56,348 bases of DNA, taken from the NCBI GenBank assembly GCA_024275795.1, contig JAJRYJ010000064.1, positions 1 to 56,348 of the forward strand, given 5' to 3'. Below are positions 1 to 56,348 of the stretch, in pieces. The DNA is from Actinomycetes bacterium. Lineage in GTDB: Bacteria > Actinomycetota > Thermoleophilia > BMS3ABIN01. Positions within the stretch are counted from its first letter, which is position 1; the number at the start of each line of letters is the position of its first letter. Under the pieces are notes generated by a model. That model worked only from the letters and a program-made list of their open reading frames with translations. It ran no database searches and was not told the DNA's origin. Position numbers and translations under genes: made by a program.

Positions 1-1099
1 TGAGCTTCGGCTCCACCAGGCTCGAGAAAAGCTCGTCCACCAGCTTGCCCCGGTGGGCGGCAGTCTCATATTCGATGCCCAGCTCGTCCAGCTTGCCCGC
101 CAGGGAGTCGCGGTCGGGATAGGCATCGATGTCGACGCCGCCATGCTCGCGGATGGCGTCATGCAGCGTCACCCGCCGCCATGGGGGCGAAAGGTCTATC
201 TGCCCGCCGCGGAAAATGACCGTGGCCGTGCCCAGCACCTCTTCCGCCACGGTGGACACCAGCTGCTCCACCATCTCCATGACGTCGTTGTAGTCGGCGT
301 AGGCCTGCTGGGACTCCATCATCGTGAATTCCGGGTTGTGCTTCGTGGAAATGCCCTCGTTGCGGAATATCCTGCCGATCTCGTAGACGCGCTCGAAGCC
401 GCCCACCAGCAGCTGCTTCAGGTGTATCTCCAGGGCGATGCGCATGTAGAGGTCCAGGTCCAGAGCGTTGTGGTGGGTTTCGAAGGAACGCGCCGTGGCG
501 CCGCCGGGCGTCGCCTGCAGGATGGGCGTCTCCACCTCCAGGAAACCGCGCTCGTCCATGAAGCGGCGGATGGCCGCCAGTACGCGGCTGCGGGTGAAGA
601 AGACCTCACGCACGTCGTCGTTGGCGATCAGGTCCAGGTAGCGCTGCCGGTAACGGATCTCCACGTCCGTGAGCCCGTGCCACTTCTCCGGCAGGGGATG
701 CAGCGCCTTGGCCAGCAGCGTCGCCGACTCGACCCAGATGGACAGCTCGCCGCGCCGCGTGCGGAACACCGGACCCGTGACGCCGACGATATCGCCCAGC
801 TCCAGCGCCTTGAATTCCCCGAAAGCCTGCTCGCCCAGGTTGTCCAGGTTGCCGTAAAGCTGGATTCTGCCGGAGGCGTCCTTGAGCACCAGGAAGACCG
901 CCTTGCCGTGGCCGCGCTTGATGACGATGCGCCCGGCCACCCGGTGGCTCTCCTCGCCCCTGTCGCCCTCCCCGAAGGAGGCGTAGCACTCCAGCAGCGG
1001 CGCGATGGGTTCGGGGTCGGGGAAGCGGTTGCGGTAGGGCGAGCGGCCCGCGTCCAGCAGGCTATCGAGCTTGCGGCGTCGCTCCTCGGCCTCGGACAT
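1..1099 (-). CDS. lysS: Lysine--tRNA ligase (class II), runs off the left window edge
   Basis: Not in the ORF track; hand translation gives OB-fold KRGHGKAVFLVLKDASGRIQLY, LPEKWHGLTDVEIRYRQRYLDL, motif 1 GFLEVETPIL and motif 2 FRNEGISTKHNPEFTMME. ATG at 1099, or in-frame GTG at 1114. Confidence 0.97.
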   Translation of the reverse strand, partial: MSEAEERRRKLDSLLDAGRSPYRNRFPDPEPIAPLLECYASFGEGDRGEESHRVAGRIVIKRGHGKAVFLVLKDASGRIQLYGNLDNLGEQAFGEFKALELGDIVGVTGPVFRTRRGELSIWVESATLLAKALHPLPEKWHGLTDVEIRYRQRYLDLIANDDVREVFFTRSRVLAAIRRFMDERGFLEVETPILQATPGGATARSFETHHNALDLDLYMRIALEIHLKQLLVGGFERVYEIGRIFRNEGISTKHNPEFTMMESQQAYADYNDVMEMVEQLVSTVAEEVLGTATVIFRGGQIDLSPPWRRVTLHDAIREHGGVDIDAYPDRDSLAGKLDELGIEYETAAHRGKLVDELFSSLVEPKL

Positions 1100-1117
1100 C
1101 GGCCTCTCGGACACGCT

Positions 1118-1597
1118 CTAGCCTTTCCTGATGGATACTATCTTGTACTTGACGCTGCCGCGGGGGGTGGAGACCTTGACGGTCTCGCCCACCTTGCGCC
1201 CCATTATCGCCTTGCCGACGGGGGATTCGTTGGAGAGCCTGTTGTTGGCCGGGTCGGCCTCGGCCGAACCGACGATCACGTAACGGTGGTTCTCCTCCCG
1301 CTTGATGTCCTTGAGGTTGACCTTGGCGCCGATGCCGACCGTATCGGTCTTGATCTCGGAGCCGCTGAGCACGCGCGCGTCGCGCAGTTTCTGCTTGAGG
1401 TTGTGAATGCGCATCTCCAGCTTGGCCTGCTCATTCTTGGCCTCGTTGTATTCGCTGTTCTCGCTGATGTCTCCGAACTCGCGCGCTTCCTTGATGCGCT
1501 CGGCTATCTCCTCGCGCTTCACCGTCTCCAGGTATTCGATCTCCTCCGAGAGCTTCTTGTGCCCCTCGGCTGTCAGTACTATTTCTCTGTCTGTCAA
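1118..1597 (-). CDS. greA: Transcription elongation factor GreA
   Basis: AREFGDISENSEYNEAK and LSNESPVGKAIMG motifs; TTG start with GAGGAG RBS; greA-lysS order. Confidence 0.97.
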   Translation of the reverse strand: MTDREIVLTAEGHKKLSEEIEYLETVKREEIAERIKEAREFGDISENSEYNEAKNEQAKLEMRIHNLKQKLRDARVLSGSEIKTDTVGIGAKVNLKDIKREENHRYVIVGSAEADPANNRLSNESPVGKAIMGRKVGETVKVSTPRGSVKYKIVSIRKG

Positions 1598-1639
1598 AGC
1601 TCCTCTTTCCCTGCCTGTTTATATTGAAAATGACGGTAA

Positions 1640-1668
1640 ATTATAGTTTGTGACCTGACGAGTTGCAA
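1640..1668 (-). promoter_or_regulatory. Housekeeping sigma-70-type promoter for greA-lysS
   Basis: Minus strand TTGCAA-N17-TATAAT, ~45 bp upstream of the greA start. Confidence 0.75.
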
Positions 1669-1706
1669 GGTAACAGCGGCTTGCTCCTGTATCGGCAGCG
1701 GATGTG

Positions 1707-3110
1707 TCAGTTTTTAGGCAGCGTCAGGGTGAAAGTGGAGCCCTCGCCGGGGGTGGAGGCGGCCTCGATCTCGCCCCCCATGGCGCGGGCCAGCTCGCGG
1801 GAGATGGCCAGACCCAGCCCCAGGCCCGCCTCGCGGGCGCCGCCGCCGGAACGGTAGAAGCGGTCGAAGATATGGGGAAGGTCCTCGTCGGCGATGCCTG
1901 CGCCCTGGTCCGACACCTCGATACGCACCTCGCCGCCGGCGGCGGCGGCGTGGATGCCGACGCTGCCGCCCGCTTGCGAGTGGACGATGGCGTTCTGGAC
2001 CAGGTTGGAGAGTATCTGTTTCAGCCGGTCCGGGTCGCCGGCCAGGTCCGTCCCCGCCTCCACCCGCGTTTCCAGATGCACGCCGCGCTCCCCCGCCTCC
2101 CTGCTGAAGCTGTCGACCAGCACCTTGATCAGCCGCTCCATATCGATGGAGGCGCTCCTGAGCTCGAACTGGCTGGCGTCGAACTTGGCCAGGCTGAGCA
2201 GGTCCTCTATCAGGCGCTGCAGGCGGCGGGCCTCGGAGCTGATGACTTCAAGGGAGGCATCCACCGCCTCCGGGTCCGCGGCGACGCCGTCCCTGAGCGC
2301 CTCCACGTGCCCGCTGATGGCCGTCAGCGGCGTCTTCAGCTCGTGGCTGACGTTGATGATGAAGTCACGCTGCTGCTGCTGGGACCGCTGGACCTCTGTC
2401 GACATGTGACGGAAGGCACCGGCCAGCCGGCCGATCTCGTCCTCGGAGCGGACGTTGACCTCGTGGCTGAAATCCCCCTCCGCCACGGCTACCGCCGCCT
2501 CGGTGATCTCATGCAGGGGCTGGGAGAGGCTGCGCGCCAGCACCAGGGCGAACACCAGGGAGATGGCGAGGGCGATCAGGGCGGCTATCAGGAACTCGCC
2601 GGCGATGGGCTGCCAGGGCTGCAGGTTGCTGAGAGCCTTCGACACCACGACGGCGCCCGCCAGCTCCCCGTCCACCTCGAAACCCTTGGCGACCACCAGT
2701 GCTTCCGTGTCCAGCCCGGGCAGCTCCGCCTCGGACCGCTGGACCCTGCCGGCCGCCAGGTAGTTCCAGTTGATGAACTCCAGGGTGCGGTTGCTGAACC
2801 TGGCGTCGGGGCCGCGGGGGCCGTGGCGGGGAAGCCCCTCGAGCACCTGCTCGCGATAAGGTATCAGCAGCACTATGGTCCCCTGCACCCGTTCCAGCTC
2901 GCGGATGAAGCGTTCCGAGGGCAGCCCCTCCTCCTCTATCTGGGCGGCGATGGACCGCGCCTGTTCCTCCAGGTCGGCGGCGGTGCGCTGCTTGAGGTAG
3001 TTCTGCACCAGCCCCACGGCCAGCAGGCCCGAGACCAGCAGCGATACGACGATGGCGACGGCGAAATAGACCGCCAGCTTGCCCCTGAGGCTTTGTGTGA
3101 ATCGGGTCAT
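1707..3110 (-). CDS. HAMP-domain sensor histidine kinase (OmpR-family partner)
   Basis: Two TM segments, HAMP (PLHEITEAA...DEIGRLA), H-box VSHELKTPLT, N-box NLVQNAI, DQGAGI, FDRFYR, GLGLGLAI. Confidence 0.95.
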   Translation of the reverse strand: MTRFTQSLRGKLAVYFAVAIVVSLLVSGLLAVGLVQNYLKQRTAADLEEQARSIAAQIEEEGLPSERFIRELERVQGTIVLLIPYREQVLEGLPRHGPRGPDARFSNRTLEFINWNYLAAGRVQRSEAELPGLDTEALVVAKGFEVDGELAGAVVVSKALSNLQPWQPIAGEFLIAALIALAISLVFALVLARSLSQPLHEITEAAVAVAEGDFSHEVNVRSEDEIGRLAGAFRHMSTEVQRSQQQQRDFIINVSHELKTPLTAISGHVEALRDGVAADPEAVDASLEVISSEARRLQRLIEDLLSLAKFDASQFELRSASIDMERLIKVLVDSFSREAGERGVHLETRVEAGTDLAGDPDRLKQILSNLVQNAIVHSQAGGSVGIHAAAAGGEVRIEVSDQGAGIADEDLPHIFDRFYRSGGGAREAGLGLGLAISRELARAMGGEIEAASTPGEGSTFTLTLPKN

Positions 3111-3139
3111 GACGCTAATCCATGCTCATCCGGCAGGGC

Positions 3140-3814
3140 TCATCCGGTGAATTTGTAGCCGACGCCCCAGACGGTCTCGATGGCCACCGCATCACCGAGC
3201 TTCTTGCGCAGCTGGTTGATATGGACGTCGACGGTGCGTGTGTCGCCGGCGAAGTCGTAGCCCCAGACCTGCTCCAGCAGCTTCTGGCGGCTGAGCGCCA
3301 GCCCGCTGTTGAGCATCAGGTAGTGCAGCAGGTCGAACTCCTTGCCCGTCAGCTTCACCGGCTCGTCGGCGGCGTTCACCTCGTGCTTTTCCGGATCGAG
3401 CGTGATGCTGCCGGACGATAGCGGCCCCTCGTACCCCCGTCCGGCGCGCTCGCAGCGCCGCAGCACCGATTTGACCCGGGCCACCAGCTCCCGCGGTTCG
3501 AAGGGCTTGGTGACATAGTCGTCCGCCCCCAGCTCCAGGCCCACGACCTTGTCCGTAGGCGCATCCCGCGCCGTCAGCATGATGATGGGGACATCGGACT
3601 GGCGCCTGAGGCGGCGGCAGACCTCGAAACCGTCCATGTCGGGAAGCATGATGTCGAGTATCACCAGCTCCGGCGCGCTCTCACCTGCGGCCTTGATGCC
3701 CTGGCTGCCGCTGGATGCCATCCGCACGCTGAAGCCCTCCTTCTCAAGGTACATGGAGATGAAGGAGGCGATGTTCTTCTCATCCTCAACGAGGAGTATT
3801 GTGGTATCTGCCAT
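3140..3814 (-). CDS. OmpR/PhoB-family response regulator
   Basis: ILLVEDE, LDIMLP, GADDYVTKPF, winged helix RTVDVHINQLRKKL...VWGVGYK. ATG 3814 preferred because the track start at 3847 overlaps a TATAAT box (3846-3851). Confidence 0.95.
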   Translation of the reverse strand: MADTTILLVEDEKNIASFISMYLEKEGFSVRMASSGSQGIKAAGESAPELVILDIMLPDMDGFEVCRRLRRQSDVPIIMLTARDAPTDKVVGLELGADDYVTKPFEPRELVARVKSVLRRCERAGRGYEGPLSSGSITLDPEKHEVNAADEPVKLTGKEFDLLHYLMLNSGLALSRQKLLEQVWGYDFAGDTRTVDVHINQLRKKLGDAVAIETVWGVGYKFTG

Positions 3815-3862
3815 GTCTGTAGCCGCCGGCTGGCCGTCGGCAATCATTATATCGGAATCGTG

Positions 3863-3891
3863 GCGGCGGGCGGCCGCAGGCCGCCCGCCGC
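3863..3891 (-). terminator. GC-rich hairpin after the 3927-4574 gene
   Basis: GCGGCGGGCGGC-N5-GCCGCCCGCCGC perfect 12-bp stem; no U-tract. Confidence 0.5.
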
Positions 3892-3926
3892 TTAAACCGC
3901 CTGTTCTATACCGCCTGCGTGGATAC

Positions 3927-4574
3927 CTATGCTGCAGGCGCTGCGTCGCCGGCCGGCGGGGCCGGGCGCTCAGGCGGATCGTACATCAATGCCCTGACAT
4001 TGCCGTCCTCATCGGCGGCGATGCCCAGGCGCTGTCCCGTCTCCACGGACGGCAGCGTGAACGTCTGCTCGCCGTCCTCCGTGGCGATGGTGACGTTATT
4101 GCCGTCAACCGCGGTCACTTCACCGACGGTGGGCCTGTGGCGCATGCCTCCCGGCTCGCCGATCATCACCGTCTCCGCCACCGCGTCCTTGCCCTCTTCC
4201 GGCACGGCCGTCAGCTTGACGCCGATGCGTTCGCCGGGGACCACGTCAACCAGGCTCGCGTCGCCGTCCTTTTTCCTGTAGACGGTCTCTTCGGTCACCT
4301 TCACTCTCTGCTCCTCGCCCCTCGGGGTGGTCAGGGTGATGGTGTCGCCGTCGACGCTCACGACCTCTCCTCCCACCATGAGGCCGCCACCGCCGATACC
4401 GCGGCCGCCGGGACCTCCCGGTCCGCCATGGCCGCCACCGCCGGCTGTGCATTCACCCTCGGCGGGCGGCGCCGCCTCGTCGGGAGCCTGTGCCGAAGCC
4501 AGGCCCACGCCCAGCGCCAGCACTACCGCCAGCGACAGGGCCAGCGCTACGATTGTCTTGTGGCTCTTCTTCAT
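3927..4574 (-). CDS. Exported protein with two DUF5666-like small beta-barrel repeats
   Basis: ATG 4574 with GGAGGT RBS; signal peptide MKKSHKTIVALALSLAVVLALGVGLASA; repeats GEVVSVDGDTITLTT and GEVTAVDGNNVTIAT; Gly/Pro linker. Confidence 0.7.
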   Translation of the reverse strand: MKKSHKTIVALALSLAVVLALGVGLASAQAPDEAAPPAEGECTAGGGGHGGPGGPGGRGIGGGGLMVGGEVVSVDGDTITLTTPRGEEQRVKVTEETVYRKKDGDASLVDVVPGERIGVKLTAVPEEGKDAVAETVMIGEPGGMRHRPTVGEVTAVDGNNVTIATEDGEQTFTLPSVETGQRLGIAADEDGNVRALMYDPPERPAPPAGDAAPAA

Positions 4575-4643
4575 CTCTTGCACCTCCTTCCCTGATGTTG
4601 GTTCAGCTCTTACGTTCGCTCCACCGCTATTATTGGCCATCTC

Positions 4644-4681
4644 TGTGAAGCTGCCATCAGGGAAGTGTAAGCAGTCTGTAA
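4644..4681 (-). promoter_or_regulatory. Tandem OmpR-type boxes upstream of the DUF5666-like gene
   Basis: TGTAA at 4666 and 4677 (11-bp period) plus TGTGA at 4644, 22 bp further, next to an AATAAT -10-like box. Confidence 0.45.
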
Positions 4682-4767
4682 ATTATTCTGCTCGCCTGTA
4701 CCGGGAAATAAGGTGGAGAAGCGAGGGTGGGCTTGGCGCCGGCGGCGGTGGATGTGGAAGGAAGAAG

Positions 4768-4796
4768 GGCGGCCCGGCGCTGCGCGCCGGGCCGCC
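4768..4796 (-). terminator. Intrinsic terminator of the 4854-5990 gene
   Basis: 13-bp perfect stem GGCGGCCCGGCGC-N3-GCGCCGGGCCGCC followed on the minus strand by pyrimidine run CTTCTTCCTTCC. Confidence 0.65.
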
Positions 4797-4853
4797 ATGG
4801 GATTCGCTCAGTTCAACCGCACCTCAACCGTACTCTATGATCCGTCAGCTGTC

Positions 4854-5990
4854 CTAGGTCGAGAACGGGTTGGTCGTGGTTGACGAAGTAGTCGATGTTT
4901 CAGTTTCGTCATCGGTGGTTGTGCCCACGTCATCGAAACCATCGCCGGTCATGTCTTCCACATCCTCAAACCCGGTGCCGAAACCGCCCAGGCTGCCGAA
5001 GGCGTCCAGCAGGTCCTCCATGGGCTTGGCGTCCGTGGGAGCCTCGATGTTGACATCCTCGTCGAATCCGGACTGGGTCATGGTCACGGACACTGTGATG
5101 ATCAGCGATGCCATGGCATCGCTCTGGTAGGCGTCCATCTCAACGTCCTCGAAGCCGGTGAGGGTCCCCGTATCCAGATCCACGTCCATCTTCACCTTGC
5201 GCACGTTGTCGTCGCCATCGATCCACAGTTCAACATCCAGAGTCTCGAACATGTCCGAGAGCTGGGAACCGCCGGTCTCCAGCTCCGCGGCGGCATCTTC
5301 CTGGTTACATTCCTTGGCGATCTCCGTGGAGACATCCGTGATCTTTCCGACGTCTACCTTTGCCTTGTAATGCGTGGTGCTCTCGCCGTCCACGTCCTCG
5401 TCGCCGACCTCCTCTATGTCAGAAAGCATCGCGGACGGGACGAGCTTTTCCTGCATGGCGTCCTGGGTGCAGGCCGTATCCACCTCTTCCACGTTGCCGC
5501 CCGCCTGGGAGGTCAGCTCCGCCGTATCGGATTCGTACCATTCACCCATCAGCTTCATGTACAGCACATTGTCCACGAGCTTGATCTCCATGTCGCCGAA
5601 CAGGTCGTCGAACATGCCGGCGTCCATCATGTCCGCTGCAGAGCCGCCGCTGGCCGCCATCGCGTTATCGATGATATCGCTCATGCCCTCGATTGCCATG
5701 GTCATCTGCATGGCGGGGTTGCTCTTGTCGCTGTTGTCGAAATCCCCCTCGCCGGAGATGGTCAGTTCCAGCGGCAGCAGCATGGCGAACTCGTCACCCA
5801 TCGCCGAAGCATCCCCGTCCATGGTCAGGGTCATCTCGTAATTCTCATGCACCGTCTTGTAGTCCATCGCCTTCTTGTAGGCGTTGTCGATCCTCTCCGC
5901 CGGATCTTCACTGGAGGACGAGCCGCAACCCGCCGCCAGCAGGGACATAATCGCAACCGCCCCCAGGATCACCCATAAAACCTTCTTCAT
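4854..5990 (-). CDS. Acidic lipoprotein, LppX/LprAFG-like (LolA-type) fold likely
   Basis: Lipobox LAAGC; EEVGDEDVDGESTTHYK, VELWIDGDDNVRKV and FDEDVNIEAP patterns typical of LppX-like lipoproteins. Confidence 0.65.
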   Translation of the reverse strand: MKKVLWVILGAVAIMSLLAAGCGSSSSEDPAERIDNAYKKAMDYKTVHENYEMTLTMDGDASAMGDEFAMLLPLELTISGEGDFDNSDKSNPAMQMTMAIEGMSDIIDNAMAASGGSAADMMDAGMFDDLFGDMEIKLVDNVLYMKLMGEWYESDTAELTSQAGGNVEEVDTACTQDAMQEKLVPSAMLSDIEEVGDEDVDGESTTHYKAKVDVGKITDVSTEIAKECNQEDAAAELETGGSQLSDMFETLDVELWIDGDDNVRKVKMDVDLDTGTLTGFEDVEMDAYQSDAMASLIITVSVTMTQSGFDEDVNIEAPTDAKPMEDLLDAFGSLGGFGTGFEDVEDMTGDGFDDVGTTTDDETETSTTSSTTTNPFST

Positions 5991-6131
5991 GTCCTTTTCA
6001 CCTCTCTCTAGCCGTTAATCCGGAAACATCCTATAATTCACGGGCGCCTTCACGCAATCCGGGTTTTCCGTGATTGCAGGAAGTGCCGTTCACGGAAGGA
6101 ATGGATAGCTGGTCCCACCGGAAACCCACTC

Positions 6132-7241
6132 ATGAATATTCTACAGGTTGTGAGGCAATACCTACCCGGCACCGGGGGGATGGAAACTTACGTGTCCAAC
6201 CTCTGCCGGCAGTTGGCCCTGCGCGGGCACCGCTCCGACGTGGCCACCCTGGACCAGCTCTTCAGGGATGACCGGCGGCTGCCCCCCCACGAGGTCATCG
6301 ACGGCGTCGACGTCATCCGTTTCCCCTGGAGCGGCAACGCCCGCTATTTCTTCGCGCCGCGCCTGCTGGAAGCGCTGCCGCGCTACGACATCATCCACAT
6401 CCACGGCGTCGATTTCTTCCTCGACATGCTGGGTTCGACACGGCGCTGCCACGGTAAGCCCCTGGTGCTCTCCACCCACGGCGGCTTCTTCCATACCCGC
6501 TGGTTCCCCACCCTGAAGCGGGCCTATTTCAGGACGGTGACGCGCAATTCCCTCAGGGGCGTCAGCCGCGTCATCGCCAGCAGCCCCAAGGACAGTGAGC
6601 TGTTCGCTGCCGTCAGCGACAGGGTGGTGCTGGTGGAGAACGGCATCGACTACGAACTCTTCTCCGAAATCGAGCGCCGGCCCGAAGGGGAGACGCTGCT
6701 GTTCGTGGGCCGGATCTCCCGCAACAAGCGCGTGGACCGGCTGCTGGCGGCGCTGGCGCGCCTGCGCGAGAGCCATCCCCGGGCACGGCTGGTGGTGGCG
6801 GGGCCCGACTGGGAGGGACTCGGACAGGGGCTCGAGCAGCAGGCCCGGGCGCTGGGTGTCTCCGATGCCGTGAGCTTCACCGGCACTGTCGACGAGGAAA
6901 GACTTCTGGAACTGATGGCGGGAACGCGGCTGTTCATCTCCGCTTCGGAGTACGAGGCCTTCGGCCTCTCCACCGTGGAGGCCATGGCCGCCGGCATGCC
7001 GGTGGTGGTCAACCGCATCCAGGCCTTCGAGGATATCATCGACGACCGGGTCGACGGCCTGTTGGCGGACTTCAGCGACGCAGGCGCTGCTGCGTCCGCC
7101 ATCGCCGCGGCACTTGACATGGAGGATGATGAAGCACTGCAGCTGGGGAGGCGCGCCCGCGAGACAGCCTCCCACTATGACTGGCGCAACGTCGTGGACT
7201 CAATCCTGGATATTTACCGACAGGTCCTGAGCGGAAGCTGA
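6132..7241 (+). CDS. Glycosyltransferase family 4 (GumH-like alpha-mannosyltransferase)
   Basis: PGTGGMETYV, STHGGFFHT, VGRISRNKR, EAFGLSTVEAMAAG (EX7E). Confidence 0.88.
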   Translation: MNILQVVRQYLPGTGGMETYVSNLCRQLALRGHRSDVATLDQLFRDDRRLPPHEVIDGVDVIRFPWSGNARYFFAPRLLEALPRYDIIHIHGVDFFLDMLGSTRRCHGKPLVLSTHGGFFHTRWFPTLKRAYFRTVTRNSLRGVSRVIASSPKDSELFAAVSDRVVLVENGIDYELFSEIERRPEGETLLFVGRISRNKRVDRLLAALARLRESHPRARLVVAGPDWEGLGQGLEQQARALGVSDAVSFTGTVDEERLLELMAGTRLFISASEYEAFGLSTVEAMAAGMPVVVNRIQAFEDIIDDRVDGLLADFSDAGAAASAIAAALDMEDDEALQLGRRARETASHYDWRNVVDSILDIYRQVLSGS

Positions 7242-7975
7242 TGGAACACTCTGACCATATACAGATCCTTGGTGTACGTATCGACCGCCTGCGGAAGCGG
7301 GAGACCCTGGAGCAAATCGCGTCTTTTATTGAGACGCCAGACTGTAAGCTTGTTGTTACCGTAAACCCCGAACATGTAATGCTGACGGAGAAAAGCGCCC
7401 ATTTCAAAGAGATACTGAACAACAGCGAGATAAATGTGCCGGATGGTATTGGCATCATCTGGGCCTCATGGCTGCTGGGTAAGCCGCTGCCCGAGAGGAT
7501 CACGGGCACCGACCTGCTGCCACACATCTGCCACATCTGTGCCGAGAAAGCGGCGGGCATCTTCCTGTTGGGGGGAAATCCCGGCATCGCCAAGCAGACG
7601 GCTGACAATCTGCGGCGGCAAATCCCGAACCTGATCATTGCTGGGACCAGCAGCCGTGACCCGGGTTCGGATGCAGACAGGGAGACGGTCAAGGAGATCA
7701 ATGAATCCGGCGCTCGCGTTTTGGCAGTAGCCTACGGCAGTCCCAAAGAGAACCTCTGGATAGACCGCAACCGCCACAAGCTCACAAGCGTCAGGGTGGC
7801 CATCGGCGTCGGCGGCGCCTTCGACTTCATCTCCGGCCGGACCCCCCGGGCCCCGAAAGCGATGCGCAAGGTGGGCATGGAATGGCTGTACCGCCTCTGG
7901 CTGGAACCCCAGCGCGCCCGGCGCATGGCAGCGCTGCCCCGCTTCAGCTGGCGTGTCCTCATGTCTCGCAGGTAA
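7241..7975 (+). CDS. WecB/TagA/CpsF family glycosyltransferase (GT26)
   Basis: VTVNPE, VPDGIGI, ERITGTDL, GSPKE, GVGGAFDF, RAP...GMEWLYRL; TGATG coupling to the upstream gene. Confidence 0.93.
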   Translation: MEHSDHIQILGVRIDRLRKRETLEQIASFIETPDCKLVVTVNPEHVMLTEKSAHFKEILNNSEINVPDGIGIIWASWLLGKPLPERITGTDLLPHICHICAEKAAGIFLLGGNPGIAKQTADNLRRQIPNLIIAGTSSRDPGSDADRETVKEINESGARVLAVAYGSPKENLWIDRNRHKLTSVRVAIGVGGAFDFISGRTPRAPKAMRKVGMEWLYRLWLEPQRARRMAALPRFSWRVLMSRR

Positions 7976-7984
7976 AGCCCAGCT

Positions 7985-8025
7985 AACCAGGGGGACACAA
8001 TACGGTACTCCCGGGTACGTGGAAG
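7985..8025 (+). repeat. Left terminal inverted repeat
   Basis: AACCAGGGGGACACAATACGGTACTCCCGGGTACGTGGAAG. Confidence 0.95.
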
Positions 8026-8048
8026 CTAGCGGCCCGGCATTCCTCCTC

Positions 8049-8705
8049 CTACCTGCACGGCCCCCCCGGCTTTTTCGGTTTTAATTCCCTGCCGGTCAAT
8101 TCCTCCAGCTGTTCGATGAAACAATCATCCCCCAAGGGCCGTCCCGTCCTCGAATGCAGGCGTAACTTATCAGCCTCTTCCCTGCTGGTCCCACCGGAAA
8201 GAAGCATTCGCCAGTCGCCGGCGATATCCAGCAAGGGGGTCGATTTTGCCAGGCAATCATCCTCCCCCCGAAGATGGGCGCGAGCGCTGCTCCAGACATA
8301 TTTTTCAGGCTTGTCAACCAGGCCCGCCCGCACGGGATTCATCTCAATATAACGGGCTGCGTTCAACAGATGCGTGTTATCCAGGGGGAAGGAAGAAAAC
8401 CGGCCCTGCCAGAGATAACCGGTCCAGTTTTCTCTCTGGTTGATGCGTAAAGTATAGCGCCTATGAGCTTCACCCACGGCCCTGCAGAGCGAGAAATCCT
8501 CAGCGGGAACCATGATCAGGTGAACGTGATTGGGCATGAGGCACCAGGCCCAGATATCCACTCCATAATTGGAGCAGTACCTTGCCATCAAACTGATATA
8601 GGCCCGATAATCTCCCTCGTTGAAGAATGTCCGCTGCCGCCTGTTTCCGCGTTGCGTGATGTGATGAGGAACTCCGGGCGCAACTACCCGCGCGATTCTC
8701 GACAT
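8049..8705 (-). CDS. REP-associated-type tyrosine (Y1 HUH) transposase
   Basis: HHITQRGNRRQ, HUH motif LMPNHVHL, LWQGRF, catalytic YIEMNPVRAG, Y.WSS. Confidence 0.93.
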   Translation of the reverse strand: MSRIARVVAPGVPHHITQRGNRRQRTFFNEGDYRAYISLMARYCSNYGVDIWAWCLMPNHVHLIMVPAEDFSLCRAVGEAHRRYTLRINQRENWTGYLWQGRFSSFPLDNTHLLNAARYIEMNPVRAGLVDKPEKYVWSSARAHLRGEDDCLAKSTPLLDIAGDWRMLLSGGTSREEADKLRLHSRTGRPLGDDCFIEQLEELTGRELKPKKPGGPCR

Positions 8706-8751
8706 GGTCAGAGTTTATAACGTCCTGGACCGACGCAGTCAAGCAGGCATA

Positions 8752-8792
8752 CTTCCACGCACCCGGGAGTACCGTATTGTGTCCCCCTGGTT
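8752..8792 (-). repeat. Right terminal inverted repeat
   Basis: Reverse complement AACCAGGGGGACACAATACGGTACTCCCGGGTGCGTGGAAG, one mismatch to the left copy. Confidence 0.95.
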
Positions 8793-8800
8793 GCCCTGGT

Positions 8801-8876
8801 TGGAGCGGATGACGGGGATCGAACCCGCGATCTTCGGCTTGGGAAGCCGACGCGTTACCAACTACGCCACATCCGC
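8801..8876 (-). tRNA. tRNA-Gly (anticodon CCC)
   Basis: 76 nt GCGGATG...CATCCGC-T-CCA; D-loop AGTTGGTA, anticodon arm TCGGC-TTCCCAA-GCCGA, T-loop GGTTCGATCC; TAGAAT -10 at 8890-8895. Confidence 0.97.
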
Positions 8877-8909
8877 CCGCGGGATGGATATTCTACAAAA
8901 AAACCGTGG

Positions 8910-9881
8910 CTATTTCGACGGCGAGGCCTTCTCCTCCGCCAGGAACTTCCTGAACCACTCGATGGTGCTCTTCAGGCCGTCCTGCACCGGCACCGTGGGC
9001 TCCCAGCCGATGGTCTCCCTGGCCAGGGTGATATCGGGACGCCGCCGCCTGGGGTCGTCCGTAGGCAGCGCCTGGTAGACGATCTTGCTGGCCGAGCCCG
9101 TCATCTCGATGATCATCTCCGCCAGCTCCTCGATGGTGTATTCCCCCGGGTTGCCCAGGTTCATCGGCAGGTAGTAGTCGCTCATCATCACCCGGTAGAT
9201 GCCGTCCACCAGATCGGAGACGTAGCAGAAGCTGCGCGTCTGACTGCCCTCGCCGAAGACCGTCAGGTGCCTGTCCTCCAGCGCCTGCCTGATGAAGGTG
9301 GGCACGGCGCGGCCGTCGTAGGGGCGCATCCGCGGCCCGTAGGTGTTGAACAGCCTGACGATGCGCGTATCCACGCCCTGCTCGCGCCGGTAGGCCATGG
9401 TGGTGGTCTCGGCGTAGCGCTTGGCCTCGTAGTAGACGCTGCGGGGGCCGATGGGGTTGACGTTGCCCCAGTAATCCTCCGTCTGGGGATGTATCTCCGG
9501 GTCGCCGTAGACTTCGGAAGTGGATGTCAGCAGGAAGCGTGCCCGCTTCCACTTGGCCAGGCCGATGGCGTTGCGGGTGCCGACAGCGCCCACCTTGAGG
9601 GTATGCAGCGCCATCTGCAGGTAGTCGATGGGGCTGGCGGGGCTGGCCAGGTGATATACGTAATCGACTTCCCCGGGAATCTCGATGAAATCGGTGATGT
9701 CCACGTTCATGTAGACGAAATCAGCGGAATCGATGTGCTCCAGGTTGCGCAGGGTGCCGGTGTTGAGGTTGTCCAGGCCGATGACCCGGTGGCCCTTTCC
9801 CAGCAGGTAATCGCAGAGATGCGAGCCGATGAAGCCCGCCGCCCCCGTCACCACTGATACTTTCTGCCGCTCCTTAGCCAA
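8910..9881 (-). CDS. UDP-glucuronate decarboxylase (UDP-xylose synthase) family extended SDR
   Basis: [41 protein letters not shown], Yxxx[19 protein letters not shown]; TTG 9881 with AGGAGG RBS (track start 9908 is an alternative). Confidence 0.9.
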
Positions 9882-10089
9882 TGGTTCCTCCTGTCTGGGC
9901 TTGCCCACTGCTTGCCCACTATTTAACCCGATCAGCGCCTGGCCGTTTCGCGGCCCCCCTTTTTTCTATAAAATATATTCTCACATTTCGCGGTTGCATA
10001 CTATCAGCCCGCTGGCCGGCCTGCCGTAAAAGAGGGGTTCGGACGCGGCGGGGGAAATCATTAGCGACCGCCGTCCCAAGGGATAAAAG

Positions 10090-10524
10090 ATGAACCGAAT
10101 CCAGATAGTGGCCATGGTCGTCGCCGGCCTGATGACCATCACCCTCTTCCAGCTTATCCGCAAGAAGAAGCTGAAGGAGCAGTACTCGCTGCTATGGTTC
10201 CTCACCATCATCGTCATCGTCGCCCTGGCGCTCTGGGAGCCGCTGCTGGAACGCATCGCCGAGGCCGTCGGCATCCAGGTCCCCTCCAACGCCCTCTTCC
10301 TGCTGGCGCTGATGTTCCTCTTCGGCATGGCGCTGCACTTTTCGCTGCTGGTGTCACGGCTGACGGACCAGAGCAAGATGCTGGCCCAGAAGCTGGCGCT
10401 GCTGGAGCGCGACCAGCGGGTGGCGGCGGAAGCCGGGGACGCGGGCGGGAGAAGTACTGGTTCCACTGCTGCCGCAGCGGATTCAGCCGAGGCCCCCGCT
10501 GTCAGGGACGATGACCGTGACTGA
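10090..10524 (+). CDS. DUF2304 small membrane protein (GacJ/Rv3632-like activator of polyprenyl-phosphate sugar synthases)
   Basis: IRKKKLKEQYSLLW, IAEAVGI.VPSNALF, C-terminal amphipathic LAQKLALLE; three TM segments. Confidence 0.85.
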   Translation: MNRIQIVAMVVAGLMTITLFQLIRKKKLKEQYSLLWFLTIIVIVALALWEPLLERIAEAVGIQVPSNALFLLALMFLFGMALHFSLLVSRLTDQSKMLAQKLALLERDQRVAAEAGDAGGRSTGSTAAAADSAEAPAVRDDDRD

Positions 10525-11548
10525 GCCCGGCTCCATGCGCAGCCGGCTCTCGGCGCTTTTCGGTTCGCGCCTGTTCCGGGCCGCGGTCAGCATCGGGCTG
10601 CTGGCGGCGTTGCTCGTCACCGTGGACCTGCGCGAACTGGGGTCCACCTTGGGCAGCGTCTCCCCCGGCCTGCTGGCGCTGGGCATCTTCGTCTTCCTGG
10701 TGGCCAACATGGTCAGCGTCTCCAAGTGGAGCCTCATCATCAGCGCCCAGGGCGAGCGCGTCTCGTTCTTCTACCTGACGACGCTGTTCTACATCGGCCT
10801 CTTCTTCAACAACTTCCTGCCGACGAACTTCGGCGGCGATGTCATCAAAGCATTCAGACTCTCGCGTGCCACCGGCCACGGAGCCGACGCCGCCGGGTCC
10901 GTGGTGCTGGACCGGGTCAGTTCGGTGCTGGCGCTGCTGCTGATAGCGGTGGTGCCGGCGCTGGTGGAACTGCGGCTGCTGGGCACCGGCCTGCTGCTGC
11001 TGGTATTGGGTATGCTGGCGCTGCTGGCGCTGCTCATCGGCCTCTTCGCCAGCGAGCGGGCGGCGCGGCGGCTGGGCGGCCTCTTCCGCGCCGACCCCAT
11101 CGGCATCCGCAAGCACCTCAAGAGCTTCTATTATTCCATCCATGATTTCCGCGGCCAGCGGCGCACCCTGCTCTCGGTGATGCTCATCTCCCTGGCTTAC
11201 CAGGGGCTGCAGGTATTCACGGTCTACGTTTTGGCACTCTCGCTGGGAATCGACGTGCCGCTGGTCTATTATTTCATCTTCATCCCCATCGTCCTCGCCG
11301 TAAGCATGGTACCCATCTCGCTCAACGGCCTGGGCATCCGCGAGCTGACCTGGGTGGTACTCTTCGGCCAGGTGAGCGTATCACAGGCCGAGGCCATCTC
11401 CATGTCCATCCTGGCGTTCCTGGTGATGACGGTGGTCAGCCTGGCGGGCGGCGTCTTCTACATGTTTGACCGCACGACTCCGGCATCGGAACAGACTGCC
11501 GAGGCTGCGCGGGCAGCCCCCCGGGAGGCGGGACATGGCAGCTCCTAG
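10511..11548 (+). CDS. Lysylphosphatidylglycerol synthase TM-domain (flippase-like) protein
   Basis: IGLFFNNFLPTNFGGDVIK, SVVLDR, PISLNGLGIRE motifs; ~8 TM segments. Confidence 0.88.
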   Translation: MTVTEPGSMRSRLSALFGSRLFRAAVSIGLLAALLVTVDLRELGSTLGSVSPGLLALGIFVFLVANMVSVSKWSLIISAQGERVSFFYLTTLFYIGLFFNNFLPTNFGGDVIKAFRLSRATGHGADAAGSVVLDRVSSVLALLLIAVVPALVELRLLGTGLLLLVLGMLALLALLIGLFASERAARRLGGLFRADPIGIRKHLKSFYYSIHDFRGQRRTLLSVMLISLAYQGLQVFTVYVLALSLGIDVPLVYYFIFIPIVLAVSMVPISLNGLGIRELTWVVLFGQVSVSQAEAISMSILAFLVMTVVSLAGGVFYMFDRTTPASEQTAEAARAAPREAGHGSS

Positions 11549-12245
11549 AATCATCGTCATCGTGCCGGCCCACAACGAGGCCGCCAACCTGGCGGGCGTC
11601 ATCGCCGACATCCGCGCCCACAGCGACGCCGATATCGTCGTCGTCAACGACGGCTCGAACGACGATACGCCCGGTATCACCCTGCGGGAGGGCGCAGAAC
11701 TGCTGAACCTGCCCTTCAACCTGGGCATCGGCAGCGCCATGCAGACCGGCTTCAAGTTCGCCTGGCGCGAAGGCTACGACATAGCCCTGCAGGTGGACGG
11801 CGACGGACAGCACGACGCCACCCACATCTCCAGCCTGCTCAAGCCGCTGCTGGCAGGCGAGTGCGACATGGTCGTGGGTTCGCGTTATCTCAAGGATAAC
11901 GGCTACGAGGGCTCCGCCACACGACGCCTGGGCACGGCCGCCTTCTCCCGCATCGTCTCGCTGATGCTGCGGCAGAAGCTGACGGACGCCACCTCGGGGT
12001 TCCGCGCCATCAATGCCCGCATGATCGAACTCTTCGCCAACGACTATCCCCGCGACTACCCGGAGGTGGAGGCGCTGCTGCTGGCCCATCTGGCGCGGCT
12101 GCGGGTGATGGAAGTTCCTGTGACCATGCGGTAACGGGAGGGCGGCCGCTCCTCCATCAATTTCTTCCGCTCCATCTACTACGCCGTCAAGGTCTTCCTG
12201 GCGCTGCTGGTGGGTTATTCGCAACGGCGGGCGCCGGAGTCCTGA
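11535..12245 (+). pseudogene. DPM1-like GT2 polyprenyl-phosphate glycosyltransferase interrupted by in-frame TAA at 12132-12134
   Basis: PAHNE, VVNDGSND, QVDGDGQHD, DATSGFRA; after the stop the frame continues REGGRSSINFFRSIYYAVKVFLALL to a TGA overlapping the next ATG (TGATG 12243-12247). True nonsense allele or base error. Confidence 0.82.
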
Positions 12246-12964
12246 TGCCCATGAGCCGCCGGGGTTACTACGACTATTATTTTTCCAGCGAGGAGATCGA
12301 GGGCAGCGCTGCGCGTATCCGCGCCCTGAACGAGCTTGTCTACGGGCGGATCTCCCCCCACGTCATGCCCGGGTCGCCGGTGCTGGAGCTGGGGGTCGGC
12401 AAGGGGTTCTTCGCCTGGATCTGCCGCGACCACGGCCATGATTACCTCGGAGTCGAGGCCAATGGCGAGCAGTGCGCCCGGCTCAAGAAACAGGGGCTCG
12501 ACGTCATCTGCGCCCAGGTGCCGCCCCTGCCGCCGGAGCTCGAGGACGAATACGGTCTGATCTATGCCGCCCACCTGCTTGAACACCTGCCCGGCAGCCG
12601 CGCCGTGCATGAGCTACTGAGCCAGTGCCGTGACAGGCTCGCCGGCGGCGGCGCCGTCGCCATGCTCTTCCCGGACGCCGAATCCATGGGGTCCGACTTC
12701 TGGAACTGTGACTATACCCATACCTATGCCACTACCGGGCGCCGCATCGCCCAGGCCATGACCGACGCGGGGCTCAGGGTCGTTACAGTCCAGACGTTCA
12801 ACGGCCACTACCGCGGTGGCAGGCGCCTGCTGGCGCGGGCCGGTTCCAGCAGGCTGGTGCGCAGCGTCACGCAGGCGCTTGCCCGCGAACCGGCCAGGCG
12901 TGAACGATATTACCGCGGCTGGCTCTACCTGCAGAAAACCATCCTCGTCGTGGGGAAGCACTGA
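12245..12964 (+). CDS. Class I SAM-dependent methyltransferase
   Basis: VLELGVGKG motif I, GVE motif, HLLEHLP, DYTH. Confidence 0.85.
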   Translation: MPMSRRGYYDYYFSSEEIEGSAARIRALNELVYGRISPHVMPGSPVLELGVGKGFFAWICRDHGHDYLGVEANGEQCARLKKQGLDVICAQVPPLPPELEDEYGLIYAAHLLEHLPGSRAVHELLSQCRDRLAGGGAVAMLFPDAESMGSDFWNCDYTHTYATTGRRIAQAMTDAGLRVVTVQTFNGHYRGGRRLLARAGSSRLVRSVTQALAREPARRERYYRGWLYLQKTILVVGKH

Positions 12965-12972
12965 CCGCCGGC

Positions 12973-13992
12973 ATGGGAATGACCAAACCGCCCGTAAGCA
13001 TCGTTATCCCCGCCTACAACGCCCGGGAACACCTGTCCCGGGTGCTCGACGGAATCATTGAGCAGGACTATGACGGCCTCATCGATGTCGTCGTGGTCAA
13101 CGACGGCAGCAGCGACGACACGCTGCAGATGGCAGAGAACTACCGTGACAGCAAGCGACTGCCGGACAACCGCAGCCTGCGCGTCATCGATCAGCAGAAC
13201 CAGGGGGCGGCGGCGGCTACCAATACCGGCATCGAGGCCTCGAACCACGCGATAGTCTGCAGCGTCGACTCCGACGTGGTCTTGCATCGCGACTGGCTGG
13301 GAAAGATAATCGAGGAGATGCAGGACGAATCAGTCGCGGCGGCGCAGGGATATTACAAGACGCCTTCCGGCGTTTCATTCTGGGCGAGGATGATGGGTTA
13401 CGATGTCGAGGCCCGCTACGACGCCATCGACACCAGGTATGTGACACAGGTATGCACGGGCGACACCGCCTACCGCAGGTCCGCGCTGGAGAAAACAGGC
13501 TTGTTTGATACCAGCTTCAAATACGGCTACGACAACAACATGAGCTATCGGCTCCTGGCCGCCGGCTACAGGCTGGTCTTCAGGAAGGATGCCGTCTGTG
13601 ACCATTACTGGAAAGCTGACCTCATGAGCTACATCAGACAGCAGTACCGTTCAGGCATCGGCCGCCTGCAGCTGGTCGTCAGGCACAGCGAACATGTGAC
13701 CGGGGACAGCGTCTCGGGGATGCGGATGATGATGCAGGTACCGCTGACGTCCCTCTTCTTCATCTCGCTGTTCTTCAGTTTCGTGATCTACGGGTTCAAT
13801 CCACAGGGTCTCTACCTGCTGCTGGTGTCCGCCGTATCACTGGGGGCGCTGCTGCTCGACCGCACCGCCTTCGCCGTCGGGGTCTACCGCAAGCAGCGTG
13901 ACCCGTCGGTGGCGCTGATGCCCCTGGTACACCTTTTACGGAATGTCGTCTGGTGCTGGGCCCTCTTGCGCTGGGCGCTGGGGGCCCGGTGA
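12973..13992 (+). CDS. Glycosyltransferase family 2 with C-terminal TM helices
   Basis: SIVIPAYN, VVNDGSSDDT, DSD motif, RQQYRSG (QxxRW-like), hydrophobic C-terminus. Confidence 0.88.
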   Translation: MGMTKPPVSIVIPAYNAREHLSRVLDGIIEQDYDGLIDVVVVNDGSSDDTLQMAENYRDSKRLPDNRSLRVIDQQNQGAAAATNTGIEASNHAIVCSVDSDVVLHRDWLGKIIEEMQDESVAAAQGYYKTPSGVSFWARMMGYDVEARYDAIDTRYVTQVCTGDTAYRRSALEKTGLFDTSFKYGYDNNMSYRLLAAGYRLVFRKDAVCDHYWKADLMSYIRQQYRSGIGRLQLVVRHSEHVTGDSVSGMRMMMQVPLTSLFFISLFFSFVIYGFNPQGLYLLLVSAVSLGALLLDRTAFAVGVYRKQRDPSVALMPLVHLLRNVVWCWALLRWALGAR

Positions 13993-15494
13993 GCGGGTCC
14001 GCCGACAACCGCGGCGGCGCGCACCCAGTCGGGCCGCCCGGCCCGAAACGCGTCTGCCTGCTGGTGCCGCCGGCGCGTTCCGCTGACAAGGTCCCGGAGC
14101 GTGTCTACGGCTGCACCTTCACCTATTACCGCCAACCGGAGCTCCCCATGCTCTACGTAGCGTCGTTGCTGGAACAGGACGGCCATGCAGTCGAACTTAA
14201 GGACTACTCCGAAGACAGCTGGCAGGACTTCACCGGAGACCTAGCCTCATTCGACTACGACATCTATGTCCTGCATACGGTGCTGCTGGCCGAAAGCGTC
14301 GACCTGCGGGCGGCGCGTCAGATCCTTGAACATACGGAGGCCCACGTCATCTTCTTCGGCCCCCATCCCACCCTGAAGCCGCGCGACTTCCTGCCCTCGG
14401 AGCGCTGCGTCGTCGCCCGCGGCGAGGCCGAGTTCATCATCCGTGACCTGGTGCGGGCCCTGCCGGATGGCGATCTCAATACCATCAAGGGCATCTCCTG
14501 CCTGGACAACGGCGAGCTCATGGAGACCGAAAGCTACGGCGTCATCGACGACCTGGACTCCCTGCCCTTCCCCTCCAGGCACCTGCTCGACGAGGAACGG
14601 GACAGCTTCTACAATCCCAAGTTGCCGGATAAGCCCGTCACCCTGCTGCTCTCATCCCGCGGTTGCAGCTTCCGCTGTTACTATTGCGTGCCCAACTCCA
14701 TCAGCTGGGCGCGGGAGCTTGAGTGGAAGCGCTTCCACGACGGCAGGAAGCCGCCCGTAAAGCTGCGCTCGCCGGAGAACATCGCCAAGGAGTTCAGCGA
14801 ACTGAAACAGCAGGGATACCGTTCCGTCTCCATCATCGACGACATGTTCCTCTTCGGCGGCAAGAAGCGCATCATGGACATCAGCGAGCGCATCAGGGGA
14901 CTGGGGCTCAAGTTCGGCATCCTCGCCCGTTGCAACTTCGTCGCCGACGAGGAGCTGGTAAAAGCCCTGGCGGACGCCGGCTGCGTCTATGTCGACCTCG
15001 GCATCGAATCCATGGACCAGCGGGTGCTTGACGATATCCGAAAGGATACGGACGTCTCTGAGGTATACGAAGCCATCAGGGTGCTTTCGCGCTGCGGCGT
15101 CGAGCCCAAGGCGAACATCATGATCGGCTCCTCGTCGCTGGAAACCAGGGAAAGCATCGACAGGACCGTCAGCGAGATCTCGGACCTGCCGCTCAACTAC
15201 TGCATGTTCAGCATCGCCACCCCCTTCCCCGGCACCGAGTTCGCGGAGATGGCCGAGCAGGAAGGCTGGACTGTGAAACCAGAGATCTATGACCTTGAAA
15301 GCAACCTCTCCCCCACGGACAAGTCGCTGGTCTCCTATCCGGGGCTGTCCAGGGAGGAGATGGAGCAGGCGGTCAAACAGGCCAACCGCCGCTTCTACCT
15401 GCGTCCACGCCGCGCCTGGTTCTTCATCCGCCGGCTGACATCACTGAAGGCCCTCAGGGAACTGATATCCACAGGGTGGAAGGTGATTCGCTGA
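13989..15494 (+). CDS. Cobalamin-binding-domain radical SAM protein
   Basis: GPHPT and RGEAE in the B12-domain region, SRGCSFRCYYC (CxxxCxxC), LGIES, TPFPGTE; GTG 13989 overlaps the upstream TGA (GTGA). Confidence 0.9.
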   Translation: MSGSADNRGGAHPVGPPGPKRVCLLVPPARSADKVPERVYGCTFTYYRQPELPMLYVASLLEQDGHAVELKDYSEDSWQDFTGDLASFDYDIYVLHTVLLAESVDLRAARQILEHTEAHVIFFGPHPTLKPRDFLPSERCVVARGEAEFIIRDLVRALPDGDLNTIKGISCLDNGELMETESYGVIDDLDSLPFPSRHLLDEERDSFYNPKLPDKPVTLLLSSRGCSFRCYYCVPNSISWARELEWKRFHDGRKPPVKLRSPENIAKEFSELKQQGYRSVSIIDDMFLFGGKKRIMDISERIRGLGLKFGILARCNFVADEELVKALADAGCVYVDLGIESMDQRVLDDIRKDTDVSEVYEAIRVLSRCGVEPKANIMIGSSSLETRESIDRTVSEISDLPLNYCMFSIATPFPGTEFAEMAEQEGWTVKPEIYDLESNLSPTDKSLVSYPGLSREEMEQAVKQANRRFYLRPRRAWFFIRRLTSLKALRELISTGWKVIR

Positions 15495-15567
15495 CCAGGG
15501 CTCACGCCCACCACAGCCGCGTCCGGGAAAGGGGTCACGGCAAGAACGGGAGTTGTGCCATTGCGCA

Positions 15568-18519
15568 CTATTGCGGGATGATGCCGTCTACCTCGTTGAA
15601 GGAACTGTTGTAGACCGTACGCTGGCTGGCAAGGATCGGCTGGCCGCCCGAGACCACCCGCACCGGCCCGTTCATCACCCCCGGGAAAGTAAGCGCCTGC
15701 ACGGTGCCGGCCGCCAGGCTCAGAGTCGGTCCCTGCTTGACGCCGCCGATGAATATCTCAGCCGTCGTATCAAGCGTCCCCTGGTTGCTCACCAGGATAT
15801 ATGTGGTCATTCCTCCCGAGAGCTGGTCGTACCAGGTGAACCAGGAGTCCGTTGAGAGGCTGCCGTGAGCGGCTCCCTGCAGCTCCTCGAAAGAGCTTCC
15901 CATCAGGGTGCGCTCGCTGACCACAAGCTGCTCGCCGCCGGTGGATCTGACTTTCACCGGCCCATCCCTCAGGCCCGGGAAGCTGACCGCCTCGACACCG
16001 CCCGCCGCCAGGCTCAGGGTCGGTCCCTGCTTGAAGCCGCCGATGAAGACCTCCGCGTCAACCGGCGCGGCGGTGGGGTTGGCAACCAGTATCCATGTCT
16101 GAAAACCCGGCGACAGCTGATCGTACCAGTTGAAGTCAAATTCATCGGAGAGCCCCGAAGCAGGCACGCCCATCACTTCGCTGAAATAACCGTTGAAGGT
16201 GACGCGCTGGCTCACCACCAGCGGCTGACCATTGGTGGACCGCACGTAGACCGGTCCGTCGATGATCCCCGGGAACTGGGGAGTTACCATCTCGCCGGGG
16301 TTAAGGCCGTAACTGCCTGCGGGCGTCCCCATGTCGCCGATGTAGACCTCGGCCGTAGTCGCCTGCGTCCCCTGGTTGCTCACCAGCATCCAGCTCTGCA
16401 TGCCCGGCGAATACTGGTCATACCAGGCCAGGTAGTATTCGGAATCCAGCTGCGACGCCGCCACGGCGGTCACTTCGGTGAAATTGCCGTTGAAGAGCAC
16501 CCGCTGGCTGGCCAGCAACAGCCCGCTTCCGGGCGAGAACACCTCCACCGGGCCCGCCATCACCCCGGGAAACTCCGGGGTCACCCTGCCCTGGGCGGCG
16601 ATCTGCCAGCCTCCCCGGTAGAAACCGCCGATCTCGACGCTGCCGATGTCCGCCTCGGTGGCGGACGGGTTACCTATCAGCACCCAGTTGCGCATGCCGG
16701 GAGAGAGCTGGTCGTACCAGGTGAAGTACTGGCTGACGGGAGAGGGCGGCGGCGCCCCCATGGCCAGCTTGCCGCTGCCGAAGAGGTTATCCTTGCCGGG
16801 GTCGCCCAGGTCGGTGGCGCCTGCCTCCAGCACGCTCATAAGCGTGGCCGATGAATACCCGGGGTATGCGCCCTTAAGCAGCGCCGCCGCTCCGGCCACG
16901 TGGGGAGTGGATGCCGACGTGCCGGCAAAGCCGCTGGGCCCGTATGTCCCAGTGGAGACACCGGTGGGCGCGGTGATATCCGGCTTGATCCTGCCGTCGG
17001 CCGTGGGCCCCCGGGAGCTGTAGGACGCCAGGCTGGTGCTGCCCACAGGCACCGCTCCCACCGTCATCACCGCCGCGTTATCCGCAGGCTGCCCCGCCAG
17101 GCTACCCGCGGCCACCTGGTATTCAAGGCTGTTGAAATATCCAAACAGCTCCAGGTCAGCATTGCCGTCGGCACCGGCGTTCCTCACGGAAATATAATAG
17201 GTGCCGCCCTGGCCGAAGGGCACCTTGTAATAGATTGCTTCCGCCGGTTCCTGTGAGCCGTTCTGCCAGTCCAGAGAAGACGCAACCGGTTCCGGGTTGC
17301 CGGCCTTGAACAGGTAGAGGTCATAGTCCTGGTCTGTCTGCGGCCACTTGTCCCAGGTCAGGTAAGCGTATATCTCAGACCCCACCGAAACAGTACCCTG
17401 GAAGTTGTTTCCCTCGTCGGCGCCGGAGAACTCGTGCCAGCTGTCGGAATCCGCGTCACTGAAGGCTCCACTCCAGTGATTGAGGGCACCGTTACCCGAG
17501 GCATTTACCCAGAGGATGCCCGCCGTGGTCGCCGTATCGGCAATGTCGTTGACCGTGCCGGAACCGTCACCACGGAAGGCGTATGGCCAGGCCCACGATG
17601 CGGATATCACGTCCACGCCCTGGCTGATGAGATAGGAGACGGCATTGCCCAGCTCGACCTCCGTCTCGAAGTTCACCAGGTAGAGCTGGGCCTCCGGCGC
17701 CATGTCGTAGACGACCTCGGCGCAAGCCGTGCCGTGGTCGGTGGTGTTATTGATATCACCATCCGCGCGGAAAGAGGCAGTTATCACGTTTGCGGGCAGT
17801 TCGCCGCCTTCGATGCGCAGGCCGTAACCGCTGAAGCCCAGGTCGAGTACGGCGACCTTCGTCCCCGCCCCCTTGTGAAGTGCCGCCTGCCAGATATCGG
17901 CTGAAACATCTGCCACACCCTCACTCGTATAAGCGCTGACCAGCGGTGTGCGGGGCTCCCTCACGTAGGAAACAGCCGATGCCGCCGCCAGCTCTTCAAG
18001 ACTTTCGATGGGTACGGAAGCCTGCAGCAGGCTCCGGTAACTTGACTCGACGACGCCGTCCGCAGCCAGCACCAGCGCTGCGGCATCGACCAGCGGTTCG
18101 CCTGCGCCCCCTGCCGCCTCGATGACGACGCGGACCCTGCCGTCCTCCAGGTCCATCCCCCGCAAGCGGGCGAAATCTTCCATCTGCGCCCGCGATCCGG
18201 ATTCAGCCAACAGGGCCAGCTGGGCCAGGGACGACTGGAGGTCGCTGTCCTTGACGGTCAAGGACTGGAGCTTGCCGAAGTCTTCATCACCGAAAGGTGT
18301 GGTCTGCTCCTCTGCTACTCCCGGGGCGGCAGCTGTGGCTGCTGTTTCCGGGGTCTCATCGGCTGGCGCAACCTTTATCGCTCCCAACACTGGATCGTCG
18401 ACTGCATCAGCCGGTGAACCGCCCGCCCGGCCACTGAAGAAAAGGATGCCCGCGAGCACAGCGGCGATTATCAGCAACAACGCCGCAAATCCCGTTTTTC
18501 TCCCTGTTTTTATACTCAT
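15568..18519 (-). CDS. Secreted subtilase (peptidase S8) with four C-terminal FxWYD repeats
   Basis: N-terminal signal/TM, propeptide, triad VAVLDLG / DHGTAC / GTSASTPHVAG, SSRGPTADGRIKPD, inserted PPC-like DYDLYL domain; repeat module at ~15571-16730. Confidence 0.9.
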   Translation of the reverse strand: MSIKTGRKTGFAALLLIIAAVLAGILFFSGRAGGSPADAVDDPVLGAIKVAPADETPETAATAAAPGVAEEQTTPFGDEDFGKLQSLTVKDSDLQSSLAQLALLAESGSRAQMEDFARLRGMDLEDGRVRVVIEAAGGAGEPLVDAAALVLAADGVVESSYRSLLQASVPIESLEELAAASAVSYVREPRTPLVSAYTSEGVADVSADIWQAALHKGAGTKVAVLDLGFSGYGLRIEGGELPANVITASFRADGDINNTTDHGTACAEVVYDMAPEAQLYLVNFETEVELGNAVSYLISQGVDVISASWAWPYAFRGDGSGTVNDIADTATTAGILWVNASGNGALNHWSGAFSDADSDSWHEFSGADEGNNFQGTVSVGSEIYAYLTWDKWPQTDQDYDLYLFKAGNPEPVASSLDWQNGSQEPAEAIYYKVPFGQGGTYYISVRNAGADGNADLELFGYFNSLEYQVAAGSLAGQPADNAAVMTVGAVPVGSTSLASYSSRGPTADGRIKPDITAPTGVSTGTYGPSGFAGTSASTPHVAGAAALLKGAYPGYSSATLMSVLEAGATDLGDPGKDNLFGSGKLAMGAPPPSPVSQYFTWYDQLSPGMRNWVLIGNPSATEADIGSVEIGGFYRGGWQIAAQGRVTPEFPGVMAGPVEVFSPGSGLLLASQRVLFNGNFTEVTAVAASQLDSEYYLAWYDQYSPGMQSWMLVSNQGTQATTAEVYIGDMGTPAGSYGLNPGEMVTPQFPGIIDGPVYVRSTNGQPLVVSQRVTFNGYFSEVMGVPASGLSDEFDFNWYDQLSPGFQTWILVANPTAAPVDAEVFIGGFKQGPTLSLAAGGVEAVSFPGLRDGPVKVRSTGGEQLVVSERTLMGSSFEELQGAAHGSLSTDSWFTWYDQLSGGMTTYILVSNQGTLDTTAEIFIGGVKQGPTLSLAAGTVQALTFPGVMNGPVRVVSGGQPILASQRTVYNSSFNEVDGIIPQ
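15571..16730 (-). repeat. Four tandem ~97-aa protein repeats (FxWYD...W.L..N...GPV.V...SQR...F.E)
   Basis: Units begin YFTWYDQ, YLAWYDQ, FNWYDQ and WFTWYDQ in the translated protein. Confidence 0.9.
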
Positions 18520-18602
18520 CCGCAATCAATCCCTCAATATCCATCATCTCACATCATCCATTATAGATATCGGCAGCGTCATTTGCCTGAAGCTCACATT
18601 TA

Positions 18603-18670
18603 CGGCAGCCGCCGGCGCTTCCTATCTGTTGATGGACTGCGGTATGATTTGACCGCGCCGGCGGCTGCCG
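18603..18670. repeat. Perfect 16-bp inverted repeat enclosing a 36-bp promoter-like spacer
   Basis: CGGCAGCCGCCGGCGC (18603-18618) and GCGCCGGCGGCTGCCG (18655-18670); the spacer holds TATGAT at 18643-18648. Confidence 0.85.
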
Positions 18671-18680
18671 GCTCCTGCAA

Positions 18681-19937
18681 ATGAACTCCACATCCACGAC
18701 AAACCTGGAGAAGGCTTCGGTCGGGTGCATCCTCGTCAACTACAGGACGCCCTGGGAGATGCTCTGCCGCTGTCTCGATTCCATCGTCGCCCGGAACGAC
18801 TCGGTGGACTGCTCCATTACCCTGCTGGATAACGCCTCGGGCGACGAGACGCCCGCGAAGCTCAGGGAAGCCTATCCCCAGGTGAACCTGATCGAGATGC
18901 GCAGCAACACCGGCTTCGCCGCGGCCGTCAACCGGGGGCTCCGGGAGGTCAGCGAACCCTTCGTGTTGATGCTGAACACGGACGCCGTGCTGACGGACGG
19001 CGCACTTGAGACCATGGCAAAGACCCTCGCCCAGGCGCCCGCCACTTGTGCCGGCGTAGCGCCCAAGATGCTGCTTTCCAGCTCCATGGAGGGCATCATC
19101 GATGCTGTCGGTACGGTGATGCCTGCCGACGGGGCCGCCTTCAGCCGGGGAATCGGCCAGTGTGACCTGGGCCAGTATGATGCGGTGGAATCGGTGTCCG
19201 GCGTCTGTTTCGGAGCCGCCCTGCTCAGGCGCCCCCTGCTGGATCCGGATGCGATCGGGCCGCTCTACGAGGGATATTTCCTCTACTTCGAAGACACGGA
19301 CTGGTGCATGCGCGCCGCGAGCCAGGGATACGGCTTCCTCACGGTACCAGAAGCCGTCGTCTACCACGAACATTCGGGCGTTGCCCGCAAGCAGTCGCTC
19401 GAGTTCAAGTACCGCATGATCGAACTGAATACGCTGAAGATAGTCACGCGCACCTTCGAGAGCACAAGGGGAGCTGCCCGCGTAGTGTCGGCGCGGCTGG
19501 CGCGGCTGGCGGCACGCACCCTGATGCGCCGCCGTAACGTGCGCGCCAACCTGCTGATCCTGGCGTCTTACCTGTCGTCCCTGCCGTCGCTGCTCGCTGA
19601 GCGCCGGGAACTGGCGGCCCGCAGGACCGTTTCCGACGCGGAGGTTTTAGCACTCGCCGCCGGGGAGAACGCCTGGTTCGATAGCATCAGTTACAGGCCC
19701 GACCGCTGCCTGGACTCGCTCATCGACAGTTACGACAGGCTGCAGCGGCAACAGGGAGGACAGCGCTGCCTGGAGATGCTGTCCCTGCTCAAATGGCTGA
19801 AGCTCGAGCAGTCGGCGGGTCAATCGCCGCCGCTCAGCCGGGAACAGCTCAAGCTGCTTGCGGGGGAGCCGCCTTGTGTTTCCGGCCTGCTGCGGCTGGC
19901 GGGCATCGGCGTCACTGCTGTGGATACTTCTCCATGA
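18681..19937 (+). CDS. Glycosyltransferase family 2 (WbbL/rhamnosyltransferase-like)
   Basis: LVNY, DNASGD, NTGFAAAVNRG, LNTD, YFLYFEDTDWCMRA...G, VYH. Confidence 0.88.
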   Translation: MNSTSTTNLEKASVGCILVNYRTPWEMLCRCLDSIVARNDSVDCSITLLDNASGDETPAKLREAYPQVNLIEMRSNTGFAAAVNRGLREVSEPFVLMLNTDAVLTDGALETMAKTLAQAPATCAGVAPKMLLSSSMEGIIDAVGTVMPADGAAFSRGIGQCDLGQYDAVESVSGVCFGAALLRRPLLDPDAIGPLYEGYFLYFEDTDWCMRAASQGYGFLTVPEAVVYHEHSGVARKQSLEFKYRMIELNTLKIVTRTFESTRGAARVVSARLARLAARTLMRRRNVRANLLILASYLSSLPSLLAERRELAARRTVSDAEVLALAAGENAWFDSISYRPDRCLDSLIDSYDRLQRQQGGQRCLEMLSLLKWLKLEQSAGQSPPLSREQLKLLAGEPPCVSGLLRLAGIGVTAVDTSP

Positions 19938-21216
19938 CGGTCCGCCGGTATTCCCCGATCACCCGCCGCCAGGAGTAGTTCTCTTCCACCCAGCGCCGCG
20001 ATTCCTCCAGGGCTTTTGCCTGCGCTTCACCCCGCTGGTTCAGGCTGAGGATGCGGGAAAGACCCTCGATAAAACTGTCCTCGTCATCGTACCCGAGCAC
20101 GGTCTCAACCTCATCAGCGTAGTAACGCAGGATGGGGCTGGCGCTGTTTACCAGCGCCGGTCGTCCCTGCGCCAGGGCCTCGACCACGACGAGGGACAGG
20201 CTCTCGAGAGAAGACGGGTTGACCACACAGGCGGCGCCGGCGATCAGGTCGTCCCTGCGCTCATCCGGCAGGTAGCCCAGGTATTCAAGCCAGGAGCGCT
20301 CCGGAAGCACGAAGTCATCGTCCAGCCGCCCCGCAAGCAGCAGCCGCATGTCTCCGGAGTCCGCCTGCCGGCGGAATGCCTCGAAATGACCTATCAACCG
20401 GTCAACCTGCTTGCCGGCGCTGACGCGGCCCAGGTAGAGCACATAGGGCCGCTCCATCGACTCACCCGCATCGGACATCCGCCTGCGGGCACGGTCCGGG
20501 GAGCCTCCGGCGCGCCTCTCGCTGTCGACACCCTCTACGCCGGCGCCGGCGACGCTCACCTTGTGTTCCGGCACACCCCTCGACAGCAACAGTTCCCGCT
20601 CCGGGTCGCTGTTGGCGAGGATATGGCCCGCGCGCTCCAGCAACCGCTGCACGGTCAGAAAATGGAACGGCCGCTCGTCGTGGGCTGCGGGCACAAGGAC
20701 GCAATCGTCGCCGACAATCTCGACAGCGCTGATGGTGGGCAGGTACAGGTAGGTGAAGCAGATGAAACGGTCATAGATGAGCCGGTGCTCCTTGATATAG
20801 CGGGATAGCTCCGGGTTTACCGGCCCCTGCAGCGTGAACCAGAGACGCTCCAGCCTGAGCAACAGGGAGCCTGGAAGACGCAGCCGCTGCAATGCGAGCA
20901 ACAGGGAAGCCAGGGGGCCGTCGACGCGGGGGAAGAAGCGCGAACGCCCCCGCCGCGAGTCGAAGCGCAGTATCCTTGCGCCGCTCTCTTCGGACCATCC
21001 AGTATGGTAATGGTTGGCCCAGGTCTGGTAATCCCGCGCCGTGGTGGTGAGCACGTCCACTTCCCAGCCCAGGTCCGAGACCAGCCGCCCGGCCACCTGC
21101 CGCGCCAGGGTCTCGGCGCCGCCGATGACCTCCTCCCCATATCTCTGCACCACGACGGCGATTTTCAACGGCGGCCCTCCGCCCTCGACTTCTTCCCCAG
21201 CGCTGATCGGCTTCAC
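19912..21216 (-). CDS. Glycosyltransferase family 4
   Basis: VQRYGEEVIGGAE, YLGRVSAGKQ, ESLSLVVVEALAQG; start GTG 21216 (GTGA overlap) or TTG 21168. Confidence 0.88.
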   Translation of the reverse strand: MKPISAGEEVEGGGPPLKIAVVVQRYGEEVIGGAETLARQVAGRLVSDLGWEVDVLTTTARDYQTWANHYHTGWSEESGARILRFDSRRGRSRFFPRVDGPLASLLLALQRLRLPGSLLLRLERLWFTLQGPVNPELSRYIKEHRLIYDRFICFTYLYLPTISAVEIVGDDCVLVPAAHDERPFHFLTVQRLLERAGHILANSDPERELLLSRGVPEHKVSVAGAGVEGVDSERRAGGSPDRARRRMSDAGESMERPYVLYLGRVSAGKQVDRLIGHFEAFRRQADSGDMRLLLAGRLDDDFVLPERSWLEYLGYLPDERRDDLIAGAACVVNPSSLESLSLVVVEALAQGRPALVNSASPILRYYADEVETVLGYDDEDSFIEGLSRILSLNQRGEAQAKALEESRRWVEENYSWRRVIGEYRRTVMEKYPQQ

Positions 21217-23126
21217 CCCCTGCAATCGAAAGACTTGATGCGGTAGAGTGTCGCACCCTTGTCATAAATCTTCTCGAAGTACCTGCTGGTGTCCAGCATC
21301 TCCCGCTGCATGTGGTTGAAATAGACAGGCCGGGAGCCGAAATAGACATAGCCGATGCCATAGTCGCAGTAGAGGGAGCGGATCGCCTGCTCGTCCTCCC
21401 TGTTCCTTGCCACGGCCATGTAGAGGTCGAAGATCTCCGCTGAACGCTGGGTCGAGAACTCCAGGAACGATACCTCCACCTGCTTATCCGTGAAGGAGGG
21501 AATCCAGACGCCCCCGTCGGCCCCGGCGATGACGGCGAGGACATCGCTGGGACTGCCAAGCTGAATCAGTATCAGCGCGTCGTCCGGCAATTCGTTCTCG
21601 ATGTAGTCGAAAGCATCCAGGTCGTCCTGGTTCACCGTCCAGAGCTCCCTGGCGGCCTTGTCATATCTGTGGTACTGATCCAGCCCGACATGGAAGAACG
21701 CCGTCGTCAGCGCCGCGATGACCACGGCGGCGGTCAGTACCTGCAAAGGCAGCCTCAGGAGTGTCCGGCTCAGCAGGTAATATGCGAACCAGGCGACGGT
21801 GACGGCGATGATTATGGGCAGGAAGTGTTTCAGTTCCGCCATGTAGAAAACACCGTAAGTGCTCTCGGGGAGCATCAGGAGCCCGAAGCCGACCAAATAA
21901 AGGACCACATAAGAACCAAACAGGCGCAGCGGCACCTTCCTGTTGGCATCCGGCAGCACCAGCAGGGCGGCCAGGGAGACCGCCAGGGCCGCCATGGGCC
22001 ATTTGCCCAGCACGTCGATACCGTTCCCGACAAACTCCTCGGAGGCATACCTGACGGTCCCATACTCCGCAATGAAGGGGTCGGGCATGTTTACGGCACG
22101 AACATCATCGACCGGGCGGCCCAGGTACTTCGGCACAACCTGTATCAGCAGGAGGGCGCCGAAAACTCCCAGTACCGCCAGGGACATCGCATAGGCACCC
22201 AGCTTCTCGCGCCCGACGGCGAGTTTGCCCCCCCTTATTCTGACCATGTCCACCAGGTTCACGAAAAAGAGGATGAATACCAGTAGAAAACCGGTCGGAT
22301 AGTGGATGATCACCGTTGCGAACACCAGTGCGGCTGTGATGATGTAATCAAGCCTGTTCCTGGCGCTGGTGGAGAGATGGATAATCAGAGGCGTGACGGA
22401 AAAGACCATCACCATGGAATTCTTGCCGGCGATATAGAAGAAATCCGTCGGCCGCGGCAGCATGGCCGCGATCACGAACATAAGGAAGCCGTAGATCATC
22501 CAGCGGTCACCGGGGCGGTCCTTCCCCGCCCGGAAGGAGAGTACGCCCAGGTAGAACATGCTTACGGGGAACAGGGCCATGTGCGCGTTCAGGCTCGTAA
22601 GCACCACCTGGGGGTACGAGACATCCAGGAATGTGGCGTAATAGTTCAGGAAGTACTCCAGCCCCTGGGGATACCACTGCTGACTGGTGGTGAAATGATT
22701 GACGTTGATGTACTTGAGCCACTCGCTGTGAGCGATGGGGTCGTGCAGGATGGGTGTCAACAGGTCATGTGTGGGCAGAACCCTGAAGACGAACAACATC
22801 ACGAACAGCGCGTAGGCCACGATCCTGGCCCAGCCGATCCTCAGGGCATAGTGCCGCAATCCCCTGAAATATCGCCCCATCAGGAAGATGCAGGCGGCTG
22901 CGGCGGCGCTTGCGTTGAACACGAGCGTCGCCGGTCCCTGGGGGATGCCCAGCACCTCTTCGATAAAGGACATGAGCACCAGCACCAGGGGTGAGAGCAG
23001 CACGGACAGGATCAGCTTGTCGATCAGCCCGACCCTGTCACTGTCGCGGGTGAAGTAGAAGACGATGGCCAGCGCCGGCAGCAGATTCACCAGCACGAAC
23101 ACCATCACGAACTGGGCTATGGTCAT
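21213..23126 (-). CDS. Polytopic membrane protein, probable GT-C glycosyltransferase (DUF6541-like)
   Basis: About a dozen TM segments, early extracellular loop HDPIAH...YPQG, soluble C-terminal domain DGGVWIP...YGIGYVYFG. Family call from recalled motif pattern only. Confidence 0.6.
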   Translation of the reverse strand: MTIAQFVMVFVLVNLLPALAIVFYFTRDSDRVGLIDKLILSVLLSPLVLVLMSFIEEVLGIPQGPATLVFNASAAAAACIFLMGRYFRGLRHYALRIGWARIVAYALFVMLFVFRVLPTHDLLTPILHDPIAHSEWLKYINVNHFTTSQQWYPQGLEYFLNYYATFLDVSYPQVVLTSLNAHMALFPVSMFYLGVLSFRAGKDRPGDRWMIYGFLMFVIAAMLPRPTDFFYIAGKNSMVMVFSVTPLIIHLSTSARNRLDYIITAALVFATVIIHYPTGFLLVFILFFVNLVDMVRIRGGKLAVGREKLGAYAMSLAVLGVFGALLLIQVVPKYLGRPVDDVRAVNMPDPFIAEYGTVRYASEEFVGNGIDVLGKWPMAALAVSLAALLVLPDANRKVPLRLFGSYVVLYLVGFGLLMLPESTYGVFYMAELKHFLPIIIAVTVAWFAYYLLSRTLLRLPLQVLTAAVVIAALTTAFFHVGLDQYHRYDKAARELWTVNQDDLDAFDYIENELPDDALILIQLGSPSDVLAVIAGADGGVWIPSFTDKQVEVSFLEFSTQRSAEIFDLYMAVARNREDEQAIRSLYCDYGIGYVYFGSRPVYFNHMQREMLDTSRYFEKIYDKGATLYRIKSFDCRG

Positions 23127-23286
23127 CTCGCTTTCCTGTAGATTGGCCGGGAATGCTTCATCAGGGGGAACCTAAGCTGCGCACCCGGAGTGCCGATTCA
23201 TATGATGGAATGATAAACAGGTATCATCCCTGCAATTGTATGCGCTGATAGTGTGGCGCGCAAAGGGCATGAAGGGATTCCCGACG

Positions 23287-26200
23287 ATGGTGACCGCCGA
23301 GAAGAAAAACCCCATGGCAGCGATTATCGCATCATTTGCCGTCATCCTCTCTGTTTTCTTTTTCGCGTTGTTCAACCCTCTTTCCACCGCAACGGCGGCC
23401 CAGTGCGATTTCACGGTGACCAATACCAACGACAGCGGCGCCGGCTCGCTCCGGGACGCCATCGCCGAGGCCAACTGGGCTTCCGGCACGCCGACGGTAT
23501 GTTTCGCCATCGATAGCGGTCCCCAGACGATCATTCCCACCTCGCCCCTGCCCCCGGTCACAGGGTCGATGGTGATAGACGGCACCACTCAGCCCGGATT
23601 CACCGGTACGCCGCTGATACAGATCAACGGGGCCGGGGCCGGACAGACTCCCGGTATCTGGATCACCGCCGGCAACAGTACGGTCAAGGGGCTGGTAATC
23701 AACGGTTTCGCCTCAAACGGCATCTTCATCAGCGATAACCCCGGCAACGTGATCACCGGCAACTATATAGGCACCAACGCGGACGGGACGGCAGCCGTTC
23801 CCAACGGAACCGACGGCGTCGGCATCTACCACTCTTCCGGCCATACCATCGGCGGCACTTCCGCGTCTGAACGCAATCTGATATCCGGCAACACCGGTAA
23901 CGGCATCGGCATCACAGGCGCTGATGCCAGCGGTAACATCGTCCAGGGCAACTATATCGGCACCAACGCCTCCGGCACCGGCGCCATAGCCAACGGCGGC
24001 GACGGCATCCTGCTCAACGATGCCCCGGAAAATATCATTGGCGGAACCACGGGCGTGACCCCGGGCGGCGCCTGCACCGGCGCCTGCAACCTGGTCTCCG
24101 GCAACGGCTACAACGGCATCGGCCTCTGGTACGCCAACGCCGCCGGCAACCAGGTGCTGGGCAACTATGTGGGCATCAACGCGGCGGGAACGGCCGCCCT
24201 GGCCAATTTCAACATCGGCATCGAGCTCAACGAGTCGCCCAACAACACGGTTGGCGGCACCACGGCTGAGGCCAGGAACGTCATGTCCGGCAACGGCGGC
24301 GCCGGCCTGCTGCTCACCGGCAGTGCCTGCACCGGCAACGTCATCGCCGGCAACTTCATCGGCACCAACGCCGCGGGCACCGGCGGCGTCGGCAATCAGA
24401 AGATGGGAATCAGCATCGGCTGGTCCCCCGGCATCTACAGCGCCAACAACAACCTTATCGGCGGCGCCACCGGCGTCACTCCGGGGGGCGCCTGTACCGG
24501 CTCCTGCAACCTCATATCCGGGAACCACGATGACGGCGTCTTCATCACCGACAACGGCGGCGGCGGCGCCAACCAGCTGAAGGGCAACTTCATCGGCACG
24601 GACGCCTCCGGCAACGGCTCCATCGGCAACGGCGCCAACGGCGTCGGCATCCTCGACGTTGCCAACAACCAGATCGGCGGCTCCAGCGAAGCGGAACGCA
24701 ATATTATCTCCGCCAACGGGGACAACGGGGTCATCATCGCCGGCTGGTCGTCCACCGGTAACCGCATCGAGGGGAACTATATCGGACGCACCAGCAACGG
24801 CGGCAACATGGGCAATACGCGCTTCGGAATCACCGTTGCTTCCGGTACCGATACGGCTATCCTCGGCAACGGCATCTATGCCAACGGGCAGCACGGCATC
24901 GACCTGGGCTATGACTACGTGACCGCCAACGACGCCAATGACTGGGACGGCGGCGCCAACAGGCAGCAGAACTTTCCGGTCGTGACATCGGCGACGACCA
25001 CCGGCGCGGCCACGACGATCACGGCTTCGCTCAACAGCACACCCGGCACCAGCTTCCGCATCGATTTCTTCGCCTGCCCCGGCTGCAACGCCGGACCCCC
25101 CAACGACTATGGGGAAGGACAGACATTCCTCGGAAGCACAACGGTGACAACCGATGTCTTCGGCAACGTGGGCTTCGGCTATGTCAGCTCCATACCGGTT
25201 CCCGGCGGCCAGTACGTAACAGCCACCGCCACCAGGATGATCGGGGAGATGCCGGCGGAGACCTCCGAGTTCTCCCAGTGCAGACAGGCGACAGGCACGG
25301 CGGACACGGCACCGCCCAGTGTCTCCATACCGGCGCCTACCGGCGGCTCGCTGGTGAGCGGCACGGTGGATTTCGCGGCCGACGCCGACGACAACACGGG
25401 CATCGCCGTGGTGGAGCTGTTCATCGACGACAATCCGGTCGCAACGGTCAGCGAACACCCCTATTCCTGGCAGTGGGACACCACCAGCTCTTCCCAGGGA
25501 GACCATGTGCTGAAGGCTGTGGCAACGGACCTTGCGGGACTGACAGCCCAGGCGACCCGCACCGTCACCGTGGACAACTTCACCTCCACCTCCAATTACT
25601 ATTTCACCTGGTACGACCAGTCCAGCGGTGACTGGCGCGACTGGGTGCTGCTGGCCAACCCCGCTACGGCCGCAGGCGGTGCCCGTACGTCCGTCAAGGT
25701 CGGCGCCACCACCTATGCCGACAGGGATATGGCCGCCGGAGACCCGGCGGAGACGCCGTCGTTCCCGGGGGTGATCGGCGGACCGGTCACGGTCTCCGCG
25801 GACGCGCCGCTGATCACCAGCCAGCGGGTGCTCTACAAGGACAGCTTCAACGAGATTACCGCCATACCGGAGAACGAACTGGAGCATGAGTATTACTTCA
25901 CCTGGTACGACCTGGTCTCGCCGAGCATGAAGGGAAACTGGATCCTGGTGAGCAACCAGGAAGCGGTGCCGGCGGACGTGGAGATCTACATCGGCGGCAG
26001 CCTGCGCGGCAGCTATACGATACCTGCGGGCGGCCGCATCACCCCTGACTTCCCCGGGGTCATGGGCGGACCGGTCAAGATCACCTGCCCCACATGCGCG
26101 GCAGGCCACAAACTGCAGGCCAGCCAGCGGGTGCTGTTCAACGACTCCTTCAACGAGGTGGCGGCCGTCCCCGAATCCGGCCTGAGCAGCGAATATCTCT

Positions 26201-26772
26201 TTACCTGGTATGACTGCGTCAGCGGCAACGGCATGAACGGCAACTGGATACTGATCAGCAACCAGGATACGGGCGACGCGGCCGTGGATATCTATATCGA
26301 CGGAAGCCTCCGGGGCAGTTACAGCATCCCCGAGGGCGGTATCATCACTCCCCAGTTCTCCGGCGTAATCGGCGGGCCGGTGCGGGTGGTCTCCAGCAAC
26401 GGCAAGCAGCTGCTGGTGAGCCAGCGCATCATCTATAAGAACAGTTTCGAGGAAGTCCAGGGGTTGACCGCCGCCGACGCCGGCACGGACCTCTGGTTCA
26501 CCTGGTACGATTCCAAACCGGAGAACTCGATGAACGGCAACTGGATACTGGTTTGCAACCGCGGCGACAGCCCGGCCGACGTCGGGGTCTACATCGACGG
26601 CTCGCTCCAGGAACAGGTCACCCTGGGCGTGGGCGAGAACAGGCCCCTCTCCTATGCGGACACCATGGGCGGGCCGGTGCGGGTGGTCTCCACCAACGGC
26701 CAGCCGCTGCTGGCGACCCAGCGGGTGCTCTTCAAAGACAGTTTCAACGAGGTTGCGGGAATCAGCTACTGA
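23287..26772 (+). CDS. Large secreted beta-helix surface protein with Ig-like domain and four C-terminal FxWYD repeats
   Basis: Signal/TM, VTNTNDSGAGSLRDAI cap, many GNYIGTNA.G / NLISGN right-handed beta-helix repeats, ETSEFS, DTAPPSVSI...VTVDN Ig domain, then the repeat module. Start could be 23269, 23287 or 23314. Confidence 0.85.
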   Translation: MVTAEKKNPMAAIIASFAVILSVFFFALFNPLSTATAAQCDFTVTNTNDSGAGSLRDAIAEANWASGTPTVCFAIDSGPQTIIPTSPLPPVTGSMVIDGTTQPGFTGTPLIQINGAGAGQTPGIWITAGNSTVKGLVINGFASNGIFISDNPGNVITGNYIGTNADGTAAVPNGTDGVGIYHSSGHTIGGTSASERNLISGNTGNGIGITGADASGNIVQGNYIGTNASGTGAIANGGDGILLNDAPENIIGGTTGVTPGGACTGACNLVSGNGYNGIGLWYANAAGNQVLGNYVGINAAGTAALANFNIGIELNESPNNTVGGTTAEARNVMSGNGGAGLLLTGSACTGNVIAGNFIGTNAAGTGGVGNQKMGISIGWSPGIYSANNNLIGGATGVTPGGACTGSCNLISGNHDDGVFITDNGGGGANQLKGNFIGTDASGNGSIGNGANGVGILDVANNQIGGSSEAERNIISANGDNGVIIAGWSSTGNRIEGNYIGRTSNGGNMGNTRFGITVASGTDTAILGNGIYANGQHGIDLGYDYVTANDANDWDGGANRQQNFPVVTSATTTGAATTITASLNSTPGTSFRIDFFACPGCNAGPPNDYGEGQTFLGSTTVTTDVFGNVGFGYVSSIPVPGGQYVTATATRMIGEMPAETSEFSQCRQATGTADTAPPSVSIPAPTGGSLVSGTVDFAADADDNTGIAVVELFIDDNPVATVSEHPYSWQWDTTSSSQGDHVLKAVATDLAGLTAQATRTVTVDNFTSTSNYYFTWYDQSSGDWRDWVLLANPATAAGGARTSVKVGATTYADRDMAAGDPAETPSFPGVIGGPVTVSADAPLITSQRVLYKDSFNEITAIPENELEHEYYFTWYDLVSPSMKGNWILVSNQEAVPADVEIYIGGSLRGSYTIPAGGRITPDFPGVMGGPVKITCPTCAAGHKLQASQRVLFNDSFNEVAAVPESGLSSEYLFTWYDCVSGNGMNGNWILISNQDTGDAAVDIYIDGSLRGSYSIPEGGIITPQFSGVIGGPVRVVSSNGKQLLVSQRIIYKNSFEEVQGLTAADAGTDLWFTWYDSKPENSMNGNWILVCNRGDSPADVGVYIDGSLQEQVTLGVGENRPLSYADTMGGPVRVVSTNGQPLLATQRVLFKDSFNEVAGISY
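25594..26769 (+). repeat. Four tandem ~98-aa FxWYD protein repeats, homologous to those of the subtilase
   Basis: Units begin YYFTWYDQ, YYFTWYDL, YLFTWYDC and LWFTWYDS; each ends SQR/TQR.....SF.E. Confidence 0.9.
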
Positions 26773-29700
26773 CCCGGACTTCGCTCCAGGGTCGCACGAG
26801 CGCCGCTGATGCTTTCGAAAAAGTCCATCATCTGCTGCATCACCCTGTCCCAGGTGTACTCGGCGGCGGTCCTGTAGCCCTCCGCCCTCAGCCTCTCCTG
26901 GAGCTCCTTGTCGGCAAAAAGCCTCTCGAGCGCCTGTTTCAGGCCCTGCGGGTCCTCCTGCCCGACCATCAGGCAGTTGCGTTCGTGTTCGCAGAAGTCG
27001 GCGTTGCCGTGGGCATCGGTGCAGATGACCGGCGCGCCGGCGGCCATCGCCTCCAGCACCGGCAGGCAGAAACCCTCGTGGCGGGAGGTCTGCACGAAGA
27101 CGGTTGCCCGGTTATAGAGTTCGTTGACTTCCTCGTCCGACGGCCGCAGGAAGTACTCCGCCCCCTCCAGGCCCTCCGCCAGCGCCGGCTCGATACCGAA
27201 CATCCACAACCTCGGCCGCGACTCGCCCATTGCCTTCCAGCCGTCGATGGTCATGGGCAGATTCTTCAGATAGTGGCTGCGTCCCAGCGTGAGCAGCACA
27301 TCCTCTTCGCGCTCCACTTCCAGGGGTCTGAAGATGTTCTCGTCGATGCCGCAGCCGACCATTGCCGGCGTCACGCCCATCTCCTCCAGCTGGCGGCCGT
27401 TCCAGTGCGACTCGGTGATGTAGTTGAACTCCTTGCGATACCGGGAGAGGACCACGCTCTGCATATAGGGGTCATCCCGGTAATATGAGGTCTCGATATC
27501 CTGCACGTAATAAACGGGGATGCCGCGGCTTACTGAAGCCAGCCACACCGGCACCGCTGTTTCCCACCAGGTGGCCACCTTGACGGCGTCCTCCCGCTTC
27601 AGGGCATCGACCAGCTCGGAATAATCAGCGAACTCGCGTACCGGCGCATCCAGAGGAAACCAGTCCGGAGGGCCCTCAAGCGCATAGAGTTCGGCGTTCA
27701 CCCCCATGGCCTGCAGCCGGTTCAGGTGCTCGAACACCAGCCTGTGGCCGCCACCCACGCCCGTGGACTGGAGCACGTAGATGACATGCAGCCGCCCCTG
27801 TTCATCCATGACGTCACGCCGGTCGAACCAGTCGCCCCATTTATCCCAGAAATAATTGAGCGAGCTCATCTCCCGCTCCCCCTGCTGCTTTGTGCGGGTA
27901 GCTGATTCGTGATGGTATAACACGGCCGGCGGATAGTAGAAACACTTGTACCCGGCCTCCCAGGCCCTCAGGCAGTAATCCATGTCCTCGAAGGCCATGC
28001 GGAAGCCCTCGTCCAGGAAACCGATCTCATCGATCACGCTGCGCTTGACGTACATGCAGGCGCCGGTGACACCGAGGACATAATTGGGGATATTGGCCGG
28101 CGGGAAATCCGACGGCTGGAAACGGTAATAGTGGTCGAACCACTGCGGCGCCCCGGGGTTGCGGCAGGTTCCGGCAAACTGGATCCTCCCGTCGGGATAC
28201 AGCAGTTTGGCGCCGACGATGCCGATTTCCTCTTCCGAGCAGGCGCCGTACTGAAGCGCCTGCAGCCAGCCGGGCTCCGCCGTGGTGTCGCTGTTGAGGA
28301 TGACCACATCTCCCTGCGCGGCGGCCCTGAGGCCCCGGTTGACGGTCCTGGCGAAGCCGCCGTTCTCCTCGCTGTAGATGACTCTGACGCCGCCGCCTTC
28401 CACTGACCGCAGGAAATCCAGGTGCGCCTGGTCGCTGCTGGCGTCATCCACCACTATCACGCTGGCCATGCCCGGCTCCACGGTCTTCTCGATGCTCCTC
28501 AGGCAGGGCGCCAGCACCTGATGGTCGTTGTAACTGGGTATGATGATCGTCACCGGCCGCTTGTGGTCGCGATACCAGCGTCTGATCTCGCCCTGTTCGC
28601 GGGCCGGCGTCCGGATGCGCGATGAGATCGATGCCGGCAGGCGGCTGGAGACGTAGCCGGCAGCCTTGCGCGCGAACTCCCGCGGACCCTCGTTGCGGAT
28701 GACCGAGGCCGAGCGCCAGAGGCCGCGCATTGGCCTGGTGGCGGCCCAGCTCTTTGAGGCGTAGACGCGCTCCAGCTCTGCAGTGCGTTCCCTGAGTTCC
28801 CGGTCCTTGTGGCCCAGCATCCGCTGACGCCGCTCCACCTCGCGCTTCAGGTTCTCCACGTCCTGCGCCAGCTGCGCGATCATACCGTCCTTCCTGTGCC
28901 CCTCGACTGCCAGCTGCTCGATGCGCCGCCGCTCGGCGGCGATGATCTCGGCGATCACCGCCTGGCTCTTCCTCACTATCTCGAGGTAGAGCTCCGCATC
29001 GATGCCGCCCGCCTCGAGCTCAAGGTCTCTCAACGCAGCTTCCTTCTTGATGAAATAGACGTGGCGGTATGATTCCTGTTCATGGTCGTAAGGGAAGACG
29101 CGGCTGTTGTAGAAAGCATTGAAGTCGCGGAAGCGCTCGATGGCCTCGCCGAAGATGAAATTGGCGAAGATCATGTTCTCCCAGAGCCAGATGCTGTTAT
29201 TGGGAATCACCTGGAAGCTGTAGCCGGCCTCATGGATGAACGCCTCCAGCTCATCGCCGTCCGGCAGGCCGTGCTCGATATGCTCCTTGAGCCAGGCGTG
29301 GTCCTCGCCGCCGGAGATGATCCTGTAGGTCTCGTTGGCATAGCGCTCAGCCGCGGCCGTGGCCCGGGAAGCAAACGGGGCCGCCAGGATGACGGCCTTG
29401 AGCGCGACCCGCAGGTTCTCGTCCAGGTATCGCCTGCGGTCCTCCGGGGGGATATGCTCGTAGACGTCAGCCGATACCACGAAGTCGAATTCCCCGTCTT
29501 CGAGCGGCATCTCGCGTCCGTCGCCCCTGATGAAGTTGGCGTCTTCATCCGAGTCGACCGCGTCCGGGTCGGGGTCGAGATAGAAGACTTCGTCCTCAGG
29601 CAGGAACTTGCGCAGCAGGTTCCCCCGGCCGCCTACGTCGAGCACGCGGAAGCTTTTCCCCTCCTCGCCGCGATTGGCGCCGATTATGTCCCTGATCAGA

Positions 29701-29789
29701 GCGTAGCGGCCGTACTGGTCGAAGGGGAGCTGCCGCTTCAGTTGTTCATCACTGGCTTCAGTCATACGCCCAATCTTGATTTCCGGCAA
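26766..29789 (-). CDS. Multidomain methyltransferase / coiled-coil / GT2 / GT4 glycan biosynthesis protein
   Basis: VLDVGGRG and DVYEHIP (methyltransferase); heptad-rich region ending SKSWAATRPMR; IIPSYN, DDASSD, LNSD, FEDMDYCLRA (GT2); GGHR and EGFCLPVLEAMAAG (GT4). Confidence 0.9.
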   Translation of the reverse strand: MPEIKIGRMTEASDEQLKRQLPFDQYGRYALIRDIIGANRGEEGKSFRVLDVGGRGNLLRKFLPEDEVFYLDPDPDAVDSDEDANFIRGDGREMPLEDGEFDFVVSADVYEHIPPEDRRRYLDENLRVALKAVILAAPFASRATAAAERYANETYRIISGGEDHAWLKEHIEHGLPDGDELEAFIHEAGYSFQVIPNNSIWLWENMIFANFIFGEAIERFRDFNAFYNSRVFPYDHEQESYRHVYFIKKEAALRDLELEAGGIDAELYLEIVRKSQAVIAEIIAAERRRIEQLAVEGHRKDGMIAQLAQDVENLKREVERRQRMLGHKDRELRERTAELERVYASKSWAATRPMRGLWRSASVIRNEGPREFARKAAGYVSSRLPASISSRIRTPAREQGEIRRWYRDHKRPVTIIIPSYNDHQVLAPCLRSIEKTVEPGMASVIVVDDASSDQAHLDFLRSVEGGGVRVIYSEENGGFARTVNRGLRAAAQGDVVILNSDTTAEPGWLQALQYGACSEEEIGIVGAKLLYPDGRIQFAGTCRNPGAPQWFDHYYRFQPSDFPPANIPNYVLGVTGACMYVKRSVIDEIGFLDEGFRMAFEDMDYCLRAWEAGYKCFYYPPAVLYHHESATRTKQQGEREMSSLNYFWDKWGDWFDRRDVMDEQGRLHVIYVLQSTGVGGGHRLVFEHLNRLQAMGVNAELYALEGPPDWFPLDAPVREFADYSELVDALKREDAVKVATWWETAVPVWLASVSRGIPVYYVQDIETSYYRDDPYMQSVVLSRYRKEFNYITESHWNGRQLEEMGVTPAMVGCGIDENIFRPLEVEREEDVLLTLGRSHYLKNLPMTIDGWKAMGESRPRLWMFGIEPALAEGLEGAEYFLRPSDEEVNELYNRATVFVQTSRHEGFCLPVLEAMAAGAPVICTDAHGNADFCEHERNCLMVGQEDPQGLKQALERLFADKELQERLRAEGYRTAAEYTWDRVMQQMMDFFESISGARATLERSPGQ

Positions 29790-31019
29790 TCATGGTGCAT
29801 CCTCCGCCGGCCTGTTTTCCCAGGCCGCATCCAGCTTGATCATGCCGCCGTAATTCTTCTCTTCGGTGACAACCTTGAAACTGTTGGCCTTATCAATATG
29901 GTCCAGGGGGTTGAGTATCTCCCAGTCGAATATTACTACTGTCGTATAGTAGCTACCCTCGTTGAAGGGGTTTTTCCTCACCCTCAGCTCGATACTGCCC
30001 TCTCCTTCGACACTGTCGATCACCATGCCGGATGTCCTGGTGTTCGGCCCGGCAACACAGACGCCGACATCATTGTAGAAAGCAATCCCGAATACCGGCT
30101 TCTCGACAGCCGTGCGGGCTCGATAGCCGATTCTTAAGATGATGTCATCGCCGGACTGGAATATTTTCTGCGGCTTCCGATGCTCATCCAGGCTCTCCAC
30201 GCTGGTGATTTCGATCTTTCTTTCCGAACCGTCGGCCGCCCCGACGTCTTCACCCTCCCGCCGTTCCTTCTCCAGGGCGTTGAGCCTGCTGTATTCCAGC
30301 GAGACCTGCTTGGGATTGCCCAGCTCCACCTTGCGGCCCTTGTCTATCAGCAGCACCCGGTCGCAGAACTTCTCCACCATGTCCATACCGTGGGTCACGA
30401 AGAGGATGGTCCGCTTCTCCTCCTTGAAGCGTGAGAACTCGCGGATGCACTTCTCCTGGAAGTTGGCGTCGCCCACGGCCAGCACCTCGTCGATCAGCAG
30501 GATCTCCGAATGGGCCCGGATGGCCACGGAGAAAGCCAGCCTCACGTGCATTCCCGAGGAGAAGTTCTGCACCTTCATGTCCACGAACTCCTCCAGCTCG
30601 GCGAAGTGGATTATCTCGTCGAACTTGCTGTCGATCTCCTTGCGGGAAAGACCGAGGATGGCGCCGTTGAGATAGATGTTCTCCCTGGCCGTCAGCTCCG
30701 GGTTGAAGCCGACGCCCAGCTCCAGGAAGGGCGAGATGCGCCCGTTGACCCTGACCTTGCCGCTGCTGGGCATATAGATGCCGGCGATGATCTTCAGCAG
30801 TGTCGACTTGCCGCAGCCGTTACGGCCGATGATGCCGAAAAACTCCCCCTTCCTGACCTGGAAGTCAAGATCCCTGAGCGCCTCCAGCTCCGAGTAACTC
30901 TTCTTGCGGAAGACGTTCAGTACCGTGGCCTTGAGCGTCGAGTGCTTCTCGTGGGGAATCCTGAAGTTCTTTGAGAGCTTTTCCACAGAGATGGCGATGT
31001 TGTCCCCTGCGGCCGCCAT
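29790..31019 (-). CDS. wzt: Polysaccharide ABC exporter ATPase with C-terminal carbohydrate-binding domain
   Basis: True start ATG 31019 (TGATG overlap); GRNGCGKST, GVGFNPELTAREN, FSSGM..RLAFS, DEVLAVGD; Wzt_C-like beta domain. Confidence 0.93.
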   Translation of the reverse strand: MAAAGDNIAISVEKLSKNFRIPHEKHSTLKATVLNVFRKKSYSELEALRDLDFQVRKGEFFGIIGRNGCGKSTLLKIIAGIYMPSSGKVRVNGRISPFLELGVGFNPELTARENIYLNGAILGLSRKEIDSKFDEIIHFAELEEFVDMKVQNFSSGMHVRLAFSVAIRAHSEILLIDEVLAVGDANFQEKCIREFSRFKEEKRTILFVTHGMDMVEKFCDRVLLIDKGRKVELGNPKQVSLEYSRLNALEKERREGEDVGAADGSERKIEITSVESLDEHRKPQKIFQSGDDIILRIGYRARTAVEKPVFGIAFYNDVGVCVAGPNTRTSGMVIDSVEGEGSIELRVRKNPFNEGSYYTTVVIFDWEILNPLDHIDKANSFKVVTEEKNYGGMIKLDAAWENRPAEDAP

Positions 31020-31813
31020 CAGATCTCCTCGGCGAACCTGTAGGCTTCCCTCTGGAAGAACCAGTATCCCACCACGAAGATCAGCACCGATAAAGCGTAT
31101 GGCACCAGCGCCAGCGGGTAGCCGAGCACGCTGGCGGCCGTCGCCGTATCGTTGGATATCAGCAGGTAACGGCCGTCCTGAATCACCTGCGCCAGCGGGC
31201 TCAGCATCAGCAGCTTCTGGAAGCCCTCCGGCACCAGGCTCAGCGGGTAGAGGATGGGCGTAGCGTAAAACAGCGCCTGGGTGGTCACCTCCCAGATATG
31301 GCCGATATCGCGGAAGCGCACGAACAGCGAGGCCAGGAACAGGGAGATTCCCGAGGTGAGGATGAAGAACTCCAGCAGCACCAGGATGAACAGGGGCGCC
31401 GTCCAGGGCACGGACACCTTGGCGAAAGCCATGAAGATGAAAAAGACGATGATGTTGAGGAACAGGGTGATCAGCGCCGTGATCGACGCCGACACCGTCA
31501 GCACTATCCTCGGGAAATAGACTTTCCTGATCAGGTCGCCCCGGCCGACGATGGAGGTCAGCGAAGAGAAGCTGGCCTCGGTGAAGAAAGTCCAGAGCAC
31601 GATGCCCAGCAGCAGGTAGACCGGGTAGTTGGGCACGGCGCCGCCGATCTTGAAGAACTTGGTGAACACTACCAGCAGCACGCCGAAGAACATCAGCGGC
31701 TTGGCCAGTGACCACAGGTATCCGAAGAACGAGGCCTTGTATTTGAGCTTGAAGTCGGTGAGGGTAAGCTCCCTCACCATCCCCGAGTATTTATAGGGCT
31801 GAAGCTCCTTCAT
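31019..31813 (-). CDS. wzm: Polysaccharide ABC exporter permease
   Basis: DFKLKYKASFFGYLWSLAKPL, LIRKVYFP, RFRDIGH, FYATPILYP. Confidence 0.93.
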   Translation of the reverse strand: MKELQPYKYSGMVRELTLTDFKLKYKASFFGYLWSLAKPLMFFGVLLVVFTKFFKIGGAVPNYPVYLLLGIVLWTFFTEASFSSLTSIVGRGDLIRKVYFPRIVLTVSASITALITLFLNIIVFFIFMAFAKVSVPWTAPLFILVLLEFFILTSGISLFLASLFVRFRDIGHIWEVTTQALFYATPILYPLSLVPEGFQKLLMLSPLAQVIQDGRYLLISNDTATAASVLGYPLALVPYALSVLIFVVGYWFFQREAYRFAEEI

Positions 31814-31926
31814 CAGCGGGGCTTGCTCATGTCGGAACGCTCATGGTGCAGAGTCATCGAAAGAGTCCCCCATGGACATGGGTGGTCACAGCGGTAACAG
31901 ATTTTATCACAAAGGCAGGGGGAGGT

Positions 31927-34900
31927 TCAGGGCGCGAGGCTGGTGACGGCCACCCTGATATTCTTGTTGGTGTCCATGGTCTGGACCGCCGTCCCGGAGT
32001 AGTAATAAGTGAGGATGTCCTGGTAGCTGTCACCGCGCTCGGCGCGCTTGATGGCGCCGTAACCGCTCATGCCGACGCCGTGGCCGTTGAGAGTCATGCC
32101 GTTGCAGTCAGGGTCGGGAACGCTGGCGAGCCAGGGCCAGGTAGCCGTCCCCCAGACCTCCTGGGCCGAGCGGGTCCTGCCGTAAGAGTTGGAGAAGTAG
32201 GTGGCGATGGCTATCTGCCCCTGGTAGGTGACCACCTGGCCGCTGGTTGAATCCACCGCCGCCGCCAGGTCGGGGAAGCGGGCCTCCAGCCCGTAGCCCT
32301 TGTAGACCTGGTCGTCGCCGTTACCGTTACGACTGTTTTTCAGATGGAAGATATCCTGGCTGCCGCCGTAGTACTTGCCCCCCCGGTTGACGTGGTAAAG
32401 TGCGTAACCGCGGGCGGCCACGCTCATGGCGCGCAGGAACTCGGTGGGAGACCCGGTGCTGGACTCGGCGATGCCTCGCAGGTAGAGCTCCAGCGGCAGC
32501 TCGTTGATGACCCACACCTTGTCGGAAACCGGTGAATAACGCACCTCGATCGTGCCCCGGAAGCGGTTATCGTCGAGACTCTGGTTCCAGGAAGGGACGT
32601 CGTGGTATGAGGTCACCTGCATGATGCCGCCGCCGATGGTGGGCGACATGCGGATATAGGCGTTACCCGTGTGGCTCAACCCCGGCCCCACAACCGTGTA
32701 GCTGCCGCCGCTGTAGCTGACGGCCACCTCCTGGCCGGCCCCGAGCACGCCCAGCAGCGCGCCGTTGCCGTCCCTGACCTCGAAAGAGGTATCAGCCGTC
32801 ACCGTCGTAGAATTATTGTAGAAGACCTGTGCGCCCGTGGACGGGCTCCAGTAAATATGCCCGTTCTGGAAGTCGCTGCGGCGGCCGCCGCCGAACGCGT
32901 ATTCGTCCGTCACCGGCAGGCCCAGGGACCCAGCGGGGCCTGCAAGCTCCAGGTATCTGGCGAGCACGGCGCCGTAGACGGCGTGAGCGTCTGTGGCGGC
33001 GGACCAGTAGATGCGCCCGTTCTGGAAATCACTGCCGCGCCCGCTGCCGGCATCGTACTCGCCGGTGGTCGGCATCCCCAGGCCGCCGGTGGGTCCGCCG
33101 AAGTCCATCCACTTGGCGTAGATGGCCCCGTAGACCTCGTGGGCGCCGGTGGCCGGATGATAGTAGATCTTCGCGAACTGGAAATCGCTCTCGCGGCCGC
33201 CGTCCAGGCCGCTGATGTCGAACTCGTCTGTCACCGGCAGGCCAAGAGCCCCAGGGCCGCCCCTGTCCAGATAGGTGTGCAGGATGCCGCCGTAGACTGC
33301 ATGGGTCCCCGTCTCAGGAGACCAGTAAATGCGCCCGTTGAGGAACTCGTTGGCTCTCGCGCCTGCCACGCCGTCCACATCTATCTCATCCGTCAGAGCA
33401 GGGCCGATGGCCGATGCCGGGCCGCCCAGTTCATTGTATTTCAGGTAGATGGCTCCGTATACCACATGGGCGCCTGCCGCCGAGTACCAGGTGACCGCCC
33501 CGTGCTCGTAATCCTGGGCCCTGCCGACGTAGCCTGCGTACTCATCGCTGACAGGCATGCCGAAATAACCCGAGGGGCCGCCCCACTCCGTGTATTTGTC
33601 ATAGATGGCGCCGTAGCTTACATGGACGCCCGTGGCCGGGCTCCAGAGGAAATGGCCGCCGCCGGTGTCGGTCTGCCGGCCGCCGCTGACGCCGCTGATG
33701 TCATATTCGTCATCGACGGGCGGGCCCCAGACTGCGGAGCCACCGGTCTCCAGGTATTTGCCGAGGATGGCGCCATAAATCATGTGGGCGCCGTACCCCG
33801 GGTCCCAGTAAATACGTCCGCCCTGGAAATCGCTCTCACGCCCGCCGCTCACTCCCGGGGCGTCGTATTCATCGGTCACCGGGAACCCGAGGCGGCCGGG
33901 GCCGCCCTCAACCAGATACTTGTCGAGGATGGCGCCGTAGACTACATGAGCGCTGCTGGCCGCAGACCAGTAGATCCTGCCGCCCTCGAAATCATTCGCT
34001 CGCCCAGACGCCACGCCGTACTCGTCGCTGCGGGGCATGCCCAGGAAGCCGCCGCCGGCGCCCAGCGAATCGTACTTGCCAAGGATGCCGCCCAGCACCC
34101 AGTATCCCTGGCCGATACCGTTGTCCCAGATAATCCTGCCGAAGGCGAAGTCCTGGGCGACGCCGCCGGTAACCGGGTACTGCAGATTGATGGCGCCGCC
34201 GGGATCGCCGTGCAGCGCGTCCCACTTGGTATAGATGGGCTCGTCTATGGGCACGGGCGAGTAGGCCACCGATGACCGCAGGGTCGGCAACAGCTAGTGC
34301 AGTCCGTTGCCGGGACATGCAGTGCTGCCGACATCACGGTGTCCCAGATAGTTGGGCAGGTTGGTCCCCAGCATCTCGGCAAAACCGTTGGGATCGATAC
34401 GGTTGATGTTGGAGTTCCACTGCATCAGTGAGATCAGTGCTTCGTTGGTGGCGGCGGTACTGTAGGAGGAGGAATAATCGCCCAGCACGGCGATGCCGAT
34501 GGAGCCGTAGTTCCATTCCATGGCGTGGCCGCCCACTACGGCGTTGCCGCCGAAGCGGCCCTCGTAGATATTGCCGTCGCGGTCCACCAGGTAGTTGTAG
34601 CCGATATCGCCCCAGCCGAGGCTGACCGCGTGATAATAATATATCGATCGTACCGTCGCCGCCGGGTCGGGATCCTGGTTGCTGGTGACCGTGTGGTGGA
34701 TGATCTGTTTCTTCGGCACCACGTATTCCGGGTCCCATTGCATGTAATCCTCGTTGGCGCCCCATTCGGCGCGCGAGATGATGCGCGGCGCCGCTTCCGC
34801 CGTCTCCGGTCCGGAAAAGAGCGAGCCCGCGAACCTGCTGACGGCCGCCAGCAACATGGATGATGTGTTATATCCCTTGGCGTCGATATAGCTTGCGGTC

Positions 34901-35451
34901 AGGCGCGAGATGCTGGGTGTTGCGCCGGCGGCGCCCCTGAAATCGAAACGATACTGGAAGTAGCGGCCGTGGTCCGTGAAAGCCAGCTGGCCGATTGTCT
35001 CGCCCGCCGACTTCGTCTCATCGATATTGTCCGGACCCGCATCCTCCTCGACACTGACAGGTATCCACTCGCTCCAGTCTTCACCATCGCTGCTGAAGCG
35101 GACAGATACCTTCAGGACAGTGCCCTCGGGAGTATCATCAAGCCAGTGGAGCCCCAGGGCGCTGAACTCCATATCCGCTTCCGTGACGGGGGAGATGAAA
35201 CTGCCCTCCGTACTCTCGGCGGCCAGGGTGACTGTGGCTGAGCCGGGGGCATCCGTAGCGACCACAGTGTTGATGAAGCGGCCGCCCTCGCCGAAGTCGG
35301 CGCCGGACGTTACCAGATCCCCGCCGACGGTCTCCGGCGGCGGTGAATCGCCGCTGAAGCCCGGCATAACGAGCAGGACCACCACTGAGGCCAGCAGCGC
35401 CCCGACCAGCAGCAGGGGGACACGCAATCTCATCCTCGACTTCATAGCCAT
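31927..35451 (-). pseudogene. Amidase_2 + ~9 LGFP repeats + SpoIID/LytB fusion, interrupted by in-frame TAG at 34294-34296
   Basis: Track ORFs 34294-35451 and 31927-34290 share one frame: ...TACPGNGLH-TAG-LLPTLRSSV. Amidase motifs ISRAEWGA, IIHHT, GWGDIGYN, GHRD; SpoIID motifs INELPLELYLRGIAE, DQVYKG, GHGVGMSGYGA, ILTYYY. Confidence 0.85.
32816..34245 (-). repeat. About nine LGFP repeats (~54 aa)
   Basis: Recurrent GAI..KY...GG....LG.P..DE......GR...F..G.IYW units; coordinates approximate. Confidence 0.88.
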
Positions 35452-35669
35452 ATCTTAATCGTCAAACCTCTTCAGAATTTTAATATCGCCGACCGGTAAC
35501 CACAGTAGCAGGCAAATGTAAAATGTCTGCAACGGAAAATCCTTGAATATAATTACTTATTCCGCCCTCTCCTTAATCCTCCAATTTCCCCCAGCGCCTG
35601 CATCCCGGCTACCACCGGCCAGCCACAGAAGAGTTTGCATTCAGACTCGGACCCGATAGGATTTGATTC

Positions 35670-36785
35670 ATGAGAATCGGAATCGAGGGGCTGCCTCTCT
35701 TCTTCCATCGGACCGGCACCTCCACCTACACCCATGAGCTGGTGCAGAATCTGCGACGCCTGGGTCTTGGGGATACGGTGGTGCTGTTCGGCCGCAACCA
35801 GAGGATGGCGGGCTCTTCCTACCATGACATTTCCTATCAGGAGCGCATCGCCAACTACTTCTACAAGAAGTATCGGCTGCCCGAGGAGCTCTTCAACCGC
35901 CGCATCGATATTTATCATTCGCCGCGGGACATGGGCCTGCCGAAACCGGACCGCATGCCCTGTCCGACGGTGATGACCCTGCACGACATCATCCTCGTAC
36001 GCATGTCCCATGATTACTACAGCCCCGTGCGTGCTCGCCTCTATGAACGGAGGCTGCTGGAACGCGTCAGGAGCGTCGACCATATCATCACCGCCTCCGA
36101 GTTCTCCCGGCGGGACGCCATTGACTGGAGCGGCGTCGAGCCGGAGAAGTTCAGTGTCGTCCACAACGGCGTCTCGCAGAAGTTCAACCCGGTCACGGAC
36201 ACCGAAAAGCTGAACCGGGTCAGCGCCAGATACAGTTTGCCCGAGCGCTTCATCCTCTGTGTAGGCTCGACCGAGCCGCGCAAGAACGTAAGGGCGGCCA
36301 TCGGGGCTTTCGGACTGTTGCGCCGGAGCCGTGCGGACATCAGCCTGGTGGTCACGGGCACCGAGTACATGGGGCTCACGCCGGACAAGGTTTTTACCGG
36401 GCTCGACCTGGACGGGGTCCACTTCGCCGGCTACATCGCCGATGCGGACATGGCCGCCGTCTACAGCCTGGCCGAGGCGCTGCTCTTCCCCTCACTCTAC
36501 GAAGGCTTCGGGCTGCCGCCGCTGGAGTCCATGGCCTGTGGCACGCCGGTGGTCACGGCCAATGTCACCTCGATTCCCGAGGTGGTCGGCGACGCCGCCC
36601 TGATGGTCGACCCCCGTGATAACGGCGAGATCGCCGCTGCCCTGGAGATGCTGCTTTCCTCCAGCGAGATGCGTGAACAGCTTGTGTCCAGGGGACTGCG
36701 GCAGGCGGCCGCCTTCAGCTGGCACAACTCCGCCGAACAGACCCGGCGCATCTACGAGAAGGTCATCGCCATCCATGCCCACTAA
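35670..36785 (+). CDS. Glycosyltransferase family 4 (WbaZ/MtfB-like mannosyltransferase group)
   Basis: [43 protein letters not shown]. Confidence 0.92.
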
Positions 36786-38511
36786 CAGGCAGATAGCCGA
36801 CGCCCTCGACCGCCTGGCGGACATGATGGAGCTGGACGGGGCCAACGTCTACAAGATCATCGCCCACCGCAAGGCGGCCCACCGCATCGCCGAGTCCAAC
36901 TTCTCCATCGAAGAGCTGGCGCGCGAGGACCGGCTCACGGAGCTGCCGGACATCGGCGAGAAGATAGCCGCCAAGGTCAGGGCGATGGTTGAGACCGGCA
37001 CCCTGGCGGAGCTGGATGACTACGAGCGCAGGTACCCGCCGCAGCTGGTGGAGCTGCAGCAGTTGCAGGGCGTCGGGCCCAGGACCGTGCGCAAGGTCTG
37101 GGAAGCGCTGGGCGTCTCCACCCTGGACGAGATGGAGCAGGCAGCCGCCGACGGCAGCATCGCCGCCCTGCCCGGCATGGGCGGGAAGACGGCGGCCAAT
37201 ATCACCAGGGCCATCGAGCACCTGCGGGCGCGCGGCGGGCGCATACCACTGGGGGAAGTCTTACCAACAGCAGAGGAGATGGTGGCGGCGCTCTCGGGGC
37301 TGCCGGAAGCCGAACAGGTCACCCTGGCCGGCAGCCTCCGCCGCATGAAGGAGACCGTCAAGGACATCGATATCGTCGCAACGGCCGGCCGGCCGGAGAA
37401 GCTCAGCGAGGCTTTCTGCAAACTGCCGGCGGTGGAGGAGACGGTAGCCGCGGGCCCCACCAGGTGCTCCATCCGCACCTACACGGGGTTGCAGGCGGAC
37501 CTGCGCGTCGTGCCCCCGAAGTCCTACAGCAACCTGCTGCAGCATTTCACGGGCTCGAAGGAACATAATATCGCCCTGCGCGAGCTGGCCATCAGCAAGG
37601 GCCTCAAGGTCAGCGAATACGACGTCGAGAACAGCCGGACAGGCAAGGTGCATGAGTGCGCTGACGAAGCGGAGGTCTACGGGCTGCTGGGGCTGGACTA
37701 CATACCCCCGGAGCTGCGGGAGGACAACGGCGAGCTGGAGGCGGCCGCCGCCGGCAAACTGCCCCTGCTGGTCGAGGAAAAAGACATGCGCGGAGACCTG
37801 CACGTGCACTCCGAATGGAGCGACGGCCGCGCGTCCATCCGCGAGATGGCCGAGGCGGCGCGGGAGCGCGGCCTGGAATATATCGTCATCTCGGACCACT
37901 CCCAGTCGCTGGCTGTAGCCCGGGGGCTGACCCCGGAACGCCTGGCGCAGCAGCTGGAGGAGGTAGCCCGTGTGAACACTGAGCTGGGGGATTTCCATGT
38001 CTTTACGGGCATGGAGGTGGACATCAAGGCCGACGGCAAGCTTGACCTGCCCGACGAGGACCTGGAGCAGCTGGATTTCGTCACCGTCTCCATCCATTCC
38101 GGATTCAACCAGGAACGAGAGCAGATCATGGAGCGGCTGACGGCCGCCATGGAAAAGCCTTTCGTGCGCTGCATCGGCCATCCCACCGGCCGGCTGATCA
38201 ACCGGCGCGATCCTTATGAGATCGACATCGAGGGCGTCATCGAGGCGGCGGCCCGCACCGGCACCGCCCTGGAGATAAACTCCCATTACTGGCGCCTGGA
38301 CCTCTGCGACATCCACGCCCGCGCCGCCCGGGAGGCGGGCGTCACCCTGGCGATCAACAGCGACGCCCACGGGCCGGAGGATGTGGGCGTTCTGCAGCTC
38401 GGCGTCGCCACAGCGCGCCGGGGCTGGGTCGAAGCCGGAAACGTGCTCAACACTCTGCCCCTGGGTGAGCTCAGGCGGCGGCTGTCCCTGCCAAAAAAGG
38501 CCGCCGGCTGA
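36775..38511 (+). CDS. polX: DNA polymerase X with PHP domain
   Basis: Start ATG 36775 (MPTNRQIAD); HhH motifs, [14 protein letters not shown] (DxD intact), [20 protein letters not shown]; PHP motifs DLHVHS, DHS, HPTGR, NSDAH. Confidence 0.95.
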
Positions 38512-39779
38512 TGGTCCGGAGAAACCGCTCAACCCGCTGCATACTGGTCCTGCTGCTGACCCTGTCGCTGCTGCTGACCTCCGGCTGCTCCACCAGCCCG
38601 CCGGCCAACATGGACTGGGCCACCCCCACGGTTTCGGCAACAACCGGCATCGAGGCGGAGATCCAGGATACTTTCGACGCTTACGCGGCGGCGCTGGTGG
38701 CCAAGGACGAGGCCGGCTTCCTGGCGACCATCAACCAGGAGAACACCCGGTTCTACGCTTCCCAGCAGGAACTGTTCCGCCGCCTCGAGGATGTACCCTT
38801 CGACCAGTACCGCATCGCCCTGGAATCCGTCAGCGAGTCCGCTGAGGGCGCCGCCGTCGCCAAGGTGTTGACGACGTCGACGCTCAGTGGCAGCTTCCCC
38901 GGGCTGCCGCAACCGACACGGTCCGCCTATGCGCTCGTCAGGCGCGAAGACGGCTGGAAGCTCTCCGGCGACGCCTCCGAGCAGGCCCTCGGCCGCAAGC
39001 GCGACGCCCGCCTGGAGGACTTCGGCAAGGTCCTGGTGCATGAGAGCGGGCACGCCATCGTCCTGTACCTGGCGCCTGATGCAGCGACCGCCGCCCGGGT
39101 CGGCGGCCAGATCGATGACGCCTATCCGCAACTGGTGACCGCCCTGCCGGGCGTGGAGCTGCCGCGCGTGCCGGTGCTGGTCTTCTCCAACCAGGAACAG
39201 CTGGACCAGGCCTATCCGGGGCAATGGCAGGAATGGGTCGGCGGCGCCTCGCGCCAGCTGGGCAACAGCGAGCGCGAGGGCGGCGAGATCATCGTCCAGG
39301 CACAGGTCTACCGGGAGACCGGCTCTTACGATCCCGATTTCCAGAGCCAGACCATCGCCCACGAGCTCACGCACATCGCCCTGTTCCCCAGGTCAGGCGT
39401 CAGCACGCCCCCGCTGCTGGTGGAGGGTCTCGCCGATTACGTGGCGGGGGTCGAGCCCAGCCCGCTGCTCGCGGAGAAGCTGCACAGCGGCGCCGCCCTC
39501 AGTCCCAGTCTCAGCGACCTCTACCAGCCGTCGGGCTTCGATGTGCTGCTCAGCAACGAGGCGGCCCAACTGGCATACGACGAGGCCGGAACCGCCGTCG
39601 CCTACATCGAGCGGGACTTCGGTGGCGGCAAGGTCCTGGCCCTGCTTGAGGAATTCAAGCGCCGGGAGGACGACGGCACGGACCAGGACCAGCTGGTCGA
39701 CGAGGTGTTCCGCCAGGTGCTGGGGACAGGCTGGGCCGACTTCGAGAACGGCTGGCGACAATATGTACTGGGGCTCTGA
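38511..39779 (+). CDS. Lipoprotein with gluzincin (peptidase MA-like) domain
   Basis: Lipobox LTSGC; HELTH plus downstream EGLA third ligand; N-terminal NTF2-like segment. Confidence 0.72.
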   Translation: MVRRNRSTRCILVLLLTLSLLLTSGCSTSPPANMDWATPTVSATTGIEAEIQDTFDAYAAALVAKDEAGFLATINQENTRFYASQQELFRRLEDVPFDQYRIALESVSESAEGAAVAKVLTTSTLSGSFPGLPQPTRSAYALVRREDGWKLSGDASEQALGRKRDARLEDFGKVLVHESGHAIVLYLAPDAATAARVGGQIDDAYPQLVTALPGVELPRVPVLVFSNQEQLDQAYPGQWQEWVGGASRQLGNSEREGGEIIVQAQVYRETGSYDPDFQSQTIAHELTHIALFPRSGVSTPPLLVEGLADYVAGVEPSPLLAEKLHSGAALSPSLSDLYQPSGFDVLLSNEAAQLAYDEAGTAVAYIERDFGGGKVLALLEEFKRREDDGTDQDQLVDEVFRQVLGTGWADFENGWRQYVLGL

Positions 39780-40709
39780 GTGATGGCCGCCATTCATGGG
39801 ATTCGTTCAAACCGCGGGCTGCGCATCGGCGCAGTACTGGTATTCGCAGTCCTGCTGCTGGCGCTGCTCGCCTGGCTGGCGCTGCCGCGCGTCCAGTCCG
39901 CCCGCGCCGGCTCCATGCTGGAGGAGGCCAACGGCCATATCGCCGACGCCAACGCCTCCCTGGAGCAGCTTGATTTCGACCTGCTCTCCATCGAGGGCTT
40001 CACCTCGCTTGACGGCATCACGAAGGCCGGGCAGTCGCTGTCCGGCGCCGGTGAGCTGATCCAGGCGAGCGCCGCTGATATCAGCGAGGCCTCCGCCGTG
40101 GTGGAATCCGCCTCCGGCCTGCGTCTGCTGCCAGGGTGGTACAGGGAATACCTGGGCATCAAGCTGGAGATAGCGGGGTTGCGCGCTCAACAGCTCGAGA
40201 TCATGATGGACGCGTCCACGCGCCTTGAGGGGCTCTACGGGGCGGCGCCGCTGATATTCCAGTCCATGAGCGAGATGGACCGGATGCTGGGGCAGCTGGA
40301 GGCGGCCATCGCCATCACCCAGGATGACCCGCAGACAGCATCGGTCGAACTGTCGGACATTGCCGCATCCATGCGTTCCATACAGCAACAGCTCGACGAC
40401 CTGCACCAGCAGAGCGGCTTCGACCTGCTGGAAAACATGTCACGCAACGTGGCCGACAACGCCGCCCTGGCAGAAGCGGCGGGCGCCCTGGCCGACGCCG
40501 TCGCTTCCGGCGACCAGGGCCGTGTGCAGCAGCAGGCAGGGGTGCTCGAGCAACAGCTGCTGGACACCACCGTCGGCGTCGATTACCTGGACCTGTGGCT
40601 TAAGACGCAGCTTCGCCCCCTGAAGAAGGATTACGACGAGCTCCAGGAAAAGCAGGTGGAGCTGGATGCGCGGGCGGCCGCTCTCTACGAGGAGCATGCG
40701 GGCAGCTGA
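39780..40709 (+). CDS. Membrane-anchored all-helical hypothetical protein
   Basis: N-terminal TM, long amphipathic helices, host-like codon usage, directly follows the upstream stop. Confidence 0.65.
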   Translation: MMAAIHGIRSNRGLRIGAVLVFAVLLLALLAWLALPRVQSARAGSMLEEANGHIADANASLEQLDFDLLSIEGFTSLDGITKAGQSLSGAGELIQASAADISEASAVVESASGLRLLPGWYREYLGIKLEIAGLRAQQLEIMMDASTRLEGLYGAAPLIFQSMSEMDRMLGQLEAAIAITQDDPQTASVELSDIAASMRSIQQQLDDLHQQSGFDLLENMSRNVADNAALAEAAGALADAVASGDQGRVQQQAGVLEQQLLDTTVGVDYLDLWLKTQLRPLKKDYDELQEKQVELDARAAALYEEHAGS

Positions 40710-41665
40710 GACTCCAGCAGCCGTCGCGCCTCGCTGAAGCCGGCTGCGCGCCTGAGGCTGTCCCTCAGCTCTGCGTCCGGCCGGAAAGGCCGCAGGTACC
40801 AGCCATAGAACTTGCGCATGAAGCGCCCCGCCCTCTCCCCTCCCATCTCGGCCGCCAGGTCTTCGTGGAACCGTGACATCTCGGCGATTACCTCAACGGC
40901 GGGGCGTACGTGCGACTCCCTGCCCTGCAGCAGGTCACGGAACAGCCAGGGGTTGCCCAGAGCGGCCTGGCCCACCATAACCGCCGCACAGCCTGCCTCA
41001 AGCAGCCTGTCTACATCGGACGGCGACGAGACGTCGCCGCTGGCGAACACCGGCAGCTCAAGCTCCGCGGCCAGATGGGCGGTGAGCCCGTGGTCCGCCG
41101 CACCCTTGCGTCCCTGCTCCCCCAGGCGGGGATGGATACAGACCGCGGCCGCCCCCGCCGCCTCCAGCCTTCGGGCCAGCGACGGCGCCGTTACCGTACC
41201 GCGGGCGCCGGACCTGATCTTGGCGGTGACGGGAACGCTGACAGCCGCCACCATGGACTCGACGATGGAGGCCGCCAGGCGCTCGTCCTCCATCAGCGCC
41301 ACGCCGGCGCCGGTCTTGACCACTTTGCGCACGGGACAGCCCATGTTGATGTCGATGATGTCCGCCCCCGCCGCCTCGGCCAGCCGCGCCGCCTCGGCCA
41401 TGATATCCGGACGGCTGCCGAACAGCTGTACAGTCACGGGCCTCTCGGGAGGCTCTATCTCGAGCATCCGCAGCGTGCGCCGGTTACGATAGTGAATACC
41501 GTGGGAGCTGATCATCTCCGTCGCCGTCAGCCCCACCCCGTAGCGCCGCGCCTGCAACCTGAAGGCGCGTACGCTGATGCCCGCCAGGGGCGCCTGCAGC
41601 AGGCGGTTCTCCAGCTTGACGCCACCCAGAATCGTGGCGGTGCCGATATGTGAGTTCCCGGTCAT
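40685..41665 (-). CDS. dusB: tRNA-dihydrouridine synthase
   Basis: APLAGIS, TEMISS, QLFGS, DINMGCP (catalytic Cys), GAGVALM, VTAKIR; ATG 41665 preferred. Confidence 0.9.
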   Translation of the reverse strand: MTGNSHIGTATILGGVKLENRLLQAPLAGISVRAFRLQARRYGVGLTATEMISSHGIHYRNRRTLRMLEIEPPERPVTVQLFGSRPDIMAEAARLAEAAGADIIDINMGCPVRKVVKTGAGVALMEDERLAASIVESMVAAVSVPVTAKIRSGARGTVTAPSLARRLEAAGAAAVCIHPRLGEQGRKGAADHGLTAHLAAELELPVFASGDVSSPSDVDRLLEAGCAAVMVGQAALGNPWLFRDLLQGRESHVRPAVEVIAEMSRFHEDLAAEMGGERAGRFMRKFYGWYLRPFRPDAELRDSLRRAAGFSEARRLLESQLPACSS

Positions 41666-41684
41666 CGTGATACAATACTCCAAC
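41666..41684. promoter_or_regulatory. Overlapping divergent -10 boxes for two leaderless genes
   Basis: Plus: TGaTACAAT (41668-41676) 8 nt before ATG 41685. Minus: TATTGT (41677-41672) 6 nt before ATG 41665. Confidence 0.6.
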
Positions 41685-42473
41685 ATGGCTGATACGGTTC
41701 TTCAAACCAATAATCTCACCAAAGAGTTTACCAGGCTCAGGGGCCTTTCCTCCCCCCGTAACTTCTTCGACAAGATAACCTTCACTGCCGTCAGGGATGT
41801 GAACCTCTCCGTGAAGAGAGGGGAGATATTCGGCCTGCTGGGCCCCAACGGGGCCGGCAAGACGACCCTGACCAAGGTGCTGTGCACGCTGATACTGCCC
41901 AGCAGCGGCAGCGCCAGCGTCTGCGGCTTCGACCTGGCGCGCCAGCAGAGCAGGGTGAAGGCGTCCATCGCCCTCATCTCCAGCGAAGAGCGCAGTTTCT
42001 ACTGGCGCCTGTCGGGGCTGCGCAACCTGGAGTTCTTTGCCACCCTTTACGGCCTTTCCGGCAGGCAGGCCGCCGAACGCATCCCGGAGGTGCTTGAAGT
42101 CGTCGGCATGACCGAAGCCGCCGGCCGGCGTTTCCAGGAATACTCAACGGGGATGAAGCAGCGCATGGGCCTGGCGCGGGGGCTGCTGGCCGACCCGGAG
42201 ATCTTCTTCATGGACGAGCCGACCAAGGGACTGGACCCGCTGGCCGTCAAGGAACTGCACAGCCTCATCCGCAACCAGCTCACGGCCCAGGGCAAGACCG
42301 TGATCATGGCGACGCACCATCTGGCGGAGGCGGAACAGGTATGCGACCGTGTGGGCATCATGTCGAGGGGCAGCATGCGTGCGGTGGGCAGTGTACGCGA
42401 ACTGGCGGGCGACGACTCGCTGGCTGACTTCTTCCATTTCCTGGTCAAGGACGACCTCTCGATGGAGCACTGA
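41685..42473 (+). CDS. ABC-2 type exporter ATP-binding protein
   Basis: Start ATG 41685; GPNGAGKTT, YSTGMKQR, MDEPT, TH switch. Confidence 0.92.
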   Translation: MADTVLQTNNLTKEFTRLRGLSSPRNFFDKITFTAVRDVNLSVKRGEIFGLLGPNGAGKTTLTKVLCTLILPSSGSASVCGFDLARQQSRVKASIALISSEERSFYWRLSGLRNLEFFATLYGLSGRQAAERIPEVLEVVGMTEAAGRRFQEYSTGMKQRMGLARGLLADPEIFFMDEPTKGLDPLAVKELHSLIRNQLTAQGKTVIMATHHLAEAEQVCDRVGIMSRGSMRAVGSVRELAGDDSLADFFHFLVKDDLSMEH

Positions 42474-43288
42474 TGCTGAGAAAGCCGATGGCATTACTGA
42501 AGAAGGACTTCCTGCTGGAGATCAGCTACCGCTTCTCATTCTTCCTGCAGTTCGGCGGCATCTTCTTCTCGGTGGTGATGTTCTATTTCGTCTCCGTCCT
42601 CATCGGCGAGTCACCGACGGTGCAGAACAGCCTCAGCCGCTACGGCGGCGACTACTTCTCGTTCGTGCTCATCGGCATCGCCTTCTCCAATTTCCTCTCC
42701 GTGGGCCTGGGCAGCTTCTCCACGAACATCCGGGGCGAGCAGATGATGGGAACGATGGAGGCGATGCTGGTGACCCCAACGAGGCTGCCCACCATCATCA
42801 TCTCCTCTTCCCAGTGGAGTTTCGCTTTCACCTCCCTGAGGGTGGCCGTCTACCTGATCCTGGGCGCTATCTTCTTCGGCGTCGATTTCAGCAAAGCCGA
42901 CGTGCTGCCGGCGCTGGCGGCGCTGTTGCTGACGGTGATCGCCTTCAGCAGCCTCGGCATCATCTCCGCCAGCTTCATCATGATCTTCAAGCGCGGCGAC
43001 CCCATCGCCTGGGTGATCAGCACGTCATCAACCCTGGTGGGGGGCGTCTATTATCCGATCTCCATCCTGCCGGACTGGCTGCAGAGCTTCTCGTACCTGT
43101 TCCCGATCACCTATGCCCTGGACGCCATCCGCCTGGCCCTGTTGCAGGGGGAAGGCTATTCCAGCGCCGTGGGCAGGGACTTGACGGCACTGATAATCTT
43201 CTCACTGGTAACCCTCCCCATCAGCCTGCTGGTTTCCCGCTACGCCGTGGCCAGGGCCAAGAAGGACGGCAGTCTCGCCTACTATTAA
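42473..43288 (+). CDS. ABC-2 type permease
   Basis: Six TM segments, EQMMGTMEAMLVTP, GVYYPISILPDWLQ..SYLFPITY; TGATG coupling. Confidence 0.92.
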   Translation: MLRKPMALLKKDFLLEISYRFSFFLQFGGIFFSVVMFYFVSVLIGESPTVQNSLSRYGGDYFSFVLIGIAFSNFLSVGLGSFSTNIRGEQMMGTMEAMLVTPTRLPTIIISSSQWSFAFTSLRVAVYLILGAIFFGVDFSKADVLPALAALLLTVIAFSSLGIISASFIMIFKRGDPIAWVISTSSTLVGGVYYPISILPDWLQSFSYLFPITYALDAIRLALLQGEGYSSAVGRDLTALIIFSLVTLPISLLVSRYAVARAKKDGSLAYY

Positions 43289-43291
43289 GAT

Positions 43292-43376
43292 AGCGTAAAC
43301 TAAGCGTAACTCCAGGTTAAGTTTCTGTTGAATCTCCCGTGAACCCATTTATCAGGCGGACTTTGAGCATTACAAT
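43292..43376 (+). promoter_or_regulatory. Sigma-70-type promoter of the rpoN operon with upstream 11-bp periodic boxes
   Basis: TTTATC-N17-TACAAT (43348-43376); upstream AGCGTAAACTA/AGCGTAACTCC/AGGTTAAGTTT/CTGTTGAATCT. Confidence 0.5.
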
Positions 43377-43460
43377 CATATTGGAGGCTTTACCTGTCCG
43401 GCTCGGGATCCGGCGCGTGCATCCGGACTGCGGCAAATCGTACATCAACTGGAAGCTGTC

Positions 43461-44843
43461 ATGAAACTGAACCAGTCCACATCGTTGCGGCAACAGGTCT
43501 CCCTTTCCCCGAAGATGCTGCAGGGCCTGAGGGTGCTGAGGCTCAGCAGCCTGGAACTGCGCGACCTTATCCATGAACAGTTGCTGGAAAACCCGGCGCT
43601 GGAGCTGCCGGAGCCGTCGGGGGAGGAGCAACAGGATGTGGCTGCGGGCACGGAGGCACCGGCTGCGGCTGAGCGCGCCATCTGGGACGACTTCAGCCAT
43701 GCCAGACCGGAAGGTCCGCGTGGTGGCGCCGCCGGGAGCGAACGTCAGGACCCCATCGACCTGGCCGCCAGCCCCGAGACACTGGCGGACTACCTGGCGC
43801 TGCAGCTGGACCTGCAGGAACTGACGCCGCAACAGGTGCGCATCGGCGAGACCATCATCGGCAGCCTGGACGAGGACGGTTACCTGCGCGAGACCACGGC
43901 CAAGGTGGCCGAACTCACCGGATCCGAGGGAGCCGAGGTGGCAGCTGTGCTCGCCATCGTGCAGGGCTTCGACCCGCCGGGGGTGGCCGCCCGCGACCTG
44001 GCCGAGTGCCTGCTGAACCAGATGGACGAAGAAGCCGCCCGGGGGCTGCCGGGGCGGATCGTCCGCGAATGCCTGCCCCTGCTCGCCCGCGGCTCACATT
44101 GCCGCATAGCCGAACAGCTGTCGGCGACCAGCACCGAGGTCACCGAGGCCGTCTCGCTGATCAGGCGGCTCGACCCGGCGCCGGGAGCGGCCTTCGAACC
44201 ACGGCCGCCGGCGGCCGCCGTCATCCCGGATGTATTCATCAGGAAAGCCCACGGCGAACTGGCCGTACTGGCGAACAGGCAGGTGACCCCCTCCCTGTCC
44301 CTCAGCAAGGCCTGCGAACGCCTGGCGGAAAGGCCGGGCATCGATGCACGCGAGCGCAAGTATATCCGCGAGAAAATCGAGGGCGCCGCCGAGCTCATCA
44401 GGGAGATCGAACAGCGGCGGCTGACCCTTACCGCCGTGGCGCGGGCCATCGCCGACACCCAGCCCGAGTTCTTCGATTCGGGGCCGAGCCGGCTGCGCCC
44501 CGCCAGCCTCGATGACGTCGCCTCGTTGCTCGATGTGCACGCCTCCACCGTCAGCCGCGCCATCCAGGGGAAATACCTGAGCACCGCTTTCGGCATCTTC
44601 GAGTTCAAGTATTTCTTTCCCTCCGGCTGCGACACGGCGGACGGGCGCCGGCTGGCGGCGCCCGCCATCAAGCAGCAGCTCGGCGAGATGATCGGGGGCG
44701 AGGACAGGCGGAAACCCCTCTCGGATGAGAGGCTGTCACGGATGCTGAGCGAATCGGGCATCAACATCTCGCGACGCACCGTCGCCAAGTACCGCGAGGA
44801 GATGGGGCTGCCCGCCTCCTACCAGCGTAAGGAGCAGCGGTGA
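43461..44843 (+). CDS. rpoN: RNA polymerase sigma-54 factor
   Basis: Region I (Q/L-rich, LSSLEL...ENPALE), LDEDGYL, DPPGVAARDLAECL, HASTVSRA, RpoN box SRRTVAKYRE. Confidence 0.96.
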   Translation: MKLNQSTSLRQQVSLSPKMLQGLRVLRLSSLELRDLIHEQLLENPALELPEPSGEEQQDVAAGTEAPAAAERAIWDDFSHARPEGPRGGAAGSERQDPIDLAASPETLADYLALQLDLQELTPQQVRIGETIIGSLDEDGYLRETTAKVAELTGSEGAEVAAVLAIVQGFDPPGVAARDLAECLLNQMDEEAARGLPGRIVRECLPLLARGSHCRIAEQLSATSTEVTEAVSLIRRLDPAPGAAFEPRPPAAAVIPDVFIRKAHGELAVLANRQVTPSLSLSKACERLAERPGIDARERKYIREKIEGAAELIREIEQRRLTLTAVARAIADTQPEFFDSGPSRLRPASLDDVASLLDVHASTVSRAIQGKYLSTAFGIFEFKYFFPSGCDTADGRRLAAPAIKQQLGEMIGGEDRRKPLSDERLSRMLSESGINISRRTVAKYREEMGLPASYQRKEQR

Positions 44844-46364
44844 AGGGCCGGGGCGGGGGCACGCGGAAATGGCTGGGCGGCCGGGCGGAACAGGGCATCT
44901 CCGCCGGCCAGGTGCGCGATATCCTCATCGTCGTCATCAGCACCGCTTTCATCACCTACCTGCATTACAGGCCGCCGCACTACAGTTTCGTGCCGTCCGA
45001 GATCATGATCATCTATCGCAGGCTTTACTACCTGCCGATCTTCTATGCCGCCTTCCGCTTCGGCCTCAGGGGCGGACTGCTGACATCGCTTACCATCACG
45101 GCCCTGTTCACTCCTCATGCAGTCCAGTCCATGGGCGGCCTGTTCAAGGGAGCCGCCGTCGACAACTTCATCGACATCATCCTCTTCAACGTAGTGGCGC
45201 TGATCACCGGATCCCTGGTGGAAGCCAAGCGGCGCCAGACGGACCGCTACCACGAGGTGCTTGCCCTGAACCGCGAGATCGAGGAACGGGAGAGCGCCAT
45301 CCGGGGCATGAAAGCCTACACGGACAGCATCCTGCGCAGCATCAGCAGCGGCGTCATCTCCGTAGACCGCAGGGGGAACGTGGTTACCGTGAACCCGGAG
45401 GCGATACGCCTGATAGGCCGCTCCGAGGAGGACCTGGTGGCGTTTCCCCTCGAGCGGATATTCGAGGAACAACCTGCCCTGGTATCGTCGGCGCAACGGG
45501 TGCTGGCCAGCGACCAGCGGCGAGCCACCATGGAGATAGAGCTGGCATCAGAGGACAAGACCATGTCCGTCGCCGTCAGGGTGACACCCCACGTCAGCGG
45601 CGACAAGACGGTGGGCGTCGTCATCACCCTGGAGGACCTGACTGAGGTCAAGAACCTGACGGAACAGCTGATGCGTGCAGACAAGCTCACGGGGCTGGGG
45701 GAACTGGTGGCCGGCGTCGCCCACGAGGTGCGCAACCCCCTGGGTGTCATCCGGGCCAGCGTGCAGATGATCCAGCAGGAGACAGGCGCCAACGCCGACT
45801 CGGCGGAGCTGACACAGGTGATGCTGCAGGAGATAGACCGCCTTGACGCGCTGGTAAACGCCCTGCTGGAGTTCGGCCGGCCCTCCGAATCAAGGTTCAG
45901 GCAGCTGGATCCGGGCCAGACCCTGGAGGAAGTGGTGTTGCTGACACGCCAGTACGCGCGCCAGCAGGGTATAGACGTCCACCTGGCCACAAACAACAGA
46001 CTGCCGGTGATCCGGGCCGACGAGGACAGGCTGAAGCAGATCTTCGTCAACCTGATCACCAACGCCATCCAGGCGATGCCGGACGGAGGCGACCTGAGGA
46101 TAGAGACGTCCGTGGATGGCAGTTTTCTCAAGATCACCTTCAGCGACAGCGGCGTCGGCATCCCCGACGACGCCCTCAGCCGCATTTTCGACCCCTTCTA
46201 TACGACCCGGGTAGGCGGCAGCGGCCTCGGCCTGTCCATCATCCACCGCATTATCGATGCCCACAACGGTTATGTTAATGTTGAGAGTACCCGCGGCGTA
46301 GGCAGCAGGTTCACCGTGGGGTTCCCCCTGTTATCCAGCGAGGACACCAGCGAGGTGGGACTGA

Positions 46365-46372
<8 letters not shown>
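44840..46372 (+). CDS. PAS-domain sensor histidine kinase (NtrB/AtoS family)
   Basis: Four N-terminal TM segments (YYLPIFYAAFRFGLRGG), PAS, AGVAHEVRNPL, NLITNAIQAM, FDPFYTT, GSGLGL. Confidence 0.93.
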
Positions 46373-47717
<1,345 letters not shown>

Positions 47718-47808
47718 AACCGTGTCGAAACCGCTGTATCCTAAGTAAGAATCTCATGTATATCAACAAAGGCTCAACTTTCTCCGCACGTGAGCCGGGA
47801 ACAGGCTC

Positions 47809-49011
47809 ATGAAACGGATAGGACTCCTAAATCTGGCTGCGCAGAACCTCAAGCGCAAGCCCTTCCGCAGCATAGTCACCGTAGCCATCGTGGCCATCGC
47901 CGCCGGCACCCTGTTCTCGGCGACGCTCCTCATCAGCAGCGTCCAGCAGAGCCTCAAGGTGGGCATGAAGCGCCTGGGCGCCGACATCCTGGTCATCCCC
48001 GAAGGGGCTGAGGAGTCGAGCGAATCGGCCCTGATAACCGGGGTGCCAACAAGTTTCTACATGGATGAATCCGTACTGGACGAGGTCCGCTCCGTTCCCG
48101 GCGTCGACCAGGCCTCGCCCCAGCTTTTCATCGAATCCCTGATCTCCGCCGCCTGTTGCACGGGGCATGTGCAACTGGTGGGCTATGATCCGGATACGGA
48201 CTTCGCCGTCAGCCCCTGGCTGGAGGAGAACACCCAGGGTCCGCTGGGGGACAGCGATGTCGTCGTCGGCTCGCTGATTCTTGCAAATAAAGGCGAGACG
48301 GTTAAGTTCTATGGCCAGGACTTCAATGTCGTGGGGGTGATGGACGCCACCGGCATGGGCGCCGACGAGAGCGTCTTCATGCAGCTGGACACGGCATACC
48401 GCATGGCCGAGGAGTCGCAGCAGGATGCCCTCAGCGCCCTCGATGTGCAACGGGGCCAGATATCATCGGTGCTGGTAAGGGTGAATCCGGAGGTGACCAT
48501 CGACCAGGTGGCCCAGCGCATCAGCACAAACGTACCGGGGACGGTCGCGGTGACAGCCAACGAGATCAGCCGCTCCGTCACCGACAGGCTCTCGGGCTTC
48601 CTGCGTGGTTTCATAGTGCTGGATGTGATCGTCTGGGTGATGTCGCTGCTGACCATCGCCGCCATATTCTCCATGATCGTCAATGAGCGGCAACGCGAGA
48701 TCGGCCTGCTGCGGGCCATGGGCAGCAACCGCAACTACATCTTCAAGCTGATGCTGACGGAAGCCGTGCTGCTTACGGCGGCCGGCGGCCTGGCGGGCAT
48801 CCTTATCGGCGGCGCCACCCTGTTCATCTTCAAGGCCGTGATCACCGCCAGCCTGGGCGTACCCTACCTGTGGCCGCCGCTCTGGTACTTTGCCGTACTG
48901 GTGCTGGGCACCCTGCTGCTTTCCGTGCTCACCGGCGCCCTGGCGTCCCTGTATCCCGCTTTCAGCTCCAGCAGGCTGGAGCCCTACGCCGCAATCAGAC
49001 AGGGGGAATGA
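47809..49011 (+). CDS. MacB/FtsX-family ABC permease
   Basis: N-terminal TM, extracellular domain with a CC motif, NERQREIGLLRAMG, three C-terminal TM segments. Confidence 0.92.
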   Translation: MKRIGLLNLAAQNLKRKPFRSIVTVAIVAIAAGTLFSATLLISSVQQSLKVGMKRLGADILVIPEGAEESSESALITGVPTSFYMDESVLDEVRSVPGVDQASPQLFIESLISAACCTGHVQLVGYDPDTDFAVSPWLEENTQGPLGDSDVVVGSLILANKGETVKFYGQDFNVVGVMDATGMGADESVFMQLDTAYRMAEESQQDALSALDVQRGQISSVLVRVNPEVTIDQVAQRISTNVPGTVAVTANEISRSVTDRLSGFLRGFIVLDVIVWVMSLLTIAAIFSMIVNERQREIGLLRAMGSNRNYIFKLMLTEAVLLTAAGGLAGILIGGATLFIFKAVITASLGVPYLWPPLWYFAVLVLGTLLLSVLTGALASLYPAFSSSRLEPYAAIRQGE

Positions 49012-49015
49012 GCTC

Positions 49016-49702
49016 GTGGCCGACAGCATAATCTCACTGAAGGAGATCAGCAAGACCTACAAGGCCGGCCCCAACACTGTGCGCGCCGTCAATAAGGTCT
49101 CGCTGGAGATAGATCGGGGGCAGATGGTCTCCATCGTCGGCCATTCCGGCAGCGGCAAGACGACCCTGCTGAGCCTGATCGGCGGCCTCACAAAACCCAC
49201 CAGCGGCACGGTCAAACTGAACGATACCGATATCTGGACGCTTCCCGACAAGGAGCAGTCCCTGCTGCGCAACCGCCTGATCGGCTTCACATTCCAGTTC
49301 GCCAGCCTCATTCCCACGCTCAACGTCTTCGACAACATCAGGCTGCCGTCGACATTCGACGGAACAGCCTTGGTTTCGCCGGAGCGTGTCCAGGAGCTGA
49401 TGGACAAGGTCGGCCTCGGGGACCGCGGTCATTCCTATCCCTCAGAGCTTTCCGGCGGCGAACAGCGCCGGGTGGCCCTGGCCCGCACCATGATCAACGA
49501 GCCGCAGCTGATCCTCGCCGATGAGCCCACCGGCGACCTGGACGAGGACACGGAGGCCGAGATCCTGGCCATCTTCAGGCAGATCAACGAGGGCGGCGTC
49601 ACCATCCTGATCGTCACCCACTCGAAGGCGGTTGCTTCCCAGGCGTCCCAGACCCTGAAGATGCACAAGGGACACCTGACCGAGAACCTGGAAAATTCCT
49701 GA
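49016..49702 (+). CDS. MacB/LolD-family ABC ATP-binding protein
   Basis: GTG 49016 start; GHSGSGKTT, LSGGEQRRVALAR, ADEPTGDLD, VTH. Confidence 0.93.
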   Translation: MADSIISLKEISKTYKAGPNTVRAVNKVSLEIDRGQMVSIVGHSGSGKTTLLSLIGGLTKPTSGTVKLNDTDIWTLPDKEQSLLRNRLIGFTFQFASLIPTLNVFDNIRLPSTFDGTALVSPERVQELMDKVGLGDRGHSYPSELSGGEQRRVALARTMINEPQLILADEPTGDLDEDTEAEILAIFRQINEGGVTILIVTHSKAVASQASQTLKMHKGHLTENLENS

Positions 49703-49716
49703 AGGAGGATCAAGCC

Positions 49717-50034
49717 ATGCGCCGTCCAGTCATCCTGATTATCATCCTGCTGCTCCTCGCCACGCCCCTGCTGGCGCTCGGCGGCTGTGGAGAAGAAAAG
49801 GGCGCCATCAGCAAGGATACCTATGGACAGATCGAGCCGGGCATGACCATGGATGATGTGGATGCCATAGCCGGGCAGCCGGAACGCTCCCACAGCCTCG
49901 GCACGGCCCAGGACCCGCAGATCTTCTGGTACTACAACAAGACCGAGGGCGAGGGCTTCGTCCGCGTGGTCTTCGAGGGCGGCAAGGTCACTACCGTCTC
50001 ACCCTACGACGAGAGCATCACTCCCGAGAGCTGA
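49717..50034 (+). CDS. Small lipoprotein, BamE/SmpA- or BLIP-like fold
   Basis: AGGAGG RBS; lipobox LGGC; YGQIEPGMTMDDVDAIAGQP and W.Y pattern. Confidence 0.75.
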   Translation: MRRPVILIIILLLLATPLLALGGCGEEKGAISKDTYGQIEPGMTMDDVDAIAGQPERSHSLGTAQDPQIFWYYNKTEGEGFVRVVFEGGKVTTVSPYDESITPES

Positions 50035-50084
50035 CCGGCGGCCGCGGGGGCGTCTGCACGGGTCGCCGACTCCTCCCATGCAGA

Positions 50085-50111
50085 TGTAGCAAAACATACA
50101 CCTGCTGTAGC
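50085..50111 (+). promoter_or_regulatory. Candidate enhancer (UAS) for a sigma-54 activator
   Basis: TGT-N10-ACA at 50085-50100 and a second TGTAGC half-site 21 bp later, ~160-180 bp upstream of the predicted start site. Confidence 0.5.
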
Positions 50112-50238
50112 TTAACCACCGGCGGGCCCGTTCCATAAAGCGTATCACCGTCGGCGCCCCTGGTCGGACATGCGTCGAAAGCGCCTGATTCCCCCGATTC
50201 GGCTGAAAAAACCTCGTTTCCCCCGCCATTTCCCATTG

Positions 50239-50255
50239 TTGGCACGCCTCTTGCT
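50239..50255 (+). promoter_or_regulatory. Sigma-54 -24/-12 promoter
   Basis: TTGGCACGCCTCTTGCT matches TGGCACG-N4-TTGC exactly; intergenic, downstream of rpoN and its activator. Confidence 0.85.
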
Positions 50256-50265
50256 ACATACAGAG

Positions 50266-50361
50266 GTACAAGCCATCAATCCCTTTCTATCACCCTCTTT
50301 CAATGGTCTGGGAAGATGTGGCTTTCAGTTATGGCCTGCCCGCGACGGCGGGCAGGCCTTT
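50266..50361 (+). ncRNA. Candidate sigma-54-dependent small RNA (~96 nt)
   Basis: Bounded by the sigma-54 promoter and a terminator hairpin; 5' stem (AAGCCA/TGGCTT, TCCC/GGGA) with a CU-rich loop; no RBS-led ORF. Confidence 0.55.
50333..50361 (+). terminator. Intrinsic terminator-like hairpin
   Basis: GGCCTGCCCGC-GACG-GCGGGCAGGCC followed by TTT (short U-tract). Confidence 0.65.
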
Positions 50362-50443
50362 AAAACCAGGAAACAGCTCTTGATCCAATCTGAAACGGAT
50401 AAGCTGAAACAGTATCGCCGGCCGTATGGGGAGTTGAGATCAC

Positions 50444-50662
50444 ATGGATAATCACCAGTTACAGACAGGCCTCCATCAAGTGAACAGCCAGAGCCTCCTG
50501 GCGACAAGGGTCTGGGAGATGCTGCAGCGGACCATCAGCGTCCCGGATATAGCGTCCAATATAGCCAGTGAGTTCGGCATGACGCGGGACCGGGCACTCA
50601 GCCAGACCCGTCGTTGCCTGGAATATTTCAGCGACGTTGATTTTGACTGCCGCAGACTGTAA
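50444..50662 (+). CDS. PqqD/RRE-like small protein, possibly truncated
   Basis: ATRVWEMLQRTISVPDIASNIASEFGMTRDRA...CLEYF resembles the three-helix part of PqqD; GGGGAG RBS; N-terminal beta strands not evident. Confidence 0.45.
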   Translation: MDNHQLQTGLHQVNSQSLLATRVWEMLQRTISVPDIASNIASEFGMTRDRALSQTRRCLEYFSDVDFDCRRL

Positions 50663-50665
50663 ACC

Positions 50666-51667
50666 TCAGGCCATACCGTCTACCCAGCCCTCGATGGTCG
50701 TTTTATCGGATCCCAGTTCGTCGGCTATCTCGGCCAGACTCATTCCCTGACTGTAAAGGTTGCGGGCCCGTGTCTGCCGGTCACGGTATGCCTTGCTGCG
50801 ACAGGCGTTGGAGCAGAAATAGCGGTTGGTTCTCGCCGTATAGTGGTCGATCTCGAACCATGATTCACACTGGCGGCAACGGCGGTAGTCCTTCTCCTGC
50901 GTCACCGACTGGGCGAACTGCAGCCAGATGGCGCCGATGAGGTTCACGGGCGTGAAATACAGGCTCCAGCGCTTCCGGACTGAATCATCCCATAGTATCC
51001 GCGGTGAGATTCTACTCTCCAGATGCCGGTTAGTGATCGCCTGTACCCACATCTTGGCCGGCACCACCAGGTCGCCTGCCCTGTAATAGTCGATAACCTC
51101 GGGGTGTGTACGGAACCAGCGCAGGTCATCCGGCTCGAAATCCGGGAAGGACGCCGCCGGGTCGGGAAGGTTGCGGACTGAGCCGCCCTTGATATCGGCG
51201 TCCACCCAGCTTATGATCGGTGACAATCGGGTTGTAAGCCCATGGGCATCCTCGGCCTGCACCATATCCCATAGCCTAAGAGCCTTGCTTATGGAGCGGA
51301 TCTCACGGTGCCAGACTTCAAGCGGCTCAAGGGTGCACAGAAGCGGGGGACTATTGGGGTCGGCATTCTCCCTGTCTAATCCCAGCATCCCGTAGGTGTC
51401 TGCAAAGGCAAGGATTCCCTCTTCCGATGTTTCAGCCTCCGCAAAGGACCTGAAAAGACATTTATGTTGTTTTAACGGGTTGTACTGCTCGATATCGCCG
51501 ATTCCCGCAGCCGGATCGACATTGACACTGATAAAGCGTTGCATTGTCCCCGGCGGCGCCGGTTCACATCCTGAAAGTGCCGCTGTTTCGTCATCCGCTG
51601 CCATGGCCACAACACAGTGGCCATCCCTGTTCCTGAACCAACTGAATTCGAATATCTCGCCCGGCAT
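50666..51667 (-). CDS. CGNR-type zinc finger protein with C-terminal HTH
   Basis: CRQCESWF...RYFCSNACRSKAYRDR followed by GMSLAEIADELGSDKTTIEGWV; GAGGAG RBS. Confidence 0.75.
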   Translation of the reverse strand: MPGEIFEFSWFRNRDGHCVVAMAADDETAALSGCEPAPPGTMQRFISVNVDPAAGIGDIEQYNPLKQHKCLFRSFAEAETSEEGILAFADTYGMLGLDRENADPNSPPLLCTLEPLEVWHREIRSISKALRLWDMVQAEDAHGLTTRLSPIISWVDADIKGGSVRNLPDPAASFPDFEPDDLRWFRTHPEVIDYYRAGDLVVPAKMWVQAITNRHLESRISPRILWDDSVRKRWSLYFTPVNLIGAIWLQFAQSVTQEKDYRRCRQCESWFEIDHYTARTNRYFCSNACRSKAYRDRQTRARNLYSQGMSLAEIADELGSDKTTIEGWVDGMA

Positions 51668-51706
51668 CTGGTTTTATCTCCTCGTAATCGTTATAATAGC
51701 TATCAA

Positions 51707-51748
51707 GCGTTACGGGAATTATATATAATTACGTATTGTATGGCAACT
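51707..51748 (-). promoter_or_regulatory. Sigma-70 promoter of the CGNR gene (copy 1 of a dispersed repeat)
   Basis: Minus strand TTGCCA-N17-TATAAT followed by TCCCGTAACGC. Confidence 0.75.
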
Positions 51749-52035
51749 TATACCATGGATATGATACAATTCTCGTCTTTTTAATAATGTTTCAACAACC
51801 GGTCTGAAAAGTGAGCCCCCAATAGTCCCGAGCTCTGGAATAAAAAGGCAATCCCGGCAATCTGCACCTCGGAAAGTATTTCATTGGCTGCTCTGGAATT
51901 CCTTATGCGACTGCATCTGGAGCTAACCCCGGGAGACCTGAAATATCACAATCATTATTGTAACGGATGACGTCATGATTATTAGAGTCCACCTTCGTGC
52001 AACCGGGATATGCGGACATGTTCCTCATTTTTCAC

Positions 52036-53769
52036 ATGAACAGGCATAACTCCGCCGCCGGGACGGCACGCAGCCGGGTCGACAACACGAAACCGGCGTT
52101 GGCAGCCGTAATTTTTTCCGCGCTCTGCATTACGCTTCCCTTCATAACCAAGGCCTTCCGCCTTGACGATACCTTCTTCGTGCGCCTCGCCCAGGAGAAG
52201 CTCGTGCACCCCCTGGCGCTTGGTCTTCCGGAACACAGCTTTGAGGGAAATCTCCTCACGCTGTATCTCGATACTCACCCACCACTGCTCAGCAGCTACC
52301 TTTCGCTCCTCATCCGCATCTTCGGCGGCGCTTCAGAAGTCGGGTTGCACCTGGGTTTCGTCATCTTCCCGGTAATTGCCGGCGTATCGATGTTTTTCCT
52401 CGGACGACGGTTCACAGGCAGCCCGCTTCTCTCGGCGCTGCTGCTTATAATGACACCCGGTTTCATGGTCATGTCGCAAAGCGTCATGACCGATACGCCG
52501 GTGCTGGCGTTCTGGCTAGCGGCGATCGCGGCCTATGTGTACGCTCTGGACCGCGATGATGGCCGGCTGCTCATAGTCTCGGGTATCTTCACCAGCCTGG
52601 CAATTTTTACTACATATCAGTCACTCAGTCTGTTGCCGCTGTTCTTTTTGTACGCGCTGCTCTGGCGGCGCATCACCATGAAGAACATGCTGCCGCTGAT
52701 CGCCGGCCTCGCGGTCATCACAATCATCATTTTCAATTACTACGCCGTGACCGGTGGGCCACCCAAACTTTCTTACGGCATCGGACTCACCTTCGCGCCC
52801 TGGTTCATGGCTGACAAGGTGCTGTCGTCGGTCTCGACCATCGGCGGCGCGACGATTTTCCCGCTGATTATCATCGTGGGAATGCTCAAGGGGAAGAAGG
52901 ACCGCCTCGTGTTCGGCATGATGTTCGCAGCGCTGCTTGTTTACTACCTGTTCAAGGTGACTTCGGACCAGTATACGGTGGCGGCAGCCATCCTGCTGAC
53001 GCTCTTTTATTCTGCAGGATTGCTCGCGCTCTACCGTTTTGCCAGAATGGGGCTGGAGGCTGCTTTTGCCAAGAAAAGGACAGCGAGCGACTTCGATAAT
53101 ATCTTCCTTGCACTCTGGATCGCGGGCGTCCTCTTCTATACGATTTTTCTGCTGCCTTACTCCTCGACCCGTTACCTGCTCGCACTCTTTCCGCCGGTTA
53201 TCCTCCTGTTTGTGAAGTACACTCGGGAAATTGTTTCGCGGCAGGATGATGATGCGAAGGGAAGTTCCTGCGATATAACAGACGAGAAGCCTTCAATGAG
53301 CAGGGGCGGCAGGTGGGAGGTTTTTGCGATCGCCGCAGTCGTCTGCACCGCCTTGACCGGCTTTGCTGCCTCGATTGCTGACTACCAACTAGCGGGAGTC
53401 TACCGCAGCTTCGCCAACGACTATGTGCAGAAGCTTGAGGCCGATGGTCACCAAGTCTGGTTCGCAGGGGAATTCGGACTTCGATACTACCTTGAGGAGA
53501 ACGGCGGACGCTATCTCACCAGAGACGACAATACACCTGCTTCGGGGGATTACGTCATCCTCAGCCACCAGCTTATCGCCTTTTTCATCTCCCCTGACCT
53601 GGGGAGGCGGCTGCAGCTCGAACAAATGGTGGATTACCCTGGCACATGGCCCGTAAGAATCGAGCATCCCGACAGTCAGGCGGGCTTTTACGACCAGTTC
53701 CACGGGGTTCTTCCCTGGTCGCTTTCCCAGGCTCCTATCGAATCAATCTGGATATATGTAGTTGAATAA
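52036..53769 (+). CDS. GT-C (PMT_2/ArnT-like) membrane glycosyltransferase
   Basis: First loop RLDD...THPPL, VMTDTP, RYLL.L.PP, more than ten TM segments, soluble C-terminus; start may be 51997 or 52018. Confidence 0.78.
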   Translation: MNRHNSAAGTARSRVDNTKPALAAVIFSALCITLPFITKAFRLDDTFFVRLAQEKLVHPLALGLPEHSFEGNLLTLYLDTHPPLLSSYLSLLIRIFGGASEVGLHLGFVIFPVIAGVSMFFLGRRFTGSPLLSALLLIMTPGFMVMSQSVMTDTPVLAFWLAAIAAYVYALDRDDGRLLIVSGIFTSLAIFTTYQSLSLLPLFFLYALLWRRITMKNMLPLIAGLAVITIIIFNYYAVTGGPPKLSYGIGLTFAPWFMADKVLSSVSTIGGATIFPLIIIVGMLKGKKDRLVFGMMFAALLVYYLFKVTSDQYTVAAAILLTLFYSAGLLALYRFARMGLEAAFAKKRTASDFDNIFLALWIAGVLFYTIFLLPYSSTRYLLALFPPVILLFVKYTREIVSRQDDDAKGSSCDITDEKPSMSRGGRWEVFAIAAVVCTALTGFAASIADYQLAGVYRSFANDYVQKLEADGHQVWFAGEFGLRYYLEENGGRYLTRDDNTPASGDYVILSHQLIAFFISPDLGRRLQLEQMVDYPGTWPVRIEHPDSQAGFYDQFHGVLPWSLSQAPIESIWIYVVE

Positions 53770-53794
53770 GGTTCAGAAACATCCTGCGACCCAA

Positions 53795-54382
53795 TCAATA
53801 GCCCGGGACGCCGTCGCCTGAATAGTTGGAATTCTCCTGAATCCTGGGGTTTATTTCATATTCGGTAAGAAAATAGGACAAGGACATCGGACCGACCATG
53901 GACCAGTTGATATCGTCTGCCGTCTCCCGGTCAACCATCAGTCTACAGGCGACCTCATCGCTCTTTACACCCTGATCAACGCCGTAGATGGTCACGACCA
54001 CCTTGGAGACCTCGGGGTATTGAAAAAGCGGCGGTAGCGTCTTGTATACAAAGGAGGACAATACTCCCGCTAAGGTACCATCTCCCCAGTCGGCTGGACG
54101 GTCAAACTCGATTTCGACGGTCTTGTCCATCTCCTCTCCAGAAATCTCGGCACGGCGCACCAGCGACATATCGTTCAAGCTGTATGAGAGTATATCCTGG
54201 ACAGTGCTCTCCGTCAGGGCCGCCTCCTGCCCATGCACCCCCATCTCACTGGTCCCGATGACGGTGGTAACCTGTTGCGAGTCGCAACCATTAATTACCA
54301 GCCCCGTTGCCGAAACAGTCCCCACTGCCAGAAACATCACGACGATCTTCAGAAGAATACGTGTTGGTTTTGTGCTGTTCAA
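53795..54382 (-). CDS. Hypothetical exported protein, possible lipoprotein
   Basis: TTG start with AGGAGG RBS; hydrophobic N-terminus ending INGC; acidic globular domain. Confidence 0.6.
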   Translation of the reverse strand: MNSTKPTRILLKIVVMFLAVGTVSATGLVINGCDSQQVTTVIGTSEMGVHGQEAALTESTVQDILSYSLNDMSLVRRAEISGEEMDKTVEIEFDRPADWGDGTLAGVLSSFVYKTLPPLFQYPEVSKVVVTIYGVDQGVKSDEVACRLMVDRETADDINWSMVGPMSLSYFLTEYEINPRIQENSNYSGDGVPGY

Positions 54383-54520
54383 GATCGTTCCAGCCTCCTT
54401 TTTCTCCTTGATTCGTTCAGGATACTCCGGTTGTGTGGCACGAATGGAGTTTCACACTCTAAGGGTAAACGGTCTGGAACGAGGCCGACTGCTATCTTGA
54501 ATATGCCTGTCACCCGGCAA

Positions 54521-54541
54521 CCAAGTGAATCATTCACTTGG
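54521..54541. repeat. Perfect 21-bp palindrome, operator-like
   Basis: CCAAGTGAAT-C-ATTCACTTGG. Confidence 0.7.
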
Positions 54542-54858
54542 GATGTGGCACATCTCACTGGATGTATGAAATGAACGAAACAACTCAACAAAGATGCTGC
54601 ACTGATCGTCAAGGAAGACCTTGATTCAGACCTCGAGGGGCGGTATACGCAAGCGGTTTGCATCCGCATCGCCCATGCCAGCTCCGGACGTCACATTATC
54701 GCATAAAGTAACCGTGGCCTCCTTTTCGATTGCTATATCTAACTGATCTTGACACGCCCTGTGGGGCTTAAGACCTGTAAATATGATGTTTTTTATCCAG
54801 AAATAGGGAATCTTTACCCCTCAGACGATGACATGAAGCGTCTCTGTGTCTGTTTGCA

Positions 54859-55007
54859 TGATCCAACTGAACTCGAAAAACTCACCTGGTGTTAAAAAGG
54901 CCTGCTAAAACCAGATAAATCTAACTGTTTATCTCTCAATATCGAGTTATGAAACTCTTAATAATGCGTTACGTGAATTATATAAGAATATGTATTGTAT
55001 ATCAACT
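54859..55007 (-). pseudogene. Decayed duplicate of the promoter and first codons of the CGNR gene
   Basis: 54966-55007 is 35/42 identical to 51707-51748; 54859-54892 is 26/34 identical to 51634-51667 and reads (T)PGEFFEFSW versus MPGEIFEFSW, with ATG changed to ACA. Confidence 0.75.
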
Positions 55008-55287
55008 ATCATCACATATACAATTGTAGTCGGTTAACTTGCATTAGCCGCATTAGGAATGGGGATAGGGGGAAATCGACATCCAGGTTGCCGGGCCTGG
55101 CATTGGAGAAGCCAGCTTCCTTCACCGGAGACCTGTTTCGGAATCGAGCTTTCCCGTTATAACTCCTGTCCCTCGTGCTGGCTGATGAAGAGGGGTACAA
55201 GGAGGTGGTGGGATAAGGGGAAAACACAGGCACTATCGATTCACGAATAATAAAAAAAAGAACATGTCAAGACTAGAAGGAGCAACA

Positions 55288-56214
55288 ATGAAGACAAACA
55301 AGGATAACAGGGATATGGAAGAAGCTGTCCCGAGCGGTATCTCGCGGCGCAAGTTCCTCAGCCGGGGAGCCATGGCTGTCGGCGCCGCCGGCGCTACGTT
55401 GGCAGCCACAGGAGGCCTCGGACTGCTTTCCGGCGGTCTCGCCTCGGCGCAGTCTTCACCGACATGTGCGACCGTACCGGGCACCGTAAAGCACCCAAGA
55501 GGAACATGGGGTTATCCGAGCGCAGGACTGGATCCTGGTGAATGCGCCGAGCGCGCATATCACTCATATCAGGTAGGTCACTGTGCCTACGGTGTGATGG
55601 ATGGAGTCCTCGGCATGCTTCAGGATACGCTGGGCTCTCCCTACACGAACCTTGACCTGACTTCCTTCATCTTCTTGTGGGGCGGGCTCAATGGTTGGGG
55701 CACGGTATGCGGAACGATCGCCGGTGCCGGCCTCACGGCCAATCTCATTGCCGGCGTAAACGCCACTACCGGGCTTGATGATGGCATGGCGATGAGCGAA
55801 GAGCTGACGGGATATTATGCATCGGCCGTAATTCCGGATTATGATCCGATTTCAAGCGAGTACGGAGGCACGGATACCGCTTATCTGCCTGGAGGAGCAA
55901 TCCCCCAGGATACCCCCGATACACCTATTTGCCACGTATCGGTAAGCAAGTGGATGACTGTCGCCGGCGTCGGTGATTTCTGGACTGAAGAAAGAAATGA
56001 ACGCTGCGCCAGGCTGGCCGCCCAAATGGCCAGAAAGACAGTCGAACTGCTAAACGCGTGGAATGATGGTACCTATGTATATGGCGGTACCGGTGCTGGC
56101 GCGTGGCCGGCTCCTCCTGGCTTCTTCCCCTCTCCAGGCTTCAATAATCCAGCGTTCGGCGGTTACGGACGCCCCGCGCAGGAGAACTGCACGGACTGCC
56201 ACACTACACCGTAA
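55288..56214 (+). CDS. Tat-exported split-Soret cytochrome c-like protein (C-GCAxxG-C-C family)
   Basis: SRRKFL Tat motif, HCAYG, GWGTVCG, ICHVSVSKW, ERCARL, C-terminal CTDCH heme motif; AAGGAG RBS before ATG 55288. Confidence 0.85.
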   Translation: MKTNKDNRDMEEAVPSGISRRKFLSRGAMAVGAAGATLAATGGLGLLSGGLASAQSSPTCATVPGTVKHPRGTWGYPSAGLDPGECAERAYHSYQVGHCAYGVMDGVLGMLQDTLGSPYTNLDLTSFIFLWGGLNGWGTVCGTIAGAGLTANLIAGVNATTGLDDGMAMSEELTGYYASAVIPDYDPISSEYGGTDTAYLPGGAIPQDTPDTPICHVSVSKWMTVAGVGDFWTEERNERCARLAAQMARKTVELLNAWNDGTYVYGGTGAGAWPAPPGFFPSPGFNNPAFGGYGRPAQENCTDCHTTP

Positions 56215-56260
56215 CAAGCAACCCAGAATAGCCTTCACTAACGATGAGGAGGATGAAGAA

Positions 56261-56348
56261 ATGAAGTCTAAAAGAAAACTGGGCCTTGTAGCGGTGATGG
56301 CTGGCATCATGGCCCTTGTGATAATCATGGGGGCGGGTGGCGTCGGCA
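56261..56348 (+). CDS. 5' end of an exported protein, cut by the window edge
   Basis: GAGGAGG RBS, MKSKRKLGLVAVMAGIMALVIIMGAGGVG signal-like N-terminus, open to the end. Confidence 0.65.
   Translation, partial: MKSKRKLGLVAVMAGIMALVIIMGAGGVG

Follow-up and report, generated by a model that had tools for sequence, protein, structure and literature searches.

FxWYD repeat tetrads at the C-termini of secreted actinobacterial proteins: a candidate wall-retention module related to the ASRAH superfamily

Two nearby genes in an actinobacterial contig encode secreted proteins that share no passenger domain yet end in the same fourfold repeat, and both lie among genes for glycan synthesis. This raises the question of what the shared module is and what it binds. 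The window analyzed here is the whole 56,348-nucleotide stretch of DNA, and within it the two carriers are arranged as follows.

15568-18525, minus strand: secreted subtilase (Peptidase_S8) gene, module carrier, 985 aa, signal-peptide-like N-terminus
15571-16737, minus strand: subtilase C-terminal tetrad of four FxWYD (ASRAH-like) repeats
16444-16737, 16147-16443, 15853-16146 and 15571-15852, minus strand: the subtilase repeats (aa 597-694, 695-793, 794-891 and 892-985)
23236-26772, plus strand: secreted beta-helix + Big_7 gene, module carrier, 1178 aa counted from TTG
25591-26769, plus strand: C-terminal tetrad of the beta-helix protein, the sequence used for modelling
25591-25884, 25885-26187, 26188-26484 and 26485-26769, plus strand: its repeats (aa 786-883, 884-984, 985-1083 and 1084-1178)

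Terminal repeats on diverse secreted passengers

Both proteins close with exactly four tandem FxWYD repeats of ~98 aa, the fourfold repeat that the earlier note had described, and in both the module reaches the last residue (tail 0). The database copy of the beta-helix protein (P0003) is 1167 aa long, so its start is probably the ATG at 23269. Pairwise identity among the eight repeats is 32-54%. Both proteins are secreted, and their passengers are indeed unrelated: one is Peptidase_S8 (Pfam E 1.7e-28), and the other combines Big_7 (E 2.4e-15) with weak Beta_helix/NosD matches. The only Pfam families found at E <= 1 in the two proteins are S8, Big_7, Big_13, Beta_helix, NosD and DUF1425, and the repeats themselves match no Pfam or NCBIfam family at this threshold. 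Neither protein contains an LPXTG motif, a C-terminal TM segment or SLH, and the module itself is none of LPXTG, SLH or CWB2, in agreement with the earlier reading.

A search of the 16,183 six-frame ORFs of the genome with an HMM built from the eight repeats, a check suggested in the earlier note, retrieved 19 further ORFs at E <= 9.2e-15 (C3, for example, at 8.2e-140); the similarity is thus far beyond chance, and the module is present in ~20 ORFs of the 1.9-Mb genome. The repeat consensus first drawn from the window is essentially right for the 67 repeats of the genome, in which G62, P63 and R82 are invariant and W7, Y8, D9, W19, N24, V64, S80 and E91 are at least 90% conserved. Identity is 45% between repeats inside one protein and 41% between repeats at the same position across proteins, so the repeats show no deep position-specific specialization.

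The repeat number is nearly fixed. Each of the 14 complete carriers in the genome has four repeats, and one further carrier, C20, has two only. Worldwide, 1604 protein clusters carry the module, nearly always with 4 or 8 repeats; among 261 fetched homologs, a sample biased towards high scores, 250 have four, nine have eight and two have seven. The module lies at the extreme C-terminus in 228/261 of these homologs, so its terminal position mostly stands but is not universal, as it is N-terminal or internal in 20/261. In one uncultured actinobacterial family there are 10-29 carriers per genome, and most of its genomes have 33-116 repeat matches each.

Signal-like N-termini are present in 16/18 genome ORFs examined; of the other two, one is a remnant and one is truncated by a contig end, so that all intact carriers in the genome have signal peptides; the same holds for 214/259 homologs, the others appearing N-truncated. 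The passengers are very diverse (among them S8, M4, M23, M6, C14, CHAP, Amidase_2, SpoIID, glucosaminidase, GH26, CAP, PD40, BNR, LVIVD and NosD), and many are peptidoglycan hydrolases. At the other extreme, P0125, P0057 and P0169 consist of almost nothing but one or two tetrads, and P0169 and P0245 are module-only lipoproteins.

No SLH was found in the genome, and its other anchor types amount to ~6 small LPXTG-type proteins, distinct from the two window carriers, and 2 LGFP proteins. The same genomes also hold a second class of C-terminal domain, which is mutually exclusive with the FxWYD module.

Fold and superfamily placement

An AF2 model of the 393-aa tetrad (mean pLDDT 97.1, pTM 0.92) is all-beta with 7-8 strands per repeat, and predicts with confidence that the four repeats form one rigid all-beta body. 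Among 48,161 chains, the best structure match is 1nc7_A (TM1070, Thermotoga; Z 11.6, rmsd 2.9, 96/116 residues aligned), followed by 2ii7_A (ASRT) at Z 8.3. This one-repeat match to the eight-stranded beta-sandwich of TM1070 stands well above the unrelated matches, which start at 7.3, and above the generic CBM32, CBM6/35 and CBM62 sandwiches at Z 5-6 in the same comparison.

TM1070 and ASRT belong to the ASRAH (ASRT homology) superfamily, defined by De Souza, Iyer & Aravind 2009, who predicted sugar binding (PMC2739507). The signature given there consists of a Trp that opens strand 1 and an Asn that closes strand 2 (PMC2739507). In FxWYD, these positions are occupied by W7, which follows a polar residue, and N24; T6-W7 and N24 are at least 90% conserved in the 67 repeats, and the Asn follows the modelled strand 15-22. 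In an otherwise non-significant hhalign alignment, N24 is also paired with the Asn that is invariant in ASRT. Extracellular ASRAH domains are described as dyads or tetrads (PMC2739507), and the repeat counts of the genome's carriers (four in the 14 complete ones, two in C20) follow this rule.

Profile comparisons give an indirect link. The earlier suggestion of a distant kinship with DUF5719 is borne out by hhalign (FxWYD vs. DUF5719, 95%, E 3.9e-8; reversed controls, E >= 0.12), and DUF5719 is in turn linked to ASRT PF07100 (95%, E 3.6e-8), with reversed and unrelated-domain profiles giving E 0.12-0.81 as negative controls. The direct comparison of FxWYD with ASRT PF07100 was not significant (E 0.036, probability 1.4%), and neither was any match in a profile search of PDB sequences with FxWYD, so that membership in the ASRAH superfamily rests on the predicted structure and the transitive link FxWYD-DUF5719-ASRT. 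On these grounds, the proposal that the module is uncharacterized gives way to a precedent: secreted ASRAH tetrads on amidases, with predicted sugar or peptidoglycan binding, were described already in 2009 (PMC2739507), and FxWYD is a new, greatly expanded variant of this computationally described domain family. Our literature search found no binding experiments on extracellular ASRAH domains, and the only paper found is computational.

Glycan locus and candidate ligands

The two carriers stand among GT4, GT2, TagA/WecG and methyltransferase genes and adjoin Wzt (ABC_tran + Wzt_C) and Wzm (ABC2_membrane), as the earlier note had reported.

6132-7241, plus strand: GT4 glycosyltransferase
7241-7975, plus strand: WecG/TagA-family transferase
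8910-9908, minus strand: epimerase/dehydratase
10511-11548, plus strand: LPG_synthase_TM protein
12245-12964, plus strand: methyltransferase
12973-13992, plus strand: GT2
13953-15494, plus strand: B12-binding radical SAM protein
18681-19937, plus strand: GT2, between the two carriers
19912-21225, minus strand: GT4, between the two carriers
21213-23126, minus strand: 637-aa protein with ~12 TM segments and no Pfam match, between the two carriers
26766-29789, minus strand: 1007-aa methyltransferase-GT2-GT4 fusion
29790-31715, minus strand: Wzt (ABC_tran + Wzt_C), true start probably internal to the ORF
31019-31813, minus strand: Wzm (ABC2_membrane)
31927-34290, minus strand: LGFPx8-SpoIID protein
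34294-35451, minus strand: Amidase_2 protein
35670-36785, plus strand: GT4 at the end of the conserved locus; PolX comes next, as in the relative G011

In this family, the wall-glycan locus opens with the conserved GT4 + WecG/TagA pair (6132-7975). Orthologs from sister genomes show that other domains can take the place of the module, with either LGFP repeats or another C-terminal domain replacing it. The CAP ortholog in G015 (70% identity) has 7 LGFP repeats instead of the tetrad, and in the syntenic locus of G011 a single Amidase_2-FxWYDx4-SpoIID protein corresponds to the separate Amidase_2 and LGFPx8-SpoIID proteins of the window (53% and 69% identity), the FxWYD tetrad occupying the place of the LGFP repeats.

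Taken together, the signal peptides, the diverse passengers that include peptidoglycan hydrolases, and the domain swaps in orthologs point to wall retention, and a wall- or glycan-binding role, as first proposed, is the best reading. We consider it probable that the FxWYD module is a fused ASRAH tetrad that binds carbohydrate of its own envelope and thereby retains secreted passengers on the wall. Four beta-sandwich domains with the fold of TM1070 and the Anabaena sensory rhodopsin transducer would be fused in one chain and packed as a rigid body, in effect turning the homotetramer of the stand-alone proteins into one chain, which would explain why the number is four, or two times four. A Sec signal peptide would export the module together with its passenger, and the tetrad would then hold this passenger, an enzyme or a binding protein, at the cell surface of a monoderm actinobacterium, the ligand of the tetrad most likely being peptidoglycan or a conserved wall glycan of the same cell. 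We infer that each of the four repeats stands in for one TM1070 subunit, that a glycan is the ligand and that binding serves to keep the passengers on the wall. Three observations fit this reading less well: GH26 and GH17 passengers could equally use a substrate-targeting lectin, C20 has half a tetrad, and the repeats lack deep position-specific specialization.

The earlier note had instead tied the module to the polymer made at this locus, by analogy with SLH and its neighbor-made polymer. Two carriers in the ~31-kb locus, against 0.32 expected (Poisson P(>=2) = 0.04, post hoc), favor such a link, as does the core of the locus, which is conserved and syntenic in G011 with the Amidase_2-FxWYD-SpoIID carrier also inside it. 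In addition, in 5/6 genomes looked at, the gene for the related DUF5719 directly follows that for a giant GT2, its position in two of these being deduced from coordinates, and this family was proposed in 2009 to bind the product of the glycosyltransferase (PMC2739507). However, the co-occurrence check that the note had called for shows that the locus-specific genes do not track the module across the family. Module-rich relatives lack a full-length ortholog of the 1007-aa methyltransferase-GT2-GT4 fusion, whose best partial matches come from the module-poor G020, G010, G022 and G015. The 12-TM protein is confined to G000, G003, G005 and G014, of which two have the module and two lack it. TagA is found in 15/15 family genomes regardless of the module. 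Moreover, a position inside a glycan locus is true of only 2 of the ~20 carriers. The flanks of 11 other carrier loci examined in the genome are mostly housekeeping genes, with glycan genes near C4 only, and show no conserved partner gene. With most carriers elsewhere, the claim that the module binds the polymer made here is left unsupported, and we regard it as unlikely.

A general lectin, aiming passengers at external substrates such as plant, algal or microbial glycans or the walls of other cells, appears just as unlikely. The fold is that of a predicted sugar binder, its resemblance to generic carbohydrate-binding sandwiches is discernible (Z 5-6, above), and GH26, GH17 and beta-helix/NosD are common passengers; but proteases, CAP, propellers and remodellers of the cell's own peptidoglycan (Amidase_2, SpoIID, M23 and glucosaminidase) carry the module too, LGFP repeats are interchangeable with it in orthologs, and P0169 and P0245 are lipoproteins made of the module alone. 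The notion of a self-assembling S-layer-like or scaffold unit, in which tetrads of different proteins associate into a surface lattice, draws on the oligomerization of stand-alone relatives (TM1070 is a tetramer whose cleft is formed partly at the dimer interface; PMC2739507), on the nearly all-tetrad P0125, P0057 and P0169, and on the abundance of the module in each genome. We hold it to be highly improbable, since a fused tetrad should satisfy its tetramer interfaces within one chain, as the predicted pTM of 0.92 suggests. Even less credit is given to an export, sorting or folding aid with no wall ligand, either an address tag for dedicated machinery or an intramolecular chaperone: the module mostly sits at the extreme C-terminus, and the second, mutually exclusive C-terminal class recalls two-tag systems, but ~390 aa is far above the size of known sorting tags, the module can be N-terminal or internal, and no partner gene recurs beside the 11 carrier loci examined.

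A bolder extension of the wall-retention reading, which we put forward as speculative and rather doubtful, is a two-tag surface display in the family. Nearly all large exoproteins would end in either the single-chain ASRAH tetrad or a C-terminal domain of another kind, Ig-like and ~115 aa long and unrelated to the tetrad, the two tags being mutually exclusive, swapped between orthologs and directed to two different envelope ligands or layers. The tetrad would then be a cytoplasmic tetrameric sugar sensor turned into a fused and exported wall-glycan clamp, with four clefts binding a conserved TagA-dependent polymer.

Relation to known systems

A close counterpart by description is ASRAH family 2 (Biol Direct 4:25), from amidases of Roseiflexus, Chloroflexus and Herpetosiphon: like FxWYD, it has ~99-aa repeats, always four in a row, is secreted with no TM segments, and is predicted to bind sugars or peptidoglycan elements (PMC2739507). 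Amidase_2-linked tetrads are found in the present family too. ASRAH family 2 is described as "always fused" to N-acetylmuramoyl-L-alanine amidase (PMC2739507), whereas FxWYD is a general module, joined to over 15 kinds of passenger and usually C-terminal. Assignment to family 2 by its amidase partner fails for the window, where the passengers are S8 and beta-helix/Big_7, only some relatives having Amidase_2; likened by description only, FxWYD and the Roseiflexus tetrads would be the same family or sister families.

TM1070 (PDB 1NC7) and the Anabaena sensory rhodopsin transducer (PDB 2II7; PF07100 ASRT) share with FxWYD the beta-sandwich (Z 11.6 and 8.3), the strand-1 Trp, the Asn after strand 2 and a fourfold assembly. 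They are cytoplasmic single-domain homotetramers with the ligand signature SHEshChhN, whereas FxWYD is secreted, has its four domains fused and carries W19/L21 in that strand.

DUF5719 (PF18986), by context and hhalign the actinomycete ASRAH lipoprotein family, likewise comprises secreted actinobacterial proteins of several such sandwiches and is linked to glycan synthesis, with the giant GT2 directly upstream and zincin-like and phosphomannomutase genes nearby. Unlike FxWYD with its many carriers, it occurs in about one copy per genome (62/151 genomes of the phylum; 0/3 of those searched in the window's family), carries no passengers and has extensions of its own at both termini. FxWYD falls short of the DUF5719 model: neither window protein matches it at E <= 1, and the best matches in the genome, which fall inside FxWYD repeats, score 12.7-14.3 bits against a gathering threshold of 26.2.

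SLH, CWB2 and LGFP, repeat modules regarded as non-covalent wall anchors in monoderm and other bacteria, differ from FxWYD in fold and show no sequence relationship to it (no Pfam match at E <= 1). SLH binds a pyruvylated secondary wall polymer made by neighboring genes, while LGFP repeats have only been proposed as a wall anchor. All three follow the same logic as FxWYD: in one genome, many otherwise unrelated secreted proteins begin or end with a module of fixed or tandem repeats.

The fourfold repeat and its fold

Two secreted proteins encoded in the window have unrelated passenger domains and end in the same repeat:

15568-18525, (-) strand: Peptidase_S8 carrier, 985 aa
23236-26772, (+) strand: beta-helix carrier, 1178 aa, with a Big_7 domain and weak beta-helix/NosD matches

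In both proteins, four tandem repeats of 94–101 aa run up to the final residue, and pairwise identity among the eight repeats is 32–54%, bearing out the earlier note's observation of fourfold C-terminal repeats on two secreted proteins with unrelated passengers. None of the eight repeats matched Pfam-A or NCBIfam at E ≤ 1, and neither protein contains an LPXTG, SLH or C-terminal TM motif.

The HMM and carrier count that the note had proposed were carried out on the genome (G000; 1.91 Mb, 123 contigs) and its relatives. An HMM built from the eight window repeats matched 21 ORFs of the genome at E ≤ 9.2e-15, and the repeat is present in 20 of 23 other genomes of the family. Fourteen of the 21 ORFs are complete, with four repeats in every one, and the module ends ≤ 3 aa from the C-terminus in 13 of these and before a 42-aa tail in the other. 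The genome has one more tetrad, in the PD40-propeller carrier C52 (L010:33-2864, (-) strand), with an in-frame TAG within the first repeat that could reflect a pseudogene, a sequencing error or read-through. In one gene, truncated where its contig ends, just two repeats follow an fn3 domain; the rest are one degraded remnant and four contig-end fragments. A signal-peptide-like N-terminus is found in 16 of the 18 ORFs examined, the exceptions being the remnant and the contig-end-cut gene. Passengers include CAP+Big_7, GH26+Big_7, Big_13 arrays, PD40 propellers, M4 thermolysin, LVIVD, M23, glucosaminidase, BNR/sortilin-like and purple-acid-phosphatase-N/fn3 domains.

AlphaFold2 modeling of a 393-aa tetrad with a 61-row alignment, a structure prediction also proposed earlier, gave a confident all-beta model (mean pLDDT 97.1, pTM 0.92) with 7–8 strands per repeat. 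The pTM indicates that the placement of the four repeats is confidently predicted, so the modeled tetrad is one rigid body rather than beads on a string. Exhaustive structural comparison with 48,161 PDB representatives returned Thermotoga maritima TM1070 (1nc7_A) as the top match, with Z 11.6 and rmsd 2.9 for 96 of 116 residues over repeat 4, and Anabaena sensory rhodopsin transducer (2ii7_A, Z 8.3) as the second, followed by Z 7.3 and then generic sugar-binding sandwiches at 5–6. Foldseek with the whole four-domain model gave multi-domain alignments alone (TM ~0.1), and designed Ig domains (E 0.01) were the only matches when PDB sequences were searched with a profile.

The structures of TM1070 and Anabaena sensory rhodopsin transducer are those on which the ASRAH superfamily was defined, according to excerpts of De Souza, Iyer & Aravind 2009 (PMC2739507). 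The same excerpts describe TM1070 as a tetramer with a deep cleft, part of whose wall is formed by the dimer interface, and give as the fold signature a Trp opening strand 1 and an Asn closing strand 2, which W7 and N24 of FxWYD match. Profile–profile comparison aligned FxWYD with DUF5719 (PF18986) over 95 columns at 95% probability (E 3.9e-8), showing that the distant DUF5719 relationship raised in the note was right; the other two DUF5719 units aligned in register, more weakly. DUF5719 in turn matched ASRT (PF07100) at 95% (E 3.6e-8), and controls with reversed profiles and an unrelated beta domain from the same proteomes gave E 0.12–0.81. Direct comparison of FxWYD with ASRT was non-significant (E 0.036), with the invariant Asn residues nevertheless aligned. 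From the TM1070 fold match, the Trp/Asn signature and the FxWYD–DUF5719–ASRT profile chain, we take the module to be an ASRAH tetrad.

Distribution and repeat number

A profile of 67 repeats from the genome, searched against 1.84 billion cluster representatives, matched 1604 proteins at E ≤ 0.001 (699 at E ≤ 1e-30), each representing a cluster at 50% identity. Among 261 fetched homologs, a score-biased sample tilted toward proteins with many repeats, the repeat number is four in 250, eight (two tetrads) in 9 and seven (N-truncated) in 2. The module ends ≤ 5 aa from the C-terminus in 228, is followed by a 6–30-aa tail in 13, and lies internally or N-terminally, just behind the signal peptide, in 20. 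At least 10 of the tails are 21–22 aa long (P0046, P0060, P0079, P0081, P0112, P0116, P0121, P0243 and P0261 have this extra end) and resemble the opening strands of a fifth repeat ('EYWFPWYD..ILVG.P'), a partial repeat hinting that the first strands of one repeat may pack against the preceding domain. An N-terminal hydrophobic segment is present in 214 of 259 homologs; the remaining 45 start within extracellular-type domains and look N-truncated. Pfam analysis of 41 more sampled carriers found extracellular passengers exclusively, the module itself matching no model.

Two module-only proteins (P0169 and P0245; 429 and 444 aa) have a lipobox-like LxxGC signal, and an M23 peptidase from metagenome contigs (P0124) combines two tetrads with a PEP-CTERM motif. 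Use of the module therefore extends beyond C-terminal attachment to passengers, and perhaps beyond monoderm bacteria.

Names of the homolog and genome records refer to MAGs of Thermoleophilia, Gaiellales, Actinomycetes and Actinobacteria. Within the family, one 2.4-Mb genome has up to 116 repeat matches, one genus (0 of 3 genomes) has no repeat and three species have one carrier apiece, a divergent one. The repeat was found in none of 17 genomes from other families of the class. In a sample of 401 genomes from 249 genera of the phylum, for which 12 candidates per genome were scored, at least five have the repeat, G000 included; one of these five belongs to another family and has three carriers. 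A single-protein scan for the beta-helix carrier found no ortholog, its matches being to the module alone, in MAGs.

Stand-alone ASRAH relatives are homotetramers, the repeat number is 4 or 8 in 259 of the 261 homologs, and the tetrad is predicted to be rigid; on these grounds a single-chain tetramer would be the simplest account of the module, and the fixed number four would be explained if the module descends from a fold that forms tetramers. Among 1000 repeats aligned with hmmalign, 934 have their nearest counterpart in another protein at the same position, a pattern indicating that tetrads are inherited as units. Identity is 45% among repeats within one protein vs. 41% for same-position repeats across proteins, and this slightly higher within-protein likeness is compatible with, though no proof of, co-evolution of pseudo-symmetric interfaces.

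Localization and the surrounding glycan locus

The two window genes lie within a glycan locus:

Gene order of the glycan locus (carriers in parentheses)
First part: GT4, WecG/TagA, IS200-like transposase, epimerase, LPG_synthase_TM protein
Second part: methyltransferase, GT2, B12-radical SAM enzyme, (S8 carrier), GT2, GT4
Third part: 12-TM protein with no Pfam match, (beta-helix carrier), 1007-aa MT-GT2-GT4 fusion
Last part: Wzt with Wzt_C, Wzm, LGFPx8-SpoIID, Amidase_2, GT4

Other features of the window and of the syntenic locus in the relative G011
Window 8049-8705, (-) strand: IS200-like (Y1_Tnp) transposase, TagA on one side and epimerase on the other
Window 43461-47717: sigma-54 (all three RpoN domains), PAS histidine kinase and sigma-54-dependent response regulator in a row
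Window 50666-51667: ORF with a weak Terminase_5 match
Window 51997-53769: PMT_2 glycosyltransferase
L095, 13344-14663, (-) strand: WsaF-type rhamnosyltransferase + PMT_2 protein in the G011 glycan locus

The G011 locus shares its gene order with the window (GT4-TagA-epimerase-LPG_synthase_TM-GT2-MT ... Wzt ... GT4-PolX), with an unannotated ORF at the place of the transposase. Between the genera the ends are kept (GT4-TagA ... Wzt ... GT4-PolX) and the middle differs, giving the appearance of a serotype-like variable region. In Actinomycetota, sigma-54 is uncommon. The GC content of window 50000-56348 is 0.51–0.55 vs. 0.59–0.67 in the rest of the window, and this stretch may be foreign DNA.

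We infer that the module retains proteins on the cell's own wall. A 2-Mb genome of the family encodes 10–29 tetrad carriers, secreted proteins of unrelated function. This genome has no SLH; its other anchoring repertoire is limited to two LGFP proteins and, together with two sortases, about six small proteins of the LPXTG type. One or two tetrads occur on the cell's own peptidoglycan enzymes (Amidase_2, SpoIID, M23, glucosaminidase and CHAP). In the module-poor relative G015, the CAP ortholog (70% identity) has seven LGFP repeats, proposed wall anchors, in the tetrad's stead. The G011 locus encodes a single protein of ~1236–1246 aa in which a tetrad lies between Amidase_2 and SpoIID, an architecture that led us to reject its assignment as an M4 protease; its window counterparts are the separate Amidase_2 protein (53% identity) and LGFPx8-SpoIID (69%, SpoIID part). 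The unrelated secreted passengers, the peptidoglycan enzymes, the ortholog replacement and the coupling of DUF5719 to a GT2 gene (a 1040–1240-aa GT2 immediately precedes it in 5 of 6 genomes, its position inferred from coordinates in two) together argue, indirectly, for retention on the cell's own wall.

The note had further suggested that the module binds the polymer made by the wzm/wzt locus. Two carriers lie inside the 31-kb locus vs. 0.32 expected (P = 0.04, post hoc test). Flanks of 11 other carrier loci consist of housekeeping genes, save one with UDP-GlcNAc 2-epimerase and DUF2334-GT2. The proposed co-occurrence test also went against the suggestion, because the three locus genes compared do not track the module: a full-length ortholog of the 1007-aa GT is absent from module-rich relatives, its best partial matches being in module-poor genomes, of the four genomes with the 12-TM protein two have the module and two lack it, and TagA is present in 15 of 15 family genomes, module or no module. 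The specific polymer of this locus is thus probably not the ligand of the module; a conserved ligand, either peptidoglycan or a conserved part of a TagA-dependent polymer, is possible.

A second C-terminal domain also occurs in the family. In module-poor genomes (e.g., G010, G015, G020 and G022), orthologs of two tetrad carriers, the window S8 protein (52–55% identity) and the GH26 protein, have in place of the tetrad an unrelated domain of ~115 aa. Its motif is YWxSxADYQ..ELS.., its end is Y.YPGPYPG, and no Pfam match was found for it:

Examples of the ~115-aa domain
This genome, outside the window: L073, 1-375, (-) strand
This genome, outside the window: L074, 1069-1443, (+) strand
Relative: L070, 3547-3921, (+) strand
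Relative: L072, 3541-3915, (+) strand

It is present in 15 of 15 family genomes, with 10–40 matches per genome, whereas 9 genomes from other families gave none. Twenty-five ORFs of this genome have it in single copy, ≤ 3 aa from the C-terminus in 21 and together with a tetrad in none; one has an LPSTG signal behind the domain. Its passengers equal the tetrad's in diversity. Modeling (pLDDT 92.5) produced a generic Ig-like sandwich, and identification by fold was dropped, as its best match, ApaG (Z 9.1), heads a flat list of such sandwiches; kinship with FxWYD, DUF5719 or ASRT was likewise rejected (hhalign E 0.27–0.6). Two interchangeable C-terminal domains across the exoproteome strengthen the view that the C-terminal position of exoproteins is a localization slot, and the second domain with its ortholog swaps provides a natural experiment on anchor change in surface proteins.

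Relation to described ASRAH proteins

No experimental data on secreted ASRAH tetrads and no papers on DUF5719, on the repeat motif or on wall-binding repeats of Thermoleophilia were found in the literature; the ASRAH literature found was the 2009 computational paper alone. Excerpts of that paper link an actinomycete ASRAH family to WhiB, a glycosyltransferase and an inactive zincin (PMC2739507), and the gene neighborhood of DUF5719 is that of this family as described there, with Zincin_1 nearby in 2 of 6 genomes and phosphomannomutase in 3 of 6. Of 151 genomes sampled from the phylum, 62 have DUF5719, a tally that takes in six genomes flagged unpublished (G057, G178, G123, G041, G152 and G085), whose sequences were left unused. 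None of three genomes from the window's family has it. Four genomes of families f30 and f35 (G097, G124, G137 and G163) gave 85–194 first-look DUF5719 candidates and up to 5 scored matches, vs. about one match elsewhere, so other lineage-specific expansions of ASRAH-like sandwiches may exist.

A name and a fold are now available for a large domain family that had no annotation (1604 clusters, none covered by Pfam or NCBIfam), and the widespread but functionally uncharacterized actinobacterial family DUF5719 is tied to the same superfamily. Should wall binding be confirmed, the module would be the main surface-retention device of an uncultured subsurface/hot-spring actinobacterial lineage, extracellular ASRAH domains would gain their first functional data, and the tetrad would offer a compact, very confidently modeled glycan-binding scaffold.

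The earlier interpretation was thus partly supported: kinship with DUF5719 stood, and a locus-specific polymer as ligand and the absence of precedent did not. Secreted ASRAH tetrads had already been described computationally, as excerpts of the 2009 paper (PMC2739507) attest, and the module is a much expanded form of them.

Follow-up and report, generated by a model that had tools for sequence, protein, structure and literature searches.

Does a sigma-54 promoter in an uncultured actinobacterium drive a free-standing small RNA, or does it drive the structured leader of a protein gene? The question is raised by a short intergenic region of the 56,348-nucleotide stretch of DNA analysed here (the whole of contig JAJRYJ010000064.1 from assembly GCA_024275795.1, C39 in our numbering, called the window below). 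A preliminary description had read this region as a sigma-54 transcription unit with no protein gene, ending in a terminator and giving a small RNA whose CU-rich loop would pair with Shine-Dalgarno (SD) sequences. In Proteobacteria and Myxobacteria, several regulatory RNAs (Qrr, GlmY, CrcZ and Pxr) are under the control of sigma-54 and a two-component system encoded nearby. The family described here would be the first of this kind in the Actinomycetota, a phylum that passages of PMC3162934 report to be without a sigma-54 system. Public records carrying the same RNA are filed under Gaiellales, Actinomycetes or plain "bacterium", and homologues of a neighbouring 333-aa protein under Gaiellales and Thermoleophilia, so that the lineage as a whole is filed under Actinomycetota.

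To judge from the comparison of related genomes, the unit is a real, conserved sigma-54/enhancer transcription unit beside a likely two-component system (Table 1). Its RNA belongs to an undescribed family that is tied to sigma-54 promoters and conserved in related uncultured actinobacteria.

Table 1. Features of the RNA unit and its neighbours, with positions in the window.
Feature	Position	Strand	Remarks
rpoN	43461..44843	+	Pfam Sigma54_AID, CBD and DBD domains; TIGR02395, 387 bits
Membrane PAS histidine kinase, AtoS-like	44840..46372	+	HisKA, HATPase_c, PAS; position kept in relatives
NtrC/AtoC-type response regulator, putative sigma-54 activator of the RNA unit	46365..47717	+	Response_reg, Sigma54_activat, HTH_8
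FtsX/MacB-type permease	47809..49011	+	MacB_PCD, FtsX; relatives 74-83% identical, syntenic
ABC ATPase	48890..49702	+	ABC_tran; LolD/FtsE-like NCBIfam matches; position as listed ORF, real start probably further in
Small BamE/OsmE-like lipoprotein	49717..50034	+	Weak BamE and OsmE matches; 3′ end serves as the syntenic landmark for the RNA unit
Enhancer (UAS)	50085..50111	+	TGT-N10-ACA at 50085-50100; second TGTAGC at 50106-50111, 21 bp after the first
Sigma-54 promoter TGGCACG-N4-TTGC	50240..50254	+	Perfect match; predicted start ~50265-50267
Type A structured RNA	50262..50370	+	Fold z = -5.1 and -4.8; model R1, 97.9 bits
P1	50270-50276 with 50318-50324	+	Outer helix of the 5′ stem-loop
P2	50280-50283 with 50310-50313	+	CCC/GGG helix
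CU-rich loop	50284-50309	+	26 nt; holds the invariant ACCCUCUUUC
P3 hairpin	50333-50358	+	11-bp GC stem, followed by UUU at 50359-50361
Spacer from P3 to next ORF	50362..50443	+	41-49% identity between genera, the background level; ends in SD GGGGAG
PqqD-family ORF, 72 aa, with SD	50444..50662	+	Probable protein product of the unit; syntenic and on the same strand in 6 genomes
333-aa protein, function unassigned	50666..51667	-	Convergent; C-terminal Cys4 motif and HTH; weak HTH matches only

Promoter, enhancer and neighbouring genes

The host assembly measures 1.9 Mb at 62% GC and is 94% complete. Its rpoN, the single PF04552 match in the whole genome, is the sole sigma-54 gene found, and three to four PF00158 proteins represent the sigma-54 activators. 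As the preliminary description had claimed, the unit follows rpoN and one activator, which lie 2.5–6.8 kb upstream of the promoter. The activator is separated from the RNA by three genes, for the FtsX-like permease, the ABC ATPase and the small lipoprotein. The enhancer, the promoter, the 5′ stem-loop and the 11-bp GC hairpin were likewise all confirmed at their positions. On the far side of the unit, the convergent gene encodes the 333-aa protein, which has 36 homologues, mostly without a name, and is syntenic in four relatives. It is a conserved neighbour, and membership of the RNA unit is not implied.

The promoter has the −24 GG and −12 GC elements at the fixed spacing that defines a sigma-54 unit, and it is from its position that the start of transcription is predicted. 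Taken singly, none of the DNA motifs at the locus exceeds chance. In the whole 1.9-Mb genome there are two copies of the strict promoter word, compared to about one expected by our arithmetic, and with one mismatch allowed it has a single match in the window where 1.27 are expected. The TGT-N10-ACA element, placed here at −155, has a genome background of 0.063 per kb (121 occurrences), and the two-part enhancer pattern is found three times compared to 2.3 expected. It is conservation at the same syntenic spot in related genomes that argues against a chance assembly of promoter, enhancer and RNA. The promoter is found downstream of the lipoprotein gene in 15 of the 18 related loci examined, and 13 of these 15 have (T/C)GT-N10-ACA 155–249 bp further upstream, with a consensus across loci near TGTGGCA-N2-TGCCACA. 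In an alignment of six genomes the TGGCA, the G and the TTGC of the promoter are invariant. In its sequence features the claim of a sigma-54 unit is thus borne out, and from this locus a clean consensus for the enhancer can be drawn, together with a minimal regulon of a lineage that is uncultured.

Both strict promoter matches in the genome are intergenic and lie downstream of activator genes. The second (contig C14, position 937) comes just after its activator gene and drives an ORF with a short leader, a placement from which the sigma-54 motif appears to be in use in this host; the site upstream of it looks unlike the enhancer of the RNA unit. The two-part enhancer itself recurs on contig C103, 133 bp upstream of a second sigma-54 promoter that drives a gene for a DUF4418-like membrane protein, and some 2 kb beyond that gene, also on its strand, there is a paralogue of the PqqD-like ORF. 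The remaining two-part match is inside a long ORF with no sigma-54 promoter within 500 bp, and is for that reason taken as chance. Since the RNA locus and the C103 locus share the same enhancer, the activator adjacent to the RNA unit probably controls at least two promoters, the promoter of the RNA unit presumably being one on which it acts.

The RNA and its sister form

A DNA BLAST search of the intergenic region against 40 relatives gave no match, and the relatives of the RNA locus were reached through neighbouring proteins instead, namely the 72-aa ORF and the lipoprotein, the latter with homologues in 20 of the 24 genomes of the family. Homologues of the 72-aa protein led to five loci in other genera, all of them with a sigma-54 promoter some 145–180 nt ahead of the ORF; the leader RNA is present in four. 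In four relatives from three genera the order of the whole neighbourhood is kept, running from ABC genes through rpoN, the kinase, the activator, the FtsX-like permease, the ABC ATPase and the lipoprotein to the promoter and RNA, the PqqD gene and the convergent 333-aa gene. Within this neighbourhood no segment is as well conserved as the RNA core, at 68–98% identity in six pairwise comparisons; the same comparisons give 50–89% for the PqqD gene, 41–86% for the spacer and 49–72% for the region upstream of the promoter. Conservation ends exactly at the 3′ end of P3.

The sequence from 50266 to 50366 folds at −43.1 kcal/mol (z = −5.1), and none of 200 shuffled sequences is as stable. A two-domain fold is common to all 12 RNAs that we folded, those of the form found in the window, here called type A, having z-scores from −2.6 to −6.1. 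In the first domain P1 and P2 close a conserved loop, ACCCUCUUUC...GGUCUGGG; the ACCCUCUUUC loop, the CCC/GGG helix and GGUYUGGGA are invariant in all five type A RNAs. In the second domain the pairing of P3 is maintained through one- or two-sided changes.

We built a covariance model (R1) from the five type A RNAs, one from the window's own genome and four from relatives. It finds exactly one copy in each of these five genomes, with no further strong match among the 24 family genomes or 151 genomes of the class. A pattern scan of a genome collection returned 60 matches, four of them real by model R1 and the rest chance, and the corresponding scan of metagenomes returned none. Among the 4227 families of Rfam, nothing matched positions 49000–52000 at E values up to 10 except two chance matches to lncRNAs, and eight related loci searched at E values up to 1 gave no match; the models for Qrr, GlmY/GlmZ, Pxr and CrcZ are among those that the RNA does not match. 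By these searches the RNA family is undescribed.

The unit also contains a 26-codon ORF (50303–50383) that had been named as a possible conserved coding sequence. Its ATG reads ACG in the four other type A genomes, the start being kept in one of five, no SD precedes it, and no reading frame stays open across the five sequences; with start codon and frame both lost in the relatives, the ORF was rejected as a gene, and the conserved structured RNA is taken to be non-coding.

A similar arrangement is found in genus g7 (seven genomes) and in one genome of genus g9, in which the TGGCACG-N4-TTGC promoter again follows the lipoprotein gene but drives a sister RNA, termed type B. Its architecture is that of type A: P1 varies, P2 is again a CCC/GGG helix, the loop finishes with CGGUCUGGG, and a U-rich linker leads to the hairpin GCUCCGG/CCGGAGC. 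Behind it come more hairpins and then a gene whose membrane-anchored product weakly matches an Ig-like domain. In the other two g9 genomes this type B RNA stands 1.8–4.3 kb beyond the lipoprotein gene. A third variant of the leader is seen in genus g2, and in genus g4 the same promoter drives the membrane-protein gene directly, with no RNA between. We did not find the RNA in genus g3 (six genomes) or in g4 (one genome).

Models of type B give 19 strong matches in 12 of the 24 family genomes, seven of the 12 carrying two strong copies. There was no match in 127 genomes from other families of the class, and none in a phylum sample of 151 genomes that held no type B genome as a positive control. 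A GG-N10-GC sigma-54 promoter lies just upstream in all ten type B loci inspected, and in every copy P1 begins no more than a few nucleotides from the predicted start. Of eight second copies inspected, six are about 180–300 nt upstream of an ORF start, with a Tat-type signal opening the two ORFs that were read further. In at least one of the second-copy loci, P3 is followed by another hairpin whose tail is moderately rich in U. A pattern scan of metagenomes for type B yielded more than 119 stretches; three of the 80 checked match model R2, and two of these three closely resemble copies in the family genomes.

The preliminary description had suggested looking for covariation in relatives, and this is found in the outer helix of type B. 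Among 20 type B sequences, in an alignment that was fitted to the model and so favours the tested structure, 12 of 21 pairs change on both sides compared to a mean of 6.6 in shuffled alignments (none of 500 reaches 12), the covariation score is 0.209 compared to 0.137, and controls with the structure slid along the alignment give at most six pairs. All ten P1 pairs covary, while P2 and five of the seven P3 pairs never vary. With only eight type B sequences the signal is weak, 14 and 48 of 500 shuffles scoring as high, and RNAalifold applied to a MAFFT alignment proposes a different inner pairing without covariation. The frequent G-U pairs fit an RNA on this strand rather than a DNA palindrome. 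A comparison of cognate with non-cognate duplexes of the P1 arms gives p = 0.017, a value confounded by relatedness and affected by a mis-cut 5′ arm in one genome (G005).

The models of the two types do not cross-match significantly (E = 0.2–1, and none in the later type B search). Their shared position, promoter and architecture, and a common CCCU...CGGUYUGGG motif, nevertheless suggest that types A and B are kin. Taken as a whole the family is well defined, with 24 strong model matches in 17 of the 24 family genomes, covariation in a helix of the sister form and no entry in Rfam.

Downstream genes, 3′ ends and the CU-rich loop

That the unit holds no protein gene proved incorrect. A PqqD-family ORF follows the RNA on the same strand in all six genomes with this type of locus. 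The match of PF05402 to the window's own ORF (E = 2.9e-4; 21.5 bits) is just below the cut-off of 23.4 bits. The six homologues all match the family model, with a best E value of 2.5e-8. Near the ORF, no RiPP enzyme was recognised. The gap from the hairpin to the start of the PqqD ORF is 43–85 nt, and only 45–50 nt separate P3 from the start codon in genus g6. More generally, the next ORF is on the same strand at every locus that could be traced to an ORF start (six of type A/C, nine main loci of type B and six second-copy loci). No sigma-70-type promoter was found between positions 49700 and 50750, nor was any promoter seen that would belong to the downstream ORF itself. The identity of the downstream gene varies with the type of RNA, encoding a PqqD-like protein, an Ig-domain membrane protein or a Tat-signal protein.

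The proposed terminator fared less clearly. P3 is a strong 11-bp stem, and here it is followed by UUU (the tail reads UUUAAAAC), but there is no U-run in the four other type A genomes, whose tails begin CGAAAC, GGAAAC, UCUAAA and UCAGCC, or in type B, and a scan of 49700–50750 for canonical terminators returned none, P3 itself not being called. However, the missing U-run is weak evidence against termination, because canonical U-tract terminators are not enriched in the host genome: a genome-wide survey of hairpins, using a crude set of ORFs, found 86 compared to 72 of 1992 after stop codons, which is little enrichment. Several hairpins after stop codons in this genome are followed by UUU, as P3 is. 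Between the 5′ domain and P3 no competing pairing emerged, and a classical riboswitch-like expression platform is therefore not evident. In type B the leader goes on through more conserved hairpins as far as the ribosome-binding site, where the loops CUGGGG and CCCCAG are complementary; type A shows no such pair of loops.

For the anti-SD loop, the invariance of ACCCUCUUUC in type A stands, but not the specificity of its pairing. In minimum-energy folds of the full leader the CU-rich loop pairs with the downstream SD in four of the five type A RNAs. This loop pairs with typical SD windows at a mean of −8.1 kcal/mol, and among 972 SD-bearing start windows of the genome the cognate site is at the 43rd percentile when the whole loop is taken, and at the 87th when only the conserved core is. 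As the cognate site is ordinary among these windows, the loop is generically complementary to SD sequences and no target in cis or in trans is singled out; in type B the CU motif is not kept. The reading as a gene-free small RNA with an anti-SD role is accordingly supported only in part. The type A loop, AUCACCCUCUUUC.AA...GGGA, also resembles the 3′ end of 16S rRNA, GGAUCACCUCCUUUCUAGGGAG, as taken from two relatives (the host's own 3′ end is not assembled), and the type B loop does not. We treat the likeness as no more than a lead; a loop so rich in C and U could show it by chance.

Possible functions and comparison with known systems

Because the RNA directly precedes a small conserved protein gene, it is probably a leader rather than a gene-free small RNA. 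In the reading that we prefer, and for which we would put the chances at about even, it is a regulatory leader or attenuator of the PqqD-family gene that may also release a short RNA. The kinase and response regulator would most likely work together at this locus, the activator binding the enhancer and opening the promoter. Transcription would begin near 50266, the first ~95 nt making up the conserved RNA element, and this element would act in cis as the 5′ leader of the 72-aa ORF. P3 would stop or pause a part of the transcripts, or mark a processing site, to leave a stable ~95-nt RNA, and read-through of P3 would give the mRNA; some further factor, or the ribosome-binding region, may act through the conserved loop to set the ratio of the two products or their stability. 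In this scheme the choice of activator, the transcription start, the read-through at P3 and the mode of regulation are what we infer; the data themselves show how the unit is built, that it is conserved, with covariation in its sister form, that it is tied to sigma-54 promoters and that an ORF follows on the same strand.

A leader is favoured because an ORF on the same strand follows at every locus traced that far, without a sigma-70-type promoter between the RNA and the ORF, because the gap is so short in g6, and because the g4 promoter serves a protein gene directly, with no RNA. It is further favoured because structure in the type B leaders extends as far as the ribosome-binding site and because P3 lacks a U-run in the four other type A genomes. 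Other observations run against the leader. The stop of conservation at P3, followed by a spacer at background level, would also fit a discrete small RNA ending there; the downstream gene differs with the type of RNA, which is multi-copy like Qrr and the Pxr paralogues; and there is the hairpin with a moderately U-rich tail at one or more of the second-copy loci.

These same observations bring us to a tentative alternative, that of a free-standing small RNA acting in trans, in which the unit would end at P3, the product would be a ~95-nt RNA, and the exposed CU-rich loop would pair with the purine-rich ribosome-binding regions of other mRNAs. It would imply a cascade from kinase to activator to sigma-54 to small RNA that operates without Hfq. 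Its own sigma-54 promoter and enhancer, the end of conservation at P3, the lack of an alternative pairing between the 5′ domain and P3, the great stability of the P3 hairpin with its UUU in the host genome, and the invariant loop with its affinity for typical SD windows are all consistent with such an RNA. So are the differing downstream genes and the existence of several copies, each with its own sigma-54 promoter, as passages of PMC5568312 describe for the Pxr paralogues. However, P3 is not followed by a U-run outside the host genome and was not called as a canonical terminator, the ORF behind it shares its strand throughout and shows no promoter of its own, the CU motif is lost in type B, no specific target emerged among the SD windows, and neither Hfq (PF17209) nor CsrA was found in the 94%-complete genome. 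A more far-reaching proposal, which we consider rather doubtful, is that of a new family of sigma-54-dependent riboregulators, in which the type A loop would mimic the 3′ tail of 16S rRNA and the RNA, released at P3, would work in trans, again without Hfq, either as a decoy or as a regulator of the anti-SD kind, at the end of a cascade from kinase through activator and sigma-54. The family would belong to an actinobacterial lineage that branches deeply, with one to two strong copies per genome, each of them switched on by an enhancer-binding activator.

It is unlikely, to our mind, that the RNA is chiefly a protein-binding or stabilising 5′ element, with a protein recognising the loop and P3 (for instance as a mimic of the 16S 3′ tail) or with the 5′ stem blocking decay that depends on the 5′ end. 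The closeness of P1 to the predicted start in all copies would suit this role, the invariant P2 and P3 pairs among the 20 type B sequences suggest that the sequence itself is read and not only its shape, and the type A loop has its likeness to the 16S end. That likeness is confined to type A and could be chance, no candidate for the binding protein was identified, and conserved loop bases would not be needed by a stabiliser alone. Very improbable is a combination of chance motifs, or a gene for a small protein encoded by the 26-codon ORF in place of an RNA. Each single motif is indeed within chance expectation for the window or genome, but promoter, enhancer and RNA occur at the same position across genera, and the ORF keeps neither start codon nor frame and has no SD.

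Of the known systems, Pxr of Myxococcus and Cystobacter is the closest to the RNA unit in its working logic. According to passages of PMC5568312, it lies just downstream of a gene for a sigma-54-dependent response regulator and is transcribed from a sigma-54 promoter, as is each of its paralogues; the RNA is ~100 nt long with several stem-loops, and processing gives long and short forms. The unit here differs in having no sequence or structure match to Pxr, in its phylum, in the ORF close by on the same strand and in its doubtful terminator.

Qrr RNAs are multi-copy, with one copy adjoining the activator gene, depend on Hfq and end at U-tract terminators. The likeness to our unit is in the course from a two-component system to a sigma-54 activator to a small RNA of ~100 nt, as known for LuxO in Vibrio (PMC3352281, PMC4878744). 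Here, in contrast, there is no Hfq found, no canonical terminator and no Rfam match.

In the enterobacterial GlmY/GlmZ system the accompanying lipoprotein is QseG. The resemblance lies in a small RNA that depends on sigma-54 and an activator and has ties to a kinase/regulator system of the cell envelope (GlrK-GlrR, the same as QseE-QseF), as set out in PMC3162934 and PMC3045617. GlmY is a protein decoy for RapZ with a terminator of its own (PMC7073468). Our RNA has no Rfam match to it and no RapZ-like partner known here.

A similar picture emerges for CrcZ and CrcY of Pseudomonas, where one activator of the CbrA-CbrB/sigma-54 system drives regulatory RNAs as well as protein operons through upstream binding subsites (passages of PMC6296734). 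The same type of enhancer stands here upstream of both the RNA unit and the C103 operon. However, CrcZ and CrcY are ~400 nt long and act by sequestering Crc and Hfq. They differ from our RNA in size, motifs and phylum, and our RNA matches no Rfam family.

When set beside leaders of the riboswitch or attenuator kind, the RNA has no ligand pocket or antiterminator pairing that we recognised and no Rfam match, and its link to sigma-54 is unusual. It is like structured 5′ leaders in its conserved fold at the 5′ end of the transcript, its strong hairpin and the ORF on the same strand, and it recurs before different operons in one genome. That the RNA is always joined to a sigma-54 promoter but stands before different output genes suggests a reusable RNA module of one regulon.

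Sigma-54 promoters in the lineage

According to one published account (PMC3162934), sigma-54 is absent from Actinobacteria. The system is complete in this genome, which carries one rpoN and three to four activators (window 43461-47717 and contigs C4, C14 and C40), and the public relatives of the sigma-54-bearing lineage have record titles reading Gaiellales, Thermoleophilia or Actinomycetes. A second promoter locus on another contig of the genome, C103, has the same two-part enhancer as the RNA unit, placed 133 bp upstream of the promoter, which is followed by a short, unstructured leader and a DUF4418-like membrane-protein gene. About 2 kb further downstream, on the same strand, the PqqD-like ORF has a paralogue, and the C103 and RNA units probably belong to one regulon. 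A second strict sigma-54 promoter match, at C14:937, lies directly 3' of another activator gene, and the downstream gene of this predicted promoter is an ORF with a short leader.

Positions of the second promoter locus and of the conserved motif-coding DNA
Feature	Location	Strand	Sequence
Second sigma-54 promoter locus (L004)	contig C103, about 43760-46030	minus	TTGGCATG-N4-TTGCT
333-aa protein, DNA for its C-terminal CxxC...CxxxC-AYRDR motif	window 50785-50840	minus	

Leaders, upstream boxes and loops of the two RNA forms

In seven leaders of type B, the sister form of the RNA (loci L099, L100, L108, L109, L110, L255 and L256), the core is followed on its 3' side by a hairpin with the apical loop ACCCCAG and by a long hairpin with the loop CACUGGGGGA, and the ribosome-binding site has the form ACCCCAGGA. 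The gene behind these leaders encodes a membrane-anchored protein with a weak match to an Ig-like domain. Because their CUGGGG and CCCCAG elements are complementary, the leader sequences suggest a possible loop-loop or RBS-sequestering switch ahead of this gene.

At the loci in relatives that carry second-copy RNAs (L257-L264), a box of the form TGACC-N5-6-GGTCA-GGTTTTT is conserved and precedes the sigma-54 promoter by about 60-70 bp. It is flanked by the enhancer on one side and the promoter on the other, and may be the site of a bending protein or of a second regulator. The motif GGAGGTG(G/A)T is also conserved there, about 50-80 nt 5' of the downstream ORF.

The type A loop, the form found in the window (AUCACCCUCUUUC.AA...GGGA; 50284-50313), resembles the 16S rRNA 3' end together with the beginning of the trailer (GGAUCACCUCCUUUCUAGGGAG), as read from relatives' sequences (L124 1523-1545 and L123). 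The CCUCC core of the rRNA reads CCCUC in the loop.

Transcript ends and the convergent 333-aa gene

Canonical hairpin-plus-U-tract terminators show no excess over shuffled sequence, either in window 1-20000 (13 versus 9.8) or in 36400-56348 (5 versus 11.9), and the organism may use other signals at its 3' ends.

Within the convergent 333-aa gene, the motif-coding DNA is nearly identical across genera, two of which show a single difference over about 55 nt, whereas the proteins share only about 50% identity overall. Constraint on this DNA seems to exceed the protein level.
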